Of a stretch of DNA of 64,000 nt, positions 1 to 64,000 are shown one piece after another (the stretch's first letter is position 1; each line of letters begins with the position of its first letter). The stretch is from Bacteroidota bacterium (lineage in GTDB: Bacteria > Bacteroidota > Bacteroidia > Bacteroidales > VadinHA17): contig JAUVKW010000001.1 of assembly GCA_030596025.1 (NCBI GenBank), positions 1,603-65,602 on the forward strand. Reading direction: 5' to 3'. The translations under genes and the position numbers were made by a program. The notes beneath the pieces were generated by a model, which had not been told where the DNA came from, made no database searches, and worked only from the letters and a program-made list of their open reading frames with translations.

Positions 1-186
1 ATTAAAAATTAATGAGTGAATGCTCAAATGATAGAATTTAAAAAAAAAGTTTTTATTAGTCTACCACACTAAATTTAACATTTGGAGCTACAAAATTTAC
101 TTTATAGTTTTTAATAAATTTGACATTTTTTTTCAACTGATTATTTGCAGTATATTTACTCATGATAAAACAGTGAAAAATTTATC

Positions 187-582
187 ATGAACATATTCCC
201 ATTCAAATATAAATCTCCACTCCAATTAGGTTTTTTCATTGTCTTTATTATAGCAATCAGTCAGGTAGGGGAATTTTATGGAATTCAAAATTATGAGCTA
301 CCTCTAATATATAATATTGAATTAGTTGATTTATGCCCAACTTCCAACTACTCCTCCACAAATAATTATAAATTCCACAATTATTCCAGTTACAAGTTTA
401 AGGATGAATATTTGTTATTTAGCACATCAAATTATTATCAAATTAAGCAGTATAATAATTCTTGTGAACTGATGCTTAAAAAACAAGAAATCCTTCAAGC
501 AGGCATTGAAATAATTACCAGAAAACAGTATTGGATCAAAGCCCTCCACGCTAAAATAAATACTGACGAATACCTTTCTTAA
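187..582 (+). CDS. hypothetical small protein with N-terminal hydrophobic segment, N/Y/S-rich
   Basis: 131-aa ORF from track. Hydrophobic stretch LQLGFFIVFIIAISQV near the N-terminus. No family recognised. The region is very AT-rich, so the ORF could be fortuitous. Confidence 0.25.
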   Translation: MNIFPFKYKSPLQLGFFIVFIIAISQVGEFYGIQNYELPLIYNIELVDLCPTSNYSSTNNYKFHNYSSYKFKDEYLLFSTSNYYQIKQYNNSCELMLKKQEILQAGIEIITRKQYWIKALHAKINTDEYLS

Positions 583-724
583 CCTTATATGATGCCATTC
601 TAAGCATCACAGCTTTCCTCAATACGTATTATCAAAATTAAACTTTTGTTTGATCAGTGGTATACTCAGCAATACCTACTAATCCAGATCAAATGAATTC
701 AATTAGTATTAACCTATAATTCTT

Positions 725-3106
725 ATGAAAGCATTCGTGAAGATTAAATCGTTCTTATTATCTAATAATAGCTCAATTCAAAATGACCTTAAGGACTATG
801 AGAAGATTTTAATTGATGTCAATAATCATCATTCACAATTAATAAAAAAGACAGATAATGAGTTACAAAAACTATCCTGGAGCCTTATTAAAATAGTCCA
901 AAATGAAAATAAAATTAATCTGGATGATTTATTAGCTTCAGCTTTTGCTCTTGTTAAAGAGGTTTGCATTAGGCAATTGAATATAACTCCTTTTGATGTG
1001 CAAATTTTAGGAGCAATTGGACTTCAAAAAGGGAATCTAATTGAAATGCAAACTGGAGAGGGAAAAACAATAACTGCCGTTTTCTCTGCCTACCTTAATG
1101 CTTTGACTAAAAAAGGTGTCCACATTTTAACTTTTAATGATTATCTCGCAAAAAGAGATGCTACCTGGATGTCACCCATATTTGAGTTTTTGGGATTATC
1201 TGTAGGATTCATATCAGCTGAAATGAATAAATCTGAAAAGAAGAAATTATATAAATGTGATATTACTTATGCAACCGCCAAAGAAGTAGGGTTTGATTAT
1301 TTAAGATCTGAAGTTGCATATGACAAAAAGGAGCTGGTATTGCGACCATTTCATTATGCGATTGTTGATGAAGCTGATGCGATACTGATTGATGAAGCTA
1401 GAAACCCTCTGGTTTTAGCAGGAGATATTATCAAAACTGATTTAGACTTTTATAATATTGCCAGGTTTATATCCACATTGGACTCTAAAATTGACTTTCT
1501 TTCTGACGAGTATTCCAGAAATATATTTTTGACTGAAGAAGGAGTTCTCAAGGCGGAAAAGGAGTTTAATGTTGCAAATCTACTGACTGATGTAAACCTT
1601 GAATTAAACTCTGCTATAAATCTGGCACTGCAAGCAAAATGGCTTTTAAAAAAAGACGTTGACTACATTATTAAAAATAAAGAAATAAAGCTCATAGATG
1701 AGTTTACTGGCAGAATTGTTGAGGACAGGAAATGGCGTAATGGCCTGCAAACTTCAGTTGAAGCAAAAGAGAATCTGGAAATTAATAAGGAAGGAACTAT
1801 ACTTAACTCAATAACATTACCTAATTTACTTCAGCAATACCCCAAAAAGGCCGCTATGACAGCAACAGCTATACAATCATCTGAAGAATTTGAATATTTC
1901 TATGGATTAAAGACTGTTGTAATTCAACCGAACAAGCCTAGTAAACGAATTGACTTTCGAGATGTAATATTTGAATCAAAGGAAGAAAAGAATAAAGCCA
2001 TTGTAAACGAAGTATGTGAGATTCATAAAACCGGGCAACCCATTCTTGTTGGAACACTCACTGTAAAAGAATCTGAAGTTCTGGCAAACTATATTCGTGA
2101 TCAGGGTATATGGTGTGAAATTCTCAATGCAAAGAATGATGAATATGAATCCAAAATAATCTCTAAAGCAGGAATGTTAAATGCAGTAACAATTTCAACT
2201 AACATGGCTGGTAGAGGAACAGACATAATACTTGGAGGACCAGGTAAACAAGACATAGATCAAATTATCAAACTAGGAGGACTTTATGTTATTGGAACTA
2301 ATAGACATGAAAGTTCAAGAGTTGATTGGCAGTTAAGGGGGAGATCTGGCAGACAGGGAGATGTGGGCATGTCAAGGTTCTTTGTCAGCCTGAAGGATGA
2401 CCTGATGGTTAAATATAATATCGTTGATTCATTTCCAAAAAAGTACAAAAACATAATTAAAAAGAAAGTAAAAGAAAAAATAAAAAGAGAATTGATTGAC
2501 CATATTCAACGTGTTATTGAAGGTCAAATGTTTGATTTAAGAAGATCCTTATACAATTATTCAGAACTAGTCGAAAAACAGAAAGTCATTGTAAAAGATG
2601 AAAGACTTAGAATATTAACAAATGGAATTGAGATTACTAAAGATTATCTTCCAATGATGATAAAGAATATTAAGTTGAGGGATCGTTACAAAATACAAGA
2701 ACTGATATTATTTCAGTACGATTTCTATTGGTCAAGACACCTGGACTATTTATCAGAATTGAGAGAAGGTATTCATTTGCTTAGAATTGGAGGGCAGAAT
2801 CCATTAAGGGAATTTCAAAAAAATGTAGATGCAAGTTTTAAGACCTTACTTGGGAACATTGACTTTGAGACGAAGAAAAAAATAAAATGCCTGATTGAAA
2901 ATCCCACACTTGAACTTTCAGACCTTGGTGTCACTAAACCATCATCAACATGGACATATATTGTAAATGATTTTCCATTTGGTAATCAATTAGGATATAT
3001 GCTTACTGATAGCTCGAATATTGGTTTTCAAGTAGATCTCTTATCATTGATAATTCTTGCCATATTTAAGGTCTTTAAGAAGAAGATTAAGAAAGAAATA
3101 TATTGA
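725..3106 (+). CDS. secA: SecA-family preprotein translocase ATPase, short divergent paralogue (SecA2-like)
   Basis: 793-aa ORF with SecA motor motifs: Walker A MQTGEGKT, DEAD-like IVDEADAILIDEARNPL, TNMAGRGTDI, NRHESSRVDWQLRGRSGRQGDVG. The usual GMTGTA is AAMTATA. There is no C-terminal Cys/His zinc motif; the protein ends in a hydrophobic-lysine tail VDLLSLIILAIFKVFKKKIKK. It is roughly 300 aa shorter than the Bacteroidota SecA I recall. Confidence 0.8.
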   Translation: MKAFVKIKSFLLSNNSSIQNDLKDYEKILIDVNNHHSQLIKKTDNELQKLSWSLIKIVQNENKINLDDLLASAFALVKEVCIRQLNITPFDVQILGAIGLQKGNLIEMQTGEGKTITAVFSAYLNALTKKGVHILTFNDYLAKRDATWMSPIFEFLGLSVGFISAEMNKSEKKKLYKCDITYATAKEVGFDYLRSEVAYDKKELVLRPFHYAIVDEADAILIDEARNPLVLAGDIIKTDLDFYNIARFISTLDSKIDFLSDEYSRNIFLTEEGVLKAEKEFNVANLLTDVNLELNSAINLALQAKWLLKKDVDYIIKNKEIKLIDEFTGRIVEDRKWRNGLQTSVEAKENLEINKEGTILNSITLPNLLQQYPKKAAMTATAIQSSEEFEYFYGLKTVVIQPNKPSKRIDFRDVIFESKEEKNKAIVNEVCEIHKTGQPILVGTLTVKESEVLANYIRDQGIWCEILNAKNDEYESKIISKAGMLNAVTISTNMAGRGTDIILGGPGKQDIDQIIKLGGLYVIGTNRHESSRVDWQLRGRSGRQGDVGMSRFFVSLKDDLMVKYNIVDSFPKKYKNIIKKKVKEKIKRELIDHIQRVIEGQMFDLRRSLYNYSELVEKQKVIVKDERLRILTNGIEITKDYLPMMIKNIKLRDRYKIQELILFQYDFYWSRHLDYLSELREGIHLLRIGGQNPLREFQKNVDASFKTLLGNIDFETKKKIKCLIENPTLELSDLGVTKPSSTWTYIVNDFPFGNQLGYMLTDSSNIGFQVDLLSLIILAIFKVFKKKIKKEIY

Positions 3107-3194
3107 GTTAGAATTAATTCGCAAGTGGACAATGGAATGAATTTCCCGAAAAATACTTATTAATTATTTAACTTGATAAGTATCAATTACTTAA

Positions 3195-6100
3195 TTAATC
3201 TATTTTATCAGCCTCCAACCTCAAAAACAAAGGCAAATAAACCACTACAGCGATAAATGAAAATAACAGGCCTCCCATCGCACCCACAGCAAAAGCAAAC
3301 CAAAATACTTCGTTCTGCCCGGCCCATACAAAAGGAATTAGTCCTATTATGGTTGAAATAACTGTTAAAAAAACCGGTACTATCTTGTGATTGTATGCTT
3401 TTAAATAAAGTTTTAAGTTCTTCCTGGTGTTTCTCTCACGGCAAAAATGATTATAATCGTTGATGATATACAAGCCTGCATTTACTACAATACCAGAAAG
3501 CAAAATAAACGAGGCAAAACCTCCCTGGTCGAAATTAAAATCAAACAGATAAAAGGTGAGAAAAACACCTATAAATGAAATGGGTATCATACCAACTATG
3601 GCCAGTGGCTGTAATAATGACTCTAGTAAAATGCTGCAAATAAAATATATGATAAGAATTATTAGCAGTAAAAGGTAATACTGTTTCTTATCTTTACTAT
3701 CCCACCAGGAACCCCAGCCCCGTTTACTTGCCTTGTAACCCAAAGGAAGCAGTGCATTCATTTCATCAATATGCTTTTCCATTACGATTGCACTTAACTT
3801 GCCGGGGCCGATAAAATCATAAGCAACATCAATTCTGTATTGTTGATTGTACTTATATATGTCACTTCCGGTTTTTTGCTTATTAATTTCAGCTAAATAT
3901 CCTTGTTTGTACAGTTTGTTCTGAATACTGGCCGGCCTGTTTTTCAAATCCCATACATTAAAAGTTTCAGCCCGGTCAGATACCAGTGTTACCGGGTTTA
4001 ACTCTCCCTTAACATACACCGGTTTGAGATTTGCCCTGTAAACCCTGTCTCTCAGTGAATTATAAAAATCAATAAGTGTTATTTCCTGCAAACCGAACTG
4101 TTTGCGGTCAAAACCAATAAAGAACTCATGCAATGAGGCAATACGCCACCAGTTACCGGGCCCGGTAATATCCACTTCATGAATTCTTGGATTTTCAAGC
4201 AGTTTTTTTTTCAGAACCCCGGCATAAGCTATCAACTGGTCGTAATTATATCCATCGAATATGATGTGACTGTTTTTGTAGCCTGTATTAATAGCGTTAC
4301 TAAACCCTCTGCCCACGCCATAAATACTCCAGTCAAGCCCGCCAAGGTTAATTGCCTTTGAGGTAAGTTCTCCTTTCAGGAAATAGGGAAAGTACCCCTT
4401 CTCAAATTCAGGTTTAAAGTTTATACTTATAGATGAATTACGATAGCTGGTAATACTGGTTTGAAACAGGTCAACTTCATTATAGCTGCTTATATGATTT
4501 TCCATTTTCTTAACAGCCTCGTTTAACTGGTGTATAGTTGATCCCTCTGGCATGGTACCTCGTACAAACAAGGTAGTTTTCTGCGGACTTGAATAGAATG
4601 AGCTTTCAAACACATGCTCGGAAAAAAGTCGTAAGGTACCTCCGAATATTTTTTCGGTAAGCGATCGGGCATTTTGCTGGTACCAATTGCTTCCAATAGA
4701 TTTATTATAGAGCTGTGACAAGTAATTCTCATTTTCAATTGTTTCAGGAAGCCAGTGTACCGGTATGCCAAAACCCAAAATAAAAATCAGATAATACGCC
4801 CATTTAAACCGTTTGCTAAAAAGAATTGATCGCTCATAAAACCCGGAAATTCGCACAACCCTTCTTTTCCGTTTTAAGAAAGCGATCTTTCTTCCAGCCA
4901 CCAGGCTTATTTTATCCATTAGTGCCGGAATAAAAAATAATGCTATAAGTAATGAAACTGAAAGGTTGACAATAATCACCTCTGCAAAATCAATAAGGTT
5001 TATTCTCTGACTTTCTTCCAGAAAAAACAACATGCTTAACGCCCCTATTGTGGTGAGGGTTGCAGCAAGAATAGCCAGAAACACTTTTTTATTCCGGTGG
5101 TGGCGAATGTGGTCTATCATTACAATGCTATTGTCAATGATAATCCCAAATGAAACAGTGATGCCAGCAAGAGAATAAAGGTGAATTTCTATTTTGAACA
5201 AATAGTAAAATATACAGGCAATAACAAGGTTGGCAACTAAACTCACAGAGATGAGCAATAAATAACGAAACTGCCGACTGATCAATAACACAAAAAGCAG
5301 CAAAATAAGCATCGAAAAGAGTGTTCGTAAGGCAATTTTCTTTATTTCTTTTTCGATAAATTCAGTTGAATCATAAGAAAGCAAAACAGAATAGCCACCC
5401 GGCAGGTTTTGACTGATATCTGCCATTTTTTCTTTAACATCACGAGCCAACTTGATGTTGTTTATCCCTTCTTCAGGATATAGCACCAGGTTTATTGTAT
5501 TTAATCCGTTAATCCGGTAATATGCATGAGGTGGTTGTTCTTTATACCTGATAGTAGCTATATCAGAAAGATATATAATGCGGCCACCTGATTTTTTCAC
5601 CGGTATTTTATTCCATGATTCATTCTCAGCAATGTAGGTTTGTAGTACAATGCTTATTTTTTCAGTAAAATCATGCCCTGGAGTTTTTACGGAACCCATA
5701 CCGATGAGTTCCTTTTGGAAATGGGTATTGATGGCTGAAACAATTTCCTGTGGCTTAATGTTCAATATGTGAATTTGATCAACATTAAATTTAACTTCCC
5801 ATTCATATGGATTAGCGCCGTATATTTTCACTTCATTTAAACCAGGAATAGGCGATAATAATGGTGAGATATTATTTTCAGCATATTTTTGGATATAGTA
5901 GGGACTGGCACTCGCATTTAGATTATAGCTAAGTATTGGTCGTACATTCTGCCCCCTTGTTCCAAGGGTAATTTCCGGATATGAAAGCTGTTTCGGTAAG
6001 TTGGGATAAGTCCTGCGAATAATAGTAGCAATCTCAAACCTCACAGCATCGAGGTTCAGGTTTTTTTTAAAAGTCAGGTTAATTTTGCCACGGCCCCTGT

Positions 6101-6359
6101 ACGAAACTGAATTTACGTCTTTTATGCCTTTAACAGAACTAAAAAGTCCTTCCAGTTTCGAGGTAACTTCCTGTTCAATAACCCTTGCCGAGGCATCGTG
6201 CCAACTATAAGTTACCTCAATAGAAGGTAAAGCCCTTGATGGTTCAAGCTGAACATTCATAAGGGGGATAACACTTATGCCGATTAACATCAGCGCAACA
6301 AAAACCACAATCACCGAAAACGATGAAAACCTGCTTTTATCTGCGTCCTCTGCTTTCAA
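3195..6359 (-). CDS. RND (AcrB-type) efflux transporter permease subunit
   Basis: 1054-aa ORF with an N-terminal TM, two large soluble loops and two multi-TM bundles. TM4-type motif FGIIIDNSIVMIDHI. C-terminal bundle GLIPFVWAGQNEVFWFAFAVGAMGGLLFS. Confidence 0.85.
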   Translation of the reverse strand: MKAEDADKSRFSSFSVIVVFVALMLIGISVIPLMNVQLEPSRALPSIEVTYSWHDASARVIEQEVTSKLEGLFSSVKGIKDVNSVSYRGRGKINLTFKKNLNLDAVRFEIATIIRRTYPNLPKQLSYPEITLGTRGQNVRPILSYNLNASASPYYIQKYAENNISPLLSPIPGLNEVKIYGANPYEWEVKFNVDQIHILNIKPQEIVSAINTHFQKELIGMGSVKTPGHDFTEKISIVLQTYIAENESWNKIPVKKSGGRIIYLSDIATIRYKEQPPHAYYRINGLNTINLVLYPEEGINNIKLARDVKEKMADISQNLPGGYSVLLSYDSTEFIEKEIKKIALRTLFSMLILLLFVLLISRQFRYLLLISVSLVANLVIACIFYYLFKIEIHLYSLAGITVSFGIIIDNSIVMIDHIRHHRNKKVFLAILAATLTTIGALSMLFFLEESQRINLIDFAEVIIVNLSVSLLIALFFIPALMDKISLVAGRKIAFLKRKRRVVRISGFYERSILFSKRFKWAYYLIFILGFGIPVHWLPETIENENYLSQLYNKSIGSNWYQQNARSLTEKIFGGTLRLFSEHVFESSFYSSPQKTTLFVRGTMPEGSTIHQLNEAVKKMENHISSYNEVDLFQTSITSYRNSSISINFKPEFEKGYFPYFLKGELTSKAINLGGLDWSIYGVGRGFSNAINTGYKNSHIIFDGYNYDQLIAYAGVLKKKLLENPRIHEVDITGPGNWWRIASLHEFFIGFDRKQFGLQEITLIDFYNSLRDRVYRANLKPVYVKGELNPVTLVSDRAETFNVWDLKNRPASIQNKLYKQGYLAEINKQKTGSDIYKYNQQYRIDVAYDFIGPGKLSAIVMEKHIDEMNALLPLGYKASKRGWGSWWDSKDKKQYYLLLLIILIIYFICSILLESLLQPLAIVGMIPISFIGVFLTFYLFDFNFDQGGFASFILLSGIVVNAGLYIINDYNHFCRERNTRKNLKLYLKAYNHKIVPVFLTVISTIIGLIPFVWAGQNEVFWFAFAVGAMGGLLFSFIAVVVYLPLFLRLEADKID

Positions 6360-6479
6360 TTTATTTTTATGTTTCTTGAGAATCCCTTATTATTCATTCA
6401 CTCATTTATTTATCCTCTCCTACATTTCATGCCGGCAGGAGTATTTGTCTTATGTATGCTTTCGCCTTAAGCCCTGCTA

Positions 6480-7646
6480 TTATAATCTTTTTAAAAACCT
6501 GTTCCATTTAATTTCTTTACGATTTTTTGAAAAAAGAATTAATACAGCTTTTCCTACAATATTTTGCTCCGGCACAAAACCCCATGCTCTTGAATCATTT
6601 GAATGGTACCTGTTATCCCCCATCATGAAATAATAATTCTGATTAACAGTAAAGTTTGTAATCCCGGTATTTTCAATTATAGAATGCCCATTCCCCATTT
6701 CAGGAGCAAATTTTTCAAATTTGTTGAATGTCTCAGTATAGATATTAGAGTTTTTACCATTAAGAATTATCTTGTACTCCTTTCCCGGAATCATTATGGG
6801 CCCATAACTATCAGTTGTTGAGAATGATTCAAGCATCCCGGTGTAATTATTATTCAAATCTGTCTTAATTGTTTTAACAACAACAGAATCAACCACAGAA
6901 GTTTTTTCTAACTGATTTTTTTGACCTTTTGTAAGATTTAACTCTACAAAGCCATTTTGTTTCCTTACCCATAGCCCAAACTTTTGAATACCAAGGCTAT
7001 CGGCCAGGGATCTAAAGGAATTTAAGTTGTTATACCAAATCATATATGAAAACCTGGAATACAGGGGATCTTCCTGCTTTTTGCCGTTTATGTATACCTG
7101 TGATCGAATAACCTGAATTGTATCTCCCGGCAGGGCCACACAACGTTTAATAAACACATCATCCCCAACAAAAGGAGGTTGAAAAACAACAATATCTCCT
7201 CTGTTAATTTTAGAATATCCATTCAAACGACGATAATGCCACCATGTTGAATCTGATTTTGCCCTTGATTTCTTATTCAGATAAAAAAATACATTAAACC
7301 AGGGAATTTCAAAGGGTGAACGAGGCAATTTCGGGCCATAGTTTAATTTACATACCAATACTTTATCACCCGGTATTAAAGTGTTTTTCATTGAGCCTGT
7401 TGGGATAGAATAAATTTCAAATATGAATACACGCATGCTGACAGCCAGCACCAAAACTCCAGCAAAAATCATAACATATGATAGTACTTTCTGATTACCT
7501 AAGTATTTAGTAAAGTTCAGTTTTGATGTGAACAGTATAAACAGAGCACATATTAAAACAAAACCTATTGCCAGCCAGGCTAATCCTATAATCAGCAAAA
7601 CAACTGCAACAGATATTAGCAAAATGATATTAATTCTCCGCTTCAT
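6480..7646 (-). CDS. lepB: signal peptidase I (paralogue 1)
   Basis: 388-aa ORF with N-terminal TM segments. SPase I boxes: IPTGSMKNTLIPGDKVLV (Ser box), FIKRCVALPGD (Lys box), GDNRYHSNDSRAWGFVPEQNIVGKA. Confidence 0.9.
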   Translation of the reverse strand: MKRRINIILLISVAVVLLIIGLAWLAIGFVLICALFILFTSKLNFTKYLGNQKVLSYVMIFAGVLVLAVSMRVFIFEIYSIPTGSMKNTLIPGDKVLVCKLNYGPKLPRSPFEIPWFNVFFYLNKKSRAKSDSTWWHYRRLNGYSKINRGDIVVFQPPFVGDDVFIKRCVALPGDTIQVIRSQVYINGKKQEDPLYSRFSYMIWYNNLNSFRSLADSLGIQKFGLWVRKQNGFVELNLTKGQKNQLEKTSVVDSVVVKTIKTDLNNNYTGMLESFSTTDSYGPIMIPGKEYKIILNGKNSNIYTETFNKFEKFAPEMGNGHSIIENTGITNFTVNQNYYFMMGDNRYHSNDSRAWGFVPEQNIVGKAVLILFSKNRKEIKWNRFLKRL

Positions 7647-7689
7647 TTGTTTAGATTCGGTTCGATTTTTATTTTGGTGGAAATGGGTG

Positions 7690-7734
7690 AATGATACAAT
7701 GATTAATGATACAATGATTAATGCTACAATGATT
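7690..7734. repeat. 3 x 15-nt tandem repeat (AATGATACAATGATT, third copy AATGCTACAATGATT)
   Basis: Read directly from the sequence. Lies in the 183-nt gap between the RND permease (7830..10955) and lepB (6480..7646). Confidence 0.9.
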
Positions 7735-7829
7735 TTTACTATTTACTATAAGTTGAATTTTTTGCTTTTGACATTATTTTGATTATTCAATTTATAGGAT
7801 GAACCTTAAAGTTATTGCTATAAAGTTTG

Positions 7830-10800
7830 TTACTTTTTCAAGTAATAGTAAAATAAGGGGATGAAATACAAACTTACCATTGTACCAACAATCATACCTC
7901 CAATAACTGCCAATGCCAGTGGTTTCTGCAGATCGGCGCCAAGTCCGGTAATAAACAGAAATGGCAAGAGAGCAAGAATAGTGGTTAAACTGGTCATTAT
8001 TATTGGTTTAAACCTTCGTTGGCCGCCTACAACCAATGCTCTCATAAGAGAATAACCCTGGTTACGCAAACGATTAATGGTGTCGATTTTTAAAATTGAA
8101 TCATTAATAATGATACCGCTCATTACAATGATACCAATAAGGGACATTAAGTTTATGCCTGCTCCAAACAGCTTTAATAAAAGAAATACTCCGAAAACGT
8201 CAACAGGCACCTCTATTAGAACAATAAGAGGTAAAGAAAGTGATTCAAACTGTGAAGCCAGGATAAAATAAAGAAGCAAAAGAGAAATGCCAAGAATAAC
8301 CGCAAGCTGCTTTAAAAGTTTTTCACTTGTAAAGATGCTTCCACTAAAACCTGCCTCAAAATGCCGGTCTTCATTTAAAGTATTACGTATGCCTGTAATC
8401 ACTTTATCAGCATCGCTATTGTTTACCTGTATTGGCAAAGGGTAATATTCACCTTCAGGCCCGGCCACAATAATTTTTAAATCGTAGTTTTTTTCTACAC
8501 TAATAAGGCTGCGTAAGGGAATATTATCTCCATTGCTATTCATCACCATAGTTCTTGAAATAATATCATTTATCAATTTGGGCTTCTCACCCAAAACTAC
8601 CGGAATAAAATACTGGCTTCTTGTAATCAGCAATATTTCATTCTCACTCAAAGCACTTTTTATTTTTCGGTGCAATGCTTCAAAAGACACATCATAGGTC
8701 ATTAATTTCAGTGGATCTGCTTTCAATAAAAGATTTTCCTGCCAGGCTACCTGCTGTAATTGACTATAACTTATTTCTTTTCGCATTTTATCAATAGTCG
8801 TCTTCAGAAATATGTTATAATCAGGGCCAAAGTCTTCTGTTGAGCGCAAACGGGCAACCAGGGGCGGTTCATTATCTGAAAATATCAGGTTAAAAACATT
8901 TCCCGCCTCCTTAATATTTATTATTGCAATAGGATATTTACTATTTATGAATTGAGTAGCATCGTTAACAATTGCCTGTATTTCATCAGGAAATTCGGCT
9001 TTAACATAAACCAATGCTTCTGAAGCCGTTTCATCCGAGCTATAGTCAAGAAGAAACTGCTGTTCGCCAATCATACATGTAGATTGAACAGGCTTAACTT
9101 TTATATTTGCTAATAATTCCTGTATCCTTCTGTTATTTTCATCAACATGAATTCTCTCGTTCCATTCAATCCCTATCATTATTTCACTTCGGGAGAGTGG
9201 AGGGAAGCTGTCTTTTGGCAGTTTGAAATACAACAAAACAACACCCATTAGCATAAGAAAAAACAGTATCCATGCGTAGCCCTGATTTTTCATAATTAGC
9301 CGGAATCCCTTTTCGTATATTGCTTCATAATTCAATGTATTTATTCTGGAAAGAAGATTCTTTTTATTTGTTTCTAATTGTTTGTTGTAGAACAATTTAT
9401 AATAAGTGGGCAAAAGAGTTATTGACACAAGGAGTGAAACAATCAGTCCAATAGCAATAGCCATTGCCTGATCATAAAATAATGCACCGCTTATACCCTG
9501 CACAAATATCAAGGGTATAAAAACGGCGCATGTTGTAAGCACCGCACTTAACAAAGGCCTGAATACCTCATTTGTTCCTGACACACATGCCTGAATAAGA
9601 TGGCTTCCCCGTTCACGGTATTGAGTAATATTGTCAATTACTATTATCGAATTATCAATCATCATTCCAACACCCAGTATCAGACCTGATAATGAAATAA
9701 TATTTATCGAAATATCTGCCAGGTAAAATATAAGCAGAGATATAACAATTGAGGCGGGTATGGTAATTCCTACCAGAAAAGGAGCCCTGAAATCTTTTAA
9801 GAAAAAGAACATGATCAGGAATGCTAAAGATGCTCCAAACAAGAGGCTTTTACCAAGATTTGAGATGGTATAATCAAGCAAAAGGGTTTGATCTCTTGTT
9901 ATTTTAAATTCAATATGCGGATAATCTTCAATCAGATGGTCAATGAGTTGGTACAATTTATCTTTTAGCTCGCTCATTTGTGCATCAGACTGTTTAATAA
10001 CAGCCATTGTGATAGCTTCTTTCCCGTCGGATGTCACCATCCCCGTTCGCTTTTGAACATGTTCAATAACCCGGGCAATGCTTTTGAATTGAATAAGCCT
10101 GTCACCTGCTTTAATGTATATATTTTCAATATCGTGTTTGTTTTTCAGAGTTGAGGCAAATCTGATATTGTATTGGTATTGCCCGTCCCGAATGAGAAGA
10201 TTCCCCAGATTAATATTGTTCTTACGTATGGTTTGCTCAATGGTGGCCAAATTAATTCCCAGTGATTCCGCTTTTTTCATATCGGGTATGATCAGTAATT
10301 CGGGATAAACCTGTCCGCTGATATCTACCATTGCAACCTCGGGCAATTGTTCAATACGCTTACTTATAACCTGACCGGCAAATCTGCTTAATTCTATAAA
10401 CTTTTGAGAAACCGGGAAGATATTCTTTGATGTTTCCGGTTGTTGGTTTATGCTTTCTTGTCCATCGCTTAATGATTGTTCCCGTCCCTGTGCTCTGTGC
10501 CCTGTGCTCTGTGCCCTGTGCTCTTTCAATGTCAGGTTTAGATAAAATACCGGTATATCGGATGCACTGGCTTTAATAACCTCTGGCCGGTTTAATTTGC
10601 GTGGTAACCTGTTCATTGCCCTGTCGATTTTTTCATTTACTTCGATAAAGGCAAAATCAACATCAGTGCCATAGTCAAAATCAAGATGGATAAGGGCATT
10701 TCCATCACGCGTTTCACTTTTAATATCAGATAAATGTGAAACCTGCATCAGTTGTCTTCGTAAAGGTTTTACCACCGTGTTTTCCAATTCCCTTGCTGAA

Positions 10801-10955
10801 GTGTTTGATTCGCTAAAGTGAACGGTAATTTTCGGAATATCAATATCGGGCATTAAGGATACCGGTATCTGGAATGACGCAGCTATACCCAAAACCAATA
10901 TGGCAATAAAGATCATGGTGACGGCTATGGGTCTATTTATTAAAAACCTTACCAT
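7830..10955 (-). CDS. RND (AcrB-type) efflux transporter permease subunit
   Basis: 1041-aa ORF. N-terminus MVRFLINRPIAVTMIFIAILVLG is typical of AcrB-family pumps. TM4 motif GVGMMIDNSIIVIDNI. 12-TM, two-loop layout. Contains a low-complexity insert EHRAQSTGHRAQGREQS. Confidence 0.9.
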   Translation of the reverse strand: MVRFLINRPIAVTMIFIAILVLGIAASFQIPVSLMPDIDIPKITVHFSESNTSARELENTVVKPLRRQLMQVSHLSDIKSETRDGNALIHLDFDYGTDVDFAFIEVNEKIDRAMNRLPRKLNRPEVIKASASDIPVFYLNLTLKEHRAQSTGHRAQGREQSLSDGQESINQQPETSKNIFPVSQKFIELSRFAGQVISKRIEQLPEVAMVDISGQVYPELLIIPDMKKAESLGINLATIEQTIRKNNINLGNLLIRDGQYQYNIRFASTLKNKHDIENIYIKAGDRLIQFKSIARVIEHVQKRTGMVTSDGKEAITMAVIKQSDAQMSELKDKLYQLIDHLIEDYPHIEFKITRDQTLLLDYTISNLGKSLLFGASLAFLIMFFFLKDFRAPFLVGITIPASIVISLLIFYLADISINIISLSGLILGVGMMIDNSIIVIDNITQYRERGSHLIQACVSGTNEVFRPLLSAVLTTCAVFIPLIFVQGISGALFYDQAMAIAIGLIVSLLVSITLLPTYYKLFYNKQLETNKKNLLSRINTLNYEAIYEKGFRLIMKNQGYAWILFFLMLMGVVLLYFKLPKDSFPPLSRSEIMIGIEWNERIHVDENNRRIQELLANIKVKPVQSTCMIGEQQFLLDYSSDETASEALVYVKAEFPDEIQAIVNDATQFINSKYPIAIINIKEAGNVFNLIFSDNEPPLVARLRSTEDFGPDYNIFLKTTIDKMRKEISYSQLQQVAWQENLLLKADPLKLMTYDVSFEALHRKIKSALSENEILLITRSQYFIPVVLGEKPKLINDIISRTMVMNSNGDNIPLRSLISVEKNYDLKIIVAGPEGEYYPLPIQVNNSDADKVITGIRNTLNEDRHFEAGFSGSIFTSEKLLKQLAVILGISLLLLYFILASQFESLSLPLIVLIEVPVDVFGVFLLLKLFGAGINLMSLIGIIVMSGIIINDSILKIDTINRLRNQGYSLMRALVVGGQRRFKPIIMTSLTTILALLPFLFITGLGADLQKPLALAVIGGMIVGTMVSLYFIPLFYYYLKK
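10486..10524 (-). repeat. about 2.8 copies of a 14-nt tandem repeat (plus strand CCCTGTGCTCTGTG) inside the RND coding sequence
   Basis: Read directly. On the coding strand it reads GAGCACAGGGCACAGAGCACAGGGCACAGAGCACAGGG and encodes ..EHRAQSTGHRAQG.. within the first periplasmic loop region. Confidence 0.85.
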
Positions 10956-10983
10956 ATTTCCGTTTTGTTGTTTTTCTTAATCA

Positions 10984-11672
10984 CGTTTCTATGGTTTCTG
11001 TTGTTCCTGTAGTTTCTATGGTTTCTATGGTTTCTATGGTTTGAATTTAGTTCCCTTGAATTCTGATTTAGAAAGATACTGCATCATGTTGTTTGTTTTT
11101 CTACCCAAAACAATTGTTTTTTCTGAAAATTCATCAAATTCATTTTGAGATATATAATTTCGGTCGAATGCACGATAGAGCTGCGATCTGGTTTCTCCAC
11201 ATGACCCTTTTGCAATCGATAGAAAGTTTCGAAATTCTTTGTTCCCTCCGCGTTCGAATCCCTCTGCAATATTATCCATGGTTGATCCGCTTGAGGCTCT
11301 GATTTGATCTCTCAGACGAAAATCTTTTGAAAACTTTTCCTTTAAAGTAAGCTCGAAAACATCAATACTTAACTGCCTGGCAAACTGCCATATCTCCAAA
11401 TCCTCAAAACGTTTAACAGTTGCCATTATTTTTAAAAATTGATCTATGATCTTAAAAACATAAAAAAATATACACTAGGAACAACAGAAACAAGTTCCTA
11501 TTGTTTATGTTGTTCCTCTTGTTTGAATATAATACCTGGAAGGCTATCATATTTCCAATTTCTCAATTAGTTTTACCATTACCATTTGTTCCCAAAAGAA
11601 TTGTATTATTATAAAAAATCATTGAACATTAAACAACAGGAACTATAGGAACTAAATAAACCAAAGGAACAT
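10984..11672. repeat. inverted-repeat (rRNA-IVS-like) element enclosing the four-helix-bundle gene
   Basis: Left arm 10984-11040 is made of GTTTCTATGG/GTTGTTCCT words. Right arms at 11475-11525 and 11631-11672 carry the reverse-complement words. A perfect 15-bp inverted repeat, GTTTCTGTTGTTCCT (10994-11008) / AGGAACAACAGAAAC (11477-11491), brackets the ORF. Confidence 0.55.
11034..11426 (-). CDS. four-helix-bundle protein (23S rRNA intervening-sequence protein family)
   Basis: 130-aa ORF. FEDLEIWQFARQL...DQIRASSGSTMDNIAEGFERGGNKEFRNFLSIAKGSCGETRSQL matches the family pattern I recall (PF05635 type). Confidence 0.85.
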   Translation of the reverse strand: MATVKRFEDLEIWQFARQLSIDVFELTLKEKFSKDFRLRDQIRASSGSTMDNIAEGFERGGNKEFRNFLSIAKGSCGETRSQLYRAFDRNYISQNEFDEFSEKTIVLGRKTNNMMQYLSKSEFKGTKFKP

Positions 11673-12749
11673 TTATTTAATAATTACCTCCGACTCGTGC
11701 GCCAAATTCAGGTTACCTGAAATAATTACTGTATCTCCGGGAGCAAGTGTGCCGCCTTTATCAGGATGTGCCTGCACGGTATATGAATTGCTGTTTTCGA
11801 ATTCGGTTTGCACGTAAGTCCAGAAGGCTTGCCCGTTTTTGTATACAAACAATACTTCCTGGTTCTGGCGTAATACTACGGCTGACTTTGGTACAACCAG
11901 GCGGTCAGGCACCCTGGTTTCAAGCAACACTTCTACATTCATGCCTTCCATAAGCATACCTGTATTCTTAATAACTGCTTTAACTCTTATCATACCATTT
12001 TCTTCAACCACAGGATTAATTTCACAAACCTTTCCATAAACTATTTCATCATTTATAAAAGGAATAATTTTAACCTCTTTACGCAATTCAATTTCTTTTA
12101 ATTCAGTTTCAAGTACTGAAAACTCAACCTCAAATGCCGATTCATCAATAAGTGTGCAGAACTCTTCTCCGGGACTAACCACATCGTGTACTTTGTGTTT
12201 TAAATTAGCTATAACTCCCGTGAACGGGGCTTTCAAAATGGTGGAGTTGTAGTTAAACTTTGCCGTTTCAAGGCTGTTCATGGCATCTAATAGCCCCGAG
12301 CGTATTTTTGCGCTTTTCACAATGTTTTCAGGAGGTTGCTTATTTCCTGAATTATAACCCATTAGAACAATAACATCCTTGTATTCAACTTCGGCTTTTT
12401 GTATTTGAAACTCAGCTTTTTCGAGTTCCTGCTCCTGATTAAACCTGAAAAGGCGTGCTATAACCTGGCCCTTATATACTTTATCGCCATTTTTATAGGC
12501 CAGATATTCCAGTTCCTCACTAATACGAAACCGGAGGATGCTTTTTCTCAGGGCAATAAGCTTTCCATTGCTTACCAGTTCCTTACTGAAATCGGTTTCC
12601 TTAAGTACTATTACATCAACGGGGTTGCGTTCAGGACTATGGTTCAGTTTGCCGGTATCCTGATCCTCCCCGCCTTGATTTGTTGAGCATTGGCTAAAAA
12701 CAAGTATAAGTAAAAATATCAGTATGTTTCTCATATTCAATTTGGTCAA
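11673..12749 (-). CDS. efflux RND transporter periplasmic adaptor (membrane fusion protein)
   Basis: 358-aa ORF with lipoprotein-type signal LILVFSQCS. HlyD/AcrA-like layout with a coiled-coil region and LKAPFTGVIANL lipoyl-type motif. Lies upstream of the RND permease on the same strand. Confidence 0.8.
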   Translation of the reverse strand: MTKLNMRNILIFLLILVFSQCSTNQGGEDQDTGKLNHSPERNPVDVIVLKETDFSKELVSNGKLIALRKSILRFRISEELEYLAYKNGDKVYKGQVIARLFRFNQEQELEKAEFQIQKAEVEYKDVIVLMGYNSGNKQPPENIVKSAKIRSGLLDAMNSLETAKFNYNSTILKAPFTGVIANLKHKVHDVVSPGEEFCTLIDESAFEVEFSVLETELKEIELRKEVKIIPFINDEIVYGKVCEINPVVEENGMIRVKAVIKNTGMLMEGMNVEVLLETRVPDRLVVPKSAVVLRQNQEVLFVYKNGQAFWTYVQTEFENSNSYTVQAHPDKGGTLAPGDTVIISGNLNLAHESEVIIK

Positions 12750-12826
12750 CCATTTATAACATTGATAATAAAGATAACCTTTTTAGGAATTTTGACCGGA
12801 TAATCTGAAATAATATTACCAGAAAG

Positions 12827-13264
12827 CTATTCCTTTTTTACGTCACCATATATTTTAAGAGTTATAGGATTGGGCCTTGTATTAGCAATTACATTTATAC
12901 TTTTATGAAAGTGTCCAATATCACTTGCATTGTAGATTACTCTGATTGTGCCAGCCTTGCCAGGCTTAACTGTTTTCTTTGGCCATACAGGTAAAGTACA
13001 ACCACATGAGGCACGCACTGTATGAATTATTAAAGGGAATTCACCAGTATTGGTAAAACTAAATACAGCTTCTTTGGGTTGATTAAAGATTAAAGAACCC
13101 ATATTTATTGTTTTTGAATCAAACGAGATTGCAGTTGAGTTTTTTATTCCACCTGCTATTTCATATTTCTCATTATTTGAAAAGAACTGCAATAACAAAA
13201 ATAATGATATGATCACAAAGGCAGTAATTATTAACCAAAATAAGGTATTTTGTTTCTTTGACAT
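12827..13264 (-). CDS. DUF1573-like membrane-anchored protein
   Basis: 145-aa ORF with an N-terminal TM. Motif RASCGCT...PGKAGTIRVIYNA is characteristic of DUF1573 (from memory). Confidence 0.7.
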   Translation of the reverse strand: MSKKQNTLFWLIITAFVIISLFLLLQFFSNNEKYEIAGGIKNSTAISFDSKTINMGSLIFNQPKEAVFSFTNTGEFPLIIHTVRASCGCTLPVWPKKTVKPGKAGTIRVIYNASDIGHFHKSINVIANTRPNPITLKIYGDVKKE

Positions 13265-13576
13265 AGCAAACTAAATATGACTTATAAATCTATTGTTCTT
13301 CTTTTTTAAACAAGTTTAAGTAAATCTCCATCTCACGGTTTTTTGCGGCGCAATGACTTTAAACTTTTATCTTTTCCTACCAAACTCTGTCAGGTCTTCC
13401 TTCCCTGCAAGTTTTAGCGCAGACTCTGACAGGTTTTACTTTATTCCGGTTAATAAAAAGCAATCTTAAGAATTATTGTAAGCCATAATTACTTAAATCA
13501 TAAATCAGTGTTCCTTGTTCAGTATTCAATATGAAATTTACTAAACATGTTGCATAAATTTTCATTCATTATCCCA

Positions 13577-14623
13577 TTATTTGATTTTCATGAACATCCT
13601 GTTCCATCTTATTTTTCTTATACCCTTTTTATCAGGATTGAGTGAAAACAAAACAAAACATGCTTTACCAATAATGTGATCTTCGGGTACAAATCCCCAG
13701 TAGCGGGAGTCGTTTGAAGCATCACGGTTATCGCCCAGCATAAAATAGTAGTCTTGATTAAATCCATAATTACTGATAAGGGTATCATTTATCTTCCATT
13801 CCCCACTGTTATTTATTATGCCGGCATGTTCAAACATTTTCAATATCTTCTTATAAAGTATAACATCGTTTTCATCCGGCATTATTTTTAATTCCTTGCC
13901 CGGTATTATAAAAGGCCCCATATTATCGAGTGTCCATGAATAGCGTTCGTGCCATGGATAATACTGTGTTGTAAAGTCATCTGTTTTAATGCCGGAGGTT
14001 AAAGAATCAATACCTGCTAATCCGGATAATTGCTTTTTTTGACGTCTTGTAAGTTTTATCTCCCTAAAGCAGTCCTGTTTTGTTGTCCACCAGTCATAAA
14101 CCGGAATATTCAGGCTATCAGTTATTATACTAAAACTGCTGATACTATTATACCATACACGATAGACTTTTTTTGATTCAACAGGTGGAGACTGAAGCCG
14201 GTTTTTTATGAAAACGTCTGAATCAATAATCTGAAAAGTATCACCCGGCAAAGCTATGCAACGTTTAATAAATGTCTTGTTATTGTTATCAGGGAACTGA
14301 AAAACAATAATATCACCCCTGTTTATTTTCGAGAAGCCGGATAAACGTTTATATTTCCACCATGTAGTATCAGCTTTGGCTCTTGCTTTTTTATTCAGGG
14401 AAAACACAACATTCAGCCATGGTATCTCAAAAGGTGATCGGGGTAACTTCGCTCCGTAATTTAATTTACTGACAAGTATTTTATCGCCAGGTCGGAGTGT
14501 ATTTGCCATTGAACTTGAAGAAATAGTATAGATCTCAAACAGAAATATATGTAGGCATACAGCCAAAAGTATTATCCCTAAAAACAAGCATATATGATAA
14601 ATTACTTTTTGTATTCGGAACAT
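13577..14623 (-). CDS. lepB: signal peptidase I (paralogue 2)
   Basis: 348-aa ORF. Boxes SSSSMANTLRPGDKILV, FIKRCIALPGD, GDNRDASNDSRYWGFVPEDHIIGKA. Long blocks are near-identical to the 6480..7646 product, e.g. KLNYGAKLPRSPFEIPWLNV and INRGDIIVFQ. Confidence 0.9.
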   Translation of the reverse strand: MFRIQKVIYHICLFLGIILLAVCLHIFLFEIYTISSSSMANTLRPGDKILVSKLNYGAKLPRSPFEIPWLNVVFSLNKKARAKADTTWWKYKRLSGFSKINRGDIIVFQFPDNNNKTFIKRCIALPGDTFQIIDSDVFIKNRLQSPPVESKKVYRVWYNSISSFSIITDSLNIPVYDWWTTKQDCFREIKLTRRQKKQLSGLAGIDSLTSGIKTDDFTTQYYPWHERYSWTLDNMGPFIIPGKELKIMPDENDVILYKKILKMFEHAGIINNSGEWKINDTLISNYGFNQDYYFMLGDNRDASNDSRYWGFVPEDHIIGKACFVLFSLNPDKKGIRKIRWNRMFMKIK

Positions 14624-14812
14624 GACTATGAAGCAATAATAAACCGACAGCTTATATATTATAATTGGTTTTCATTTACTGTCTTAAAAACTTATATCAA
14701 AATACTCAAATTCTTCTTACCAATTTTGATAGTGAAAAAAGAATTTATCGAATACATTAAAAATAATTACAAAAAAATTTGCTCTTGACTTTTGTAATTC
14801 ACAATACCCAGT

Positions 14813-15850
14813 TCATTGTAAAATACTCAAATCATAAATTACAAAAGGCTGACGATCAAACCAATTTAAACCTATCAAAGTTTTGTCATTGTCTGTGATA
14901 ATTATATTGCTCAAACCAATATCCAGGTCAATCTCATACAATGCTTCTCCCTCCCATGAAAATACATGTAGTTTATTTCCAATTCCTGCAATTGCAGTTA
15001 TGAAATCCTTACCACAATAAATAGCATAGATAAATTTGGAGGTAGTAAATACATCAATATAGTGAAAAACAGTTTTATCATCCAAAAAACTATGTGAATC
15101 TTTTGAAAATATTGGTTCTATCTGGTTTTCCGGCTGTATTGAAGTCCTCAAAGATAAGTCATTGTTATATATATCTATTTGCTTAAAATACCGTAAAGCA
15201 CTGACAAATACCTCCCGGGGATAATTGTAATCATTTATAGCATAGAATATTTGTCCTAAATGTAATTGATTTTTTGTTTCGCGTTGCTTAAAAAACAGAT
15301 CATCAACAGTATAGTTTATCTTTCTTGTTTCCAGATTAAAATTAAATATTCTAAATTTCCCTGATGTGGTAGAACCAATAATGGTATTGCTGTTCAAATA
15401 AAGAAGGTTAAAAGGAATTATTAACTCAACCGGATAAACAATTTTCGTATTAGGTTCATAATAAGGAACGCTGATCATACTATCAAGATCATACTTTTTT
15501 GTGATGTATCTATCTGTCACAACCAAATGATTATTATGCAAGCGTTTACTAAGATCAGGCCCCTGAAATTCGCCAGGGCCCTTCCCCTTGATGCCAAAGG
15601 ATTTCATAAGTTTATAGTTATTTCTGATAACTACATGAAATAATTTCTCCGTTTTGAAATCAGATACCACGATCAATGAATCTAAAAGAACCATTTTCCT
15701 TGGTTCAAGGAAATGGTCCACAGGTCCTACCTTTGTTCCATTGAGTTTAAAGGTTTTATTAAAACCTGAATAATACTTAATTTTTTTATCAGTGGTCTTG
15801 CATGATGATATAAGCGCTAAAATTATTATACTAAAAATTATTTTTTTCAT
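14813..15850 (-). CDS. 6-bladed beta-propeller lipoprotein (BF3164-like family)
   Basis: 345-aa ORF with lipoprotein signal ILALISSC. Motif FGIKGKGPGEFQGP, and a C-terminal blade ..LHVFSWEGEALYEIDL.. ending ..FVIYDL. Family recalled from Bacteroidales annotations. Confidence 0.6.
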   Translation of the reverse strand: MKKIIFSIIILALISSCKTTDKKIKYYSGFNKTFKLNGTKVGPVDHFLEPRKMVLLDSLIVVSDFKTEKLFHVVIRNNYKLMKSFGIKGKGPGEFQGPDLSKRLHNNHLVVTDRYITKKYDLDSMISVPYYEPNTKIVYPVELIIPFNLLYLNSNTIIGSTTSGKFRIFNFNLETRKINYTVDDLFFKQRETKNQLHLGQIFYAINDYNYPREVFVSALRYFKQIDIYNNDLSLRTSIQPENQIEPIFSKDSHSFLDDKTVFHYIDVFTTSKFIYAIYCGKDFITAIAGIGNKLHVFSWEGEALYEIDLDIGLSNIIITDNDKTLIGLNWFDRQPFVIYDLSILQ

Positions 15851-16355
15851 CAGTCTTGAATTTTTTAATTAGGTTTTTTTGTTTCCTTGCTACTTTAGGA
15901 TTTAAATGAGGTGATCCACAGTTTTTAATTATACTATCAGGTCCAACGAGGACACAGTTACTTTGTTTTAGTTTTAAAATACCAAGTTCATTCATTTTAA
16001 TAAACTTATCTGCCTGATCATATAGTATAGGAAACTCAAATGAATTAATTTCATTTATATGGGATTGTGCAAATTCAGAATCCTGTCCGGTTAGAATAAC
16101 CACAAACTGTGTTTCTTCCATAGATCCTTGCTGTAAATAAGCATCTAATCTATATATTTCTTCAATACATGTCGGACAGCTTGCGTTTAAACACAGCAAA
16201 ACATTAAAGCTATTTGATTTCTTATGCTTACAACTATTATATTGTTTAAGACTATCGATGGGATAAATTATTTTCTTACCTACCAGGTAGTCTGTAGAAG
16301 TATTATCAGTACAACCAAGTAATAATATTACAATAAGAAAGTAAACTTGTTTCAT
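15831..16355 (-). CDS. thioredoxin-fold (TlpA/redoxin-like) CxxC lipoprotein
   Basis: The track ORF is 15831..16412. I prefer the internal Met at 16355, which gives the lipoprotein signal MKQVYFLIVILLLGC. The CxxC motif sits in FNVLLCLNASCPTCIEEIYRL (strand-CxxC-helix layout). The gene overlaps the downstream propeller gene by 20 nt. Confidence 0.55.
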   Translation of the reverse strand: MKQVYFLIVILLLGCTDNTSTDYLVGKKIIYPIDSLKQYNSCKHKKSNSFNVLLCLNASCPTCIEEIYRLDAYLQQGSMEETQFVVILTGQDSEFAQSHINEINSFEFPILYDQADKFIKMNELGILKLKQSNCVLVGPDSIIKNCGSPHLNPKVARKQKNLIKKFKTDEKNNF

Positions 16356-16387
16356 AGAATGAACATATTTATTATTATTTTTATATA

Positions 16388-16601
16388 CTATTCCGGTTCC
16401 TCCTGGTTGCATAAATCTTTACCCTGATAATTCCAAGACTGACACATACAATTACAACAAACCTTAGCCAGGCTCTGTACAAGTCCTATAACCCTGGCAC
16501 CAACACTCAGAAGCTTGTACAGGCTTTGGTTTAAGGATTGATAAACTAATTCCAATAATTGTAACAAGAATTGCTAATCCAAAATAAATTTTCTTTTTCA
16601 C
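16388..16601 (-). pseudogene. frameshifted or truncated paralogue of the 71-aa Cys/Trp-rich peptide gene (not in the ORF track)
   Basis: Hand translation from GTG at 16601 gives VKKKIYFGLAILVTIIGISLSILKPKPVQASECWCQGYRTCTEPG, with a stop at 16464-16466. The +1 frame continues KVCCNCMCQSWNYQGKDLCNQEEPE, with a stop at 16388-16390. It aligns with the 16700..16915 product at both the signal (..ISLLTLQPKPAEAAWCSWGYRS) and the tail (QCVACNCLQWDHTGRTSCPDGPIQE). It has a 2-nt deficit relative to that paralogue around CCTGGCTAAGG. Confidence 0.6.
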
Positions 16602-16663
16602 AACTAATTAATTTTGCTATTAAACAATTTCTATAAAGTTAAAACTGCAAATTATTTAATAGT

Positions 16664-16688
16664 GTGAGGGACTAAATTAATCCCTCAC
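16664..16688 (-). terminator. stem-loop 11 nt downstream of the 71-aa peptide gene (possible terminator or attenuator)
   Basis: GTGAGGGA-ctaaattaa-TCCCTCAC, an 8-bp perfect stem, followed on the minus strand by A/U-rich sequence. There is no clean U-tract. Confidence 0.4.
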
Positions 16689-16699
16689 AAAATTCTATT

Positions 16700-16915
16700 T
16701 TACTCTTGAATTGGTCCATCAGGGCAGCTAGTTCTACCTGTATGATCCCATTGTAAACAATTACAAGCAACACATTGTCCTGGCCATGATGTAGTAGACC
16801 TATAACCCCATGAACACCAAGCAGCTTCCGCTGGTTTTGGCTGAAGAGTTAATAAACTAATTGCAATTATTACAACAAGAGTTGCTATGCCGATAAATAT
16901 TTTCCTTTTTTCCAT
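16700..16915 (-). CDS. small secreted Cys/Trp-rich peptide (71 aa precursor)
   Basis: Signal peptide with a predicted SPase I site, PKPAEA|AW. The roughly 40-aa mature part AWCSWGYRSTTSWPGQCVACNCLQWDHTGRTSCPDGPIQE has 5 Cys and 4 Trp. A paralogue lies directly downstream. Confidence 0.65.
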   Translation of the reverse strand: MEKRKIFIGIATLVVIIAISLLTLQPKPAEAAWCSWGYRSTTSWPGQCVACNCLQWDHTGRTSCPDGPIQE

Positions 16916-16985
16916 AACAAAAAATTTTATATTATTAATAATTTTCAGCTTTATTTAAAAACATATTAAATCAATAAGTATCTTT

Positions 16986-17388
16986 GCTCCCGAAAGGGGA
17001 GCTACCAGAACTGGAGTCTGAATACAAATGGTTGAAGGTTATGGTGTGTTTTCCCTTTCACTATTATTAATTGTTTCTAAAGTTTCTATTGTTCCTCTGG
17101 TTCCTGTTGTTTCTATGGTTTCTTTGATTTCTGCTGTTTTCTCATTATTTCCCGGCACATCATGTTTTTAGTATATGAAATTTTATCAAATCACAGACAA
17201 AAGGAACTACAGAAACCATAGAAACAACATGAACTTTTTTTTATTCATTTAATCATTATTTCTTATGGTTTATATTACTTAATCCGGTGAGAATTGGATT
17301 TATTCCCAAAAAAGATATTTATTTTTCAACATTTTGATAGTTTAGATAGACTCTAAATATAAGGTAGGGATGATCAGTAAGATATGGA
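16986..17388 (-). repeat. conserved non-coding element, copy A (upstream module + word hairpin + about 110-nt peptide-proximal module)
   Basis: Two modules, 16986-17095 and 17275-17388, match 19530-19640 and 19725-19838 with 5 and 7 mismatches by eye. The central hairpin arms are TGTTGTTTCTATGGTTTCT (17105-17123) and AGAAACCATAGAAACAACA (17211-17229). The element fills the whole gap between the upstream gene stop (17411) and the peptide start (16915). Confidence 0.8.
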
Positions 17389-17410
17389 CTACACTTGGTT
17401 TATTAAATAT

Positions 17411-17920
17411 TTAGTTTACAAATAGTGAAAACAAATGGCTTAAAGATCTGTCATCATTAATTTCATTTTTTTCTGTAATACTGTTTCCTTGTATTACAAA
17501 ATAATACGGGTATTCTAGAATTGCTTCTGGAAAGAACGCTTTTCCAATATTATCTTCTGTATCAATATATATTTCATTACAATAGTCCATTTTTTCATCC
17601 AGATAATACTGCATAGTTACTATATCTATAGTATTTATCACACATAGTAGCTGAATGTTAGATCGCTTTTTTTCAGGTTCTACCTCAGCCAATTCTTCTT
17701 TTATTGCATCTATCTGACTTAAACAAAATCCACAAATTTCAGGGTAGTAGATTAATACGGTAGTATGATCTTGTGGTATATTAAGCGATCTAATCTCATA
17801 GACCTGATTTTTCCTAATAACTGTAAAACTCCATGAACCAGGTATATTGAAGGACTCTGATGTGCAACCTGTTACCACAATAAATATTGAGAGCAATAAT
17901 TGAAATATAGCTCGTTTCAT
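17411..17920 (-). CDS. thioredoxin-fold CxxC lipoprotein
   Basis: 169-aa ORF with lipoprotein signal SIFIVVTGC. CxxC motif in TVLIYYPEICGFCLSQIDAIKEEL. The start overlaps the stop of the upstream propeller gene (shared base at 17920). Confidence 0.5.
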   Translation of the reverse strand: MKRAIFQLLLSIFIVVTGCTSESFNIPGSWSFTVIRKNQVYEIRSLNIPQDHTTVLIYYPEICGFCLSQIDAIKEELAEVEPEKKRSNIQLLCVINTIDIVTMQYYLDEKMDYCNEIYIDTEDNIGKAFFPEAILEYPYYFVIQGNSITEKNEINDDRSLSHLFSLFVN

Positions 17921-18990
17921 TATAGTTTTACTTCATATTTAACCATTCTGAGCGAATTTGTTTCGTTCTTATCATCCTCAACAATAGCATAAATAATATG
18001 GATATTACCATCTCTTTTTACAGTATATAGAACTATTGGGAAATCAAATGAAAGATTTGTGATATGCTTACCTTGCCAATTATATACTTGCATTATATTT
18101 GGGTAGTTTATCTTATTATTCAACAGATCATTCAATTTTCCTTTTCCAAAAACAGAAAAAATAAATTTGTTACTTACCGCACAACCCATAAAACCAATGA
18201 TACTACCTTTACAAGCTGCAGTTGACCAGTGTTTACCCATACGAAAAACTTCAAAACATGGTGGGAACTCTGGTTGGTAATTTGGGTTTATCCTTAAAAA
18301 AGAATCTCCCTTTTTCTCATAAATTTCAATGAGATCGCTTTTGGGAATAACTGTAACAAATAGTGGTTTACTTGGATGAGAACAGATCTTTCCATCATAG
18401 CCATCAGCAAGTTGAATATTGCTCATCTCTCTATTAAACTCGCTATCCGGGAAATCACCAAAAGTATATAGCAATTTCCCCTTATTACTGAAAAGACCAA
18501 AACGTCCATGTTTAAACGTTCCTGTCACTATGAAATAGGATTTATTAAAAGGAACAAATTGTATTGGCCAGCCCTCGCTTCGATCTACAATAAATAAGCT
18601 TTTACTATTGTTTTGACCTTTATTGATATCATTCAATGAAATAGAATTATAGTCCCCTTTCATTATATCATAAGAATTTAAAGATCTATTACTGAAATTA
18701 AAGGATGGTGAAACGGCAGATAACATTTCACCAGGGCCTCTTCCTTTTATGCCAAATGAAATACATTTTCCGTGTGTCAAATCAATTAAATCAAAAAAAA
18801 TATCAGTTTGTCCGTTCAAAATAATAAACTTGTTATCACCAGCTAGTAATAAACCGTGTGGATCTTTAATATCCTCAGGTGGGATATTTATTTCAGTATG
18901 TTCTAAATGAATAAGCTGAATCTCATTTTTCTTACTATTTGAACAAGAGATAAATAAAAATAAAAGTAAAAAATGTATGAATGATTTCAT
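17920..18990 (-). CDS. 6-bladed beta-propeller lipoprotein (BF3164-like family)
   Basis: The track ORF extends to 19065. The internal Met at 18990 gives the lipoprotein signal MKSFIHFLLLFLFISC. Motif FGIKGRGPGEMLS. C-terminal blade MQVYNWQGKHITNL. Confidence 0.6.
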   Translation of the reverse strand: MKSFIHFLLLFLFISCSNSKKNEIQLIHLEHTEINIPPEDIKDPHGLLLAGDNKFIILNGQTDIFFDLIDLTHGKCISFGIKGRGPGEMLSAVSPSFNFSNRSLNSYDIMKGDYNSISLNDINKGQNNSKSLFIVDRSEGWPIQFVPFNKSYFIVTGTFKHGRFGLFSNKGKLLYTFGDFPDSEFNREMSNIQLADGYDGKICSHPSKPLFVTVIPKSDLIEIYEKKGDSFLRINPNYQPEFPPCFEVFRMGKHWSTAACKGSIIGFMGCAVSNKFIFSVFGKGKLNDLLNNKINYPNIMQVYNWQGKHITNLSFDFPIVLYTVKRDGNIHIIYAIVEDDKNETNSLRMVKYEVKL

Positions 18991-19193
18991 CTTAAAATAA
19001 TGGTTATCAGCATAATAAGAGACTGCTTTCAATATTAATACTTTAAAAACATTTGTAATTTTCATTATTGTTCTTTTTGATTTTCTTATTTCTATTTTGA
19101 ATATGTTTCTTTATGAAATCTTCATCAACTTGTAAATGCTTACAAAATATCCTTTTCTCAACCTGTAAATTTCTCTATAGTGAAATAAGAATT

Positions 19194-19224
19194 AGAAACA
19201 GCTAATCCTAGATTAGCTGTTTCT
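19194..19224 (-). terminator. perfect 14-bp stem-loop 12 nt downstream of the 78-aa peptide gene (possible terminator or attenuator)
   Basis: AGAAACAGCTAATC-cta-GATTAGCTGTTTCT, followed on the minus strand by AAUUCUUAUUUCA. Lies between the peptide gene and the propeller gene. Confidence 0.5.
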
Positions 19225-19235
19225 AACGAGCATTA

Positions 19236-19472
19236 TTACAATGGTTCTGGTGCCCATTCTCCATTATCCTGATAATCAATTGAACCATCTTCGTTATACC
19301 ATGTACAAACTTCAGTAGATATATTTGCACATATTCTTCCAGCACCAGACTGTGCCAGGGCTTTATTATTATCTATAAATGATTCTTTTTCAGGAGAAAA
19401 GTTCATATTCATCCCAATACCTAGCATGAATAAAAAACCAAGGAAAATTAATCTGACAATATTCTTTTTCAT
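19236..19472 (-). CDS. small secreted peptide, NVEALA-like (78 aa precursor)
   Basis: N-terminal hydrophobic segment LIFLGFLFMLGIGM, then ..FIDNNKALAQSG.., which resembles the NVEALA motif of the small Bacteroidales protein family of 71-86 aa (from memory). The tail GAGRICANISTEVCTWYNEDGSIDYQDNGEWAPEPL has 2 Cys. Confidence 0.6.
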   Translation of the reverse strand: MKKNIVRLIFLGFLFMLGIGMNMNFSPEKESFIDNNKALAQSGAGRICANISTEVCTWYNEDGSIDYQDNGEWAPEPL

Positions 19473-19529
19473 AATTTTATTTATTAAAAATTAATAATTT
19501 GTTTTAATTACAATTTTGATATTAATTTT

Positions 19530-19838
19530 GCCCCGGAAAGGGGAGCTACCAGAACTGGAGTCTGAATACGAATGGTTGAAGGTTATGGTGTGTTTTCCCT
19601 TTCACTATTAATAAATGTTTCTAAAGTTTCTATTGTTCCTATGGTTCCTACAAAAGGAACTACAGGAACAATAGGAACTCTCCTTTTAACATTCTATCAT
19701 TTGCTCATTCCATCATTGTCTCCATTACTTAATCCGGTGAGAATTGGATTTATTCCCAAAAATGAGATTTATTTTTCAACATTTTGATAGTTTAGATAGA
19801 TCCTAAATATAAGGTGGGGGTAATCAGTAAGATATGGA
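19530..19838 (-). repeat. conserved non-coding element, copy B
   Basis: Same two modules as copy A. The central hairpin is reduced to CTATTGTTCCTATGGTTCCT (19630-19649) / AGGAACTACAGGAACAATAG (19655-19674): 20 positions with 1 mismatch, 1 G-U pair and a 5-nt loop. The track ORF 19572..19787 is a translation of this repeat. Confidence 0.8.
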
Positions 19839-19841
19839 GAC

Positions 19842-20150
19842 CTATTTCAAAGCGGCTTCCAGGTTATAAACAAAAATTTTATCAATCTCCACCCTATCAA
19901 TACAATACAGCTTCTTATCGTCCTTTGTTACATCAAATGTGAATATTGGATTATTCATATTTAGCTTAACCACAGGATTTCCATCCCAATCCCATATCTC
20001 TATGGAAGGGTTGGTTTCAAGCAATTTATCGGAATGCTCATTCATGCACATCGCATAAATGTATTTATTTGAAACTTTTACTACACGATAATAAATCATA
20101 CTGGTACCTCTTTTCCGTTTAGGATCAAAGATGTCTTTATTTATCATCAT
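19842..20150 (-). pseudogene. orphan C-terminal fragment of a 6-bladed beta-propeller gene
   Basis: The 102-aa ORF has no signal peptide. ..IEIWDWDGNPVVKLNMNNPIFTFDVTKDDKKLYCIDRVEIDKIFVYNL parallels the last blades of the 345-aa and 381-aa propellers (..VFSWEGEALYEIDL.., ..VYNWQGKHITNL..). Its stop abuts the end of element copy B. Confidence 0.5.
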
Positions 20151-20181
20151 AATTACCTCCTTTTCAAGGACTCCGGAATTA

Positions 20182-21477
20182 TTATAAATTCGATTTCAAA
20201 TTTGCAAGTACTAAAATATGATTATCGTCTTCCTTTAATGTTTTGTTTAATTGCCTGTGCTTCTCTTTTTGGCCGGGATATATAGCTGATCTGTTTTGAA
20301 ACTCTTCTGAATCAAGGTACATTTTAAAATCCATGGCCGTGATGAAATAGTATGCCACGGTATCATTCGAATATTTCGGCTTAAAATCAGGGCCTGCATC
20401 TAAATCATTTATAAAACCATAATCCTCTCCATTATTAATTAGGGCTGTTCCTGTCCCTGTTTTTTTATTTACAAACATACAAGCCTGTTCTGTTTCATTC
20501 TTGCTTTTTGGCGACCAAAGTGTACCAAACCGGATAAAAATATAATCTGTAGATTCATTCACACCGGTCCAGTAGCAATTTTCCGGGATAGATTTTGACG
20601 ACTTTCGTTCAGGAATCTGGTCTGTTGGGAGTTTGTGTTCTTTTAAGTCGATAAAATACTTCGGAACAATGTTGTTTTCGCTATCATAGGTATAAACAGT
20701 ATCATTATACCAGCCCTTCATGTGTAATTTTTCATCGCTCCAATAAAATGAATTTTGCCCCCAATACGATACCATATAACGCGAGCTTTCATTACTGTTC
20801 CAGAAAATGTGGTTTTTCACACCCTGTATTGTATCGCCATGGTTATCGATCTCTATAAAAACATAGGGTTCATTTCCATTATGAGGTTCACTAAAACTAA
20901 CTAACAAACTATCCCGGCACCAGGTAATGTATCCCCTTCCGACACCTTCAAATTTTATGGTTTTTACATAGTCGCCGTTAAATGAGTAAACCAGAATTTT
21001 TCTGGTCCAATTGGTATGGATGTAAATTAGTTTATTTTTTTCATCAATACTGAACTTGCGCATTAACTCGTATTCTTTTGGTCCTCGCCCTTTAGAACCA
21101 ATCTGGCGAACGAATTTTCCATCGCGAGAGAATTGAGTAAGTAAGTGTGATCCATTGTGTCTTATAAAAATATATTTTTGAGTAATATATGCATCCAATA
21201 TACTTCCAACTAAAGACTTTGGCGTTTTCTCCAAAGGGATGTAGTCAAGGCTTCCGGCAATCTCAGAAATCATGACTTCCCTTTTTTGTTTAAGGATTCC
21301 CGGGAAATCAATTGTCAGAAATTGTGAATTCTGTAATAACTGATTATCAGTTTGCTTTCCGTCATTTTTTTCTTTTTCATTTTTTGAGTGACATCCCCAA
21401 ATAGATAGAATCAAAATAATTAAAAGGCTTTTTAGGAAATAGGTAGTTTTTTTCATATTAATATTGTTCCGCTTCAA
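20182..21477 (-). CDS. 6-bladed beta-propeller lipoprotein (longer subfamily)
   Basis: 431-aa ORF with lipoprotein signal LILSIWGC. Motif IGSKGRGPKEYELM. Repeated Y/W-rich blade pattern. Confidence 0.55.
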   Translation of the reverse strand: MKRNNINMKKTTYFLKSLLIILILSIWGCHSKNEKEKNDGKQTDNQLLQNSQFLTIDFPGILKQKREVMISEIAGSLDYIPLEKTPKSLVGSILDAYITQKYIFIRHNGSHLLTQFSRDGKFVRQIGSKGRGPKEYELMRKFSIDEKNKLIYIHTNWTRKILVYSFNGDYVKTIKFEGVGRGYITWCRDSLLVSFSEPHNGNEPYVFIEIDNHGDTIQGVKNHIFWNSNESSRYMVSYWGQNSFYWSDEKLHMKGWYNDTVYTYDSENNIVPKYFIDLKEHKLPTDQIPERKSSKSIPENCYWTGVNESTDYIFIRFGTLWSPKSKNETEQACMFVNKKTGTGTALINNGEDYGFINDLDAGPDFKPKYSNDTVAYYFITAMDFKMYLDSEEFQNRSAIYPGQKEKHRQLNKTLKEDDNHILVLANLKSNL

Positions 21478-21675
21478 AATTCCTCTGAATTTTTTATGGC
21501 TGTTTTAGTACTCATAAGAAAATATACCGCTATTCAATGCAATTTTAACTATGAATATAAGCAAAAACAGATTAGAAGATTATTTAACTTAAAAACTAAC
21601 TTAGGGCTTACGGAAAGGGAAAGTATCAAAATGTGCCGTGCAGTTACAATATCTTGACAGAAAATAATAATTGTT

Positions 21676-21836
21676 TGAATGAATGGGTGAATGGGTGAAT
21701 GAGTAAATGCGTGAATCATACCAATTTATTATTTTAACATTCTCACATTTTAGCATTCTATCATTTCAACATTCCATCATTTTAACATTCTGTCATTTTA
21801 GCATTTTAGCATTTTAGCATTCCTTCATTCCATACC
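21676..21836. repeat. word-repeat inverted block (TGAATG words, then CATTC/CATTTTAGC words)
   Basis: 21676-21718 reads TGAATGAATGGGTGAATGGGTGAATGAGTAAATGCGTGAATCA. 21735-21836 holds degenerate CATTCT/CATTTTAGC units, including 3 tandem GCATTTTAG copies. The two blocks are roughly reverse-complementary in word content. Confidence 0.7.
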
Positions 21837-21993
21837 TTTTGAGACAGCCCCTGAATTAATTTCGCCTTACAAGGTAATGAACTGCGGGTCGGGTTTTTTG
21901 TTCGATTATTAATTCTTACTTTTAAAACTTGATAGGGTTAACCTGGATCAAATCCAGTTTAATGCAAACATTAATCATCAAAAAATCCAAATT

Positions 21994-22992
21994 ATGAATA
22001 GCTATCCTTTCACAACTTTAATTGAGTTTATAATTGCAAAACAGGCTGATATCATGGAAGCCAAAGGAGAATTTTCAAGGATTTTATACTCCCTTGGTGT
22101 TGCAGCCAAAATGATAAATAAAAAAGTAAATAAGGCCGGATTAGTAGATATTCTTGGAGCTGCCGGAAGTACGAATATACAGGGAGAAGATCAGAAGAAA
22201 CTGGATGTTTTTGCTGATGAACAGCTTATTGGATCTTTCAAGGCTTCTGGTGAGGTTTGTGGTGTTGCCACAGAGGAAAATGATGAAATAGTGGTTTTTG
22301 ACCATGAAATGTCAAAAGATGCAAAATACATTATTTGTATGGATCCCTTAGATGGGTCCTCAAACATAGACGTGAATGTTTCCATTGGTACAATATTTTC
22401 AATTTACAGGAGAATCACTCCCAGAGGAAGTAAACCTGAACTAAAAGACTTTCTGCAAAAAGGATCCAGGCAGGTTGCAGCGGGTTACATTATTTATGGA
22501 TCTTCCACAATGCTTGTATACACTACAGGCAACGGGGTTATTGGTTTTACACTAGATCCTTCACTGGGAGAATTTTGTTTGTCCCACCCGGCTATCAAAA
22601 CACCACCGGGGGAATTATATTCAATTAATGAAGGTAATTATTTGGCTTTCCCTGAAGGGGTTAAAAGATTCTTGAAATATTGCCAGGAAAAAAAGGAAGA
22701 TGAAAACAGGCCATATACCTCCAGGTATATAGGTTCACTAGTTGCAGATTTTCACAGGAACCTGCTAAAGGGAGGAATCTTTCTTTATCCTCAAACCTTA
22801 AGTAATCCAAACGGAAAATTAAGACTTTTGTACGAATGCAATCCTATTGCATTTATTGCAGAGCAGGCTGGCGGAAAGGCTAGTAGTGGGAAAACCAGAG
22901 TCCTGGATATATTGCCTGAATCCCTGCACCAAAGAGTCCCGTTTTATACTGGATCTGCAAATCTAATTGATAAATTGGAAGAGTTTCTATAA
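21994..22992 (+). CDS. fbp: fructose-1,6-bisphosphatase class 1
   Basis: 332-aa ORF. Motifs [51 protein letters not shown]. Confidence 0.9.
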
Positions 22993-23118
22993 AAGAAAAA
23001 AGCGCAGTGCACAGGGCAAAGGGCAAAGAGAAGAGACGGAGAGACAGAGCGAAAAAAAGAAGAGTGGAGAGATGAAAAAAGATTAAAGATTAAAGGAAAA
23101 AGATAAAAAAGAAGAAAT
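22993..23118 (+). repeat. purine-rich low-complexity element immediately 3' of fbp
   Basis: GCGCAGTGCACAGGGCAAAGGGCAAAGAGAAGAGACGGAGAGACAGAGCGAAAAAAAGAAGAGTGGAGAG.. Same word family as the element 3' of aspS (60940-61183, opposite strand) and the in-frame RND repeat. Confidence 0.6.
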
Positions 23119-23497
23119 ATAATGTCAAAAGCATGTCTTGAGTTTGTCGAAAGATCAGAGGTCAAAGGTATAATGTCAAATGTTAAGACCTCTTTTATTT
23201 ACATGATACATTTGCCTTCTGACATTTGACCTAAAATTATCAGAAGATGTCCCCACTTTTGTGGCATAAATTATTGTTAAACATGTAGACTTATATCAGG
23301 ACAAGACACAATATTCCATTCCATCATTCCAGTATTACAATATTCCACCTTGAATTCTTTTTATATAGACCCTGTCAGGACCTACGGACACTGACAGGTC
23401 TAAAATTCCAATATTTCACTCTTCTTTTCTTTACTCCTCAACTCAATAGCTGAAGTAATATTGTAGTATCTTTCAGCAGATTTTGGTAAAAAAAATA

Positions 23498-26400
23498 ATG
23501 ATAGATACAAGAGAATTTAAAAAGGCACATATTCATCCCAACATTGACATCCTTGAGAAAAGAATAAGAGATGGGATAAAAAACTTTTTTCTTAAGGGAT
23601 TAACCGGTTCATCCACCGCAATATTCAGCTCCAATTTTATAGACAGGAACAAGCATCCGCAATTGTTCATTTTAGCAGATAAGGAAGCTGCGGCATATTT
23701 CTACAATGATCTCTCAAATCTTTCGAATCCGTCATCTGTATATTTCTTCCCATCTTCTTATAAAAGATCACTATTATACCAGCAGCCTGACCCGGGAAAT
23801 ATTGTATTAAGAACGGAAGTTCTGAATATTTTAGCAAGTTCAAAGCGTAAGATCACTATCATAACTCATCCTGAAGCACTGGTTGAGAAAGTTCTGAAGA
23901 AAAGTGAACTAAAGAATAATACACTTCAGCTTGGTAAGGGCGAAAAAATCTCAATCGCATTTATTGAGGAAGTATTTGAAGAATATAAGTTTGAAAGAGT
24001 TGATTTTGTTTATGAACCAGGGGAGTATTCTATTCGGGGAAGTATTGTTGATGTTTTTTCATTTTCAAGCGAATATCCTTTCAGAATAGATTTCTTTGGG
24101 GATGAGGTGGAATCAATAAGAAGTTTCGACGCAGAAACACAACTTTCAATTCAAACTATTTCAAAAATTTCAATCCTCCCTGATATTACCAAACTTTCAG
24201 GGACTCAATTATTATCCTTCCTTGAGATTCTTGATCCCTCTTATCAATTATGGATTGACGATCTTGCATTTTCATTGCATACAATCACTAAACTTCTTGA
24301 AGCTTCAAGTCAAACTCGCTTGACTGAAGAGAAAGATGAACAAACAATTGAAGAAAAAAAGAGATTGTTTATTAATCATGACACCTTCCTGGAAGGCATA
24401 AAGAAATTCACAAGTTTTGAATTTGGAGGACAAAACTTCTTTGAACATTCTGAGACCATACTATTTCAAACTTCTCACCAGCCGTCTTTTAACAAAAACT
24501 TTGAATTGCTTGCCACAACTCTACTTGAAAATAAAACTTCAGGATACACAAATTATATTATATCAGAGAATGAAAAGCAGGTAGAACGGTTGCTTGCAAT
24601 ATTTTCAGACATAAAAAAAGAAGTAGAATTCATTCCTGTGAATGCAAATTTGCATGAGGGTTTTGTTGATCATCAGTTGAAGATTTGTTGTTATACCGAT
24701 CACCAGATATTTGAGCGCTACCACAAATATCGGCTTAAACAAAATTTCTCCAAGAAACATACAATTACATTAAAAGAACTTACAGGCTTAATGCCGGGAG
24801 ATTATGTAGTACATGTTGATCATGGAATTGGACGATTTGGAGGATTAGAGAAAATAGATATTAATGGCAAAACCCAGGAAACCGTAAGGCTTGTATATAA
24901 GGATAATGACACTCTTTATGTTAGCATTCATTCTCTTCACAGAATAACAAAATACAAAGGCAAAGACCTGGAACCTCCAAGAATTTATAAGCTTGGATCA
25001 GGTGCCTGGCAAAAGCTAAAACAAAGAGCCCGAAAAAAGGTTCAGGATATTGCCCGGGAACTGATTTCTCTCTACGCAAAAAGAAAAGCCACCCATGGTT
25101 TTGGTTTCAGCCCTGACTCCTACTTGCAACAAGAACTTGAAGCATCCTTCATTTATGAAGATACTCCTGATCAGCTGGAAACAACCCGGGCGGTAAAGGA
25201 GGGTATGGAGGCATCATTTCCAATGGATAGGCTGGTTTGTGGAGATGTTGGCTTTGGAAAAACAGAAATTGCCATTAGAGCTGCTTTTAAAACAGTTACC
25301 GACAGCAAACAGGTTGCTCTTCTTGTTCCAACAACTATACTGGCGCTTCAACATTATAACACATTCAGAAATCGCCTGCACAATTTCCCATGCAGAGTGG
25401 AGTATATCAGTCGCTTCAAAACACCTGCTCAACAAAAAACTATTATCAATGATGTTGCAAATGGAAAAATAGACATCATCATTGGAACTCACAGGCTGGC
25501 CAGTAAGGATGTGCATTTTAAAGATCTTGGTTTACTCATAGTGGATGAAGAGCAAAAATTTGGAGTTGCTCTTAAAGAAAAAATCAGAAAGCTTAAAGTT
25601 AATGTGGATACACTTACCTTAACAGCCACTCCAATTCCACGCACATTGCAATTTTCTATGATGGGGGCACGTGACCTTTCCGTAATGAGGACTCCCCCAC
25701 CCAATCGTCATCCCATACTTACTGAGCTTCATCGTTTCAATGAAGAGATAATTAAGGAGGGAATAGAATATGAAATTAGCCGGGGAGGGCAGGTATTTTT
25801 TATTCACAACCGGGTAGACAGCATTTTTGAAATCCAAAAATTAATTGGCCGCTTACTGCCAAAAGTCACTACAGCAGTTGCTCATGGACAAATGGAAGGA
25901 AAGAAACTGGAAGCCCTTATGATGGATTTTATTGGTGGTGAATTTGATGTTCTTATTGCTACAACTATAATAGAATCAGGTCTGGATATTCCAAACTCCA
26001 ACACCATCTTTATAAACAATGCTCAAAACTTTGGATTGAGTGATCTGCATCAATTAAGGGGTCGCGTTGGCAGATCCAATAGAAAGGCTTTTTGCTTCTT
26101 ATTAGCTCCTCCTCTCCACACATTATCTTCAGAAGCCCGAAGGAGATTAAAAGCCATAGAAGAGTTTTCAGAATTGGGCAGTGGTTTTAATATCGCACTC
26201 CAGGATTTGGATATCAGGGGTGCAGGCAATTTGCTTGGAGCCGAACAAAGTGGGTTTATTGCAGAAATTGGGCTTGAAACTTTCCAGAGAATCATGGAAG
26301 AAGCTGTGAACGAACTTAAAGAAACAGAGTTCAAGGCAGAATTGGAAAAAGACATGAAGAATAGTTCTTTGTCTGAATCCGGAATATTAATTAAAGAAGT

Positions 26401-26848
26401 CCATATTGAAACTGATCTTGAATTGTTGTTTCCTGAAAACTATATTGAAAACATCGGAGAACGGATAAGGCTATATAAATCACTCGATGATATTGATGAC
26501 CAGCAAGAACTTGAATTATTCAGGAAAAATCTGGAAGACCGTTTTGGACCAATTCCTCCTCCAGCTTCAGAGCTAATGAATATCGTTCCAATACGAAAAC
26601 TCGCCAAAGAACTGGGATTTGAAAAAATTATCCTGAAAAAGAAAACCCTAATTCTTCATTTTATCTCAAACCCTGAATCTATTTATTATAAATCTCCATT
26701 TTTTGGAAAAGTCATCGCTGTGATTCAAAAAAAACCGGTACAATATAAAATCAAGGAAAGGAATTCAAAATTGATGCTTCATGTTAGTGATATACATTCC
26801 ACATCAATGGCCATTCAGGTACTTGAGAACCTGATTCCAGACCATTAG
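23498..26848 (+). CDS. mfd: transcription-repair coupling factor
   Basis: The track ORF starts at a TTG at 23483; the ATG at 23498 (MIDTREF..) is more likely. CarD-like GDYVVHVDHGIGRF. Helicase motifs GDVGFGKTE, VDEEQKFG, LTATPIPRTL, QLRGRVGRS. Confidence 0.9.
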   Translation: MIDTREFKKAHIHPNIDILEKRIRDGIKNFFLKGLTGSSTAIFSSNFIDRNKHPQLFILADKEAAAYFYNDLSNLSNPSSVYFFPSSYKRSLLYQQPDPGNIVLRTEVLNILASSKRKITIITHPEALVEKVLKKSELKNNTLQLGKGEKISIAFIEEVFEEYKFERVDFVYEPGEYSIRGSIVDVFSFSSEYPFRIDFFGDEVESIRSFDAETQLSIQTISKISILPDITKLSGTQLLSFLEILDPSYQLWIDDLAFSLHTITKLLEASSQTRLTEEKDEQTIEEKKRLFINHDTFLEGIKKFTSFEFGGQNFFEHSETILFQTSHQPSFNKNFELLATTLLENKTSGYTNYIISENEKQVERLLAIFSDIKKEVEFIPVNANLHEGFVDHQLKICCYTDHQIFERYHKYRLKQNFSKKHTITLKELTGLMPGDYVVHVDHGIGRFGGLEKIDINGKTQETVRLVYKDNDTLYVSIHSLHRITKYKGKDLEPPRIYKLGSGAWQKLKQRARKKVQDIARELISLYAKRKATHGFGFSPDSYLQQELEASFIYEDTPDQLETTRAVKEGMEASFPMDRLVCGDVGFGKTEIAIRAAFKTVTDSKQVALLVPTTILALQHYNTFRNRLHNFPCRVEYISRFKTPAQQKTIINDVANGKIDIIIGTHRLASKDVHFKDLGLLIVDEEQKFGVALKEKIRKLKVNVDTLTLTATPIPRTLQFSMMGARDLSVMRTPPPNRHPILTELHRFNEEIIKEGIEYEISRGGQVFFIHNRVDSIFEIQKLIGRLLPKVTTAVAHGQMEGKKLEALMMDFIGGEFDVLIATTIIESGLDIPNSNTIFINNAQNFGLSDLHQLRGRVGRSNRKAFCFLLAPPLHTLSSEARRRLKAIEEFSELGSGFNIALQDLDIRGAGNLLGAEQSGFIAEIGLETFQRIMEEAVNELKETEFKAELEKDMKNSSLSESGILIKEVHIETDLELLFPENYIENIGERIRLYKSLDDIDDQQELELFRKNLEDRFGPIPPPASELMNIVPIRKLAKELGFEKIILKKKTLILHFISNPESIYYKSPFFGKVIAVIQKKPVQYKIKERNSKLMLHVSDIHSTSMAIQVLENLIPDH

Positions 26849-26866
26849 TAGTCTGTCGGTTCAGTC

Positions 26867-27394
26867 TTATTGAATGCTCAAAAAATCCAATATCTTTTCT
26901 CTATCAAACTCCTGTGTCCCATCCAGGTATAGAAAATCCTTACGTCCTCTTTCAACCCTGCCATATTTCCGGTAACTATCCCATATATGATCTACATACC
27001 AGTAGGGAAATGAACCCCAGCGGGAATCTTTAAATTTTCTGTCCCTGAAAACAGCTTCATTGATATGGACAAATAATTTCTTATCAAACTCTGCACATAT
27101 CCCTGAATCGTAAAAAACAAGCAATCCTTCAGCTATAACAATATCATATTCCTTCCCTGCCGTAATTATTGCCTTCCTGAATTTCTCAAAATCAATTGAA
27201 GCAGGACTTTCCCAGTCAATTTCATCTTTTATAACAGGGAGTTTGTCTTGTTCAAATACAAAATCATCCTGGCAAAGCACTATTGTTTTCCGGTCTGTGA
27301 ATAAACTCCTAATAAGATCCGCCAGCTGTGTCTTCCCGGCCCTGCTAATACCACCAATACCAATTTTCATTATCTGCTTATTTTCGAAGCTCAT
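26867..27394 (-). CDS. P-loop kinase, nicotinamide riboside kinase/uridine kinase-like
   Basis: 175-aa ORF. P-loop GIGGISRAGKTQLA, QDDF, EGLLVFYD, and a ..PYWYVDHIWDSYRKY pattern resembling NRK1-type kinases (from memory). Confidence 0.55.
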   Translation of the reverse strand: MSFENKQIMKIGIGGISRAGKTQLADLIRSLFTDRKTIVLCQDDFVFEQDKLPVIKDEIDWESPASIDFEKFRKAIITAGKEYDIVIAEGLLVFYDSGICAEFDKKLFVHINEAVFRDRKFKDSRWGSFPYWYVDHIWDSYRKYGRVERGRKDFLYLDGTQEFDREKILDFLSIQ

Positions 27395-27459
27395 GATTTA
27401 AACTCGTCTTTGCTTCATGTAAAGAACGGAATTTTATAAATTTGAACCAAAATGCATAT

Positions 27460-28191
27460 ATGAGTCTGAACCTGATACTGGATATAGGCAATAGTTTATC
27501 AAAACTAGCCCTGTTTAACAAGGAAAATATTATTTTCTTAAAACAGTATGAATCAATAAGTTTAAAAATTTTAGAGAATGTGTTTAAAAATCATCATCAT
27601 ATCCGGCAGGGAATTGTATCTAATGTAAGGCAGGAAGACGATAAAATATATAGCTTCTTAAAACAAAATCTCACTAAATTGCTTATTCTTGATGAGAAAA
27701 CTCCCCTGCCGGTTGAAAATTTATATAAAACAAAATCTACATTGGGAAAAGATCGGATTGCTGCTGCTGTAGGTGGATATTCCCTGTTTCCTGGAGTTAA
27801 TGTATTAATTATTGACGCCGGTACTGCCCTGACCTATGAATTTGTAACCTCCGGGGGGCAATACATTGGAGGTGGAATTTCTCCCGGATTAAAAATGCGC
27901 TTCAGGTCATTACATGAAAATACTAAAAAACTTCCTCTGACAGAACCCAAAGAAAAATTTCAGCTACCAGCCAATACAACTAAAAGTGCTATAATTTCGG
28001 GAGTACAATCAGGCATAATTTATGAGATTGACGGAATAATTAATGAGTTCCGTGAACAATTCAATTCGCTGAGAATCGTTCTTACCGGAGGGGATTCTAT
28101 TTTTTTTGAAAAAAAACTAAAAAATAGCATCTTTGTGGATTCAAATATAGTGCTGAAAGGCCTAAACCAAATACTAATATTTAATGCTTAA
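27460..28191 (+). CDS. coaX: type III pantothenate kinase
   Basis: The track ORF starts at a TTG at 27442; the ATG at 27460 gives MSLNLILDIGNS. Motifs GKDRIAAAVG, IIDAGTALTYE, LTGGD. Confidence 0.85.
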   Translation: MSLNLILDIGNSLSKLALFNKENIIFLKQYESISLKILENVFKNHHHIRQGIVSNVRQEDDKIYSFLKQNLTKLLILDEKTPLPVENLYKTKSTLGKDRIAAAVGGYSLFPGVNVLIIDAGTALTYEFVTSGGQYIGGGISPGLKMRFRSLHENTKKLPLTEPKEKFQLPANTTKSAIISGVQSGIIYEIDGIINEFREQFNSLRIVLTGGDSIFFEKKLKNSIFVDSNIVLKGLNQILIFNA

Positions 28192-29476
28192 AATCCTCAG
28201 GACATTTTTTATCCTTATTCTCTTTCTATTTCCTATAAAACAGGGATTTTCACAAAATTCATTTAATTCCCCTTATTCCAGTTTTGGATTAGGAGATCTT
28301 ACTTTTACAGGTTTTACCAGGAACCAGGCAATGGGAGGAATTTCTTTGGGAATTCGCAACCCAGACTATATTGATTATTCTAATCCGGCCAGTTATTCTG
28401 CGAGAGATTCTTTATCTATGTTATTTGAATTTGGTGTATCCCTGCAAGCTTCACAGGTTGCCACTGAGGACAAAAGTGATGTTCCCTGGGATATGAACTT
28501 CAGTCACCTCGCTTTTAGTTTTCCTGTACATAAAAAAGTCGCTGTAGGTGCAGGATTGGTACCATTTAGTCTGATAAGCTATAATTTCATTGATAACATT
28601 AGAGATGGGGATGATGATTATGACCCTGACTTTGGGGAGCTTGATTATATTTTCAGGGGGGAAGGCGGGATGAGTCAAATATTTTTTGGTGCCAGTTATA
28701 TGGTTGCAAGGAATTTATCTATTGGCGTGAACACCAACTTCATATTTGGGAATATGCTTTCTCTGCAAACCATTAGCTTCCTTGAAGAAACTAATAGCTT
28801 CAACCCAAAGATCCAGGAAGAAGATTTAATTTCAGGCTTTAACTTTAGTCTCGGACTTCAGTATTATACAGACCTTGGTAATGATTGGAGAATTGTTGCG
28901 GGAGGGAAATACACAAAACAAAGCAAAATCAATGTCAGAACAGAATTTCTTAAGACAAACGTTTTGTTACTCACGGGAACAGGTGCCATTATTGACACTC
29001 TGGAATCCAGGACTTCGTCAAAAACGAAAGAAACTTTTCCATCAAATTATGGTATTGGGTTCAGTGTAGGAAAAGGAGAAAAATTTCAAATAGGCCTGGA
29101 TTACAAAGGTACTCAATGGAAAAACTCTACTATACTTAACTCTGACTCCCTGGCAAACAGCAACTCTTTGTTATTCGGAATGGAATATACTCCCAGACCA
29201 AGGAATTTTAATATGTATCTCCAAAGAATACATTATCGTTTGGGAGCCTATTATACCAACTCCTATCTGAAGGTTCACGGGAATCAAATAAATGATTCTG
29301 GCATAACTTTTGGAGTTGGATTACCAATAGGTCGGGTAGGTTCGTCATTTAATCTGGCCTTTAATTATGGTCGAAGAGGATCAAAACAGAATAATCTTAT
29401 CCTTGAAAACCATGGAATGATTACCTTTAGCTTAAGTTTGTATGATGTTTGGTTTAGAAAATTCAAATACAATTAA
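28184..29476 (+). CDS. putative outer-membrane beta-barrel protein, family not recognised
   Basis: 430-aa ORF with a signal peptide (..LFPIKQGFSQ). G/Y/F-rich alternating strands throughout. Confidence 0.45.
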   Translation: MLKILRTFFILILFLFPIKQGFSQNSFNSPYSSFGLGDLTFTGFTRNQAMGGISLGIRNPDYIDYSNPASYSARDSLSMLFEFGVSLQASQVATEDKSDVPWDMNFSHLAFSFPVHKKVAVGAGLVPFSLISYNFIDNIRDGDDDYDPDFGELDYIFRGEGGMSQIFFGASYMVARNLSIGVNTNFIFGNMLSLQTISFLEETNSFNPKIQEEDLISGFNFSLGLQYYTDLGNDWRIVAGGKYTKQSKINVRTEFLKTNVLLLTGTGAIIDTLESRTSSKTKETFPSNYGIGFSVGKGEKFQIGLDYKGTQWKNSTILNSDSLANSNSLLFGMEYTPRPRNFNMYLQRIHYRLGAYYTNSYLKVHGNQINDSGITFGVGLPIGRVGSSFNLAFNYGRRGSKQNNLILENHGMITFSLSLYDVWFRKFKYN

Positions 29477-29492
29477 ATAAAACCTCCTAAAA

Positions 29493-30842
29493 ATGAAAAC
29501 TGCAAAATTCACCTTAACAGTAGTAGTCCTCGCACTGGCAGTATTTGTCGGGTACTCTCAAAAAGGCTATATAGATGGATCCAAGTATGGCCATGGAGAG
29601 GATTCAGTCTTATGTATAAGGAATTATTCACTTTACAGTGAATACTATAAGCAAAAAAATTATGATGATGCCATACCTTATTGGAGATTGGTTTTTAATG
29701 ATTGTCCTAAGGTTAGCAAGAACATTTACCAGCATGGAGCCAATATGTATAAGTTTTATATTATTCAGGCAAGTAGAAAGAATAATATTGACCTTAAAAA
29801 TGCCCTTGTAGATACTTTAATGCAAGTATACGATCAAAGAATAAAATGGTATCCTAAAGATAAAGGAAGGGTTCTGGGCTACATGGCTGCAGATATTCTC
29901 AGATTTAAGAAAAATGACTTGGTGTGTATGAAAAGAGCCTATGCTTTTAGTAGTGAGTCTATGGATATTCGCAAAAATAGCACCCCTAAATCAGTAATTA
30001 ATACTTATATGCATACAACATTAGTTCTTTTCGATAACAATGATCTTACAGATTCCGAAGTTGTTGAAAACTATGCAAAAAGTATAGCAATACTGGATGC
30101 CCAGCTTGCAAAAAACCCTGATGATGAAGAACTGGAAAACTTAAAATCATCTGTCAGCTCTAATTTTGCCAATAGCGGTGCGGCTTCATGCGAGGCTTTG
30201 ATCAAATTGTTTAGCCCACAATTCAAGGAAAGCCCTGATGATATCGATGTTTTGAAAAGGATAAGCTATTGGCTCAACAATACAGGATGTACGGAATCTG
30301 ATCTGTACTTGAAAACAACTATTTCTCTAAATAATATAGAGCCCTCAGCCACACTTGCTTATCATATTGCTCAGCTATATGTGAAGCAAAGAAGCTATCA
30401 TGCTGCAGTTAAGTTTTACAAGCAGGCTATAGATCAGGAAACCGAGAATACTTCCAGGTCTAAATACCTGGTTGAGATTGGGTACATTACTCAAAGCGAA
30501 TATGGAGATCTTCCCCAGGCAAAAAGTTATGCCCTTAGAGCAATTAAAGCTGACCCAAGCTCAGGAAAGCCATATTTGCTTCTTGGCAATATCTATGCCG
30601 GAGCAAAAAATTATGGACCTGATGATCTGGCGCATAAAGCTGTATTCTGGGTGTCTGTTGATCAATACACAAAAGCAAAACAGAAAGACTTAGATTTAGC
30701 TTCCATTGCCAATGATAGAATTCAGGCATACTCACAATACTTCCCCGATACTGAAATGATCTTTTTCTTTGGATTTAAGGTTGGGGATAGCTATAAGCTT
30801 GATGGGTGGATAAATGAATCAACTACTGTAAGGACTAAATAA
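29493..30842 (+). CDS. secreted TPR-like repeat protein
   Basis: 449-aa ORF with a signal peptide. Helical repeat pattern with a recurrent ..Y..A..YY../..A..Y..A arrangement. Confidence 0.5.
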   Translation: MKTAKFTLTVVVLALAVFVGYSQKGYIDGSKYGHGEDSVLCIRNYSLYSEYYKQKNYDDAIPYWRLVFNDCPKVSKNIYQHGANMYKFYIIQASRKNNIDLKNALVDTLMQVYDQRIKWYPKDKGRVLGYMAADILRFKKNDLVCMKRAYAFSSESMDIRKNSTPKSVINTYMHTTLVLFDNNDLTDSEVVENYAKSIAILDAQLAKNPDDEELENLKSSVSSNFANSGAASCEALIKLFSPQFKESPDDIDVLKRISYWLNNTGCTESDLYLKTTISLNNIEPSATLAYHIAQLYVKQRSYHAAVKFYKQAIDQETENTSRSKYLVEIGYITQSEYGDLPQAKSYALRAIKADPSSGKPYLLLGNIYAGAKNYGPDDLAHKAVFWVSVDQYTKAKQKDLDLASIANDRIQAYSQYFPDTEMIFFFGFKVGDSYKLDGWINESTTVRTK

Positions 30843-30916
30843 TAAAAACAGGCAATATTACAAGCCTTTCAAAAATACCAGGGAAGAGCATAGTTGTTAT
30901 CATTGCAGTAACTGCT

Positions 30917-31423
30917 ATGCTTTTTTTTTCGTGTAAAAAAAATGATCTGGAAATTGTGTATGCCCTTACTTTTAAGGATACTATTCCTGCAATGTCTATA
31001 TGGGATCTTCAAACAATTTATACTGATTCAGGTAGAATTAAACTCCAAATTCAGGCTCCCCTCGTTGAGCGATACTCTGAAGATGTAAATAAGAAAATTT
31101 ATTTCACTCAGGGAATTCTGGTGCATTTTTATAATAAGCATGGAAAAGAAGAATCTTATATGAGTTCCAAATATGCCATTTACCATGAAGAAGACAATTT
31201 GTGGGAAGCATCTGATAGTGTTGTGGTAGTTAATTCTGAAGGAGAAATACTGAATACTGAACTATTATTCTGGGATGAAAAAACAGAAAAAATCTACTCA
31301 TCAAAATTTGTCAAAATCACAACCATGAATGATGTTATTCATGGGGAAGGATTTGAAGCAGATCAAACATTTTCTACCTGGAATATTAAGAAAATGACAG
31401 GTACTATATATCACACCAACTAA
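30917..31423 (+). CDS. lptC: LptC-like LPS export periplasmic protein (start codon uncertain)
   Basis: 168-aa ORF of LptC-like size. The in-frame upstream sequence encodes ..KSIVVIIAVTAMLFFSCKKN, a lipoprotein-type signal, with no ATG, GTG or TTG available. Assignment rests on the neighbourhood (coaX..TPR..LptC..GldE-like..PpiD) recalled from Bacteroidota genomes. Confidence 0.45.
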   Translation: MLFFSCKKNDLEIVYALTFKDTIPAMSIWDLQTIYTDSGRIKLQIQAPLVERYSEDVNKKIYFTQGILVHFYNKHGKEESYMSSKYAIYHEEDNLWEASDSVVVVNSEGEILNTELLFWDEKTEKIYSSKFVKITTMNDVIHGEGFEADQTFSTWNIKKMTGTIYHTN

Positions 31424-31490
31424 GCTTTACTGTAATCCCATTATTTATTCTATTTTTACCATAGTAATCCAAATCCTCTTTATTTAAAAT

Positions 31491-31706
31491 ATGGAAGGGA
31501 ATAAAACACACACCAGAAAGTTTGGGAAATTTCAGAAGTTTATGGAATGGGTATGGTTATTTATCGCGTTTGTAAGTCTTGGAACCTGGATATACTCTTT
31601 TCAAAAGGAAGGAAAAACTGAAACTAATATGCTCTTAATCATTTCTGCTGTATCTTTCCTTATGTACTTTTTGAGAAGATATCTTGGTAAACAGAAAAAA
31701 ACTTGA
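31491..31706 (+). CDS. small two-TM membrane protein
   Basis: 71-aa ORF with two hydrophobic segments. Its stop overlaps the start of the symporter gene. Confidence 0.4.
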   Translation: MEGNKTHTRKFGKFQKFMEWVWLFIAFVSLGTWIYSFQKEGKTETNMLLIISAVSFLMYFLRRYLGKQKKT

Positions 31707-33064
31707 AAAAACTTGAACTTATAACTGCAGCATTTAGCGATTTTATGTGGGGGACTCCCCTTGTCATACTATTGCTGGGAGGTGGATTCTTCTTTTTACT
31801 TTATTCCAGGTTTCTGCCGTTCAGATATTTTCGTCATGCTATAAATATTATACGTGGCAAATATGATAACCCGGACGAGCCCGGGCAAATCAATCATTTT
31901 GAGGCTTTTTCCACTGCTCTTTCAGCAACAGTTGGCATGGGAAATGTAAGTGGGGTTGCAGTAGCCATTGCTACCGGAGGGCCCGGAGCAATTTTCTGGA
32001 TGTGGGTAAGTGCTTTCTTTGGTATTACCACTAAATTTTTTACATGCACACTGGCAGTTATGTATCGCGGTCGCGACAGTACCGGAGCATTACAGGGAGG
32101 CCCAATGTATGTGATCACTGAAGGTTTAGGTAAAAACTGGAAGTTTCTGGCTATTTTATTCTCCCTTGCAGGCATGATCGGAGTTCTCCCGGTATTCCAG
32201 GTTAATCAATATACACAAGCTCTCAGGGATATTGTACTTGTAGACCTTGGAATTACAGGATCTTTTTATACAAATTTATTAACAGGTATCATTATTACAT
32301 CCATTGCATCCCTGGTAATTTTTGGTGGAATAAAGAGAATTGGAATGGTGGCAAGTAAACTGGTTCCGTTTATGGCAGTTCTTTATGTACTTGCTGTAAT
32401 GGTAATTCTCTTTTCATATTCAAGTGAGGTTCTTCCTGGGCTAAAGCTTATTTTTACCGATGCTTTTTCAGGAAAAGCTGTTTTGGGCGGTGCCCTTGGA
32501 CAATTAATCATAACAGGGATCAAGAGAGGTTCCTTTTCAAATGAAGCCGGTATTGGTACGGCTCCTATGGCTCATGGGGCAGCAAAAACCAGTGAACCGG
32601 TCAGAGAAGGATTAGTTGCCATGATAGAACCTATAGTTGATACCATGGTAATCTGTACTATGACTGCACTTGCAATTATAGTAACCGGGGTATGGAAAAA
32701 TCCGGATGCAAACGGAATCACACTTACACTTAAGGCTTTCGAAATCGGTATTCCGGGAATTGGACATTACGTTTTAATTGTATGCATTACTTTTTTTGCA
32801 ATGTCGTCTTTATTTGCTTTTCCCTATTATGGAACCAAATCATTTGGTTTTTTATTTGGTGCCAGGAAACAATATCTCTACAACTATTTCTATATCGTGT
32901 CAATCATTCTGGGTGCAACAGCATCATTAAGTGTTATAATCAATCTTATTGATGGAGTATATGCTATAATGGCTATTCCCACCATGATCTCAGCTATATT
33001 GTTAGCTCCTAAGGTTAGAAAAGCCTCACTTGATTATTTTAGAAGGCTTAAAAGAAATGACTAA
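31703..33064 (+). CDS. alanine/glycine:cation symporter (AGCS family)
   Basis: 453-aa polytopic ORF with a TTG start. Motifs ..FSDFMWGTPLVILLLGGG.. and FEAFSTALSATVGMGNVSGVAVAIATGGPGAIFWMW. Confidence 0.85.
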   Translation: MKKLELITAAFSDFMWGTPLVILLLGGGFFFLLYSRFLPFRYFRHAINIIRGKYDNPDEPGQINHFEAFSTALSATVGMGNVSGVAVAIATGGPGAIFWMWVSAFFGITTKFFTCTLAVMYRGRDSTGALQGGPMYVITEGLGKNWKFLAILFSLAGMIGVLPVFQVNQYTQALRDIVLVDLGITGSFYTNLLTGIIITSIASLVIFGGIKRIGMVASKLVPFMAVLYVLAVMVILFSYSSEVLPGLKLIFTDAFSGKAVLGGALGQLIITGIKRGSFSNEAGIGTAPMAHGAAKTSEPVREGLVAMIEPIVDTMVICTMTALAIIVTGVWKNPDANGITLTLKAFEIGIPGIGHYVLIVCITFFAMSSLFAFPYYGTKSFGFLFGARKQYLYNYFYIVSIILGATASLSVIINLIDGVYAIMAIPTMISAILLAPKVRKASLDYFRRLKRND

Positions 33065-33102
33065 ATTTGTTCCCGCATACTCATCCTTAATATAAACTTA
33101 CA

Positions 33103-34368
33103 ATGAGCTACTTAATAGCCATTCTTATAAGTTTACTTTTATCAGCTTTTTTTTCAGGTATGGAGATCGCTTTTGTTTCCTCCAATAAGCTTCGCCTGGA
33201 ATTAAGCAAGAAAAAAGAAGGTTTCACTTCCCAGATTCTTTCTATTTACACTAAAAACCCAGGGCAATATATTGTTACTATGCTAATCGGGAATAACATA
33301 GCCCTTGTTGTTTATGGTATTATAATGGCCATGATTCTGGAGCCGGCAATCAGCACATTCACCAATTCCGACACATCTATTCTGGCCATTCAAACTATAA
33401 TATCAACATTGCTAATACTGGTAGTTGCTGAATTTATTCCCAAAGCCATTTTCAGAATCAATGCAAATGGGCTTCTGAAAATATTCAGTATGCCCATTTT
33501 TCTGTTTTATCTTATTTTTTATCCAATTAGCAAATTTACTATTTGGCTATCGCGAATTATTCTGAGAGTATTTATGAGGATAAAATTAACTGAAAGATCT
33601 GAGGACCGTGTATTTGGGAAACCCGATCTGGATTACCTTGTAAATGAAGCTCAGGAAGACTTAAGCCTGGATCAAGAGGAGGACTCCAGCTTAAAAATAT
33701 TTCAGAATGCCCTTGATCTATCCAGAGTAAAACTCAGGGAATGTATGATCCCCCGAACTGAGCTTGTTGCCCTTGAAGAAACTACAAGTGTGGAAGAATT
33801 AAGGCAGATCTTCATTGAATCGGGTTTATCAAAAATTTTAATCTTTAAGGAATCAATTGATAACATTATCGGATATGTAAACATGAAAGACCTTTTTGGA
33901 AAAGTTGTAAATATTAAACCTTATATCGTTCCCTTAGATATTGTGCCGGAATCAATGCATGCCAATAAGCTCTTAAAAATGTTTGTAGATGAGAAAATGA
34001 AAATTGCCCTGGTTGTTGATGAATTTGGAGGAACTTCCGGAATTGTAACTATAGAGGATATCCTGGAAGAAATATTTGGGGAAATCACAGATGAGCACGA
34101 TACTATTGAACTTGTTGAAAAAACTATTAATGAAAATGAATATATTTTCTCGGGAAGACTCGAAATTGATTACCTGAATGAAAAATATAAATTAGACCTT
34201 CCAAAAAAAGATGACTTTGAAACTCTGGCCGGGTTAATTTTCTATTATTACGAAAGCATTCCTAAACTAAATCATCATATTGACGTTGATTCATATAGTT
34301 TTAAGGTTTTGAAAGTTAGTGAAACCCGAATTGAACTAGTCCAACTTAACATTCTTGATCACTCATAA
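33103..34368 (+). CDS. CNNM/HlyC-CorC family membrane protein (DUF21 + CBS pair + CorC_HlyC), GldE-like
   Basis: 421-aa ORF. N-terminal 4-TM DUF21 pattern (FFSGMEIAFVSSNKLRLE), a CBS region, and a C-terminal ..GGTSGIVTIEDILEEIFGEI.. motif. Confidence 0.75.
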   Translation: MSYLIAILISLLLSAFFSGMEIAFVSSNKLRLELSKKKEGFTSQILSIYTKNPGQYIVTMLIGNNIALVVYGIIMAMILEPAISTFTNSDTSILAIQTIISTLLILVVAEFIPKAIFRINANGLLKIFSMPIFLFYLIFYPISKFTIWLSRIILRVFMRIKLTERSEDRVFGKPDLDYLVNEAQEDLSLDQEEDSSLKIFQNALDLSRVKLRECMIPRTELVALEETTSVEELRQIFIESGLSKILIFKESIDNIIGYVNMKDLFGKVVNIKPYIVPLDIVPESMHANKLLKMFVDEKMKIALVVDEFGGTSGIVTIEDILEEIFGEITDEHDTIELVEKTINENEYIFSGRLEIDYLNEKYKLDLPKKDDFETLAGLIFYYYESIPKLNHHIDVDSYSFKVLKVSETRIELVQLNILDHS

Positions 34369-34500
34369 AACAAAAAAGCTTCATCTTATTCCAAAGTTAT
34401 AGAACTTTTTGAAAAAATAAATGAAGAAGCTTTAACATGCCGCATTTTTCTTATATTTGCACCCTGAATTTTTGTTTCAACCAATAACAAATCATCATTC

Positions 34501-36627
34501 ATGGCAACATTACAAACTATAAGGGATAGAGCAGGATTACTCATTGCAATAATTATTGGGCTGGCTATTCTTGCCTTTGTGCTCGGAGATTTTCTGGGTG
34601 GTGGCAACTCGCAAGCCATGGGTATGAAAAAGAAACTGGAAATTGCTGAAGTAGCAAACCAATCTATCTCTTACCTGGAATATGAAAAAAGAATAAGCGA
34701 TCTTACTGAGATTTACAAACTTTCAGGCAATACCAGTATGGATGAGCAAACTTCATTAAGTATTCGGCAACAAACCTGGGACCAGATGATCAGAGAATTT
34801 GTTATGTCAGGTGAATATAAAAAACTGGGATTGGCTGTAAGTTCTGAAGAACTTTTTGACTTGATCCAGGGAGATAATCCCCATCAATATGTTCGACAAC
34901 TATTTACCGACCAGCAAACTGGAATTTTTGACAGGGGAGCTTTGATTCGATTTCTTAAAAATATGGAAAGTGACCCAACAGGAAATCAAAAGAAATATTG
35001 GATGTTCATGGAAACTCAAATTGACGATGAGCATATGTTTAACAAATACCTGACCATAATTCAAAAAGGTTTGTATGTAAACTCAAATCAGGTAAGCTAT
35101 AGTCTTAGTAATAGTAACAAACAGGTCGATTTTAAGTATATTGTTCAGAGATATTCAAGCATACCCGATTCTGTTATTAGTATTAAGGAAGATGAACTAA
35201 AAAATTATTATAAAGAACATCAGGACAATTATGAACAAACTGCCTCAAGGAATATTGAGTATGTGAGTTTCGAAGTGAAGCCCTCAGAGAAAGACATAGA
35301 AGACACTGAAGATTGGATTAATGATATAAAAGCTGAATTTGAAAGCACTTCAGTGATACCTCAATTTGTTAATGCTAATTCTGACCTTCCTTATGATTTC
35401 AAGAACTACAAACAAGGGGAATTACCCGAGGTCATCAATGATTTTATGTTTGAAAATGAAGAAGGCGCCAGCTTCGGGCCCTATTTTGAAAATGAAAGTT
35501 ATAAGCTGGCCAGATTAAGTGAAATTAATTATTTACCAGATTCTGTCCATGCCAGACATATTCTGATTAGTCCCTCCGCTGAAAGATCTGCAGAGGCTGC
35601 TTCACAAATAGCAGATAGCTTAAAAGGATTGTTAGAGTCAGGCACTGATTTTGCTATATTGGCTTTAATGAATTCTGATGATCAGGGAAGTGCTCAATTA
35701 GGAGGAGATCTGGGATGGTTCAGTGAAGGGTCTATGGTTCAGCCATTTAATGATGCGTGTTTTAAAGGGAGTGGGGGGGAAATAGTTTTGGCAGAATCAC
35801 AGTTTGGCTGGCATATAATTGAAATACTGGGACAGGGCCCGAAAGTCAAGAAAGTACAGGTTGGAATTATTACAAGGGCTATACAGGCCAGCACAGCAAC
35901 CTATGAATTGGTATATTCTGAAGCAAGCCGCTTTGCCGGCATGAATGATAGTCATGAAAAATTTATAGCCTCTATTGATGAAGATGAAGGCCTGACCAAA
36001 AGAATTGCCAATGATATAAAGGAAGATGATCGCCAAATTCCAGGGCTTGAATCACCCAGGGAATTAATTCGTGCTATGTATCAGTCAGAACTTAACAACA
36101 TTATTCTTGATTTAAACAAACAAGCTGTTTTTGAATTGGAAAATGTTTTTGTAGTGGCCTATTTAACTGATGTAAAAGAAAAAGGCGTAGCTCCTTTTGA
36201 CCAGGTTAAAACAGATGTTGAATTCAATGTAAGAAATGAGAAAAAAGCAGTTGAATTAATACATGCCCTTGAAAATAGCCTGGCTGAAACATCAAATATT
36301 GAAGATCTTGCCGAAACCCTTAACACGCGTGTGGAGGAAGTAAGTGGAATTAATTTTAACTCCTTTTCCATACCCGGCGCAGGCATTGAGCCAGCTTTGG
36401 TTGGCACGGTTGTTGGTCTTTCTGAGAACACTATTTCCCAACCTGTTAAAGGTTTGAATGGTGTATATATTGCAGTTGTCACAAGCATAAACGAAAATAC
36501 CGATCTGGATGAGACATTCCAAAAGAATTCACTTATCAGTAATTTCAGCAACAGGGTTAATTTCGAAGTTTATAACGCTCTACTTGAAAATGCCAATGTT
36601 GTAGATAAAAGATCAAAATTTTATTAA
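34501..36627 (+). CDS. ppiD: periplasmic chaperone/peptidyl-prolyl isomerase, PpiD-like
   Basis: 708-aa ORF. N-terminal anchor MATLQTIRDRAGLLIAIIIGLAILAF. Parvulin motif HARHILISP...GGDLGWFSEGSMVQPFNDACF. Confidence 0.7.
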   Translation: MATLQTIRDRAGLLIAIIIGLAILAFVLGDFLGGGNSQAMGMKKKLEIAEVANQSISYLEYEKRISDLTEIYKLSGNTSMDEQTSLSIRQQTWDQMIREFVMSGEYKKLGLAVSSEELFDLIQGDNPHQYVRQLFTDQQTGIFDRGALIRFLKNMESDPTGNQKKYWMFMETQIDDEHMFNKYLTIIQKGLYVNSNQVSYSLSNSNKQVDFKYIVQRYSSIPDSVISIKEDELKNYYKEHQDNYEQTASRNIEYVSFEVKPSEKDIEDTEDWINDIKAEFESTSVIPQFVNANSDLPYDFKNYKQGELPEVINDFMFENEEGASFGPYFENESYKLARLSEINYLPDSVHARHILISPSAERSAEAASQIADSLKGLLESGTDFAILALMNSDDQGSAQLGGDLGWFSEGSMVQPFNDACFKGSGGEIVLAESQFGWHIIEILGQGPKVKKVQVGIITRAIQASTATYELVYSEASRFAGMNDSHEKFIASIDEDEGLTKRIANDIKEDDRQIPGLESPRELIRAMYQSELNNIILDLNKQAVFELENVFVVAYLTDVKEKGVAPFDQVKTDVEFNVRNEKKAVELIHALENSLAETSNIEDLAETLNTRVEEVSGINFNSFSIPGAGIEPALVGTVVGLSENTISQPVKGLNGVYIAVVTSINENTDLDETFQKNSLISNFSNRVNFEVYNALLENANVVDKRSKFY

Positions 36628-36695
36628 ATACCCGATGAACTAGCCAATAGTGGTCTGACGAGTATATTGCTTTGCTTCTCTTTCATCTCCCTCAT

Positions 36696-38165
36696 TTAAT
36701 CTACATTATCGTGCAGGTAAGAGTTATCAGAACTCAAACGGGTTCCACTTTCCTCATCATCATATAATGAATATTTAGATACCCTTTTGCTGGAAGAATG
36801 TGCCGCTTTATGGATTTTTCTGTTTTTCCGGATATAGGCCGGCTGATTCTCCAACTCATCAATTTCATTCTCCTTGTCCTCTTCCAGGTATCCCTGATCT
36901 TTCAGGTAGGCCTGATGTTTCTTAATTTTCTTTATCCTTTCTGCCGTTTGTTCTTCATCAAGCAATTCATAACCTTCATCATTATTCTGCCCTGAAGGAT
37001 TTGACAATTCTCCATTTGAACTTACTTCAAAATCAATGGTTCTTTGATTAGTATTAAATTCATCAATGGTATAGGGTCCCATATTTTTATCTTTTACTTC
37101 AAAGCTTGAATCAGGAATAAGATTATCCTGCTCTGGCTCCTTCAGGAATACCTTCTCGGTATTTCTCTTCTCTGTATATAATTCAGGTATTGAACTTGGT
37201 TCAAATCCTGTGGCTATTACCGTTACTGCTACCTTCTCTTCCAAACTCTCATCTTTCCCTGTTCCCCAGATAATCATTACATCATCAGCTGCTGCTGAGT
37301 TTATAAAATCTGTAATTTCACCCACCTCATCCATACTTACTTCAGATTCTCCTGAAGTGATATTTAGCAAAATACTCCCGGCTCCGGTAATATCATTTGA
37401 ATTTAACAAAGGTGAAGTAATGGCTATTTCTACTGCCTTCCTGGCTCTGTCTTCCCCGGAAGCTTCACCTGAGCCCATCATGGCAACTCCGGAGTTATAC
37501 ATAACCGTTTCAACATCAGCAAAATCAACATTTATATAACTATGAACTGTTATGATTTCAGCAATTCCTTTTGCTGCTTTTGTAAGAACATCATCTGCCC
37601 TGGAAAAGGCCTCTGAAAGCTTCAAATCACCATATATTTCCCGCAATTTTTCATTGTTAATAACCAGCAAAGAATCCACATTATTTTTCAATTCATTAAT
37701 CCCGATTATGGCTTGTTGAATTCTTTTTTGCCCCTCAAACCGGAAGGGAATTGTTACAATTGCTACTGTTAGAATTCCCAATTCTCTACAGGCTTTTGCA
37801 ATAACCGGTGCAGCACCGGTTCCTGTTCCTCCTCCCATACCCGCAGTCAGAAATACCATTTTGGTATTTTTCGATAAGGTTTCAATAATATCATCCAGGT
37901 TTTCCTGTGCTGCTTGTCTGCCAACTTCTGGTTTATTCCCTGCTCCTCTCCCTTCTGTAATAGATTCACCTATTTGAATTTTTACTGCAACCGGACTGTT
38001 TTCAAGAGCTTGTGCATCCGTATTGCAAACCATGAAATTTACGTCTTTAATTCCCTGGGAAAACATGTGGTTTACTGCATTACTTCCACCTCCACCTATT
38101 CCCAAAACCTTAATAATGGAAGATTTATCTACAGGGAGATCAAAATTCATGAGTTCTTCTGCCAT
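36696..38165 (-). CDS. ftsZ: cell division protein FtsZ
   Basis: 489-aa ORF. Tubulin signature GGGTGTGAAPVIA and GGGGSNAVNHM. Long acidic C-terminal linker. Confidence 0.95.
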   Translation of the reverse strand: MAEELMNFDLPVDKSSIIKVLGIGGGGSNAVNHMFSQGIKDVNFMVCNTDAQALENSPVAVKIQIGESITEGRGAGNKPEVGRQAAQENLDDIIETLSKNTKMVFLTAGMGGGTGTGAAPVIAKACRELGILTVAIVTIPFRFEGQKRIQQAIIGINELKNNVDSLLVINNEKLREIYGDLKLSEAFSRADDVLTKAAKGIAEIITVHSYINVDFADVETVMYNSGVAMMGSGEASGEDRARKAVEIAITSPLLNSNDITGAGSILLNITSGESEVSMDEVGEITDFINSAAADDVMIIWGTGKDESLEEKVAVTVIATGFEPSSIPELYTEKRNTEKVFLKEPEQDNLIPDSSFEVKDKNMGPYTIDEFNTNQRTIDFEVSSNGELSNPSGQNNDEGYELLDEEQTAERIKKIKKHQAYLKDQGYLEEDKENEIDELENQPAYIRKNRKIHKAAHSSSKRVSKYSLYDDEESGTRLSSDNSYLHDNVD

Positions 38166-38220
38166 AGTATTTGAATTTTTAAATTATTATCAAAATTAAT
38201 TCCGGATAAACGAAATTTGT

Positions 38221-39537
38221 TTACTCCATTTTTACACCATTTTCAGCAAATATGTCTATTAATGTGCCTTTAAATTTTTCGAAAATACTTCTTTTGTTTG
38301 TTCCTTCCTCTTCAAAATCGTCTTCCTCAATAAGAGCAATCGGAACCTCCTCGGTTACTTTATTCATATTCTCATTTGGATTGGAATACTCAAATCCTTT
38401 AAGTACAAGGCCTATACTAGTAGAATACATGGGCTGATTAGTTTCCTCATCTACCTCGCCTGCCAGATGAAGATTGGGTAATCCGATACGCACATCCATA
38501 CCTGTTTTAAACTTTACAAGTTGAGGCAAATGCTTCAATAATGCCCCTCCTCCGGTTAAAACAATGCCTGCAGCCATTTTTTCAGAAAAACCAGAATTCT
38601 GAATTTCAAAACTAACCGCATCAATAATCTCCTCCATCCTGGATTGTATGATATATGCCAGGTTCTTAAATGAAATTTCTTTTGGTTCCCTTCCACTGAT
38701 TCCCGGAATAGTAACAACCTTATCAGCTGGGGCAATATCTCCAAGAGCCGATCCGTATTGAACTTTCAAAGATTCAGCCTGCCTGTTTAAAATGGAACAA
38801 CCTTCTTTTATATCATGGGTAACCACATTCCCTCCAAACGGAATTACAGCAGTGTGCCTGATCACATTATCGTAGTATACTGCTACATCTGTTGTTCCTC
38901 CTCCAATATCAACCAAAACAACTCCAGCCTCTTTTTCATCATCAGTTAATACAGCTTCAGATGAGGCAAGAGGCTCCAGTATCAATTCATTGATCTGCAA
39001 ACCTACTCTGTTAATACACTTCTCAATATTTCTTGCAGAAGCTACTTTTCCTATTACAATATGAAAATTTCCTTCCAGCCTTCTTCCTGACATTCCAACA
39101 GGATTTTTCACCCCTGTTTCATGATCCACAATAAAATTTTGGGGTAAAACATGAATAATTTCTTCTCCCACTTCTATAGGTATGTTACGCATATCTTCAA
39201 TAAGCTGGCGAATATCATCCTTTGTAATTTCTCCCTCATCAGAATTTCTATTGATATAACCCCTGTTTCTAATACTTTTTATGTGCTGTCCGGCAATACC
39301 AACGAATACTTCAGAAAATATTACACCTGACTTACTCTGTATTTCCTCAATAGTAGATCTAATTGCATTTACTGTTTCTTCAATATTCTGAACAACACCT
39401 CTTTTTACTCCTTTCGAAGGAGCTTTGCTTAATGAGAGAATTTCAAGTTTCCCATTTTCATTCTTTCTGCCAATAATTGACACAATCTTCGTTGTGCCTA
39501 TGTCAATGGCAGCAATTATTTTTTCTTTTTTACTCAT
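38221..39537 (-). CDS. ftsA: cell division protein FtsA
   Basis: 438-aa ORF with actin-like motifs AAIDIGTTKIV and VLVDIGGGTTDVAV. Adjacent to ftsZ. Confidence 0.9.
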   Translation of the reverse strand: MSKKEKIIAAIDIGTTKIVSIIGRKNENGKLEILSLSKAPSKGVKRGVVQNIEETVNAIRSTIEEIQSKSGVIFSEVFVGIAGQHIKSIRNRGYINRNSDEGEITKDDIRQLIEDMRNIPIEVGEEIIHVLPQNFIVDHETGVKNPVGMSGRRLEGNFHIVIGKVASARNIEKCINRVGLQINELILEPLASSEAVLTDDEKEAGVVLVDIGGGTTDVAVYYDNVIRHTAVIPFGGNVVTHDIKEGCSILNRQAESLKVQYGSALGDIAPADKVVTIPGISGREPKEISFKNLAYIIQSRMEEIIDAVSFEIQNSGFSEKMAAGIVLTGGGALLKHLPQLVKFKTGMDVRIGLPNLHLAGEVDEETNQPMYSTSIGLVLKGFEYSNPNENMNKVTEEVPIALIEEDDFEEEGTNKRSIFEKFKGTLIDIFAENGVKME

Positions 39538-39581
39538 AATTAAGTGTTTATCCGGTTAAACAATATTTCTAATAGTTTTCT

Positions 39582-40361
39582 TTATCTTTTTGTACAAACA
39601 ACCTGGTCTTTGAATGCCAAATTAATTTTGATGTATTTATTCCATCCCTCATCTTGAAATCCCTGATTATACAATGCATACAATTTGTTAAATTTATCCT
39701 GGTAATTACCAATGTCCCCAAACTCTATAATATGTGCCCCAACCCTGGGGATTAGCTGAAATTCTCCGACCTGAGTCAGGTAAATCTGTTCAACCTGAGC
39801 CCTCCAAAAATCATCGTTGTATATAAAAATCCCCAACTGATACAGATCATATATCCTTCTATATTTGGCATTTGTTTTCAGCTCAATAAGGTTGTCCCCT
39901 GGCGCTCCTCCAGCCAGATTCCAACCATTTGCTACCACTACCCGGGCTGTATAATACTCTCCCAGAGGCAATATATTAGCCTCTTTGTCTATATAGTATC
40001 CTTCTCCATGTTCATCAATTACTCTAATAATCGGTTCCTTTTGAGTTATGCATACATTTAATTTCCCGTTTGAACTTTTATAAACCTCCGTTGTTTTCAC
40101 AAATGGAGTATTTCTGATTTTTTCTTCCAATTCTTTGGTATTGACTTTACCCAATTTACCACCCAGAAGGTTTATCTGATCCTGAACAATTAAGTTATAG
40201 ATATCATTGCCTGACACAAAGTGATTCTCAGCAGAATCTACAATTGCAATATGCAATGACTGACATGGGGCTTTATTTACTTTATCTGAGACAAGACCGA
40301 GGACAACAATCAAATATGCCACCACGCCAGACAAGACCAATATGTTTAAAATCCTTTTCAT
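39582..40361 (-). CDS. ftsQ: cell division protein FtsQ-like
   Basis: 259-aa ORF with a single N-terminal TM and a POTRA-like region. Lies between murC and ftsA. Confidence 0.7.
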   Translation of the reverse strand: MKRILNILVLSGVVAYLIVVLGLVSDKVNKAPCQSLHIAIVDSAENHFVSGNDIYNLIVQDQINLLGGKLGKVNTKELEEKIRNTPFVKTTEVYKSSNGKLNVCITQKEPIIRVIDEHGEGYYIDKEANILPLGEYYTARVVVANGWNLAGGAPGDNLIELKTNAKYRRIYDLYQLGIFIYNDDFWRAQVEQIYLTQVGEFQLIPRVGAHIIEFGDIGNYQDKFNKLYALYNQGFQDEGWNKYIKINLAFKDQVVCTKR

Positions 40362-40362
40362 T

Positions 40363-41763
40363 TCAGTTAAATGTTTTCCGTTCCTCTAGTATTTTCACAA
40401 TTGGTTCCGTTAATACATTGATATCTCCGGCACCCATTGTAAGCAATACATCTGTCTTAATTTCCCGCACATAATCCAGAATCTGATCTTTATTCATAAT
40501 TGCTTTTCGCTTGATTCCTACTTTATCCAGAATCATTTTTGAAGAAACACCTTCAATTTCTTTTTCCCTGGCAGGGTAAATTTCTAAAAGGATCAATTCA
40601 TCCAGGTTTTCCAGACTCTTTGCAAAATCAATATACATATCCCGCGTTCTTGAAAACAAATGAGGTTGAAATATGCCGGTTAAATTCTTTCCTGGGAACA
40701 ATTGTTTAACTGATTGTATGAAGGAGTTTAATTCTACAGGGTGATGAGCATAATCATCAATATAGACAATCTCTGGATGCTCAAACTGAAAATCAAACCT
40801 GCGCTGAATACCTCGAAAACCAATAAGTGACTTCTTGATTATTTCCACAGGAATCTCTAAAAGCCAGGCTATAGATACAGCAGCAACAGCATTCTCAATA
40901 TTAATTTTCCCTGGCATTCCTAAACGCAATCCCTCAACTAAACCTCCCGGTACCACCATATCAAAAAGGTAAAATCCTTCAATCAGCTGAATGTTTTTAG
41001 CATAAAAATCTGCTTCAGAATCAAGTGAATAACTGAGAATATCTATACCGGTAAACTGATCCTCTGACAGTGGAAGATCAACCCCCTTTTTAAGTAAAAG
41101 TTTTCCTCCCTTTTTGATCTTTCCAACAAAAAGGCCAAAAGACCTTAACAAATTCAAGCGATCTTTATATATGTCTAAATGATCGGGGTCAATAGAAGTA
41201 ATGATTGCAGCGAATGGAGTTAAGTGCAGGAAAGAACGATCAAACTCATCTGCTTCAACCACGGCTAATTCTCCGGAGCCAAAAAGCAAGTTGCTATTAT
41301 AATTTTTTAAAATTCCTCCCAGAAATGCCGTGCAGTCAGTCTCCGATTGTTTTAAGATATGAGCTAACATTGCAGAAACAGTAGTTTTTCCATGAGTTCC
41401 AGCTATGGCAATAGTCTTAAGTTTTGCTGAAATCAAACCCAGAACTTCTGACCTTTTTAGTATATGATATTTATTGGCCTCAAAAAACTTCAACTCGGCA
41501 TGATCCTTTGAAACTGCAGGGGTATAAACTATTAGAGTAGAATCTTTTTGAGCCAGATTTGCAAAGGGAATAGGAATTTCGTCCGTATTTTCTGTGAAAT
41601 GCACCTGGCAACCTTCCGTTATTAACTGATCGGTAAGATGAGTTGAGGTCTTATCATAACCGGCTACATCAAAGCCCCCGGCAAGGAAATACCTTGCCAA
41701 TGCACTCATTCCTATGCCACCAATGCCCAGGAAATAAATTCTATGTATATCTTCAAATTTCAT
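40363..41763 (-). CDS. murC: UDP-N-acetylmuramate--L-alanine ligase
   Basis: 466-aa ORF. Motifs GIGGIGMSALA, GTHGKTTVSAM, DDYAHHP. Confidence 0.9.
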   Translation of the reverse strand: MKFEDIHRIYFLGIGGIGMSALARYFLAGGFDVAGYDKTSTHLTDQLITEGCQVHFTENTDEIPIPFANLAQKDSTLIVYTPAVSKDHAELKFFEANKYHILKRSEVLGLISAKLKTIAIAGTHGKTTVSAMLAHILKQSETDCTAFLGGILKNYNSNLLFGSGELAVVEADEFDRSFLHLTPFAAIITSIDPDHLDIYKDRLNLLRSFGLFVGKIKKGGKLLLKKGVDLPLSEDQFTGIDILSYSLDSEADFYAKNIQLIEGFYLFDMVVPGGLVEGLRLGMPGKINIENAVAAVSIAWLLEIPVEIIKKSLIGFRGIQRRFDFQFEHPEIVYIDDYAHHPVELNSFIQSVKQLFPGKNLTGIFQPHLFSRTRDMYIDFAKSLENLDELILLEIYPAREKEIEGVSSKMILDKVGIKRKAIMNKDQILDYVREIKTDVLLTMGAGDINVLTEPIVKILEERKTFN

Positions 41764-42878
41764 TGGTCATTCACTAGTTTTAGAACCTCTTCTGCAATTT
41801 TTCCCGACGAATCCCTAATAGCCATTTTTACTATATTTTGCGACAGCATGCTTAATGCCGAATCATCCCTTATCAAATTCAATGCTCTTACTATAAGTTT
41901 TTCAGCAGCTTCTGAATCACTTATAAGTTCAGCCGCATTTTTATCAACAAGGTTGCGGGCATTATGAGTTTGGTGATCTTCAGCAACATTGGGTGAAGGA
42001 ATCAATATTGAAGGCTTCCCGCATAAACACAATTCAGAAATGGTTCCTGCCCCGGCCCTTGAAATAACAAGATCAGCAACAGAATAAGCCAGATCCATCC
42101 TGGCTATAAAATCATATAAATGGATATTGCCGGGATGAATAGAATCAAATTCCTTTTTTGCCGAATCATGATAATATTTCCCCGATTGCCAAATTATCTG
42201 TATGTCTTCATTCTTCAGATCTCCCAACTTTTGTATAACAGCTAAATTGATTGTTCTGGCACCCAAACTTCCTCCCAGTATCAATAATGTTTTCTTCCCG
42301 GTTTGAAGATTAAAGTATTTCAGTGCTTCATTTATTTTGTCACCATTTTCCTCAAGATCTTCCCGAACCGGATTTCCTGTAAAAATAATTTTATCCTCAG
42401 GAAAATATTTATCCATTCCCTGATAGGCTACACATATTTTTGAAGCTTTTTTTGCCAATAATTTGTTAGTGATACCAGGATATGAATTTTGCTCCTGGAT
42501 TAAAGTCGGTATACTGTTTTTACCAGCAATCTGAAGTATTGGGCCGCTGGCATACCCACCTGTTCCAATAGCCACACAGGGATCAAAATCCTTAATTATT
42601 TTCCTTGCCTTTCTAAGACTTTTTGCCAAATTTATCAGCACCTTGATATTTTCCAGGCTTAGTTTTCTAATAAATCCGCTAACCGGGAGACCAATTATTT
42701 GAAAGCCTGCAGCAGGGACCTTTTCCATCTCCATTCTGTCTTCAGCTCCAACAAACAGAATCTCCGACTTTGGTTCAAGTTTCATTAAGGCTCTGGCAAT
42801 AGAAATAGCAGGGAAGATGTGTCCTCCTGTACCACCACCACTGATGATAAATCTTTTATTCTGCTGGTTCTGCTTCAT
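41760..42878 (-). CDS. murG: undecaprenyldiphospho-muramoylpentapeptide beta-N-acetylglucosaminyltransferase
   Basis: 372-aa ORF. Motifs GGGTGGHIFPA and ..SRAGAGTISEL... Confidence 0.9.
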   Translation of the reverse strand: MKQNQQNKRFIISGGGTGGHIFPAISIARALMKLEPKSEILFVGAEDRMEMEKVPAAGFQIIGLPVSGFIRKLSLENIKVLINLAKSLRKARKIIKDFDPCVAIGTGGYASGPILQIAGKNSIPTLIQEQNSYPGITNKLLAKKASKICVAYQGMDKYFPEDKIIFTGNPVREDLEENGDKINEALKYFNLQTGKKTLLILGGSLGARTINLAVIQKLGDLKNEDIQIIWQSGKYYHDSAKKEFDSIHPGNIHLYDFIARMDLAYSVADLVISRAGAGTISELCLCGKPSILIPSPNVAEDHQTHNARNLVDKNAAELISDSEAAEKLIVRALNLIRDDSALSMLSQNIVKMAIRDSSGKIAEEVLKLVNDQ

Positions 42879-44019
42879 TCAATAAATCTTTTTCAATGCC
42901 GCGACTTACGCTCAAAATAATTCCAAAAGCAATACTTGTAAATAATAATGATGAGCCTCCCATGCTCACAAAAGGTAGTGTTTGTCCGGTTACAGGGAAA
43001 AGATTAACTGCAACCGCCATATTTACAAAAGCCTGAAAAACAATCAATAAGGTTAATCCTATAGCCAGAAATGCAGGAAATGTTTTATTGGCTTTATGGA
43101 CAAGCGCCCCTCCCCGGTACAATAAAATCAGATAGGCAAGAACCAGTGGAATAGCTCCCAGGAAAAGGCCATATTCTTCAATAATAATTGCAAAAATAAA
43201 ATCTGAATAGGGATGTGGAAGAAAATTCCTTTGTGTGCTTTTTCCCGGGCTTTTTCCGAAAAACCCGCCGGTTGCAACTGCAATTTTAGCCTGTTCCACC
43301 TGGAAGTATTCATCAGAAGTTCCATCTACATAATTTTCAATTCTGTTTTTCCAGGTTGAAATACGGCCCTCCTTATTTACCATCAGGGCCACACTTACAA
43401 AAAGTACAAGTGCCAATGAGCCAATCCCAATAATAGCTGCCAGGTACTTAACAGGGACTCTGCCTATAAATAATAATGTTACAGCTGTGATAAATAATAT
43501 TAAAGCTGTTGACAGGTTTGCAGGTAATATGAGCATACAAACCAATATCACCGGAACAATTAAAGGCCGGAAGGCTTCTTTCAAATTTTTGATTTCCACT
43601 TGTTTCATAGACAACAAGCGAGCCAGGTACATTATGAGAGCAAGTTTTGCAAAATCAGATGTTTGTATGGTAAAGCCAAGGCCCGGCAAGGTAAGCCACC
43701 TGGATGCTTCATTTAGATTTGTACCTATAAGCAGAGTAAGCAGTAACAAAGGAACTGAGGCAAAAAGGAACAACTGGGAAAGCCTGGAATAGTATTTATA
43801 CGGAACCAGATGGGTAATGAAAATGATAAATATTCCAATGCCCAGAATCACTCCATGCCGGATCAGGTAATATGTGGTATTCCCTCCCATATTTTTGTAG
43901 GCAAGAGTTCCTGTAGAGCTATAAACCGCCAGGATAGAGAAGATTGTTAGCACAACAATCACCCCCCAGATGATTCTATCTCCTCTAAACAATTTTTTTA
44001 CATTCTCTTCCATTCTCAA
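42856..44019 (-). CDS. ftsW: SEDS-family lipid II flippase/peptidoglycan polymerase FtsW
   Basis: 387-aa polytopic ORF. Motifs ..HPYSDFIFAIIIEEYG.. and LPFVSMGGSSL. Lies between murD and murG. Confidence 0.85.
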   Translation of the reverse strand: MRMEENVKKLFRGDRIIWGVIVVLTIFSILAVYSSTGTLAYKNMGGNTTYYLIRHGVILGIGIFIIFITHLVPYKYYSRLSQLFLFASVPLLLLTLLIGTNLNEASRWLTLPGLGFTIQTSDFAKLALIMYLARLLSMKQVEIKNLKEAFRPLIVPVILVCMLILPANLSTALILFITAVTLLFIGRVPVKYLAAIIGIGSLALVLFVSVALMVNKEGRISTWKNRIENYVDGTSDEYFQVEQAKIAVATGGFFGKSPGKSTQRNFLPHPYSDFIFAIIIEEYGLFLGAIPLVLAYLILLYRGGALVHKANKTFPAFLAIGLTLLIVFQAFVNMAVAVNLFPVTGQTLPFVSMGGSSLLFTSIAFGIILSVSRGIEKDLLNEAEPAE

Positions 44020-44047
44020 TTCACATATTGTAACAGCAAATGCCTAA

Positions 44048-45394
44048 TTATAAATTACGAACAAACTGTTTGAATTGTCTCCCTCTATCTTCATAATTCT
44101 CAAACAGGTCGAAACTTGCACAAGCTGGAGATAACAAAACCACATCTCCATTTTTTCCGATTGAATAAGCCATCTTAACAGCTTCTTCCATCGATCTTAC
44201 TTCTTCAATCTTCACGGGCATTTCCTCAAATGCACTGATGATTTTTGAATTATCCTTCCCCAAACAAATTATGGCCTTAACCTTTTGCTCAATCAATACC
44301 TGTAATGAAGAATAATCATTCCCCTTATCCACTCCACCTAAAATCAAAATAACCTCTTCGTTCATGCTTTCCAGAGCATACCAGGTTGAATTTACATTTG
44401 TAGCCTTGGAGTCATTAATAAACATAATTCCATGAACCTTAATTACAGGTTCAAGCCTATGCTCAACACCCTGAAAATCACTTAAACTCTTTCTGATTGT
44501 TTCTTTTCTAATGCGTAATACCTGGCCCGTAATTCCTGCAGCCATTGAGTTGTAGGTGTTGTGTTTACCTTTAAGTGCTAAATCTGTTATTGCCATGGTA
44601 ATTTTCTGGTTTTTATATTGAAAATTTATTTTCTCCTTAACTAAGTATGCATTTTGCCCCTCGATCTTTTTAATAGAGAAGGGCAACCTTCCTGCACCTG
44701 GATTCATCTTATTAAGTGCTTTCTTAATAACAGGGTCATCATCACAATAAATCAAGAAATCTTTCTCCGTCTGATTTCTGATAATCCTGAATTTTGAATC
44801 AATGTAATTCTGCATCTTGTAATCGTAACGATCAAGATGATCAGGCGTAATATTCATCAAAACAGCAATATCTGCTTTAAAATCATACATTCCATCCAGC
44901 TGAAAACTACTAAGTTCAAGAATATAGTAGTCAACATCTCCCTGAGCTACTTTCATAGCAAAACTCTGTCCCACATTCCCTGCCATAGCTACATTTAGTC
45001 CGGCATTTTTCAGTATATGCCAGATCATATTTGTTGTTGTGGTTTTCCCATTGCTCCCGGTAATACAAATTTTTCTGGCATTTGTAAATCTTCCTGCAAA
45101 TTCAATTTCAGAGATTACAGGCACGTCCCTGTCTTTTAGTTTTTTTATGATTTCGGCATTCTCCGGAATTCCCGGACTTTTTACCACTTCATCTGCCAGA
45201 AGTATTTTTTCTTCTGTATGCACTTTTTCTTCCCATTCAATATTGTTCTTATTAAACAGTTCTTTATGTTTATCTGCAATCTTTCCATGATCAGATACAA
45301 ACACCTCAAATCCCTTTTTATGGGCCAAATATGCTGCACCAGCACCACTCTCACCGGCTCCTAAAACCACAATTTTTTTCACAACTCTATTCAT
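44048..45394 (-). CDS. murD: UDP-N-acetylmuramoylalanine--D-glutamate ligase
   Basis: 448-aa ORF. Motifs VLGAGESGAGAA and GSNGKTTTT. Confidence 0.9.
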   Translation of the reverse strand: MNRVVKKIVVLGAGESGAGAAYLAHKKGFEVFVSDHGKIADKHKELFNKNNIEWEEKVHTEEKILLADEVVKSPGIPENAEIIKKLKDRDVPVISEIEFAGRFTNARKICITGSNGKTTTTNMIWHILKNAGLNVAMAGNVGQSFAMKVAQGDVDYYILELSSFQLDGMYDFKADIAVLMNITPDHLDRYDYKMQNYIDSKFRIIRNQTEKDFLIYCDDDPVIKKALNKMNPGAGRLPFSIKKIEGQNAYLVKEKINFQYKNQKITMAITDLALKGKHNTYNSMAAGITGQVLRIRKETIRKSLSDFQGVEHRLEPVIKVHGIMFINDSKATNVNSTWYALESMNEEVILILGGVDKGNDYSSLQVLIEQKVKAIICLGKDNSKIISAFEEMPVKIEEVRSMEEAVKMAYSIGKNGDVVLLSPACASFDLFENYEDRGRQFKQFVRNL

Positions 45395-45396
45395 TA

Positions 45397-46620
45397 CTAC
45401 CTAATCTTTAGTGTAACGATTGTAATTATTGCCAGCATAATTCCTATGATCCAGAATCGCAGAACGATTTTAGGTTCTGTATATCCCTTTTTCTGATAAT
45501 GATGATGTAGTGGAGCCATTAGAAGTATCCGTTTCCCGACACCATATTTTTTCCTGGTATATTTAAAATAGCTTACCTGCAAAAGGACCGAAACACTTTC
45601 GATAAGAAAAATTCCACACAATATTGGTATTAGTAATTCTTTACGAATCACTATGGCAAACACCGCAAGTATTCCACCAAGAGCCAGGCTTCCGGTATCT
45701 CCCATAAAAACCTGAGCCGGATAAGAATTATACCATAAAAAACCAATAGTTGCTCCGATCAGGGCACTGGCAAAAATCACCAATTCCCCTGTATATGGAA
45801 TATACATTATGTTTAGATAGCCTGCATAAATAACATTACCGGAAAGGTAGGCCAGTACCCCAAGAGTTGTTCCACTGATAGCAGTTGTGCCTGCAGCAAG
45901 GCCATCCAGTCCATCGGTAAGGTTCACACCATTCGAGACAGCTGTAACAATAAAAATAACTGCCAGCACAAATACCAGCCACCCCCATTTCTGACTTTTT
46001 TCTCCTAAAAATCCAACTATATATGCATAATCAAATTCATGGTTTTTAACAAAAGGAATAGTAGTTTTTGTCGACTTTACATCAATGGATTGTGATACGT
46101 CTCCTTCAGCAATCACATGTGTGTTGGATAAAGCCGGATGCTGCTCCCGAATAACAACATCATCGTTCAGGTATAATGTTAATCCCACAACCAGGCCCAG
46201 GATAATCTGTCCTAATATTTTAAATCGTCCTGCTAATCCCTCTTTATTTTTCCTGAATATTTTAATATAATCATCAATAAATCCAATCAGGCCCAGCCAT
46301 CCGGTAGTGATCAACATTAAAAGAACATAAACGTTTTTAAGATCTCCAAAAAGTAAGACCGGAACTAAAATGGATGCGAGAATGATCAGCCCACCCATAG
46401 AGGGCGTACCCTCTTTTCTGTATTGCCCTTCAAGTCCCAATTCCCTGACAACTTCACCCACCTGCTTTTTTTGAAGGAACTGAATAATTCTCTTTCCAAA
46501 AAGCATTGAAATTATAAGAGAGGTAATTATCGTGAGTGCAGCCCTGAAAGATATATACTGGAACATACCTGCTCCAGGGAAATCAAAGGCTTCAAGATAT
46601 TTGAATAAGTAATAAAGCAT
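45397..46620 (-). CDS. mraY: phospho-N-acetylmuramoyl-pentapeptide-transferase
   Basis: 407-aa polytopic ORF. Motifs [30 protein letters not shown]. Confidence 0.9.
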
Positions 46621-46625
46621 TTTAA

Positions 46626-48104
46626 TTAATTAGTTATTCCTGGTTCTTTGAAATATTTTCTCACCTCTTCCCTATCATCAAAATGATGCTTTTTCCCTGA
46701 TACCTCCTGATAAGTTTCATGACCCTTTCCGGCAATTAGTACAATATCTCCTGGTTGAGCTATCATACATGCAGCTTTAATAGCTTCTTTTCTGTCAACA
46801 ATAGACAGGGTTTTTTCTATATACTCATCTGGAATACCATGGATCATATCTTGAATAATTCTTGCAGGATCTTCCCCTCTTGGATTATCAGAAGTTAAAA
46901 TAAGCTGGTTACTATATTCAATTCCAATTTTAGCCATTTTAGGTCTCTTTAGTTTATCTCTGTCACCACCAGCTCCTACAACAGTAATAGTTTTTGAATT
47001 CTTGTTTTTTATCTTATTAATTGCTGTCAATACATTCATCAATGCATCCGGTGTATGTGCATAGTCAACAACAGCAAGCTTACCATCCATAGATCTTATG
47101 GTTTCAAATCTTCCTGGAACCGGTTTTAGCTTGCTAATTATTCTCAAAACTTCCTCTTTGTCCAATCCCAATAAACTTGATGCTGCATAAGCTGCCAGAA
47201 GATTATACACATTAAAATCTCCGATAAAGGGAACCCATACATCAGTTTCGTCAATTTTCAAATACGTTGCCTCAAGATTTCGCTCTACGATCCTGGCATT
47301 GAATTCATTCATTTTTTTCAAGCCATAAGTACTTATCTTAGCCCTGGTGTTCTGAACCATTACTCTTGCATTACGGTCATCTGTATTTATCAGGGCAAAT
47401 GCTTCAGCAGGAAGAGCATCAAAAAAATTCTTCTTAGCTTCAATATAATTATCAAATGTTCCATGATAATCAAGATGGTCATGTGTCAAATTGGTAAAAA
47501 TTCCACCCTTGAATATCAATCCTGCTGTCCTGTTCTGGACCAGAGCATGGGAGCTTACCTCCATGAAAACATGAGAACACCCTGCTTCTACCATCCTGCT
47601 TAGCATGTCATGTATACTTATGGCATCTGGTGTTGTATGAGTTGCATCAAACGATTCATTATGAATAATTGTACTTACAGTAGAAATTAAACCCGAAGGA
47701 ATTCCCAGTGCTTCAAATATTTCATATAAAAAAGTAGCAATCGATGTTTTTCCGTTGGTTCCGGTCACTCCGGTTATCACAAGATTTCTAGTTGGGTGAT
47801 CATAATAGGCAGAAGCAATAAGGCCAAGGCTTTTTGAGGCAGACTCCACTTCAATATAGCTCAGGTTTTTTTGAATTGAGTCTGGAATCTGTTCGCAAAC
47901 TATTGCGCTGGCACCAGCTTCAATAGCACGGGAAATATAATTATGTCCATCTAATTGTGTCCCTTTTATAGCAATAAACAAATCTCCTTTCGAGACTTTT
48001 CGTGAATCAATCTGAAGGTGGTTTATTTCAATATCAAGGGAACCAAGAACCTTCCTGGTTTTAATTCCTTCCAATATATCTCCTAATAAGCTCATAATAT
48101 TCAA
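46626..48104 (-). CDS. murE: UDP-N-acetylmuramoyl-L-alanyl-D-glutamate--2,6-diaminopimelate ligase
   Basis: 492-aa ORF. Motifs GTNGKTS and VDYAHTPD. The DNPR motif ([10 protein letters not shown]) indicates a meso-DAP type enzyme. Confidence 0.9.
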
Positions 48105-48110
48105 ACCTCT

Positions 48111-50225
48111 CTATACAAAACTCATCTCCAGCCTTATATTCTGTCCTGGAACAAGAATGCTTCCAGGTACAATTGACTGAGAACGCACTTTTCCCCAGCC
48201 TTTTACTTTAACTTTTAATCCTGCATTTTCAAGCAAAAAAACTGCATCTTTTAAACCCATTTCCACAACATTGGGGACCATATTATCACGTACAATCAGA
48301 TTTTTAACAACAATGGCCGAATCAGTTGAGGCAGTAATTACCCACTCTCCTCCAGCTCCCATAATGCTTGTTTCATAATCTAATTGCTCAAAAACCTGAT
48401 CCAGGTCAGAAAGCTTCCCATTTTTTGAGTACGGAGCTGCAAAAACAGGTCTTTCTGCAAGATCCTCTTCAATCTGCAACTCCATTTTGCTGGCATAAAC
48501 TTTATCTGCAATTTCCTTGAATACCGGACCAGCAACTAAATTCCCATAATACACTGAGTTAGAGGGTGCATTTACCACAACAATGCAGGAGTACTTGGGT
48601 TTATCTGCAGGGAAGTACCCAACAAATGAAGCTTGATACTGAACTTTCCCCTTATAACCCATATTTTGATCAGCAATTTGAGCAGTTCCGGTTTTCCCTG
48701 CAATCTTATACAGATCATTGTTTAGATTCTTTGCAGTACCTTTTTCAACAACTCCTTCCAGCATTTTTTTTGCATCTTCAATAGTAGCTTCCGAGGCAAT
48801 TGAAGGATTAATTACCTTCGTTTTAATCTTCTTAATCAATTTCCCATGGTATCTTATTTCCTTAACAAATTTTGGACTTATCATTTTGCCATCATTAGCC
48901 ACCGCATTATAAAAAGCAAGGATTTGAATAGGAGTCATTCTCACTTCATAGCCATGTGACATCATTGGTAAAGAAATTCCAGACCACAATGGATCACCAG
49001 GATATTTGATTTCAGGAACACCTTCTCCCTTGATTTCGATTCCAAGTTTCTGGTTCAGCCCCATATTATAAAGCCGGTTAATAAATTCTTTTTCTTTTCC
49101 CTGATAGTTTTGCTGAATCAGCATGGATACACCAACATTTGATGAAAACATAAACACTTCTTCCACTGTAATTGTTCCATAGCCACCTTCGTGTGTATCC
49201 TTGATGATCTTGTCATAAAATCGTACCTGTCCGCTGCCGGTTTCAACAGAGTCCCCCAATTCAATCAAACCATCTTCAAGTGCTACCATCAGGGCAGGAA
49301 GCTTAAATGTTGAACCCGGCTCAGAGCTTTCTCCAATAGCATAATTGTAACTTTCATGATAGTTCCCATCATTACCTACCTGTAAATTGGCAATAGCGCG
49401 AATTTCACCTGTTTTCACCTCCATTAAAACTGCTGTACCGTGATGAGCATTGTGCCGTGTAAGTTGTTTCAAAAGTGCATGGTGTGCAACATCCTGAATA
49501 TTTATATCAATGGTGGTAATAATATCCTGACCATCTTTAGGATCAACCTCATTCTTATCATTTAAAGGCATCCATACATTTCCAGACAGTCTTTGCATCA
49601 TTCGCAGGCCAACAATTCCCCTAAGATTGTTTTCATAGGCACCTTCAATACCCACAACATTTCCGGAATTTCCTTTGGTTATATAGCCGATTGTCCTGGC
49701 TGCTAAATTTTTATGAGGCAAAACCCGTTTGTTATTCTGCACATAAATAAAACCTCCTTTATACCTCCCTTTACGAAAAATGGGAAATGTTTTAAGTTGA
49801 CTTAACTGAGCATAGCTTACATTTCGCTTAATCAAGTGATATCTCTCTCCCTTCCTCCGGGCCTTCATTAATTCTTTCTTGTATTCCGCACCTGATTTAT
49901 CTCCAAAAAGCCTGGACAGTCTCCTTGAAAGAGCATCTATATTCTCTTCAAAAACCTGATTTGACAGGGCATTACTTACCAAATCCATTCTTATCTCATA
50001 GATTGGCACTGATGTAGCAAGCAAGTTATAATCAGAATCGTAAATATTCCCTCTTTCGGGAAGGATGGTAAAATCCCTGTGCGTTTGTGTCTGAGCTCTG
50101 GCAGCCCATTTGTCTCCTTCAATCAGCTGTATATAAATAATTTTGCCTATGACACTCAAGCCAAGTATAAAAAACAAGGCATAAATGAGGCCAACACGCC
50201 AAACTATATCTTTCTTTAGAGACAT
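48111..50225 (-). CDS. ftsI: penicillin-binding protein (FtsI-type transpeptidase) with C-terminal PASTA-like domain
   Basis: 704-aa ORF with an N-terminal TM. Motifs STFK (EPGSTFKLPA), SSN and KTGTA. The last roughly 60 aa, MVPNVVEMGLKDAVFLLENAGLKVKVKGWGKV.., look like a PASTA domain. Confidence 0.85.
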   Translation of the reverse strand: MSLKKDIVWRVGLIYALFFILGLSVIGKIIYIQLIEGDKWAARAQTQTHRDFTILPERGNIYDSDYNLLATSVPIYEIRMDLVSNALSNQVFEENIDALSRRLSRLFGDKSGAEYKKELMKARRKGERYHLIKRNVSYAQLSQLKTFPIFRKGRYKGGFIYVQNNKRVLPHKNLAARTIGYITKGNSGNVVGIEGAYENNLRGIVGLRMMQRLSGNVWMPLNDKNEVDPKDGQDIITTIDINIQDVAHHALLKQLTRHNAHHGTAVLMEVKTGEIRAIANLQVGNDGNYHESYNYAIGESSEPGSTFKLPALMVALEDGLIELGDSVETGSGQVRFYDKIIKDTHEGGYGTITVEEVFMFSSNVGVSMLIQQNYQGKEKEFINRLYNMGLNQKLGIEIKGEGVPEIKYPGDPLWSGISLPMMSHGYEVRMTPIQILAFYNAVANDGKMISPKFVKEIRYHGKLIKKIKTKVINPSIASEATIEDAKKMLEGVVEKGTAKNLNNDLYKIAGKTGTAQIADQNMGYKGKVQYQASFVGYFPADKPKYSCIVVVNAPSNSVYYGNLVAGPVFKEIADKVYASKMELQIEEDLAERPVFAAPYSKNGKLSDLDQVFEQLDYETSIMGAGGEWVITASTDSAIVVKNLIVRDNMVPNVVEMGLKDAVFLLENAGLKVKVKGWGKVRSQSIVPGSILVPGQNIRLEMSFV

Positions 50226-50234
50226 TGTATTAAT

Positions 50235-50603
50235 CTATTCCTCAATTATTAATTTTTTAGGTGGCCGTACTGCTTCTTTTAAATCCATTCCCTTTTCTGA
50301 TATCAGCCTTGAAACCTCAGACTGCCTACTCACATCCATAAGTTCAGCTGCTATAGAAATTGACTTAGCTCGTAATTCCTTTATCTCATTCTGCAGACCA
50401 CTTTCTTCCCTTACAATTTTTTCAGCGTGGTATCTGTTTCCAATGTATACCAGGGCCAGAAAGGCTAAAAAAACCAAATAAGGCAATTGCCTGGCAACTA
50501 CATCACGGGTAAGAATACTTCCATCAAAAACCTCCTTCAGTATCCCTTTCTTTGATTCCTTTACTTCTTCAACCTGATCAATAAATTCAACTCTATCTTC
50601 CAT
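50235..50603 (-). CDS. ftsL: FtsL-like small bitopic cell division protein
   Basis: 122-aa ORF with a single TM (LPYLVFLAFLALVYIG) followed by a coiled-coil-like segment. Lies between rsmH and ftsI. Confidence 0.6.
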   Translation of the reverse strand: MEDRVEFIDQVEEVKESKKGILKEVFDGSILTRDVVARQLPYLVFLAFLALVYIGNRYHAEKIVREESGLQNEIKELRAKSISIAAELMDVSRQSEVSRLISEKGMDLKEAVRPPKKLIIEE

Positions 50604-50608
50604 GAAAT

Positions 50609-51511
50609 CTATATTCTGCGTTCTGCAATTCTCAATTTAGCACTTCGGGCCCGTGAATTATCAGTAATTTCAGATGCATCAGGTAAAATTACCTTTCGGT
50701 TTACCGCCTTAAAAGGAGTCTTTTGATTTCCGTAAAAATCAGTTTCCATGTTCTTTTCAAAATTTCCATACTTAACAAAGTTTTTTACCATTCTGTCCTC
50801 AAGAGAATGATAAGTAAGAACAACCAGTCGTCCTCCACCCCTGATAACATCTACCGTCTGTTCCAATAGAATTTGCAAACCACTCAGCTCCTTGTTTACC
50901 TCAATTCTTATAGCCTGAAAAACCTTTGCCAGGTACTTGTATTCATTATAATTGGGAGTACATTCCTTTATGGCATCAACAAAATCCTCTATTCTGTGTA
51001 AGGCTTTCAATTCCCTTTTTGCTACAATCAGACGACTTAAAGTCCTGGCATTTTTTATTTCACCATATGCTGAAAAAACTCTGGTCATTTCTTGTTCAGA
51101 ATACGAACCAATCAAATCAAGTGCTGAAAATTCAGCATCGGGATTCATTCTCATGTCCATCTCTCCAGTCATACGAAATGAAAAACCACGCTCAGCAGAA
51201 TCAAACTGGTGAGACGAAACTCCAAGATCTGCAATAAGCCCGTCCACTTTATCAATACCCAGGTATTTCAGGTTGTTCCAGAGATAACTAAAATTTTGTC
51301 TTACAAGCAAAAATCGATCATCATCAGGAATGTTTTTAGCTGCTTCCGGATCCTGATCAAATCCAACTAACCGCCCCCCTTTTAATCTCTTCAGGATTTC
51401 CCTGGCATGCCCACCACCACCAAAAGTTACATCAACATAAGTACCTGCCGGATCAATGTTCAATCCATCAACACTCTGTTTCAATAATACCGGTATATGA
51501 TAGTTGCTCAT
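50609..51511 (-). CDS. rsmH: 16S rRNA (cytosine1402-N4)-methyltransferase
   Basis: 300-aa ORF. Motifs YHIPVLL, GTYVDVTFGGGGHA, DLGVSSHQFD, SLEDRMVK. Confidence 0.9.
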   Translation of the reverse strand: MSNYHIPVLLKQSVDGLNIDPAGTYVDVTFGGGGHAREILKRLKGGRLVGFDQDPEAAKNIPDDDRFLLVRQNFSYLWNNLKYLGIDKVDGLIADLGVSSHQFDSAERGFSFRMTGEMDMRMNPDAEFSALDLIGSYSEQEMTRVFSAYGEIKNARTLSRLIVAKRELKALHRIEDFVDAIKECTPNYNEYKYLAKVFQAIRIEVNKELSGLQILLEQTVDVIRGGGRLVVLTYHSLEDRMVKNFVKYGNFEKNMETDFYGNQKTPFKAVNRKVILPDASEITDNSRARSAKLRIAERRI

Positions 51512-51969
51512 TCTTCAGGAAGAGGACCACCCATAATTTTTTCAGCCAGTCGCGCAAAATCTTCTTCTCCGGGAGCATGCTTTTCATAATCATCTTTCGC
51601 CCAAATCTCAATCTTAGAATCCTGTCCGGCAAGCACCACCTCCTTACCACCACCTAAAAGATCCAATAAACGCCTGGGAATAAGAACCCTGTTATTGTTG
51701 TCAAGAACCAATTCTGCAGTACCCCGATAAAAATTTCTTAAGAAAAGATTATGCTCTTTTTTATAAGGGTTAATCTTTGCCCTAATCAGGCTATTTTGAT
51801 TTTCCCATTCCTCAATTGGATAAAGAACAAGGCAACTTTCAAAAATATCTTTCTTCACAACAAAACGATCCTGTCCCTTTATTGGCAACTGCTTTAAAAA
51901 TGCAGAAGGAAGCAGAATCCTGCCTTTTGCATCAAGCTTACATGTATAATCTCCAACAAACGCACTCAT
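51508..51969 (-). CDS. mraZ: transcriptional regulator MraZ
   Basis: The track ORF extends to 52032, but the internal Met at 51969 gives the canonical N-terminus MSAFVGDYTCKLDAKGRILLP. A second half-site motif LDNNNRVLIPRRL is present. The extended N-terminus would cover the MraZ-box repeats. Confidence 0.9.
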   Translation of the reverse strand: MSAFVGDYTCKLDAKGRILLPSAFLKQLPIKGQDRFVVKKDIFESCLVLYPIEEWENQNSLIRAKINPYKKEHNLFLRNFYRGTAELVLDNNNRVLIPRRLLDLLGGGKEVVLAGQDSKIEIWAKDDYEKHAPGEEDFARLAEKIMGGPLPEE

Positions 51970-52007
51970 CTCCTGATCTTTTAGAAAAGTAAAAATATAG
52001 AAAAAAT

Positions 52008-52041
52008 CCCACTTCGAACCACTTTCACCCATTTTTTCCCA
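52008..52041 (-). promoter_or_regulatory. candidate MraZ operator: four (G)TGG(G/T) boxes with exact 10-nt spacing upstream of mraZ
   Basis: The minus strand reads aGTGGGAaaaaaTGGGTGaaaGTGGTTcgaaGTGGGAtttt. TGGG/TGGT cores sit at 52041-52038, 52031-52028, 52021-52018 and 52011-52008, and the last box lies about 39 nt before the ATG. Direct TGGG repeats with 10-bp phasing are the described MraZ binding sites in E. coli. Confidence 0.6.
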
Positions 52042-52206
52042 CTATGTTCATAACTTTTGAAGCAGATATAAACAGAATTCAAAAAAATGAGATGATTATT
52101 ATATTCCCTTTTTATTATAATTTCATGATAATTCTTTACATTTAAATACTTTTTTTACAGCTCCTCTTTGAACATAATCCGAGCTGCTTATGTAAGCTAC
52201 ATTGCT

Positions 52207-53013
52207 ATGGGTCAGATAGATATAGAAAGGGTGTTGAAAGACAAAAACCCCAGGCTATCCAAAATGCTTCCGGGTTTTCTTACTTCTTACCTGAAAAAAA
52301 TTATACATCAGGATGAACTCAATGAGATTCTTAACCAGTACGGGCATTTAAAGGGTCTTGAATTCGTTAAAGCCAGCCTGAGTTATATGAATATTTCATA
52401 CACGGTAAAAGGAGCAGAAAATATTCCTGAGAAAGGGAGGTTTCTTTTTGCTTCAAATCATCCTCTGGGAGGACTGGATGGGGTTGTATTTATAGATGCA
52501 GTTGGGAAAATATTTCCTGATATCAAATTCCCCGTTAATGACATGCTTTTGAATGTAAAAAGTTTTGAGGGCTTGTTTCTCCCTATTAACAAGCATGGAA
52601 AACAAGCAAGGGAATCTGTTCATTTAATTGAAGAAGCATATGCATCCAATGCCCAGATTTTATATTTTCCTGCCGGACTTTGCTCCAGAAAGCAAGGTGG
52701 TGAGATCAAAGATTTGGAATGGAAAAAGAATTTCTTAGTAAAGGCCATTAAGCATAAACGAGACATTATTCCCGTACATTTTAGCGGAAGAAACTCAAAT
52801 TTCTTTTACAGACTGGCCAACCTCAGGAAGTTTACAGGCATTAAAGCCAACTTTGAAATGCTCTATTTGCCAAATGAAATGTTCAGGCAAAAAGGGGAAA
52901 CCCTGGAAATTAGTTTTGGTCCTCCTATACTCCACAAGACCATTCTGGAATCAGATTTAACACCACAGGAATGGTCTGACAATCTAAGAGATTTGGTCCA
53001 TGATATGATCTGA
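52207..53013 (+). CDS. lysophospholipid acyltransferase-family protein, GlsA/OlsA-like O-acyltransferase
   Basis: The track ORF starts at a TTG at 52168; the ATG at 52207 (MGQIDIERVL..) is preferred. Acyltransferase motif FASNHPLGGLDG and ..YFPAGLCSR... Adjacent to a GlsB/OlsB-like gene. Confidence 0.6.
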   Translation: MGQIDIERVLKDKNPRLSKMLPGFLTSYLKKIIHQDELNEILNQYGHLKGLEFVKASLSYMNISYTVKGAENIPEKGRFLFASNHPLGGLDGVVFIDAVGKIFPDIKFPVNDMLLNVKSFEGLFLPINKHGKQARESVHLIEEAYASNAQILYFPAGLCSRKQGGEIKDLEWKKNFLVKAIKHKRDIIPVHFSGRNSNFFYRLANLRKFTGIKANFEMLYLPNEMFRQKGETLEISFGPPILHKTILESDLTPQEWSDNLRDLVHDMI

Positions 53014-53076
53014 AAACTATTAGATACATTTTTCTCTGATTTTATTCGTATTTTTGATAAAATAGATTTTCTGATT

Positions 53077-54024
53077 ATGCAAGAAATTATTCCTCCAATT
53101 CCAATCCATGAACTTGAGCAGGAGCTCTTATTAGCTCAATTTCTTAGAAAAACCAATTATGGAGGGAACGATGTATTTATTACTGATTATCATAGAACTC
53201 CTCAGATTGTAAAAGAAATTGGCAGGTTGCGAGAGCTAAGCTTTCGAAATGCCGGCGGTGGCACAGGAAAAGATTGCGATCTTGATGATTATGATACTGC
53301 TGAACAGCCCTATCAACAACTATTTGTCTGGAATCCTAAAGATAAAGAAATTACAGGGGGTTATCGATATTACATATTCGGTAAGGCACAAAATGATTTT
53401 GTCGATTTTTCAAAACTTGCAACCGCCAGGCTTTTTAGTTTTTCTGAAAAGTTTAAAAAGAATTATTTGCCCTATATAGTTGAATTGGGTAGATCTTTTG
53501 TGCCTCCCATGCTTCAAAAAACAGCTGGATCACGCAAGGGTGTTTTTGCACTTGATAATTTATGGGATGGTCTTGGAGCCCTGGTTATTAATAATCCCGG
53601 GATTCGGTATTTCTTTGGTAAAGTAACCATGTACACACACTTTAACCAGGAAGCCCGTAATATGATCTTATATTTCCTGCATAAGTATTTTGGAGATCAT
53701 GAAAATTTAATGGTTCCTTATGAGCCTTTGCAATTGAATATGGATAAAGAAAAATTAGATTCAATTTTCACTGGTAACAGTCCCCGGGAAGATTATAAAA
53801 TTCTCTCCTCACAGGTGCGAGCCTTAGGTGAAAATATTCCTCCTCTCATCAATGCATATGTGAACCTTTCTCCTACCTTGAAGACTTTTGGAACTGTAAT
53901 CAACAGGGGTTTTGGGAATGTTGAAGAAACAGGTATTATGATTACCATAAAAGACATGTATCTTTCAAAAATCAACAGGCATTTTTCTTCTTACTCAAAA
54001 GACTACGTGTTTCCCACCAGGTAA
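53077..54024 (+). CDS. GNAT-type N-acyl amino acid synthase, GlsB/OlsB-like (hemolysin-like)
   Basis: 315-aa ORF. ..LRELSFRNAGGGTGKDCDLDDYD.. and ..GRSFV.. patterns typical of the OlsB/GlsB Acetyltransf_5 family (from memory). Paired with an acyltransferase as in Bacteroides glsA/glsB. Confidence 0.6.
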   Translation: MQEIIPPIPIHELEQELLLAQFLRKTNYGGNDVFITDYHRTPQIVKEIGRLRELSFRNAGGGTGKDCDLDDYDTAEQPYQQLFVWNPKDKEITGGYRYYIFGKAQNDFVDFSKLATARLFSFSEKFKKNYLPYIVELGRSFVPPMLQKTAGSRKGVFALDNLWDGLGALVINNPGIRYFFGKVTMYTHFNQEARNMILYFLHKYFGDHENLMVPYEPLQLNMDKEKLDSIFTGNSPREDYKILSSQVRALGENIPPLINAYVNLSPTLKTFGTVINRGFGNVEETGIMITIKDMYLSKINRHFSSYSKDYVFPTR

Positions 54025-54345
54025 TTATCAAGCTTGCACTTGTTTTGTGATGATCCAAATTGCAATTTTTCAAAACCTTAATGTCTGATAATCAGAAATG
54101 TGTTTTTAGTATGTTCACATCGCACACAAAACAGGAAGAAAGTAAGTGTAAATTGATTTAAGAACAAGGAACACCGATTAACGATTTGAGAAGTAGATGA
54201 AAATCTGAAATCTGAAATCGTTAACTGAGCGAAGCGTTCTCACGAACTCAACTAAAATATAATATTTTGTGAGTAATCCTTGTTCGATATTCAAAATATT
54301 TCTTTTTAAAACTACCCCGAACTTTAGAGACTGGGCTAAAATACG

Positions 54346-54416
54346 TTCCTGTTTTCGCCATTTGGGTCACCTAGAGCAAAAAACTATACCATTTCGAAAA
54401 ATGGCGAAAACAGGAA
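54346..54416. other. perfect 18-bp inverted repeat (long hairpin) between convergent genes
   Basis: TTCCTGTTTTCGCCATTT (54346-54363) / AAATGGCGAAAACAGGAA (54399-54416), with a 35-nt loop. A second CCATTT at 54388-54393 can alternatively pair with AAATGG. Confidence 0.7.
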
Positions 54417-54477
54417 AACATAAAAAAAGGTGGAGGTTGAGCTTAGGGATCCCTACTTAAGTCTTTGAAATCAAGCA

Positions 54478-56379
54478 TTAATATGCCCGTTCATTTTTCC
54501 CTTCAATAAAATTAATAAAAGAAGTATTTACTACCTTATTCCCACCAGGAGTGGGATAATTGCCGGTAAAATACCAATCTCCACTACTTCCAGGGCAGGC
54601 TGCATGTAAATTTTCAACTGTTTGATAAACAACCACAATTTCTGCGTTTATATCACTGGTATGGAGCATACTGGCAATTTCAGCAGAAATTTCTTCATTA
54701 CTAAAAGGAGCATAAATGTCTTTCACATAGTTTTTTATTTTTTCCTTAGGAGACTTTTCTTGTGATTTTGATTTTTGATAAACCGTATTTATCAATGTTT
54801 CACGTCCTGTTTTTCTCAAAAGACTAATAACTGCTTTAAAAGCAATAAAATCAGATAGCTTGGCCATGTCAATCCCATAACAATCAGGATATCGTATTTG
54901 TGGAGAAGAAGAAACAATCACAATTTTTTTTGGTTCAAGTCTATCCAGGATTTTTATTATACTTTTCTTCAATGTGGTGCCCCTAACAATAGAGTCGTCA
55001 ATAATTACCAGATTATCTTTCCCTTTTTGAACAGTATCATAGGTAATATCATACACATGTTCTACCAGGTCATCCCTGCCAGCATCTTCAGCAATAAATG
55101 TTCTGAGCTTTACGTCTTTTACGGCAATTTTCTCAACTCTTGGTCGCATCCCAACAACTCTTTCCAGATCATCCCAATTCCCACTTGCTCTCATCTCCTG
55201 GATCTTATCAAGCTTTACTCCGCTCAGGTAATCCTCCATTCCTCTTACCATGCCATAGAATGCAGTTTCGGCTGTATTAGGGATAAAAGAGAAAACTGTA
55301 TTTCTCAAATCCTTATCCACCATATGAAGTATCTGTGGAGTTAACAGTCTGCCTAACTCTTTCCTTTCAATATAAATATCTTTATCACTGCCTCGGGAAA
55401 AATAAATACGCTCAAAGGAGCAGGCTCTTTTTTCCTGGGGCGGGCGTACTTCTTCAACACTAACATCTCCTGAGGCTTTTACTACAATTGCCTTTCCGTG
55501 AGGTAATTCTTTAACCTTATCATAAGAAGTATTCATGACTGTTTGAATTACCGGTCGTTCTGAGGCCACCACAGCAATTTCATCATCATAATAGTAAAAT
55601 GCCGGTCTTATACCCCATGGATCACGAACAACAAAAGCGTCGCCATGGCCAAGCAAGCCTCCAATTGCATAGCCCCCATCCCATTTATTACTCGCCCGGT
55701 TTAAAACTTTAGCAACGTCCAGGTTTGTTTCAATCAAAGGAGAAATATCTTTATTACTAAATCCTTTTCTTTTAAAATCCTCAAACAACTTTTGATTCTC
55801 CTCATCCAGGAAATGTCCAATATTCTCAAGAACAGTAACAGTATCGGAAAAGTCTTTCGGGTTTTGACCTATTTCTATTAATGCCTGGAACAATTCATCC
55901 ACATTGGTGAGATTGAAATTTCCTGCCAGAACAATGCTTCTTGACCTCCAGTTATTTTCACGTGTTACCGGATGTACATATTCTATGTTATTCATGCCAA
56001 AAGTACCATATCTCAAATGGCCAAGGTAAATCTCTCCGGCAAAAGGCAAATTTTCCTTAGCCCAATGCGGATCGTTCATCAAATCTGCATTTCCATTTGA
56101 CAGGGAATAAAATTCTTTGTTAATTTTTGCGAAAACTTCCTGAATCGGATTAGAAAAGTTTGACCTGTAATTGTGAATATATTTCACCCCCGGTGGTAAG
56201 TTTAACTTTAAACTGGCTGCACCTGCCCCGTCCTGGCCCCGGTTATGTTGCTTTTCCATTAGAAGGTAAAGCTTTTGTAAGCCATATCTCCAGGATCCGT
56301 ATTTTACCTTATAATATTCAAGGGGCTTTAAAAGTCTTACCAGGGCTATTCCACATTCATGTTTTATGGCATCACTCAC
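54478..56379 (-). CDS. purF: amidophosphoribosyltransferase (long Bacteroidota-type)
   Basis: 633-aa ORF. N-terminal propeptide then the Cys nucleophile (MSDAIKHE-CGIALV). PRPP-binding motif VIIDDSIVRGTT. Confidence 0.85.
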   Translation of the reverse strand: MSDAIKHECGIALVRLLKPLEYYKVKYGSWRYGLQKLYLLMEKQHNRGQDGAGAASLKLNLPPGVKYIHNYRSNFSNPIQEVFAKINKEFYSLSNGNADLMNDPHWAKENLPFAGEIYLGHLRYGTFGMNNIEYVHPVTRENNWRSRSIVLAGNFNLTNVDELFQALIEIGQNPKDFSDTVTVLENIGHFLDEENQKLFEDFKRKGFSNKDISPLIETNLDVAKVLNRASNKWDGGYAIGGLLGHGDAFVVRDPWGIRPAFYYYDDEIAVVASERPVIQTVMNTSYDKVKELPHGKAIVVKASGDVSVEEVRPPQEKRACSFERIYFSRGSDKDIYIERKELGRLLTPQILHMVDKDLRNTVFSFIPNTAETAFYGMVRGMEDYLSGVKLDKIQEMRASGNWDDLERVVGMRPRVEKIAVKDVKLRTFIAEDAGRDDLVEHVYDITYDTVQKGKDNLVIIDDSIVRGTTLKKSIIKILDRLEPKKIVIVSSSPQIRYPDCYGIDMAKLSDFIAFKAVISLLRKTGRETLINTVYQKSKSQEKSPKEKIKNYVKDIYAPFSNEEISAEIASMLHTSDINAEIVVVYQTVENLHAACPGSSGDWYFTGNYPTPGGNKVVNTSFINFIEGKNERAY

Positions 56380-56414
56380 AATTAGATATTATAGAATTAA
56401 ACTTCCACTCAAAA

Positions 56415-56879
56415 TCAATCAATTGCAGGAAGATAAATGGTTTCAATGGGTGTGATGTAAGCATCCGGAAATTGTCTTTTCAATTTTTTATACAAAATCT
56501 GGGCCTCTCTTTTGGTTCTGAAATCACCAACTCTGACCTTAAAAAATGGAGCCTGATAGTCTACATAGGCAGCAATTCCCTGATAGCTGGAAAGAAATTT
56601 TGCCTTAGCTTCATATGCATTCTCTCTGGCCATTCGTCCGGATTCAAAAAAAAGCTGAATCCTGTATCCATCCATTCCGTTTCTTCTGACATTCACATCC
56701 TTATATCTCTCTAATAAATCATTCAACCTCTCTTCCTGGTATAATTGAAGCTTACCTTCCTCTGGAATATATTCTCTTCCTGTAGAAAGTGTGTCATTTC
56801 TGGAATAATATCTTTCCTGGCCAAAAATCTGAAAAGATAAACCCAGAAATAAAAATAGAAAAAGAATATACCTGCTCAT
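56415..56879 (-). CDS. SPOR domain-containing protein
   Basis: 154-aa ORF with a signal peptide. C-terminal GYRIQLFFESGR...FFKVRVGDFRTKREAQILYKKLKRQFPDAYI fits the SPOR fold pattern. Confidence 0.7.
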   Translation of the reverse strand: MSRYILFLFLFLGLSFQIFGQERYYSRNDTLSTGREYIPEEGKLQLYQEERLNDLLERYKDVNVRRNGMDGYRIQLFFESGRMARENAYEAKAKFLSSYQGIAAYVDYQAPFFKVRVGDFRTKREAQILYKKLKRQFPDAYITPIETIYLPAID

Positions 56880-56882
56880 TGA

Positions 56883-57722
56883 TTATTTTAAGTAGGAAGG
56901 GTGAATGCTTAAAACTGGAATCGGAGAATGGTTTACCATTTGTTGGGCTGCAGTACTTATGTGCATATTTAAGGGTGTTCCTCTCTGGTTGCTCATAATT
57001 GCAACCAGCTCTGCCCCGATATGCACTCCATAAGAAGCTGTAAGGTCTGATATGTCGCTTCCATACAAATTGTCTCTTACTACCTGAATATTTCTTTTCT
57101 CAAAATAGTCTCCTATTTGCTTCACATAATTATTCAGACGTTTAATAATATCTGCTCTTTGTGTGGTTCTCACGCTCACAACATGTACTTCTGCCTCAAG
57201 AGCCGAAGCTAAATCAGCAACAAATGGCACCTTCTTACGGGTCTCTCTTGATGCATCAAGAGGTAATACAATTTTGTTGATGCTCTTTTTCTTAAAACCA
57301 TTCCTTACAGTTAATACCGGACATGGGGCCTTACAAACAACCCTGTAAGAATTACTGCCAAGCCAAAATTCTTCAAACCCGGAAACCCCATGTGTACCCA
57401 TTATAATTAAAAAGGCCTTATCTTTAATTGCCTGATCTGAAATGACTTTATAGATTTTCCCCACTTTAATCAGATAATCAAATGTGCCTCCCCCCTTATA
57501 CTTAGACATATTTTGCTCTATTAGCTCCTTACAAAAGTCATCTACGGTACTACCATACTCCTTTTCCTTCCCTTTAATAATAAAAGGCTCATCGTAATTT
57601 TTATCCTTCCTCACATGAATAACCCTAACACTGGATTTAACTTTGTTAGCCATTGTAATTGCATGCTCCAGGGCATTCATTGAGTCTTTTGAAAAATCGA
57701 TGGGTACTAAAATGCTTTTCAT
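56883..57722 (-). CDS. universal stress protein (tandem Usp domains)
   Basis: 279-aa ORF. MKSILVPIDFSKDS and IIMGTHGVSGFEEFWLGSNSYRVVCKAPCPVLTV, plus a second Usp-like half. Confidence 0.85.
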   Translation of the reverse strand: MKSILVPIDFSKDSMNALEHAITMANKVKSSVRVIHVRKDKNYDEPFIIKGKEKEYGSTVDDFCKELIEQNMSKYKGGGTFDYLIKVGKIYKVISDQAIKDKAFLIIMGTHGVSGFEEFWLGSNSYRVVCKAPCPVLTVRNGFKKKSINKIVLPLDASRETRKKVPFVADLASALEAEVHVVSVRTTQRADIIKRLNNYVKQIGDYFEKRNIQVVRDNLYGSDISDLTASYGVHIGAELVAIMSNQRGTPLNMHISTAAQQMVNHSPIPVLSIHPSYLK

Positions 57723-57859
57723 TGGTGTAATTTTTAGATTTTCAGATAATGGGTCATTTATTTGTAATCTGCCAAAGCTTTTGATTCTAGCAGGTTATTA
57801 AACCTAAGCTTTAAAAATACAAAAAAAAATACAGAATGCTTAAAAATGATTTAGTAAAA

Positions 57860-58348
57860 TCATCTCAAATCAACTATCCCTCTCTCATCTATTTGAATAC
57901 TCCTTTTAATGCAAAGGTATTTTACTCTTAAATTTCCGGTAAGTCTGTATTCTGCCGTGCTTTTTTCTGCCAGGGAAATAAGAGCCATTGTGGTTTTAAT
58001 AAATCCTTTCAACTCAACTTCAACAGGGAACATATAGATCTCATCCGACATCTTTTTTATAAGTACTTTTTCATTATTTGAAATGTTCCCCAACTCAATG
58101 CCATTCAAATTCAAATCCAGATCCATCTTTGTAAGTTTAAGATTCTGCTTTCCGGGATTTTCAATCGGAATATATAGTTCAAGGTCAAGTCCCCCTTTTC
58201 GTATCTGGTTTATTTTTATCTCCTGAACATCCCCTACCTGAATTTCCTGCATCATTGAACAACTACCCAGCGTCATAATCAACAACACTCCTGCAATAGC
58301 AGGCTTATACTTTTGCAAGGCCATGAAATTAAGGTTAATTAAATGCAT
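57860..58348 (-). CDS. LEA_2/NDR1-HIN1-like lipoprotein (tentative)
   Basis: 162-aa ORF. An internal Met at 58324 would give the lipoprotein signal MALQKYKPAIAGVLLIMTLGSC. Beta-rich pattern ..LDLELYIPIENPGKQNLKLTKMDLDLNLNG... Confidence 0.4.
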   Translation of the reverse strand: MHLINLNFMALQKYKPAIAGVLLIMTLGSCSMMQEIQVGDVQEIKINQIRKGGLDLELYIPIENPGKQNLKLTKMDLDLNLNGIELGNISNNEKVLIKKMSDEIYMFPVEVELKGFIKTTMALISLAEKSTAEYRLTGNLRVKYLCIKRSIQIDERGIVDLR

Positions 58349-59094
58349 TAGTTGTTCTCCAGCAAATTGATAAGATCATCGGTCATTTCCAGGTTATGAT
58401 AAACACTTTGCACATCATCATCTTCTTCAAAATCATCTACCATTTTTAAAAATCTCATGGCTGCTTCAGGTTCAAGCTCTTTTGTATCATTAGGGATTCT
58501 TTGCAGTTCTGCATTTTCAGGTTCCAGTTTTAGTTCATCCAGCTTTTTCTGAACATTTCCAAAATCTTCCAGTGCTGTGGTAATAATATATACATCACTT
58601 TCATCCTCAATATCCTCAGCCCCTGCATCAATTAGCTCAAGTTCAAACTCATCAGGATCAATTTCGCCCTTAGGAATTGTAAAAACGCCTTTTCTGTCAA
58701 ACAAAAAACTAAGTGATCCATTGGTTCCTAATGTTCCACTTCTCTTTGTAAATATAGACCTGATTACACTTACCGTACGATTATTATTATCTGTCAGGCA
58801 TTCTACATAAACAGCAACTCCTCCCGGACCATATCCTTCAAAGGTAACTTCCTGAAAATTGGCTCCATCACTGGAAGCCTTATTTATAGCCCTGGCAATA
58901 TTGTCCTTAGGCATATTAACTCCCTTGGAATTTTGAATCGCCAGGCGAAGACGTGGGTTAACATCTTCATCGGGACCTCCCTCTTTAACTGCAACCTGAA
59001 TTTCCTTTACAATTTTGGAAAATAATTTTGATCGCTTTGCATCGGCAGCACCCTTTTTCCGTTTTATTGTTGACCATTTGCTATGTCCTGACAT
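58348..59094 (-). CDS. YebC/PmpR family DNA-binding transcriptional regulator
   Basis: 248-aa ORF. MSGHSKWSTIKRKKGAADAKRSKLFSKI and the NPRLRLAIQ motif. Confidence 0.9.
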   Translation of the reverse strand: MSGHSKWSTIKRKKGAADAKRSKLFSKIVKEIQVAVKEGGPDEDVNPRLRLAIQNSKGVNMPKDNIARAINKASSDGANFQEVTFEGYGPGGVAVYVECLTDNNNRTVSVIRSIFTKRSGTLGTNGSLSFLFDRKGVFTIPKGEIDPDEFELELIDAGAEDIEDESDVYIITTALEDFGNVQKKLDELKLEPENAELQRIPNDTKELEPEAAMRFLKMVDDFEEDDDVQSVYHNLEMTDDLINLLENN

Positions 59095-59302
59095 AATTGT
59101 TTTTTTTCAAAAATACTTGTTAAACCAGAAGTCAAAAATAAGAAATACTTTCAATAAATTTATGTTAAATCAATTCTATGAAAGATATGCAGGATATTAG
59201 CCGGGGGGCAATATTCTGGTTCAGAACCTATAGCAAAAAGTCTATATTTTGGAATCCCCCTGTTGGAACCAAAGACATGAATGGAAATTATCTGGATAGT
59301 TT

Positions 59303-60199
59303 TTAAAAATAAAAATTATAACTGAACCAAATTGGCAAGCCTATCGGGAATACAGTTGCGATATCCCTTGAATTGATAAGGGCAATGTCGAATGAAGAAC
59401 GTTCCCCAATTATCTTAATCCCATAAGAAAAGACCCAATAATACGGATCTGTTGGAATTATCCAGTTTTCAGTAACCAGCCCAATTCTTCTTCCAACTCT
59501 TGCAAAACCACTAAAAGTTATAATCGGACTATCTGTAAGCTCCCCACCGGCCTGCCCCCATCCCAGACCAAAAGTACCATGATAATCATCAGTGCCATAG
59601 GTAAGGCTGCCATATGCCAGTCCAATGCCCTCAAAGCCGTCACCATCTTCAATCACAGCCGCGGCATTGGCATACATGTACCCGGCTCCTACCGAAAATT
59701 TTTCAGTTATTTCAAATCCAAATTTTGGCATAATGAAAAATATTGGTTCCCCGGCAAAAGTTGAGATTCCTTCAAAACCGCCACCTATTGAAAACCAATT
59801 TGTAATACCATAATGAGCCAGGTTTGTTGTAATAAGAACATTCTGATAATAGCCTTCACCTTTCTTAAGGTTTCGACCCGTAGGTCCAAACAGGTAGCGT
59901 GTTGAGTTAGGATTTTTGAACCAGTATTTACCATCTTTAATCTGAGCGGGTTTTATTTCAATCAGTTCTTTAATATCAGCTTTATTTATAGTTAAATTAC
60001 CAAAGGTAGTTGTTCTGATAATAATATTCTCCGCCGTTTCAGAAATTAATTCTCCCATCACACTTGATCCGTCATGTAGCTTGATCTCAACCATTTTACC
60101 AGGCTGATCGGAAACTACTCCTTGTGAAAATGCCAGAGAACCCACCAACAGTATTAACATTACTGTCAGTATAGATTTGTAAAAAGATAAATTTTTCAT
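59303..60199 (-). CDS. hypothetical secreted protein, probable outer-membrane beta-barrel
   Basis: 298-aa ORF with a signal peptide (..LVGSLAFSQG). G/Y/F-rich alternating strands and a C-terminal ..WFSYNFYF ending in Phe. Confidence 0.5.
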   Translation of the reverse strand: MKNLSFYKSILTVMLILLVGSLAFSQGVVSDQPGKMVEIKLHDGSSVMGELISETAENIIIRTTTFGNLTINKADIKELIEIKPAQIKDGKYWFKNPNSTRYLFGPTGRNLKKGEGYYQNVLITTNLAHYGITNWFSIGGGFEGISTFAGEPIFFIMPKFGFEITEKFSVGAGYMYANAAAVIEDGDGFEGIGLAYGSLTYGTDDYHGTFGLGWGQAGGELTDSPIITFSGFARVGRRIGLVTENWIIPTDPYYWVFSYGIKIIGERSSFDIALINSRDIATVFPIGLPIWFSYNFYF

Positions 60200-60328
60200 G
60201 ATTAAAAGTATAAGTTGCAGATTGTAAACCTGTTAATCTTCAGGATGCGTACCAGAAGATATATTTCACAAATATCTTCAAAACGCACATATCACTTCAA
60301 AAATTATGCCTGTTATTCAATTCACGCC

Positions 60329-60366
60329 AAAAAAGCAGTCTGTGATAAAATTGTCTGGACACTGCT
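60329..60366 (-). terminator. candidate rho-independent terminator downstream of the STAS gene
   Basis: The minus strand reads AGCAGTgtccagacaattttatcacagACTGCTTTTTTGG: a 6-bp stem plus a U-tract, about 70 nt after the stop at 60436. Confidence 0.4.
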
Positions 60367-60435
60367 AACTCATACCAAATTTAAGAAAATTTGATCGATT
60401 TTAATGAATTGTTGGAAAAATATGACTGGGATGGT

Positions 60436-60771
60436 TTACGGGCAAGGCTTATTACTTACGACTTCTGCATATTCCATGATCTGGTCAACCAGATCGGTTC
60501 TGGAAAATAGCTCCCTGACTTCATCTGAAACATGGCATAGCCGGTACTTAAAACTTTGCTCCTTTGCCTTTTCAGAAAGAATCATTAAAAAATTTAATCC
60601 AGATGAATCAATAAAATCTATTCCCTCAAGGTTAATAGACAGCTCGCATTCGGGAGTATTAAAAAATAAGGCAAGTTGTTTGGAAAGTTCTTCTACAAGA
60701 AAACAGTTAACCCTGTTGGTGTTATAAAATGAAACTATGAAGTGGTTCTTGTCCCTGGTAATTTTAAACAT
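60436..60771 (-). CDS. STAS-domain anti-sigma factor antagonist
   Basis: 111-aa ORF with the motif ..LEGIDFIDSSGLNFLM.. carrying the conserved phosphorylatable Ser context. Confidence 0.75.
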   Translation of the reverse strand: MFKITRDKNHFIVSFYNTNRVNCFLVEELSKQLALFFNTPECELSINLEGIDFIDSSGLNFLMILSEKAKEQSFKYRLCHVSDEVRELFSRTDLVDQIMEYAEVVSNKPCP

Positions 60772-61038
60772 CTTTGCTCCAAATAAATTTTAAAGCTTCG
60801 AATATAATTGGAGTCAAAAGTAGAACTTTCTAACAAATTATGAAAAGTTGATTGATGAATTTCAAAGAAATGCAATAATTCTCTACGGCCTGCCGGGTGC
60901 CCTCTGCTGGATTTTTGAGTTTTGGAATTTTCTGTTTTGCCCTTACCTAATCTTTCTCTCTTTCGCCTTGTCGCTCCTTCGCCCCCTGCGCCTCTTCTCT
61001 TTCCCTCTTTTTCCTCGTAGCTCTTCCCTCCTTGCCAA

Positions 61039-61097
61039 CTGCCGACTGCCGACTGCTTACTGCTTACTGCTTACTGCTTACTGCTTACTGCTTACTG
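61039..61097. repeat. heptamer tandem array: 2 x CTGCCGA + 6 x CTGCTTA
   Basis: Read directly. Embedded in a pyrimidine-rich (plus strand) low-complexity element, 60940-61183, immediately 3' of aspS. The track ORFs 60848..61168 and 61032..61289 are translations of it. Confidence 0.9.
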
Positions 61098-61183
61098 GGA
61101 CTTGGTTCGAGACTGTTCAAGAAAGTTCGGGACTGCATCCTCTTTCTCCCAGTCACCTCTTCACTTAGTCTCTCTTTCACTCC

Positions 61184-62929
61184 CTACCTGGCTCGAAGGT
61201 TCAGCTCTTTCAATTGTTCTTCTGAAATAGCTGAGGGGCTATCAATCATAACATCCCTTCCTGAATTATTTTTTGGGAAAGCAATATAATCCCTTATAGA
61301 TTCTGATCCTCCAAATAAGGCAACCAGTCTGTCAAAACCAAATGCTATACCACCATGGGGAGGTGCGCCATATTTAAAGGCATTCATTAGAAATCCAAAT
61401 TGAGCCTCAGCCTCTTCATTGGTAAATCCAAGATGACGGAACATTTGCTCTTGTTCCTTTTTTGTATGGATTCGGATAGATCCGCCACCAATCTCAACTC
61501 CGTTGATAACCAGGTCATAAGCATTGGCTCTGACTCTTCCGGGATCTGAATCTAACCATTTGATATCCTCTGACTTGGCAGATGTAAAAGGATGATGCAT
61601 GGCTGTAAACCTTGACTTATCCTCATCCCACTCCAGCAAAGGGAAGTCAATAACCCACAGAGGTATAAATTCTTTGCTATTTCTCAAATCAAGTCTCTTC
61701 CCCATCTCTAACCTGAGTTCAGACAGGGCAAATAAAGTATCTCTTCTGGAACCGGCAAGAATCAGCAATAAATCTCCTTCTTTTGCCTCAAGGACCTTTT
61801 TCCATTGATGAAAGTTTTCATCATTGAAAAACCTATCAACTGAAGATTTAAAACTTCCATCTTCATTTATCTTCAAGTACACTAATCCTTTAGCGCCAAC
61901 CTGGGGTTGAGTGACAAATTCAGTTAACTGATCCAGCTGCTTTCTTGAGTATCCTGCACAGGAAGATACACTGATTCCCCCAATATATTCAACCTGATCG
62001 AAAACCCTGAATCCCTTTCCCTGAACAAGACTGGTAATTTCTTTCAGTTTCATCCCAAATCTTAAATCAGGTTTATCAGTTCCGTAGTCTCTCATTGCTT
62101 CATCGTATGGCATTCTTGGAAAATCATCAGTCAATTGAATTTCCTTCACATTTCTGAACAGATGTTTACACATTCCCTCAAACATATTCAATACATCTTC
62201 TTGTTCAACAAATGACATCTCACAATCAATCTGGGTAAATTCCGGTTGACGGTCTGCACGTAAATCCTCGTCCCTGAAGCATTTTACAAGCTGAAAATAC
62301 CGGTCGTAACCTGAGATCATCAACAATTGTTTAAAGGTCTGTGGGGATTGAGGCAAGGCATAAAACTGGCCCTGGTTCATTCTTGAAGGAACAACAAAAT
62401 CCCTGGCTCCTTCAGGAGTAGATTTAATAAGGTAAGGAGTTTCTATCTCTATAAAATCCTTTCCATCAAGAAACTTTCTGACTTCCTGTGCCATTTTATG
62501 CCGTAAAAATAAATTTTCCTGCAAAGGACGTCTTCGAAGATCAAGATACCTGTACTTCATTCTCAATTCTTCTCCCCCATCCGTTTTTTCTTCAATGGTA
62601 AAAGGAGGCAAATCAGAAGAACTCAATACTTCCATGTTTGATGTTTCTATTTCAATCTCCCCTGTGGGAATCTTCAAATTCTTATTACTTCTTTCTACAA
62701 CCAGGCCTTGCACCCTGATTACATATTCTCTTCCCAGTTTTCGTGCTTGCTCACATAATTCCGGACGAGTTTCCATGTCAAATACAAGCTGGGTTATCCC
62801 ATACCTGTCTCTTAAATCTAAAAAGGTCATTCCTCCAAGATCCCTGGACTTTTGCACCCATCCGCTTAAGGTTATATACTCTCCAATATGTTCAATATTT
62901 AATTCCCCGCAAGTATGAGTTCTATACAT
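61184..62929 (-). CDS. aspS: aspartate--tRNA ligase
   Basis: 581-aa [13 protein letters not shown], motif 2 [26 protein letters not shown], motif 3 [13 protein letters not shown]. Confidence 0.95.
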
Positions 62930-63051
62930 GATATTTGGTTTAATAGAATGGGCAAAAATACAGAAAATTAAAGGACTTTTTCAGAATCACACAAATTTGA
63001 ATACTTTTATTAAAAAGTCACATTTCTTTTCACAAAAGACCACCTTAATCC

Positions 63052-63498
63052 ATGAGTGAACTATTTTTTACAGATGATTACTTCATGAAAGAAGCCCTGA
63101 AAGAAGCCCGGCAGGCTTTTGAAAAGGATGAAGTACCTGTTGGGGCCATAATTGTATCAGAAAATAAGATAATTGCAAGATCTCACAACCTGGTTGAAAC
63201 ATTGAATGATGCAACAGCTCATGCTGAAATTCTTGCTATTACATCTGCTGAAAATTCGCTGGGAAGTAAATACCTGAATGAATGTACCCTTTATGTTACA
63301 CTTGAACCATGTGTAATGTGTGCCGGAGCTATGGATTTATGTAAGTTGGGAAGATTGGTTTTTGGCACAACAGACCCAAAAAAGGGATTTCAAAAGTTTT
63401 CAGATACTATTTTGCATCCTTCTACCAAATTAAGTATGAAGATAATGGAAAGTGAATGCAGTGCAATATTAAAAGATTTTTTCTCAAAAAAACGATAA
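63052..63498 (+). CDS. tadA: tRNA adenosine(34) deaminase
   Basis: 148-aa ORF. Deaminase motifs HAEILAI and PCVMCAG, and EVPVGAIIV. Confidence 0.9.
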   Translation: MSELFFTDDYFMKEALKEARQAFEKDEVPVGAIIVSENKIIARSHNLVETLNDATAHAEILAITSAENSLGSKYLNECTLYVTLEPCVMCAGAMDLCKLGRLVFGTTDPKKGFQKFSDTILHPSTKLSMKIMESECSAILKDFFSKKR

Positions 63499-63569
63499 AC
63501 CAGAATGGACCATAGGTCATTGGTTTCATGGCTATTTTTTAATAAATTTGTATGTACAAATAAACAAAA

Positions 63570-64000
63570 ATGAAACCAAAAACCTGTAAGCTTTTATTAT
63601 TGCTATTTCTTTTCTCAACTCCAGGAATCTCACTATGTCAAAGTGGTATGAACGCAAGGATGCAATCCCTTTTACAAACCACAACTCTCTATGTTGCTGA
63701 TGCTTATGAAGATGTGTATGGGAATCCTTATGTGGATGAGGAATTCAAGGAGGGTGAAATACTATTTAAGGACTCTTCAATATATAATGGAATTGGTATG
63801 CGTTTGAACCACAACAACGATCAGATAGAATTTCAACAGGACGGACAAATTTTAGCCATTCCTAACCCTGAGGATCTGATCTCGGTATCCTTTGGAAATC
63901 ACCATTTTATCTATGGTAAATATACTAAAGGGAAAAAAATCTTATCAAGCTTTTTTGAAGTACTGGTGTCTGGAAGAACCGGTCTTCTTTATCGTAGAGA
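63570..64000 (+). CDS. hypothetical secreted protein, 5' partial (runs off the window end)
   Basis: Hand translation from the ATG at 63570 gives MKPKTCKLLLLLFLFSTPGISLCQSG.. and stays open to the last base. It is absent from the ORF track because it has no stop codon. Confidence 0.5.
   Translation, partial: MKPKTCKLLLLLFLFSTPGISLCQSGMNARMQSLLQTTTLYVADAYEDVYGNPYVDEEFKEGEILFKDSSIYNGIGMRLNHNNDQIEFQQDGQILAIPNPEDLISVSFGNHHFIYGKYTKGKKILSSFFEVLVSGRTGLLYRR

Follow-up and report, generated by a model that had tools for sequence, protein, structure and literature searches.

A four-helix-bundle gene enclosed by inverted tandem-word arrays in an RND operon resembles the ORF-bearing intervening sequences of 23S rRNA

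Genes annotated as 'four helix bundle protein' occur in many copies per genome in Bacteroidota and cyanobacteria, and we know of no function for this family. The same protein family (PF05635, 'S23p') is encoded by the ORF-bearing intervening sequences (IVSs) of 23S rRNA in Leptospira, Coxiella burnetii, Azospirillum and others, which occupy helix 25 or 45 and whose origin is a question decades old. Excision of rRNA IVSs by RNase III has been demonstrated, as for the Coxiella IVS with its 28-bp terminal stem and tandem GACAGAT heptamers (PMC4990558). In REP/REPIN systems, the RAYT gene sits between inverted hairpin-forming repeats, and gene-less hairpins are dispersed intergenically in the same genome; RAYT is an IS200/IS605-type tyrosine transposase, with one REP family per RAYT genome-wide. 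The Correia/NEMIS elements of Neisseria and the ERIC elements of enterobacteria are likewise repeated hairpin elements in transcribed intergenic regions of operons, with a conserved consensus, defined terminal repeats, target duplications and no ORF, and for Correia elements, cleavage by RNase III inside mRNAs has been reported. Avd, an accessory protein of diversity-generating retroelements (DGRs) described as a cofactor that binds RNA and reverse transcriptase, has a homologous four-helix-bundle fold and belongs to a homologous family. The published resemblance of PF05635 to Avd is recorded as homology only (PMC10053308). Tandem heptanucleotide repeats (STRR; TAACTGA), finally, are known from intergenic positions beside start codons in cyanobacteria, Beggiatoaceae and some Bacteroidetes (PMC4679880).

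We analysed a stretch of 64,000 nucleotides from a Bacteroidota bacterium (hereafter the window), in which a four-helix-bundle gene fills the spacer between the adaptor and permease genes of an RND operon (Table 1). Its 130-aa product matches PF05635 (E = 8.6e-33, profile positions 1–105 of 106) and TIGR02436, 'four helix bundle protein' (E = 5.3e-31, 107 bits against a cut-off of 24). Because these two curated profiles match, and do so at full length, we assign the protein to this family, in agreement with a preliminary description of the DNA that had placed a gene of the IVS-protein family here. The motif R..S...NIAEG, which is conserved in the family (PMC3936711), reads RASSGSTMDNIAEGF in this protein. 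The sole solved relative is the pentameric Xcc0516 (PDB 2GSC; phmmer E = 4e-7). Comparison with the orthologues at L190, L206 and L168 revealed strong purifying selection on the gene (dN/dS 0.03–0.09), which indicates that the protein is functional; the Coxiella IVS ORF, in contrast, is decaying and probably untranslated.

Table 1. Positions of the genes, word arrays and hairpins in the window (the words of arm A are given in transcript orientation).
Feature	Position	Strand	Remarks
AcrB-type RND permease gene	7830-10955	minus	downstream neighbour of the four-helix-bundle gene
Arm D, six reverse-complement words	10985-11043	minus	AAACCATAG three times, AAACTACAG, GAACAACAG, AAACCATAG AAAC
Four-helix-bundle protein gene	11034-11426	minus	PF05635 / TIGR02436, 130 aa
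Leader, A/T-rich	11427-11476	minus	arm C to start codon
Arm C, forward words	11477-11491	minus	GTTTCTGTTGTTCCT; 5' half of the gene-enclosing stem
Arm B, reverse-complement words	11493-11522	minus	complementary to arm A, 86% over 22 nt
Loop of the empty A:B hairpin	11523-11630	minus	108 nt, without ORF
Arm A, forward 9-nt words	11631-11671	minus	GTTCCTTTG GTTTATTTA GTTCCTATA GTTCCTGTT
HlyD-type RND adaptor gene	11673-12749	minus	upstream neighbour of the four-helix-bundle gene
ORF-less hairpin, same word family	17073-17229	minus	leader of small peptide gene 16700-16915
Minimal ORF-less hairpin, same word family	19617-19679	minus	paralogous leader of peptide gene 19236-19472

The gene is bracketed by four arrays of GTTYCTNNN words. 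The pattern GTTYCTRTDGTTYCT has 16 matches in the window against 0.00 expected, and a scan of the whole window confined them to 10985–11035, 11477–11671, 17073–17225 and 19617–19678. Along the minus-strand transcript, the order is arm A, a 108-nt loop, arm B, arm C, the gene and arm D, so that an empty hairpin (A:B) lies directly upstream of a gene-carrying one (C:D). Arm A begins 1 nt past the adaptor stop codon, while arm D overlaps the stop codon of the four-helix-bundle gene and ends 29 nt upstream of the permease start codon. Arms C and D contain the perfect 15-bp inverted repeat (10994–11008 / 11477–11491; 15/15 complementary) already recognized in the preliminary description, here set within longer arms, and the ends of the element are thus complementary and can close a stem around the ORF, as in an IVS. 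The inverted word arms described there are real, but where two had been counted the interval holds four. Both pairings, A:B and C:D, appear in the MFE and centroid folds predicted for the sense RNA, and arm B could alternatively pair locally with arm C; the fold of the entire 741-nt region is only modestly better than that of shuffled sequence (z = −1.8). The loop of the empty hairpin shows no homology to the four-helix-bundle gene and is kept in the closest orthologous operon (L203; alignment score 77 vs 17 for shuffles). No terminators and no intrinsic terminator-like sites were predicted in 10850–11800, the stems there being A/T-rich words without a T tract, and promoter-like sites showed no excess in that region. 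Neither a sigma-70-like promoter nor a terminator was predicted in the leader.

We then compared the surroundings of 82 homologous Bacteroidota loci, 70 of which were scored for orientation. The gene is co-oriented with both neighbours in 63 of these 70, and the spacers holding it measure about 30–100 nt. The flanking tandem words are 7–10 nt long, with a period that differs even among close protein relatives, and elements sharing one genome use different words. Arm-versus-arm complementarity averaged 33 across the 82 loci, against 15 for shuffled controls, and exceeded the control by at least 15 in 51 of them; the arm duplex energy had a median z of −3.9. In 51 loci, the partner arm of the same element ranked within the top 5 of 82 candidates (median rank 3). 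Polarity is fixed as well, the upstream arm being GTT-rich in 60 loci versus 14 and the downstream arm AAC-rich in 72 versus 6. Around these genes (within 250 nt), the density of word arrays under a strict definition is 9 times that found elsewhere, although the strict periodicity filter is passed by an array at only 34 of 93 genes and only about 60% of loci pass stricter complementarity thresholds. The pairing of arms is not unique, since several loci have nested hairpins or forward words on either side of the gene. Neither the duplex energies (sense −35.9 vs antisense −36.5 kcal/mol) nor the mismatches in the arms showed the strand bias that an RNA stem would be expected to leave. The 74 downstream neighbours match 70 Pfam families overall, several per protein, the commonest being SufB/D (18) and SufC-type ABC ATPases (15). 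In Riemerella, the locus tags of SufA, the four-helix-bundle gene and SufB run consecutively, and the three share a response to iron (PMC5609570).

The same arms were found in all ten further examples that we inspected (eight cyanobacterial, one from Riemerella and one from Azospirillum). The copy of Azospirillum lipoferum, flanked by inverted arms of tandem words, is located within a gene for LSU rRNA (Rfam, 909 bits) and is a true 23S rRNA IVS. The placement of the window gene inside an inverted-repeat element, as originally described, recurs both in the 82 homologous loci and in a genuine rRNA IVS, and the window cassette belongs to a large cross-phylum class defined by the same gene family and by element-specific, mutually complementary word arms. 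The 23S rRNA IVSs share with the window cassette an ORF in the loop of a stem built from terminal inverted repeats, arms of tandem short words and dependence on a host transcript. They differ in the transcript itself, which for the window cassette is a protein-coding operon: its flanks are the RND adaptor and permease, and an Rfam scan of the whole window returned no known RNA family and no rRNA. ORF-bearing 23S rRNA IVSs follow this design within another kind of host transcript. In the literature on the gene family, IVSs and heptamer repeats, we found no report linking the family to inverted word arms in operons, and the wrapping of PF05635 genes in this way within operons has apparently not been described before.

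The remaining systems compare less closely. Unlike Correia and ERIC elements, the cassette class has element-specific tandem-word arms, unrelated loops and a protein gene as its typical cargo. It also departs from REPIN/RAYT, in that it carries a 130-aa helical bundle rather than an IS200/IS605-type tyrosine transposase, exists in many copies per genome, each with its own words, and has few ORF-less copies. The neighbours of the window gene, unlike those of Avd, are RND pump, signal peptidase and beta-propeller genes. A Pfam scan of the genes at 3.2–21.5 kb gave matches to the pump, peptidase S26, DUF1573, TolB-like, redoxin and DUF5128 families or no match, with neither a reverse transcriptase nor a template/variable repeat pair near the gene; the sole long direct repeat near it is a duplicated peptide leader. 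The STRR/TAACTGA repeats have in common with the cassette arms short tandem words, mostly of 7 nt, an intergenic position and the same phyla, but they are reported as direct repeats, and neither PF05635 genes nor paired inverted arrays are linked to them in those reports.

On balance, we consider it probable that 10985–11671 is an IVS-type cassette, namely a promoter-less PF05635/TIGR02436 gene within inverted tandem-word arrays, co-directional in an operon spacer and closed off by a stem in the host transcript. The cassette would be transcribed as part of the host transcript, as suggested by its co-orientation, the tiny spacers, the lack of a predicted promoter or terminator and the published co-regulation of the suf homologue. 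Base-pairing of the arms in the RNA would then fold the cassette away into a long stem-loop, a step to which the predicted folds and the co-evolution of the arms point; since the stop codon of the upstream gene and the start codon of the downstream gene would thereby lie side by side again, the insertion would be structurally tolerated. Purely by analogy with rRNA IVSs, RNase III-type cleavage of the stem would finally free the four-helix-bundle RNA and part the flanking cistrons, and the window cassette is probably processed at its stem by RNase III in this manner. The hairpins at 17.1 kb, 19.65 kb and 11493–11671 represent the same kind of arms without cargo, and at orthologous sites the cargo is seen to have decayed or been lost.

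A rival explanation is a cassette that is mobile at the DNA level, with arms serving as terminal inverted repeats or recombination substrates and with ORF-less hairpins as MITE-like derivatives or empty attachment sites. Either the gene together with its arms or just the arms would move, or be swapped among junction hairpins, by homologous recombination in the repetitive arms or through a trans-acting enzyme. We regard this explanation as unlikely, although it fits several comparative observations. A great many unrelated operons contain the cassette, and at orthologous sites its presence, remnant and absence are all found: eight RND operons carry it (the window, L190, L168, L206, L208, L210, L010 and L020), L204 retains only a truncated remnant, and L205 and L209 lack it, which bears out the original view of an insertion within the RND operon. 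At this one junction, the cassettes use 9-mer words in some lineages and heptamers in others, both arms switching together. At L045, the gene is 55% identical, while the genes on either side of the junction share ~90% identity with those of congeners. Nucleotide identity between the window and L190/L206 is about 0.67 in the host genes and jumps to about 0.90 within the ORF, the step being located at the arms, and the word family of the cassette recurs elsewhere in the window.

Other observations speak against it. The 130-aa protein matched no transposase or nuclease family, PF05635 and TIGR02436 being its sole family matches; a transposase, integrase or nuclease gene is likewise absent from the cassette, and no target-site duplication could be delimited. 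The ORF-less hairpins share the word family with the cassette, but their loops are mutually unrelated (score 15 vs 16 for shuffles among those of the window), which departs from the shared terminal repeats, conserved interior and target-site duplications of MITEs, and the earlier suggestion of an autonomous element with MITE-like derivatives is not supported. The strong co-orientation with the host operon is unlike random transposition. Occupation of the RND site in at least four genera shows that the insertion is old and fits vertical descent. The preliminary description had named as contrary evidence a gene at the same site without arms in orthologous operons; in other genera, the gene at this junction has repeat arms, an outcome in favour of that description. 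In the RND lineage, pS is 0.41–0.44 for the ORF versus 0.80–0.86 for the flanking genes, with a similar ratio in a closer pair, while in the suf loci the synonymous divergence of the gene tracks that of its flanks (near-equal pS), and a comparison of equal-length fragments showed no phylogenetic incongruence. Given the closer-pair ratio, the suf values and the lack of tree incongruence, we do not claim recent horizontal exchange of the cassette despite the island of identity.

In a further explanation, the word arrays are iterated protein-binding sites, with the encoded four-helix-bundle oligomer as the most economical candidate; it would regulate its own cassette and act in trans on the same-word ORF-less hairpins, here those in the leaders of the two peptide genes of this gene cluster. 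The hairpin at 17.1 kb has a perfect 19-bp core stem (17105–17123 / 17211–17229) and an 87-nt loop, as first described, within 38-nt arms that are 82% complementary (fold z = −4.8); the minimal hairpin at 19.65 kb, with its 5-nt loop, was likewise recovered, with 25-nt arms that are 88% complementary (z = −7.4). The leaders bearing them are paralogous and near-identical over the shared leader, with 76% mean column identity across the full alignment of the leader regions. The two hairpins therefore represent one duplicated site; they use the words of the cassette, as had been noted, but do not count as two independent relatives. A profile built from 81 family members and run in all frames found no trace of the gene in the three ORF-less elements (best E about 1). 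The idea that the empty loops are decayed gene copies was rejected on this ground, and a 32-nt similarity that had seemed to point that way is not supported. A series from ORF-carrying to ORF-less elements, as had been proposed for the window, is not borne out by its empty loops, which lack gene homology, but it is seen at the sufC–sufD junction of Flavobacterium, where four species (L019, L034, L052 and L064) have a word hairpin that is empty and, in a fifth (L062), arms of this kind enclose the full gene.

We consider the binding-site explanation improbable, more so than DNA-level mobility. Tandem words of constant period do resemble iterons, the words are specific to each element, and ORF-less hairpins share the words of the nearby cassette both in the window and in Flavobacterium suf operons. 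The four-helix-bundle protein is also more conserved than the proteins of its host operon, and nucleic-acid binding has been described for the homologous Avd proteins. However, simple iterons need no inverted, mutually complementary arms, and the word period ranges over 7–10 nt even between elements whose proteins are closely related. Moreover, in L221 and L222, two relatives with the cassette in the same operon, no matching ORF-less hairpin was found up to 10 kb away from it, and the notion of a regulon in which the cassette protein acts on same-word hairpins in the cluster was dropped because relatives with 10-kb flanks lack such hairpins. That the arms are functionless, slippage-prone simple repeats in permissive spacers around an ordinary operon-resident host gene is very unlikely: gene-less tandem heptamer arrays do occur in intergenic DNA of these phyla (also PMC4679880), array lengths vary freely between orthologues (5 to 12 words), and wobble mismatches in the arms give no sign that an RNA stem is under selection (57 would-be G:U mismatches on the sense strand vs 74 A:C), but slippage alone leaves unexplained the reverse-complement, co-varying arrays, their polarity fixed to transcription, their enrichment beside one gene family and the same design in three phyla and inside rRNA.

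Read as an IVS-type cassette, the locus gives a common gene family a genomic grammar, co-directional inside operons and between matched inverted word arrays, that ties it directly to 23S rRNA IVSs. It suggests that IVSs are one habitat of general stem-closed cassettes living inside host transcripts, accounts for the repeated 'association' of such genes with unrelated systems, such as cas operons, and may explain part of the enigmatic tandem heptamer repeats in these phyla. In the RND operon, by analogy, the cassette could set the relative expression of adaptor and permease. We give very little credence to a bolder version, in which PF05635 cassettes would form an RNA-mediated mobile class whose RNase III-cut RNA is copied back into hairpin tips of transcribed DNA (rRNA helices, operon-junction hairpins, perhaps RNase P RNA), with the bundle protein as an RNA-binding cofactor of a host reverse transcriptase; an STRR reportedly lies inside an RNase P RNA gene, according to the title of a 1997 paper by Vioque. 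If this version held, the bundle protein would be the free-living ancestor of the Avd/template-RNA module of DGRs, and the cyanobacterial STRR heptamers would be footprints of such elements.

A metagenome scan for three consecutive words returned 120 loci, in 69 of which every match lay inside a long ORF. These matches are coding tripeptide repeats, and the three-word pattern is unspecific outside this lineage. Only two of the loci were relevant (L168 and L190). Contigs of the source organism in Logan were short and identical to the window.

The 130-aa product encoded between the RND adaptor and permease genes is matched over its full length by the Pfam profile PF05635 "23S rRNA-intervening sequence protein" (E=8.6e-33) and also matches NCBIfam TIGR02436 "four helix bundle protein". 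It is the only PF05635 member in the window, and its sole structurally solved sequence relative is Xcc0516 (PDB 2GSC). The protein is under strong purifying selection (dN/dS 0.03–0.09) and is better conserved than the host proteins, at 83–93% versus 69–88% over comparable fragments. The spacers on either side (246 nt upstream, on the adaptor side, and 78 nt downstream, on the permease side) are both filled with 9-nt GTTYCTNNN words, i.e., short tandem repeat units, and their reverse complements. In the window, GTTYCTRTDGTTYCT has 16 pattern matches versus 0.00 expected, confined to four places (10985-11035, 11477-11671, 17073-17225 and 19617-19678).

Four arrays occupy the cassette interval, in the transcript order A, loop, B, C, leader, gene, D. 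The perfect 15-bp inverted repeat of the preliminary description is present among them. The minimum free energy and centroid structures predicted for the 741-nt sense RNA agree on A:B and C:D pairing, whereas the upstream part folded by itself favors a local B:C hairpin, so the arrays permit alternative pairings. Within the cassette region, no intrinsic terminator was predicted, and promoter-like sites did not exceed their frequency in shuffled sequence.

Coordinates of the features described (window-based unless another locus is named)
Feature	Position	Strand	Remarks
AcrB-type permease gene	7830-10955	minus	downstream neighbor of the four-helix-bundle gene
Array D	11043-10985	minus	reverse-complement words; overlaps gene stop codon, ends 29 nt before permease start codon
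Four-helix-bundle ORF	11034-11426	minus	130 aa; PF05635 and TIGR02436 matches
A/T-rich leader, C to gene		minus	50 nt
Array C	11491-11477	minus	forward words
Array B	11522-11493	minus	reverse-complement words
Loop between A and B	11523-11630	minus	108 nt
Array A	11671-11631	minus	forward words; begins 1 base past adaptor stop codon
HlyD-type adaptor gene	11673-12749	minus	upstream neighbor of the four-helix-bundle gene
Small peptide gene	16700-16915		downstream of 17.1 kb hairpin leader
Small peptide gene	19236-19472		downstream of 19.65 kb hairpin leader
ORFs compared for identity	window 11034-11426; L190 4623-5015; L206 3776-4168		island of ~90% versus ~67% background
Locus L217, Azospirillum lipoferum 4B plasmid AZO_p2	13789-15330		unannotated four-helix-bundle ORF inside LSU rRNA gene

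Wrapping in inverted words is a property of this gene family. A scan with one genome per species yielded 80 loci, nearly all from Bacteroidota, coding for relatives at 53–67% identity; inspected by eye, almost all carry tandem short words 5' of the gene and the reverse complements 3' of it (for example GTTTCGG/CCGAAAC, AGTTCAA/TTGAACT and GTTTCAG/CTGAAAC), mostly with a period of 7 nt and in some loci of 8, 9 or 10. Complementarity between upstream and downstream arms scored 33 on average versus 15 in shuffles (82 loci), exceeding the shuffled control by at least 15 in 51/82, and the arm duplex energy had a median z of -3.9. Under a strict periodicity filter, passed by only 34/93 genes, arrays reached 0.55 per kb within 250 nt of the genes versus 0.06 per kb in the rest of the same loci, a ninefold higher density. 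When the 82 candidate arms were ranked, an element's own partner was among the first 5 in 51 loci (median rank 3), and copies within one genome differ in their words, indicating that the two arms of each element evolve together and do not conform to a consensus shared across the genome. Their polarity relative to the gene is fixed: the upstream arm is GTT-rich in 60 loci versus 14, the downstream arm AAC-rich in 72 versus 6. A Ginsengibacter MAG locus (L042) holds four family genes within 6.4 kb, each with separate words, and a G+C mini-palindrome (TCCGCCGCGGCGGA / TTCGCCGCGGCGAA) is scattered through its word arrays at 2900-3500 and 5780-6380.

The copies sit inside operons. Of the 70 loci in which both neighbors could be called, 63 have the two in the gene's own orientation, and the downstream neighbor is co-oriented in 75/77; spacers are typically 30–100 nt, leaving room for the arms and little more. 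Because the 74 downstream neighbors match diverse Pfam families (70 in total, several per protein), the cassette is not bound to any single pathway. The suf operon is a hotspot (SufB/D, 18 loci; SufC-type ABC ATPases, 15), followed by AcrB-type permeases with 3. In an iron/Fur transcriptome of Riemerella, SufA (RAYM_06457), the four-helix-bundle gene (RAYM_06462) and SufB (RAYM_06467), which carry consecutive locus tags, respond together (PMC5609570), a response consistent with co-transcription of the gene and suf. PF05635 had earlier been called "associated" with cas operons (PMC3936711); family copies with word arms were seen in Picosynechococcus, where cas10 and cmr3 are the neighbors, and in Anabaena, with cas6 and cas4 on either side; the association looks like the same tendency to sit between operon genes.

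Plasmid records searched by tblastn yielded 22 matches, and all ten that were inspected have inverted word arms: eight cyanobacterial copies (words such as CAGGAGT / GACTCCT in Nostoc punctiforme and GGGAACA / CTGTTCC in N. edaphicum), one Riemerella suf locus and one from Azospirillum lipoferum. The last lies in an LSU rRNA gene (Rfam RF02541, 909 bits), making it a genuine 23S IVS, and its arms are the tandem-word inverted repeats CAGAGGACGGATGACAGAGGACGGAGGACAGAA and TCCGTCCTCTGTCTTCTGTCATCCGTCTTCTG. For the Coxiella IVS, similarly, a terminal stem of 28 bp, GACAGAT heptamers in tandem 5' of the ORF, and RNase III excision have been described (PMC4990558). Taken together, these two cases indicate that the window element has the design of an ORF-bearing IVS, hosted there by rRNA and here by mRNA, and we rate it as an element of IVS type located outside rRNA. 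In the cyanobacterial records (L211-L214, L216, L218-L220), tandem words rich in purines precede the gene and their complements follow it; such arms may explain some of the STRR heptamer repeats. Our literature coverage, incomplete enough that an earlier description is possible, returned no account of PF05635 genes as operon cassettes in inverted word arrays, and papers on intergenic heptamer repeats draw no link to these genes (PMC4679880).

The cassette would be co-transcribed with its host operon, and its arms, along the predicted stems, would pair in the RNA, looping out the cassette and restoring the host junction; by analogy with rRNA IVSs, RNase III-type cleavage may occur at the stem. 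Arm mismatches, however, show no sense-strand excess of G:U (57, versus 74 A:C), and duplex energies are equal for sense and antisense; both observations count against an RNA-only reading and keep alive a DNA-level role of the arms in cassette gain, loss or exchange. A function of the words as protein-binding sites is likewise a live alternative. The observation behind the preliminary description is confirmed and its interpretation partly supported: of the origins it put forward, the IVS-like one is favored over an autonomous transposon with MITEs.

Tracing adaptor-gene orthologs, we found the cassette with 9-nt words at the same RND junction in the window, in L190, L168 and L206, and also in Prolixibacter (L010) and a Draconibacterium MAG (L020). 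L208 and Gaoshiqia (L210) use heptamers at this junction (GTTTGAA/ATCAAAC and GTTACAG/CCTGTAA), a change common to both arms. All that L204 keeps is a truncated remnant containing a stop (IAKASGGETISQLY*...). In its close relative L205 (flanking protein fragments 94–96% identical), the spacer measures 52 nt and holds an unrelated G+C hairpin; the gene is likewise missing from the 125-nt spacer of Puteibacter (L209). Presence, remnant and absence among orthologs mark the cassette as an insertion relative to some of them, and it is old and is being lost in some lineages. Within the permease ORF, a 14-nt-period repeat (10485-10526) codes for a low-complexity linker (KEHRAQSTGHRAQG) that L204 and L205 share; relative to L190 and L206 it is an indel.

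When the window is compared with L190/L206, nucleotide identity rises at the arms from ~0.67 in the host genes to ~0.90 inside the ORF, and synonymous divergence is 0.41–0.44 in the ORF versus 0.80–0.86 (saturated) in the flanking genes. This step could equally reflect cassette exchange after the operons diverged or unusual constraint on synonymous sites. Since the closer pair L190/L206 has a similar ORF-to-flank synonymous ratio, the gene's pS at suf loci is near that of its flanks, and a fair fragment comparison gave no tree incongruence, we do not claim exchange here. At the sufB|sufC junction of L045, the gene shares just 55% identity with its counterparts in Flavobacterium congeners while the flanking proteins are ~90% identical, which suggests a non-orthologous cassette replacement.

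Full and empty forms also occur at one junction: sufC|sufD holds an empty 79–113-nt hairpin of GTTTAAR words in four Flavobacterium species (L019, L034, L052, L064); in F. zhoui (L062), arms of the same kind enclose a complete four-helix-bundle gene. Empty word hairpins are found at further operon junctions of the fetched loci. The size series proposed from the window, running from ORF-carrying to minimal hairpin, is thereby supported as a real evolutionary relationship, whether by gain or by loss. The evidence is weaker in the window itself, where no homology was detected between the ORF-less loops and the gene, or between the loops. The hairpins behind that proposal are present, one with a 19-bp stem and 87-nt loop (17.1 kb), the other minimal with a 5-nt loop (19.65 kb). 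Both lie in paralogous leaders 5' of small peptide genes, with the same polarity toward downstream genes as the gene-flanking arms. The leaders are near-identical across their shared segment (mean column identity 76% over the whole alignment), the 17.1 kb copy differing by additional words and the 87-nt loop, and the two hairpins represent a single duplicated site. The empty loop 11523-11630 is kept in L203, the closest orthologous operon.

On their downstream side, the word hairpins are followed by a conserved ~110-nt leader segment (16990-17070 and 19530-19612), which contains a G+C stem, GCTCCCCTTTCGGGAGC, lies 5' of the two peptide genes and has no Rfam family match; the peptide genes cluster with beta-propeller, redoxin and signal-peptidase genes. 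Elsewhere in the window, tandem heptamers (CTGCCGA)2(CTGCTTA)7 at 61031-61105 have no inverted partner seen nearby. A second array pair of another family, at 21676-21833 in a divergent intergenic region (21478-21993), consists of GGTGAATG-type 8-mers followed by CATTYTNN words (including CATTTTAG three times) and is partly complementary (GAATG/CATTC).

Follow-up and report, generated by a model that had tools for sequence, protein, structure and literature searches.

The cassettes of small-peptide, propeller and CxxC genes in the window (the whole 64,000-nucleotide stretch of DNA analysed, from an uncultured Bacteroidota) rather probably belong, in our judgement, to a chromosomal island for the production of small, disulfide-bonded peptides that are exported. 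Each contains a leader ORF with a hairpin, one or more precursor genes, a lipoprotein propeller of NHL type and an adjoining membrane-tethered CxxC protein; the larger island, with its signal peptidases, efflux pump and 19-codon leader, is undescribed. The arrangement had been described in an earlier note, and that observation is real: the nine ORFs it listed, all on the minus strand, are each present (Table 1), and the genes overlap as it claimed, by one base for E/F and 20 nt for A/B. Its interpretation stands where it saw a recurring triad and thioredoxin-like CxxC proteins; Cys numbers are mostly even, as would suit the exported disulfide-bonded peptides it proposed. It falls where it linked the peptides to the NVEALA family or treated the cassettes as self-contained, having missed the leader ORF and hairpin and the signal peptidase I (S26), DUF1573 and RND genes.

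Table 1. Features of the island in window coordinates.
Feature	Position	Strand	Length	Remarks
RND permease 2	3195-6359	-		36% identity to RND gene beside the Aquimarina cassette
Signal peptidase I (S26) paralogue b	6480-7646	-		49% identical to paralogue a
RND permease 1	7830-10955	-		Homologues abut leader motifs in L031, L046, L069
RND periplasmic adaptor	11673-12749	-
DUF1573 protein	12827-13264	-		SCGCT motif; profile match
Signal peptidase I (S26) paralogue a	13577-14623	-		TIGR02227 141 bits, cut-off 47
Propeller A	14813-15850	-	345 aa	TolB_like lipoprotein; overlaps B by 20 nt (15831-15850)
B	15831-16358	-	175 aa	Thioredoxin-like lipoprotein, CPTC motif; length counted from inner Met
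Peptide C	16388-16601	-		Frameshifted paralogue of D; intact orthologue in L011
Stem-loop	16664-16688			Short; 3' of peptide D gene
Peptide D precursor	16700-16915	-	71 aa	Cleavage site KPAEA/AW; core with 5 Cys and 4 Trp
Cassette 2 GC hairpin	16986-17002	-		GCUCCC-CUUUC-GGGAGC; overlaps leader stop codon
Cassette 2 leader ORF	17002-17061	-		Same peptide as cassette 1 copy; covariance model 98.9 bits
Duplicated upstream region	17071-17388	-		Common to both cassettes; repeat D3, 91% identity
E	17411-17920	-	169 aa	Thioredoxin-fold lipoprotein, CGFC motif; one base (17920) common with F stop codon
Propeller F	17920-19065	-	381 aa	TolB_like NHL-type six-bladed propeller lipoprotein, lipobox FISC
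Terminator-like hairpin	19191-19227	-		17 pairs, T-rich tail; between peptide G and propeller F genes
Peptide G precursor	19236-19472	-	78 aa	NNKALA/Q, then core with 2 Cys
Cassette 1 GC hairpin	19530-19546	-		GCUCCC-loop-GGGGC; starts at G of leader stop codon
Cassette 1 leader ORF	19546-19605	-	19 codons + TAG	GTG start; (M)KGKTHHNLQPFVFRLQFW; covariance model 87.7 bits
H	19842-20150	-	102 aa	C-terminal remnant of TolB_like propeller gene
Propeller I	20182-21477	-	431 aa	DUF5128/DUF4934 six-bladed propeller lipoprotein, lipobox IWGC; without peptide gene
Decayed leader copy	~21611-21640			5' of propeller I; repeat D10, a 76% core copy, at 21611-21631

Recurrence of the triad

Peptide, propeller and CxxC gene had been proposed as a recurring module, and their order is indeed conserved in close relatives. 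The triad also co-occurs in Aquimarina, Odoribacter, a Cloacimonetes MAG and the metagenome locus L022, and is seen in dozens of metagenome contigs, with only ~20% identity between its proteins across these places. A DNA pattern derived from the leader ORF retrieved 48 metagenome contigs, nearly all of which, where long enough, have the triad downstream (small ORF 38/41, large ORF 27/28, CxxC ORF as well 19/24), counts that stem from related organisms and lack phylogenetic independence. Because the gene order is repeated in many unrelated contigs, we take the association to be more than chance. Two computable outcomes that the earlier note had named as counting against it were a lack of triad enrichment and CxxC proteins without a thioredoxin fold; neither was found. 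We found no literature on these families.

Precursor peptides

Precursors across the cassettes are built alike: a Lys-rich N-terminus is followed by a hydrophobic segment, then by a spacer that runs up to an AxA-type site, and finally by a hypervariable core in which the Cys positions alone are conserved. The core is ~31-50 aa long in most precursors and usually has 4 or 6 Cys, the number being even in 41 of the 48 cores counted. Many cleavage sites are textbook A-x-A (AEA, ALA, AQA, AKA, AFA), read with a heuristic that yields small-x-small by construction; AxA-type sites and lipoboxes are likewise recognisable by reading the window protein sequences. In many precursors the spacer from hydrophobic segment to AxA site is 20-30 residues, which is atypical of proteins cut by signal peptidase I.

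Peptide G follows this layout throughout, with a Lys-rich N-terminus, hydrophobic segment and spacer preceding its cleavage site and core. After the predicted site D has 5 Cys, G has 2 and a repaired C has 8, and the odd number in the window's D-type cores counts against disulfide-bonded peptides. The mature peptides had been called unrelated to each other; D and C are in fact clear paralogues, and G alone is of a different type. That C is a frameshifted paralogue proved correct: any single-base deletion near 16465-16482 gives a 69-aa ORF, and the 1-nt frameshift may be genuine or have arisen in assembly. Paralogues and orthologues of D were found in L007, L008 and L011, the L001 orthologue of G has preserved NNKALA, WYNxDGSID and the two Cys, and the G ORF is already a called gene in a public collection. 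No window peptide matched Pfam NVEALA at E<0.1, and only 4 of 49 cassette peptides from the window and related loci match that family.

Thioredoxin-like CxxC partners

Both CxxC proteins are thioredoxin-like as had been claimed, E by structure model and B by weak redoxin-family matches. The Pfam matches of B to AhpC-TSA (4e-5) and Redoxin (7.5e-5) lie under the family cut-offs, and homologues of B have precomputed PF00578/PF08534 matches. E had no match in the Pfam profile search; its model (pLDDT 85) has a thioredoxin fold in which C63-x-x-C66 opens helix 64-79, and the closest structures are membrane-anchored or lipoprotein thioredoxins. Across 26 CxxC partner proteins the sole invariant feature is CxxC itself. 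A Bacteroides Cys-peptide toxin requires a cluster-encoded thiol oxidoreductase, and general disulfide machinery is absent from Bacteroides (PMC6671954); it is presumably absent too from relatives such as this organism.

Propellers

The window has three six-bladed propellers of NHL type (A, F and I). A (59 bits) and F (69.5 bits) lie above the Pfam TolB_like cut-off of 29.2, I matches DUF5128 (92.6 bits, 3.5e-26, cut-off 22.9) as well as DUF4934, and H reaches 29.0 bits against the TolB_like cut-off of 29.2 over profile positions 234-295, with 28% identity to the C-terminus of F. The true start of F is likely M25 at 18993. The model of F (pLDDT 77, pTM 0.78) has six blades of four strands each, and fold and sequence matches are to NHL domains, PAL, Drp35 and BF0058. 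A and F are 22% identical, the propellers having diverged as fast as the peptides.

One might suppose that the propeller is a catalytic maturation enzyme (lyase, cyclase or cross-linker) in the periplasm, in RiPP-like cassettes where the CxxC protein would introduce disulfides or take them away alongside this chemistry. The fold matches do include the peptide-acting six-bladed enzymes PAL (3fvz) and streptogramin B lyase (2qc5), although TM-scores to enzymes (~0.5) are no better than those to non-enzymatic NHL domains. Members of the same propeller family are paired elsewhere with a radical SAM/SPASM enzyme, such a maturase and a 50-aa precursor being directly followed by a DUF5128 propeller in the Cloacimonetes MAG, and the odd Cys number and high Trp content of D-type peptides could indicate a non-disulfide Cys cross-link. 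However, three families are interchangeable at the same cassette position (TolB_like 13, DUF5128 11 and DUF4221 6 among the large ORFs of the motif contigs), and intact orphan propellers occur without peptide genes (I in the window, L019-L021, Alistipes). Nor did the alignment of seven triad propellers, at ~20% identity, contain invariant catalytic residues or a constellation of invariant His, Asp or Cys; apart from the NHL motif SFGxKGxGPGE, just a few isolated positions are invariant. We regard an enzymatic role as improbable. Because conserved catalytic residues are absent from alignments at this level of identity, the sequences lean towards binding over catalysis, and those relatives of the propellers whose structures have been solved are binding domains of NHL type. 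The rapid divergence of the propellers, their orphan copies and the pairing with a radical SAM/SPASM enzyme can also be read in favour of binding.

A bound peptide might also never be secreted, staying on the propeller in the envelope as a small subunit or ligand. In methylamine dehydrogenase a Cys/Trp-rich light chain binds a propeller heavy chain and the thioredoxin-like MauD helps, and the island's peptide, propeller and CxxC protein resemble this MauA/MauB/MauD set, except that the island propeller has six blades, not seven, and that MauG- or MauE-like genes are lacking. Each propeller has a single peptide family, with which it co-diversifies, yet cassettes hold from one to several precursor genes, with as many as five divergent peptide paralogues per propeller. 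D-type cores are Cys- and Trp-rich, and propeller and CxxC genes are translationally juxtaposed; on the other side stand the hypervariability of the cores outside their Cys positions and the recurrence of an adjacent efflux pump with the cassettes. The terminator-like hairpin after the peptide gene, moreover, suggests a peptide excess over 1:1 stoichiometry. Retention on the propeller thus seems to us quite unlikely.

Neighbouring genes and proposed route of export

The family that occurs most often among the neighbours is S26 (8 of 81 neighbour ORFs), with homologues in 11 of the 48 motif contigs (183 kb in total). DUF1573, a family that includes selenoprotein members with UGC (PMC9312934), accounts for another 5 of the 81 and lies directly 3' of cassettes in L028, L046 and L048. 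An adaptor homologue comes directly after the cassette in L001 (58% identity) and in Aquimarina (36% identity), whose cassette is flanked likewise by an S26 gene, adaptor and RND gene. Next to the window pump we saw no gene for an outer-membrane channel, and the 81 neighbour ORFs include only one OEP gene.

With its two thiol-redox types (CxxC, and DUF1573 with CGC) and RND pumps, the island could alternatively be an envelope stress system, in which Cys-rich peptides buffer periplasmic thiol, oxidant or metal stress and the RND pump clears the load. The adaptor does weakly match the CzcB-type adaptor family, but the RND proteins, which score below every NCBIfam cut-off, are closer to multidrug-type than to heavy-metal-type families. 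A buffer would not be expected to have hypervariable cores or divergent paralogues in tandem, the cognate propellers are left unexplained, and we hold a stress function to be very improbable.

For the production of exported peptides, whose secretion and disulfide bonding we infer, a route can be proposed. The precursor would pass through the inner membrane via Sec, and the S26 paralogues that the island itself encodes would cleave it at the AxA site. The CxxC protein of the cassette would then oxidise or isomerise the peptide, possibly assisted by the DUF1573 CGC protein, and the cognate propeller would hold it, specific binding for hand-over or self-protection being favoured over catalysis. 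The adjacent adaptor/RND pump would probably expel it from the periplasm, and the peptides would most likely act extracellularly, as antagonists or signals.

Leader ORF and hairpins

Upstream in each cassette is a conserved 19-codon ORF (consensus MKGK..I.L.P..FRLQFW-stop) whose stop codon overlaps a GC hairpin, followed in cassette 1 by a conserved CAAAnnUA. A DNA or RNA site, such as an opposite-strand promoter or a protein- or RNA-binding hairpin, would account for some of its features in place of a translated leader. Nucleotide conservation runs 18 nt beyond the stop codon, and the conserved CAAAGATA, with reverse complement TATCTTTG, reads as a fit to the Bacteroidetes -7 box TAnnTTTG; a transcript antisense to the leader would, however, oppose every island gene. 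GAAAGGG at the ORF start can pair with CCCUUUC past the stop codon (83.6% of cells paired), and this pairing is kept in three sequences with a differing reading frame, although covariation in the long-range helix is no higher than in controls. Of 43 distinct sequences, by contrast, 42 have no stop within the 19 codons of the leader frame (0 and 13 for the other two frames), and 32 of the 43 have a start codon, exclusively ATG, GTG or TTG, at a distance of exactly 19 codons upstream. Codons alternate synonymously (GGG/GGA, TTC/TTT, CTC/CTT, CCA/CCG), 41% of single-base codon differences being synonymous, and position -3 is A in 91%, which fits Bacteroidetes initiation sites (PMC6847099). A purely nucleic-acid role is accordingly unlikely in our view.

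A translated leader may set expression by the way ribosomes behave where its stop codon meets the hairpin, and the hairpin after each precursor gene would let peptide transcripts exceed enzyme transcripts. The duplicated upstream region of the two cassettes holds inverted arrays of the 9-nt unit GRAACnnnn.

Cassette proteins and their predicted folds

All nine ORFs that the earlier note had placed on the minus strand of this region are present where it placed them, and the two gene overlaps it described, a single base at 17920 and the stretch 15831-15850, are found in the sequence as claimed. The sequence belongs to a 75.1-kb contig of a MAG from an uncultured member of the Bacteroidota. The genes form two cassettes, one comprising peptide G, propeller F and the CxxC protein E, the other peptides D and C, the CxxC protein B and propeller A, alongside a third propeller (I) and a propeller fragment (H). 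In Pfam profile searches A and F score 59 and 69.5 bits on TolB_like (PF15869), both above the cut-off of 29.2, and I reaches 92.6 bits on DUF5128 (PF17170; cut-off 22.9) and also matches DUF4934; fragment H is a C-terminal TolB_like piece, its 29.0 bits falling slightly under the 29.2 cut-off. The structural model of F (pLDDT 77, pTM 0.78) has six blades of four strands each, and a structure search returns six-bladed propellers as its closest folds, with resemblance (TM about 0.5) to NHL domains, PAL, Drp35 and BF0058, a Bacteroides fragilis protein that is still uncharacterised. NHL-repeat chains of solved structure match by sequence as well. From profile and model together, the TolB_like and DUF5128 proteins of the window are predicted to be six-bladed propellers.

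Positions in the window of the cassette genes, island genes, leader copies and repeat arrays
Feature	Position	Strand	Family or description
RND permease 2	3195-6359	minus	
Signal peptidase I, paralogue b	6480-7646	minus	49% identical to paralogue a
RND permease 1	7830-10955	minus	
Four-helix-bundle gene, inserted	11034-11426		23S rRNA IVP-type, TIGR02436
RND adaptor	11673-12749	minus	
DUF1573 protein	12827-13264	minus	CGC motif
Signal peptidase I, paralogue a	13577-14623	minus	TIGR02227
Propeller A	14813-15850	minus	TolB_like
CxxC protein B	15831-16358	minus	CPTC motif; AhpC-TSA/Redoxin matches slightly under cut-off
Leader copy	17061-17002	minus	
CxxC protein E	17411-17920	minus	CGFC motif; thioredoxin fold in model
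Propeller F	17920-19065	minus	TolB_like
Leader copy	19605-19546	minus	
Propeller fragment H	19842-20150	minus	C-terminal TolB_like fragment
Propeller I	20182-21477	minus	DUF5128, DUF4934
GRAACnnnn arrays	10985-11034, 11470-11680, 17071-17234, 19615-19679		

Against cut-offs of 26 and 26.6 on Redoxin and AhpC-TSA, B scores 23.9 and 23.0 bits, and E has no family match. Weak Redoxin/AhpC-TSA matches occur in just 3 of 26 partner proteins encoded as third ORFs on the metagenome contigs described below, among which the CxxC is the sole invariant feature. With the eight homologues of E as input, AlphaFold gives a model (pLDDT 85) that bears out the thioredoxin fold that had been proposed for the CxxC proteins: C63 and C66 open the first long helix (64-79), after strand 53-59, and the nearest PDB structures are the membrane-anchored or lipoprotein thioredoxins Etrx1/2, ResA, DsbE and SdbA (Foldseek probability 1.0). 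On this model, E is a predicted thioredoxin-fold protein of the TlpA/ResA/DsbE/Etrx type. No DsbB-, VKOR- or DsbD-like gene was seen in the cassette and island region. Paralogy of E and B was considered and dropped, there being no BLAST similarity between them, and the two are treated as putative independent recruits of one fold. The two cassettes of the window are old: A and F are 22% identical, E and B share no BLAST similarity and the gene order differs.

Peptide precursors

The peptides had been described as mutually unrelated, which is wrong for D and the frameshifted C: these are paralogues within one peptide family, and C becomes an intact 69-aa ORF once any one base near 16465-16482 is dropped. 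Counted past the predicted cleavage site, D has five Cys, the repaired C eight and G two, correcting the earlier counts. Lipoboxes and AxA-type sites are readable in the window translations, and the D and G ORFs are both already called as genes in a public collection; a hairpin resembling a terminator lies directly 3' of G, and a short stem-loop 3' of D.

Each of 49 cassette peptides has a Lys-rich hydrophobic N-terminal segment followed by a spacer that varies in length from about 5 to more than 30 residues and ends small-x-small, often as AxA and often in an NxEALA-like context, and in most the core after the cleavage site measures 31-50 aa. Cores hold four Cys in 21 cases and six in 15, and the number is even in 41 of 48; the peptide alignment has no more than three Cys columns with full or nearly full conservation. 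Two weak points of the pathway proposed below lie here: the D-type cores have an odd number of Cys, and the spacers between hydrophobic segment and AxA site are long, which is unusual for signal peptidase I substrates.

In Bacteroidales, NVEALA (PF14055) small proteins, to which the earlier note had pointed, co-occur in databases with BF3164/TolB_like/DUF5128 six-bladed propellers, and no function is assigned to them. The window has the same propeller families, and its peptides D and G give no match to the NVEALA profile at E<0.1. The profile does match 4 of the 49 cassette peptides (best 7.8e-8), and the Odoribacter triad peptide gives 6.6e-5, under the cut-off. Directly before the core, G reads NNKALA and D reads KPAEA, and peptides on the metagenome contigs often carry NIEALA, NMEALA, SEALA or KLEALA. 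We do not file the window peptides as NVEALA members; because the profile picks up peptides of related cassettes, we do place both in one loose group. In Odoribacter UMGS628 (L016, 7683-7872) an NVEALA-like peptide gene upstream of a propeller/CxxC pair looks frameshifted, as C does in the window. It seems that peptide genes either degenerate more quickly than the genes of their partners or are poorly assembled.

Recurrence of the triad

The triad of peptide, propeller and CxxC protein, proposed as a module from the window alone, recurs as the same gene sets in relatives, in Aquimarina, in Odoribacter, at a metagenome locus (L022) and in a Cloacimonetes MAG. Four related loci (L001-L004) combine a 68-aa orthologue of G with a TolB_like propeller and a 171-aa CGFC protein, and six others (L007-L012) have two or three D-type peptides, then a CPxC protein, then a propeller. 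in Aquimarina gracilis five tandem Cys-rich peptide paralogues go with a propeller gene and the CSNC protein gene that overlaps it; in two Odoribacter genomes a single peptide accompanies a propeller whose gene overlaps that of a CGVC protein; L022 holds three peptide/propeller cassettes (TolB_like or DUF4221), one of them with a CGSC protein; and the Cloacimonetes MAG combines two peptides with a DUF5128-like propeller and a CSGC protein. Next to the triad cassette of this MAG (Candidatus Cloacimonetes), positions 3350-6006 of L072 encode, one after the other, a 50-aa peptide that lacks a signal sequence, a radical SAM/SPASM enzyme and another propeller of the DUF5128 family. Because both arrangements lie side by side there, the propeller family appears to partner two distinct peptide-maturation chemistries.

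A profile search of genome contigs with the propeller alignment gave only 5 loci, in a collection apparently without the window's species, and word-indexed protein searches gave only 8, 4 and 15 relatives, the first two numbers being the scarce matches of the CxxC proteins. Because protein searches yielded so few relatives, the breadth of our comparison was drawn from a DNA pattern, CAGNNNTGGTAGCTCCCNNNNNNGGRGCAA, derived from the core of the leader described below, which matched 48 metagenome contigs that are not phylogenetically independent of one another. The first ORF after the motif encodes 60-133 aa and starts 50-220 nt downstream in 38 of the 41 hits that are long enough, a second of 343-420 aa follows in 27 of 28 longer hits, and a third, with a CxxC and 154-220 aa, in 19 of 24 still longer ones, usually no more than 25 nt from the previous gene or overlapping it. 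Large ORFs on these contigs fall into TolB_like (13), DUF5128 (11), DUF4221 (6) and DUF4934 (5).

At three further loci, L019-L021, which represent a related genome, an intact, 80%-identical orthologue of propeller A lies beside fbp-mfd (10001-11062 in L019), the peptide and CxxC genes are absent, and the RND permease is reduced to a 47-aa remnant. Alistipes genomes have orphan propellers too. From its sequence context, the island appears to occupy a fixed chromosomal site at which it has been gained, lost or eroded.

A leader reading frame upstream of the peptide genes

A conserved leader had gone unnoticed when the cassettes were first read. The roughly 300 nt 5' of both peptide genes are duplicated inside the window at 91-95% identity, with a decayed copy of the leader 5' of propeller I, and the core of this stretch is almost invariant among relatives whose proteins are merely 68-81% identical. 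The 19 codons ahead of a fixed TGG-TAG are free of stops in 42 of 43 distinct sequences (0 and 13 in the other frames), and a start codon stands exactly 19 codons upstream in 32 of the 43 (ATG 25, GTG 6, TTG 1). The 26 distinct leader peptides share an M-K/R-G-K/E N-terminus and an F-R/K-L-Q-x-W C-terminus, and synonymous alternation is common (GGG/GGA, TTC/TTT, CTC/CTT, CCA/CCG). Position -3 is A in 91% of leaders, which fits the Kozak-like initiation context of Bacteroidetes (PMC6847099). Judged by these patterns, the leader core is a reading frame under coding constraint.

A GC hairpin begins on the last base, G, of the leader's stop codon: GCUCCC and GGGAGC enclose a loop of 3-7 nt, and a conserved CAAAGAUA comes next. 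GAAAGGG at the start of the ORF can pair with CCCUUUC after the stop, and structure prediction makes this pairing optimal in 9 of 43 sequences; we do not claim the long-range helix, as its covariation is no higher than in controls. The conserved core could also be an opposite-strand -7 box, TATCTTTG, a reading that we consider less likely since the constraints on frame, length and start codon disfavour it. On the forward strand, the region 5' of the leader shows no Bacteroidetes -7 box at a constant spacing, and a sigma-70 promoter scan is uninformative for this phylum.

Read as a coding leader, the element resembles regulatory leader peptides such as TnaC and ErmCL in being a short conserved ORF ahead of the genes that it would regulate, with its most conserved residues at the C-terminus and an RNA structure at its end; TnaC stalls at its own stop codon (PMC8429421), and ErmCL is a 19-residue leader peptide (PMC5499644). 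The leader differs from both in sequence, to which it has no similarity, and its hairpin has no U-tract. Rfam holds no family that matches the leader region (14000-22500 at E<=1), the only hits being chance miRNA matches on a GRAAC inverted repeat, and our literature search found no paper on a Bacteroidia leader ORF; within this class, it may be the first regulator of the leader-peptide kind to be described. Translation in Bacteroidia does without Shine-Dalgarno sequences, and such a regulator would inform on translation-based control in that setting.

Searched with a covariance model of the leader, the Aquimarina, Odoribacter and Alistipes loci and L019-L023 gave no copy. Because the model finds the leader in this clade only, we take the leader, though not the cassette, to be a feature of one clade. 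At L022, from another clade, a conserved, locus-specific element with a pentanucleotide repeat lies 5' of each peptide gene (2904-3041 and 4610-4741, with (CTTTT)n tracts), and a protein-kinase-like gene closes one of the cassettes. Cassette-specific upstream elements may be general, their sequence varying between clades.

The island around the cassettes

Downstream of the cassettes, two S26 paralogues score 141 and 139 bits on TIGR02227 (cut-off 47), with the motifs SSSM, KRCIALPGD and GDNRDASNDSRYWG readable, and both are assigned by sequence as predicted members of the signal peptidase I family. The Aquimarina cassette sits between a TlpA-like/S26 pair and an adaptor/RND pair (31-36% identical to the window proteins), and in L001 the adaptor directly follows the cassette. 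Among 81 other ORFs on the motif contigs the most frequent families are Peptidase_S26 (8), more DUF5128 propellers (7), DUF1573 (5) and Wzy_C (5), with ACR_tran in 3, and tblastn places S26 homologues on 11 of the 48 contigs (183 kb in total) and RND homologues on about 9. Genomes as a rule hold few S26 genes, so that S26 is strongly enriched near cassettes; the island neighbours are no local accident. The DUF1573 family includes selenoprotein members with UGC instead of CGC (PMC9312934), and the CGC motif would for this reason be redox-active. Next to the window's pump there is no gene for an outer-membrane channel, a further weak point of the pathway proposed below. The ORFs of 3195-21477 include no ABC or C39 gene, and no radical SAM/SPASM gene stands next to the precursors in the window region.

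A SecA gene at 725-3106 (plus strand) adjoins RND permease 2, and SecA occurs on one motif contig too, which probably reflects conserved synteny, not a functional link. The Wzy_C proteins (5/81 neighbour ORFs) are O-antigen-ligase-like, and TPR-repeat proteins make up a further 4/81; in B. thetaiotaomicron, one list of iron-responsive genes (PMC10434189) includes BT0662 and BT0664, a gene of the O-antigen ligase family and one for a six-bladed propeller that lie two loci from each other. A link of the cassettes to peptide glycosylation is possible.

Comparison with characterised systems

The closest characterised system is the bacteroidetocin cluster. Like the window, these class IIf bacteriocins have small Bacteroidetes peptides with at least two Cys and a cluster-borne thiol oxidoreductase, which is needed for full activity, and Bacteroides are stated to have no general disulfide machinery (PMC6671954); this gives a precedent for the oxidase step proposed below. 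They differ in having a 15-aa double-glycine leader and in being processed and exported by an ABC transporter that carries a C39 peptidase, where the window precursors have Sec-type N-termini and AxA sites, and their clusters also encode a protein with five transmembrane segments (PMC6671954), whereas the partners encoded in the window comprise S26 peptidases along with a propeller lipoprotein, DUF1573 and RND pumps. With hydrophobic N-termini, AxA sites and no ABC/C39 gene, the window precursors fall outside the double-glycine bacteriocins. NVEALA/propeller pairs use the same propeller families as the window (TolB_like, DUF5128), but the NVEALA family description covers neither the CxxC partner, S26, DUF1573, RND nor the leader ORF, and our literature search returned nothing relevant on NVEALA, BF3164 or the propeller/DUF families.

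Three other systems offer partial parallels. Heat-stable enterotoxins of E. coli are exported by Sec, oxidised in the periplasm by DsbA and released through a tripartite TolC pump (MacAB for STII). The route proposed for the cassette peptides is the same, with signal cleavage, periplasmic disulfides and adaptor-pump efflux of a Cys-rich peptide; the enterotoxins rely on a housekeeping peptidase, Dsb and an ABC-type pump, whereas the window has dedicated peptidase and oxidoreductase paralogues, an RND-type pump for the proposed efflux, and a propeller in addition. NHLRC2-type proteins unite a thioredoxin-like domain and an NHL six-bladed propeller in one chain; in the window the same coupling of folds takes the form of adjacent or overlapping genes, encoding two membrane-tethered polypeptides and accompanied by a peptide substrate gene, and we see no sequence evidence of common descent with NHLRC2 beyond the folds. 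The mauA/mauB/mauD genes of methylamine dehydrogenase also group a small Cys/Trp-rich exported polypeptide, a propeller and a thioredoxin-like accessory. MauB, however, is seven-bladed and F six-bladed, MauG and MauE are required there and absent here, and MauA is a single conserved subunit where the window-type peptides are hypervariable and multi-copy, all of which places the cassettes outside the methylamine dehydrogenase-type quinoproteins. The enterotoxin route, NHLRC2 fusions and MauA/B/D are working analogies, not memberships. We rate the island as a putative cluster for making ribosomal peptides, in which both the set of export and maturation genes and the leader element are new.

Proposed pathway and role of the propeller

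Starting from the directly observed gene content, folds, recurrence and leader frame, we propose a pathway in which the precursor would be exported by Sec, cut at its AxA site by the S26 paralogues of the island, oxidatively folded by the CxxC protein of its cassette, bound by the cognate propeller and released through the adaptor/RND pump. For the propeller we favour binding, whether for hand-over or self-protection, over catalysis, because no catalytic constellation is invariant, because the sequence relatives of solved structure are NHL binding domains, because three propeller families swap in the same cassette place, because intact orphans persist (I, L019-L021 and Alistipes), and because the same family also pairs with a radical SAM maturase. 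In NisI-type lantibiotic immunity, a membrane lipoprotein is encoded beside the peptide gene. The propellers resemble it as membrane-tethered lipoproteins beside a peptide gene that could bind the peptide outside the cytoplasm and whose orphan copies persist, as is typical of immunity genes; their fold is unrelated to that of NisI.

Taken jointly, these features would define a new class of systems that make ribosomal peptides, found in Bacteroidota and Cloacimonadota (FCB group), a reading that we put forward tentatively and that, in all its parts at once, is rather doubtful. Its Sec-exported peptides would be matured to disulfide-knotted forms in the periplasm, each peptide family would have one cognate NHL-propeller lipoprotein, signal peptidase I paralogues would be dedicated to it, a thioredoxin-like oxidase would act with a DUF1573 redox protein bearing a CGC motif, secretion would proceed via the RND pump, and a new 19-codon nascent-peptide leader, with its Trp-stop inside a hairpin, would act as a signal sensor. 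Since it also pairs with radical SAM/SPASM maturases, the propeller superfamily would be a general peptide-handling partner.

TolB_like, DUF5128, DUF4221, DUF4934, NVEALA-like proteins and DUF1573, all of which occur in Bacteroidota without an assigned function, are in this way tied into one testable pathway, for which a likely processing enzyme, folding enzyme and export route can be named. The DNA motif retrieves dozens of new hypervariable Cys-rich peptides, which are candidate antimicrobials or signals, and the Odoribacter triad, from a human-gut assembly (UMGS), is nearer to experiment.

Repeats beside the cassettes

Arrays of a 9-nt unit, GRAACnnnn, number 12 in the window against 0 expected. 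They flank the four-helix-bundle gene inserted between the RND adaptor and RND permease 1, and "empty" GRAAC inverted-repeat hairpins lie upstream of both leader ORFs. The inserted gene is present in L001 too, whose cassette has no GRAAC repeats upstream. We considered the repeats as part of the regulatory element and dropped this idea, since they also flank the inserted gene and are absent 5' of the L001 cassette, and we treat them as a separate repeat. That L001 shares the inserted gene suggests a small mobile or repeat element tied to the island. A separate tract at 21706-21841, 5' of propeller I and beside the decayed leader core (~21611-21640), consists of about 13 tandem copies of the 8-nt CATTYTAK and could be slippage-prone.

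Follow-up and report, generated by a model that had tools for sequence, protein, structure and literature searches.

Why is a stretch of apparently non-coding DNA kept almost unchanged upstream of two small peptide genes that are unrelated to each other? The window analysed here (64,000 nucleotides of a Bacteroidota bacterium, GTDB lineage Bacteroidales; VadinHA17, assembly GCA_030596025.1, contig JAUVKW010000001.1, positions 1,603 to 65,602) carries two copies of such an element. A sequence-only reading had explained them as a shared promoter with a structured 5' leader (cis-regulatory RNA or sRNA), or else as a recombination or duplication boundary for cassette exchange. With somewhat better than even confidence, we read the repeat as the common 5' leader of peptide - propeller - thioredoxin-like cassettes in an uncultured Bacteroidota lineage, and as a putative translated leader-peptide switch.

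Organisation of the locus

Every gene around both copies of the element lies on the minus strand, and the element is to be read as the reverse complement. Copy 2 (19838-19527) is transcribed ahead of copy 1 (17388-16983), and each stands at the head of a cassette that begins with a small peptide gene. In order of transcription, the features are as follows.

21477-20182, minus strand: upstream propeller gene
20150-19842, minus strand: fragment of a propeller gene (C-terminus, 102 aa), preceding copy 2
19715-19838, minus strand: distal module of copy 2, 3 nt after the stop of the propeller gene fragment
19606-19714, minus strand: hairpin of 9-nt inverted arrays in copy 2, with a 5-nt loop
19546-19605, minus strand: upstream ORF (uORF) of copy 2, same peptide as in copy 1, one synonymous difference (TTC/TTT, Phe12)
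19530-19546, minus strand: hairpin of copy 2, 5 bp including one U.G
19473-19529, minus strand: spacer of copy 2, 100% identical to the orthologous spacer of locus L003
19236-19472, minus strand: main ORF of cassette 2, a 78-aa peptide
19191-19227, minus strand: terminator-like hairpin after the cassette 2 peptide gene (terminator scan)
17920-19065, minus strand: TolB-like 6-bladed propeller of cassette 2 (PF15869, E=4e-19)
17411-17920, minus strand: CxxC (thioredoxin-like) protein of cassette 2, 169 aa
17265-17388, minus strand: distal module of copy 1, 22 nt after the stop of the upstream thioredoxin-like gene
17300-17332: 10-codon mini-ORF inside the distal module of copy 1
17062-17264, minus strand: 9-nt inverted arrays (AGRAACNNN and its complement), a long hairpin upstream of the uORF of copy 1
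17002-17061, minus strand: uORF of copy 1, GTG...TAG, 19 codons, VKGKTHHNLQPFVFRLQFW* (sequence translation; frame kept in 23 homologous copies)
16986-17002, minus strand: hairpin of copy 1, GCUCCC-CUUUC-GGGAGC (MFE -11.4 kcal/mol, z = -4.2)
16916-16985, minus strand: spacer of copy 1, AT-rich and cassette-specific, beginning AAAGATA
16700-16915, minus strand: main ORF of cassette 1, a 71-aa peptide, signal-like at the N-terminus and Cys/Trp-rich towards its end
16464-16601, minus strand: second peptide gene of cassette 1
14813-16412, minus strand: remainder of cassette 1, a redoxin-like protein (15831-16412) and a TolB-like propeller (14813-15850)

Within the window the cassettes have as neighbours two S26 signal peptidases, a DUF1573 protein, an HlyD adaptor and two AcrB-type pumps. 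A gene for a four-helix bundle (Avd-like, PF05635) lies 6 kb from the element.

Likeness of the two copies

Alignment of the two copies divides the element into three parts: a distal module, a middle made of the 9-mer arrays, and a proximal module. The proximal modules (16986-17095 and 19530-19639) differ at 5 of 110 nt and the distal modules (17275-17388 and 19725-19838) at 7 of 114 nt, exactly the mismatches that had been counted by eye. A repeat search widens both matches, the proximal one to 123 nt at 95% identity (16983-17105 and 19527-19649) and the distal one to 124 nt at 91% (17265-17388 and 19715-19838). In the middle part, the loop of the 9-mer hairpin is ~90 nt longer in copy 1 than in copy 2.

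The claim that this DNA is better conserved than the coding DNA around it describes a real contrast: identity between flanking proteins is 22-28% where there is any relation, the two window propellers share 22% protein identity, the thioredoxin-like proteins of both cassettes give no significant alignment, and the cassette 1 and cassette 2 peptides do not align at all. Because the flanking coding DNA is so much more diverged, chance and recent segmental duplication are both excluded as explanations of the likeness. The proximal module also ends, as had been noted, 57-70 nt before each start codon. A DGR TR/VR pair was considered and rejected, since the mismatches are mixed (A/T, T/C, G/C, A/G; by eye) rather than adenine-specific and both copies are intergenic.

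Homologues of the element

Neither the organism of the window nor any close relative is among the GTDB representative genomes, where the 381-aa propeller has no relative either. A search with CCAGAACTGGAGTCTGAATAC in genome contigs, and with a 20-mer in metagenome contigs, gave 0 matches; the stretch used as anchor lies in the middle of the uORF, which is variable. The cassette 1 peptide retrieved only itself, and the 78-aa peptide of cassette 2 has one homologue (P0002, 81% identical) in GCA_034659155.1 ('Bacteroidota bacterium'). The region upstream of that homologue, locus L003, carries a diverged proximal module, and comparison with it revealed which bases of the proximal module are conserved.

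From these, the conserved 18-mer TCCAGTTCTGGTAGCTCC served as metagenome search pattern and returned 36 loci; ~19 of 39 loci returned for the 18-mer were discarded as chance matches of 18-26 nt. True homologues as recognised by nhmmer amount to ~27 copies in ~21 loci, 73-90% identical over ~90 nt and often two per contig. The ~21 loci comprise 18 from the 18-mer scan, L003, and the Logan contigs L001 and L002, which belong to the window's own organism. This organism is present in samples SRR18936874 and SRR18936875. The proximal module proved to be the widely conserved core of the element. The distal module is absent from all other homologous loci, and by this comparison it and the 9-mer hairpin are lineage-specific. 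Nothing in the literature searched describes this leader or how such cassettes are regulated.

A conserved upstream ORF in the proximal module

The label 'non-coding' does not hold for the proximal module, which contains a conserved ORF whose start codon switches and whose stop is fixed. In all 23 complete copies (18 distinct sequences) the ORF has exactly 19 codons and ends at the same TAG, and its start codon is restricted to ATG, GTG or TTG. The consensus is M-K-G-K-T-H-x-x-L-x-P-x-x-F-[R/K]-[L/I]-Q-F-W, with VKGKTHHNLQPFVFRLQFW in the window and MKGKTHIKLLPHTFRLQFW, MKGKTHHKLLPYSFRLQFW, MKKGTYHNFHPIHFKIQFW and MKGKNYTYEDQMAFKLQFW as further lineage variants; the C-terminus F-[RK]-[LI]-Q-F-W-UAG leads straight into the hairpin. 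In L006, the most diverged copy, the ancestral start is gone, 3 nt have been inserted, and a new in-frame ATG opens a 14-codon ORF, MKHKNLLLIKFQFW. Stops are present in the two other frames of the region. Frame, length, start and stop are thus kept across diverged homologues in 23 of 23 complete copies, with one 14-codon derivative besides, and judged by these features the element is structurally a conserved uORF leader. A mechanically listed 71-aa ORF on the plus strand across the element has no homologue and is called as a gene nowhere.

Upstream of the uORF start, position -3 is an A in 22 of 24 copies, and positions -11 to -13 are enriched in A. This agrees with the determinants of initiation in Bacteroidia, for which an A-rich start context is reported and Shine-Dalgarno sites are not used (PMC6847099).

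Synonymous variation occurs at conserved residues (T5 as ACA, ACT or ACC; P11 as CCA or CCG; F14 as TTC or TTT), and also at R15 (AGA/AGG), at K15 (AAG/AAA) and at F18 in locus L012. The invariance of LQFW-UAG and of the 5' arm of the hairpin is largely a matter of ascertainment, these being the search pattern; QFW* is nonetheless retained in three copies that lack the exact 18-mer, in one of them via a synonymous TTC>TTT change. Outside the search pattern, in codons 2-14, the minimum numbers of changes at codon positions 1, 2 and 3 are 16, 14 and 17, a weak codon-position bias, and the synonymous fraction is barely higher in frame 0 than in frame 1. Because this bias is weak, the middle of the peptide is under no strong amino-acid constraint.

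Known arrest motifs (W12-D16-P24 of TnaC, RAPP/RGPP and others) are absent from the 18 distinct uORF sequences, and the literature searched has nothing relevant on RLQFW. Also considered and rejected was programmed read-through as far as an in-frame TAA 8 codons further along: it is open in about half of the distinct copies (by eye), and in others 1-nt indels in the loop break it.

A hairpin fused to the stop codon

The first base of the hairpin is the third base (G) of the UAG stop. The 24 nt that come next fold, at minimum free energy, into a stem of 5-7 bp in this UAG-G register in all 24 distinct versions, and the loops vary freely (CUUUC, GAA, UUCG, UAAAAA, CUAUU). All 14 one-sided changes in the stem give G.U on the strand of the uORF; on the opposite strand they would be A.C. 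The sequence-only reading was right that a small hairpin and a CCAGAACTGG palindrome are present, but the register shift it saw between the copies is not there: one register is kept, with a U.G wobble in copy 2.

The idea of a structured cis-regulatory RNA or sRNA fared less well. RNAalifold on 23 distinct copies predicts 8 pairs, which make up the 5-7 bp hairpin and a 3-bp mini-stem in invariant columns, and the covariation looked for in these homologues comes to 0 compensatory pairs (covariation term -0.22 kcal/mol). The same alignment gives no other conserved RNA structure, alternative (antiterminator-type) pairing included. Rfam 15 has 0 matches in the whole window at the gathering threshold, and at E<=10 only generic long-hairpin (miRNA-model) matches to the 9-mer stem. 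Neither is the hairpin an intrinsic terminator: it lacks a U-tract and is followed by AAAGAUA, and a terminator scan gives only 19227-19191 and 18733-18706. From the hairpin to the main start codon there are 55-90 nt.

Two further foldings were set aside. Long-range pairing of the uORF start (GAAAGGG) with the loop (CCCUUUC) is impossible with the GAA, UAAAAA and CUAUU loops and does not appear in the RNAalifold result, and minimum free energy folds of the whole region are dominated by the 9-mer hairpin and are not conserved elsewhere.

Placement before small peptide genes

Of the 28 copies examined, 25 have a peptide ORF of 60-90 aa on the same strand, beginning 73-109 nt beyond the UAG. Of the other three, one stands at the end of its contig, one has too little sequence around it, and one (L036) is split by an insertion. 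Of the earlier proposals, the shared 5' leader is therefore a part that stands, in so far as orientation and distance are concerned. The random, MITE-like scatter with respect to genes against which it had been set is not seen. With position and orientation fixed relative to the peptide gene, the placement is that of a leader and unlike that of a randomly inserted repeat.

The downstream peptides, by eye, are K-rich at the N-terminus, contain a hydrophobic segment and in most cases carry either an A-x-A site or a leader of the form N-x-E-A-L-A-G-G, and their ends (also by eye) are highly variable and rich in Cys and aromatic residues. After the peptide ORF come a 6-bladed propeller (PF15869, PF17170 or PF13970), a CxxC protein of 170-200 aa and often the next leader. 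The gene order of cassette 2 recurs after the element in five other loci (L030, L032, L027, L039 and L038), and the 71-aa peptide of cassette 1 resembles, by eye, element-linked peptides of L039 and L016. Homologues of the DUF1573 protein, of a signal peptidase and of the HlyD adaptor follow cassettes in L032, L037, L039 and L035 (by eye).

Between the uORF stop and the main ATG, the spacer measures 73-109 nt across the family. Spacers are AT-rich and cassette-specific, except for the AAAGATA directly after the hairpin. A shared promoter, the other half of the earlier proposal, could not be located with the Bacteroidia consensus: most copies have no TAHHTTTG box upstream of them, and the spacers share no recurring consensus -7 box, some of them containing -7-like boxes one mismatch off. 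A sigma-70 scan found fewer sites than in shuffles. In a single subgroup, a promoter-like TTTG-N18-TTGATTTG can be made out by eye ~70 nt before the uORF, and a motif scan of the same subgroup loci found in the neighbouring TTTTTTTG a one-off match. The distal module is possibly a promoter region.

Concerted evolution of the leaders

Comparison of copy 2 with its paralogue in the window (copy 1) and with its orthologue in another genome (L003) gives the following identities along the element and the gene behind it.

uORF: copy 1 vs copy 2, 98%; copy 2 vs L003, 82%
Spacer: copy 1 vs copy 2, 57%; copy 2 vs L003, 100%
Main ORF: copy 1 vs copy 2, 52%; copy 2 vs L003, 84%

Within a genome, then, paralogous leaders resemble each other more closely than orthologous leaders of different genomes do, and the point at which identity switches is the hairpin. 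Since the uORF is closer between paralogues and the spacer closer between orthologues, the ~95% identity of the two copies bears the signature of concerted evolution, by gene conversion within the genome with a breakpoint at the hairpin. Many near-identical MKGK[T/P]HIKLLPHTFRLQFW leaders precede different peptides in one metagenome, which points the same way. In this sense the suggestion of a recombination boundary has been borne out.

A putative leader-peptide switch and its alternatives

The alignments directly display the ORF-hairpin architecture, its conservation, its position relative to the genes and the mosaic identity of the copies. From these we infer that the uORF is translated, that the ribosome is arrested on it and that the downstream message is controlled in consequence; the leader probably acts through the ribosome to switch the downstream peptide genes on or off. 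On reaching the end of the uORF, a ribosome would cover the stop codon together with the hairpin's 5' arm. A pause or arrest at the QFW-UAG end would keep the hairpin melted and the adjoining RNA covered, and fast termination would let the hairpin form; the state of the hairpin would then decide read-through, stability or translation of the downstream message. The conserved F-[RK]-[LI]-Q-F-W may act as the arrest or slow-termination motif, and arrest may depend on the nascent peptide, by analogy with TnaC, SpeFL and PepNL. Because the same leader heads cassettes whose own proteins are unrelated, its partner would be the ribosome rather than a cassette-specific protein, and for this reason one leader could serve many unrelated peptides. 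Weighing against this reading are the weak codon-position bias, the ascertained invariance of the LQFW-UAG end, the lack of a canonical Bacteroidia promoter upstream of most copies, and the hairpin itself, which has neither a U-tract nor a conserved alternative helix and lies too far from the main start to mask it.

The alternative that survives best, although we consider it unlikely, is an independent micro-gene. The 19-aa peptide would itself be the product (a trans-acting small protein, a signal or a RiPP-like precursor, cf. PqqA and MftA), the hairpin a 3' stabiliser or partial terminator, and the peptide gene would have a promoter of its own in the spacer. The ORF evidence is the same as for a leader peptide. 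In the pqq and mft loci, a small precursor gene followed by a hairpin stands upstream of modifying enzymes, so that such an arrangement is an established one. The 73-109 nt of spacer could also hold a promoter, to which the one-mismatch -7-like boxes in some spacers and the full conservation of the spacer between copy 2 and L003 would be suited. No consensus TAHHTTTG box recurs in the spacers, however, the hairpin has no U-tract, and the middle of the 19-aa peptide evolves freely. Moreover, the same peptide stands before cassettes with unrelated peptides and propellers only 22% identical, which a constant partner such as the ribosome fits better.

Quite unlikely, too, is a pure nucleic-acid element, that is, a promoter or operator common to the copies (the CCAGTTCTGG palindrome), a structured leader RNA or sRNA, or both, with the ORF being incidental. 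A perfect 10-bp palindrome and a conserved hairpin are indeed present and form the most strongly conserved stretch, and the weak codon-position bias is what such an element would show. The palindrome, however, lies inside the search 18-mer, so its invariance is ascertainment, and in L012 CCAGTTTTGG breaks it with a change that is synonymous in the ORF. RNAalifold gives no structure beyond the hairpin and no compensatory pairs, and Rfam no match. A length fixed at 19 codons, starts limited to ATG/GTG/TTG, A-rich surroundings of the start and, in L006, a 3-nt indel accompanied by a new ATG would all be unexpected.

We likewise doubt strongly that the element is a mobile or recombinogenic cassette boundary, either a MITE-like insertion or an attC-like site that shuffles peptide cassettes, with the identity of copies reflecting recent spread. 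Several observations would suit it: the edges of similarity are sharp, there are several copies per contig, identity is mosaic with its breakpoint at the hairpin, the Logan contigs break at the element, a transposase adjoins the L003 copy and an insertion interrupts the L036 copy. Set against these are the fixed orientation and distance to the downstream peptide gene and the fact that neither window copy, by eye, is bounded by terminal inverted repeats or target-site duplications. No recombinase gene recurs in the loci, a blastn search of the phage collection gave no match to the element, and viral contigs gave only 20-nt chance matches or nothing. The conserved features of the ORF would go unexplained, and homogenisation by gene conversion fits a leader peptide as well.

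Classical amino-acid attenuation, in which the terminal Phe-Trp codons would sense the charged tRNA supply for Trp/Tyr/Cys-rich peptides, is very improbable: F-W does end the uORF directly before the hairpin and many mature peptides are rich in Trp and other aromatics (by eye), but there is a single Trp codon with one adjacent Phe codon and no tandem regulatory codons, no terminator/antiterminator pair and no U-tract, and the downstream genes are not biosynthetic.

Within the favoured reading of a translated leader-peptide switch, a more specific proposal can be offered only tentatively. The QFW-UAG uORF may encode a ribosome arrest peptide of a new class, native to Bacteroidota, that stalls at its own stop in response to a signal. 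It would co-regulate diversified Cys-rich peptides via the stop-fused hairpin, with the sensor kept identical by gene conversion. If the switch is real, it would add a leader peptide to the ribosome-mediated cis-regulators of Bacteroidota, of which to our knowledge there are very few, and one ribosome-sensing leader would have been copied and kept uniform before many fast-evolving peptide genes. The leader, instead of the hypervariable peptide, could then serve as a metagenome search handle for peptide cassettes, and structural studies would gain a compact arrest-sequence candidate of 19 codons. In any case, a mini-ORF below gene-caller size can be concealed in a 'non-coding' repeat of 95% identity.

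Comparison with known systems

TnaC (of the E. coli tna operon) and SpeFL are products of short uORFs and arrest the ribosome on, or close to, the stop codon of their own reading frame. PepNL and NanCL have been described as leader peptides of the arrest type (PMC11890864). In common with these four, the present element has a short uORF (14-34 codons over the whole set) whose peptide stays inside the exit tunnel. It also resembles them in its conserved C-terminal residues next to the peptidyl-transferase centre, with the stop codon as the proposed arrest site, and in an untranslated spacer of ~100 nt or more before the regulated gene. It differs in having no sequence similarity to them; TnaC needs W12-D16-P24, and PepNL ends in Asp with UGA. 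Its UAG stop is fused to a hairpin, and arrest is here only proposed. The genes behind it encode secreted peptides rather than catabolic or transport functions, there are many homogenised copies per genome, and the phylum is Bacteroidota.

With trpL, hisL, pheL and the Rfam Bacteroid-trp leader, the element shares a small leader ORF directly before a hairpin, an arrangement in which the position of the ribosome decides folding. Unlike them it has no runs of regulatory codons, only a single hairpin without U-tract or alternative pairing, and no Rfam match. Translational attenuation in erm, cat and cml also combines a short leader peptide with a hairpin and is regulated by a stalled ribosome. 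There, however, the hairpin locks away the site at which ribosomes bind the next gene, whereas here it lies 55-90 nt from the main start, in Bacteroidia that do not use Shine-Dalgarno sites (PMC6847099).

REP/BIME elements, MITEs and integron attC sites are similarly multi-copy, hairpin-containing and intergenic, with sharp boundaries, and separate cassettes of the same orientation. The present element differs from them in its fixed orientation and distance, its conserved ORF and its lack of terminal inverted repeats, and from attC in addition by the lack of R/L core sites and of an integrase nearby. Taken as a whole, it does not have the defining features of a classical attenuator, a structured RNA, any Rfam family, a MITE, a DGR repeat or an intrinsic terminator.

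The cassettes themselves recall the pairs of NVEALA/double-glycine peptides with DUF5128/TolB_like propellers. A literature search for NVEALA found no paper containing the term, and the peptide-propeller pairing is known to us only from database annotation. Here as there, small peptides, some of them with N-x-E-A-L-A-G-G, are encoded beside propellers of PF17170 or PF15869.

Neighbourhood of the peptide cassettes

The cassettes of the window, each comprising a leader, a small Cys-rich peptide gene, a 6-bladed propeller gene and a CxxC/Trx-like gene, adjoin a group of other genes:

3195-14623, minus strand: two S26 signal peptidases, a DUF1573 protein, an HlyD adaptor and two AcrB-type pumps

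At four loci elsewhere that carry a homologous leader (L032, L037, L039 and L035; compared by eye), the cassettes are also followed by homologues of the DUF1573 protein, a signal peptidase and the HlyD adaptor. The recurrence of the same neighbours beside cassettes in the window and at these loci suggests a conserved island for peptide processing and export.

Two further ORFs lie near the leaders:

19842-20150, minus strand: 102-aa ORF for C-terminal propeller blades alone, TolB-like (PF15869 positions 234-295)
16380-16610, minus strand: second peptide gene after leader copy 1

The former is a gene remnant that stops 3 nt before leader copy 2, suggesting a past rearrangement at the upstream edge of that leader. 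The second peptide gene, which has no leader of its own, looks frameshifted; its signal-like N-terminus (16601-16464) ends early and its Cys-rich end (...CCNCMCQSWNYQGKDLCNQEEPE) carries on in the +1 frame (16567-16388).

Tandem repeats

Tandem 9-nt units of the form AGRAACNNN occur 19 times in the window, where 0.09 occurrences are expected, and are confined to four intergenic sites: immediately 5' of each of the two uORFs (the 19-codon upstream ORFs whose UAG stop is fused to the leader hairpin), approximately 30 nt 5' of an AcrB pump start codon, and on both sides of a four-helix-bundle gene. Units resembling them were seen by eye 5' of the uORF at five other leader loci (L030, L012, L014, L039 and L003, the orthologue of copy 2).

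AGRAACNNN arrays, from the count of 9-nt units in the window
10985-11035, minus strand
11477-11491 and 11638-11652, plus strand
17073-17123, minus strand
17202-17225, plus strand
19617-19649, minus strand
19655-19678, plus strand

The four-helix-bundle gene sits as an insertion between the HlyD and AcrB genes, with inverted 9-mer arrays on either side that recall the inverted repeats surrounding rRNA intervening sequences:

11034-11426, minus strand: 130-aa four-helix-bundle / 23S rRNA intervening-sequence protein (PF05635, TIGR02436)

Intergenic DNA in the source genome seems to carry short tandem repeats as a general trait, and three further intergenic arrays have units of 7-8 nt:

7690-7734: AATGATAC
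21680-21822: TGAATGGG and CATTYTAR
61033-61097: ACTGCTT

Possible coding features within the leaders

The family alignment, read by eye, shows that about half of the distinct copies have a second in-frame stop, TAA or TAG, at exactly 8 codons past the uORF's UAG (…CAA AGA TAA). The two bases ahead of this second stop vary, and copies whose loop carries a 1-nt indel lose the frame to it. The second stop could serve as a back-up for read-through, or simply reflect shared ancestry.

The distal module, the upstream part of the leader, holds a mini-ORF of its own:

17300-17332 and 19750-19782, minus strand: 10-codon mini-ORF, MLKNK[Y/S][L/H]FWE*

The TAA stop shares bases with the 5' arm of an AAUCC-N10-GGAUU hairpin, an ORF-stop-hairpin layout that matches that of the main uORF, and both ORFs have F-W near the end. 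There are only two copies of the mini-ORF, and both differences between them are non-synonymous.

Leaders at other loci

At L038 the 19-codon uORF forms the last codons of a longer upstream frame, an arrangement explained either by accidental fusion or by translation running from the upstream gene into the leader:

L038 10210-11619, plus strand: 469-aa Wzy_C-type membrane protein ORF, with the uORF in frame

In a comparison of L036 1-2148 with L032 1-70, the leaders are identical through the hairpin plus 50 nt of spacer, after which an insertion with a 589-aa ORF takes the place in L036 of the L032 peptide gene. At L003 a DDE transposase lies immediately 3' of the peptide gene.
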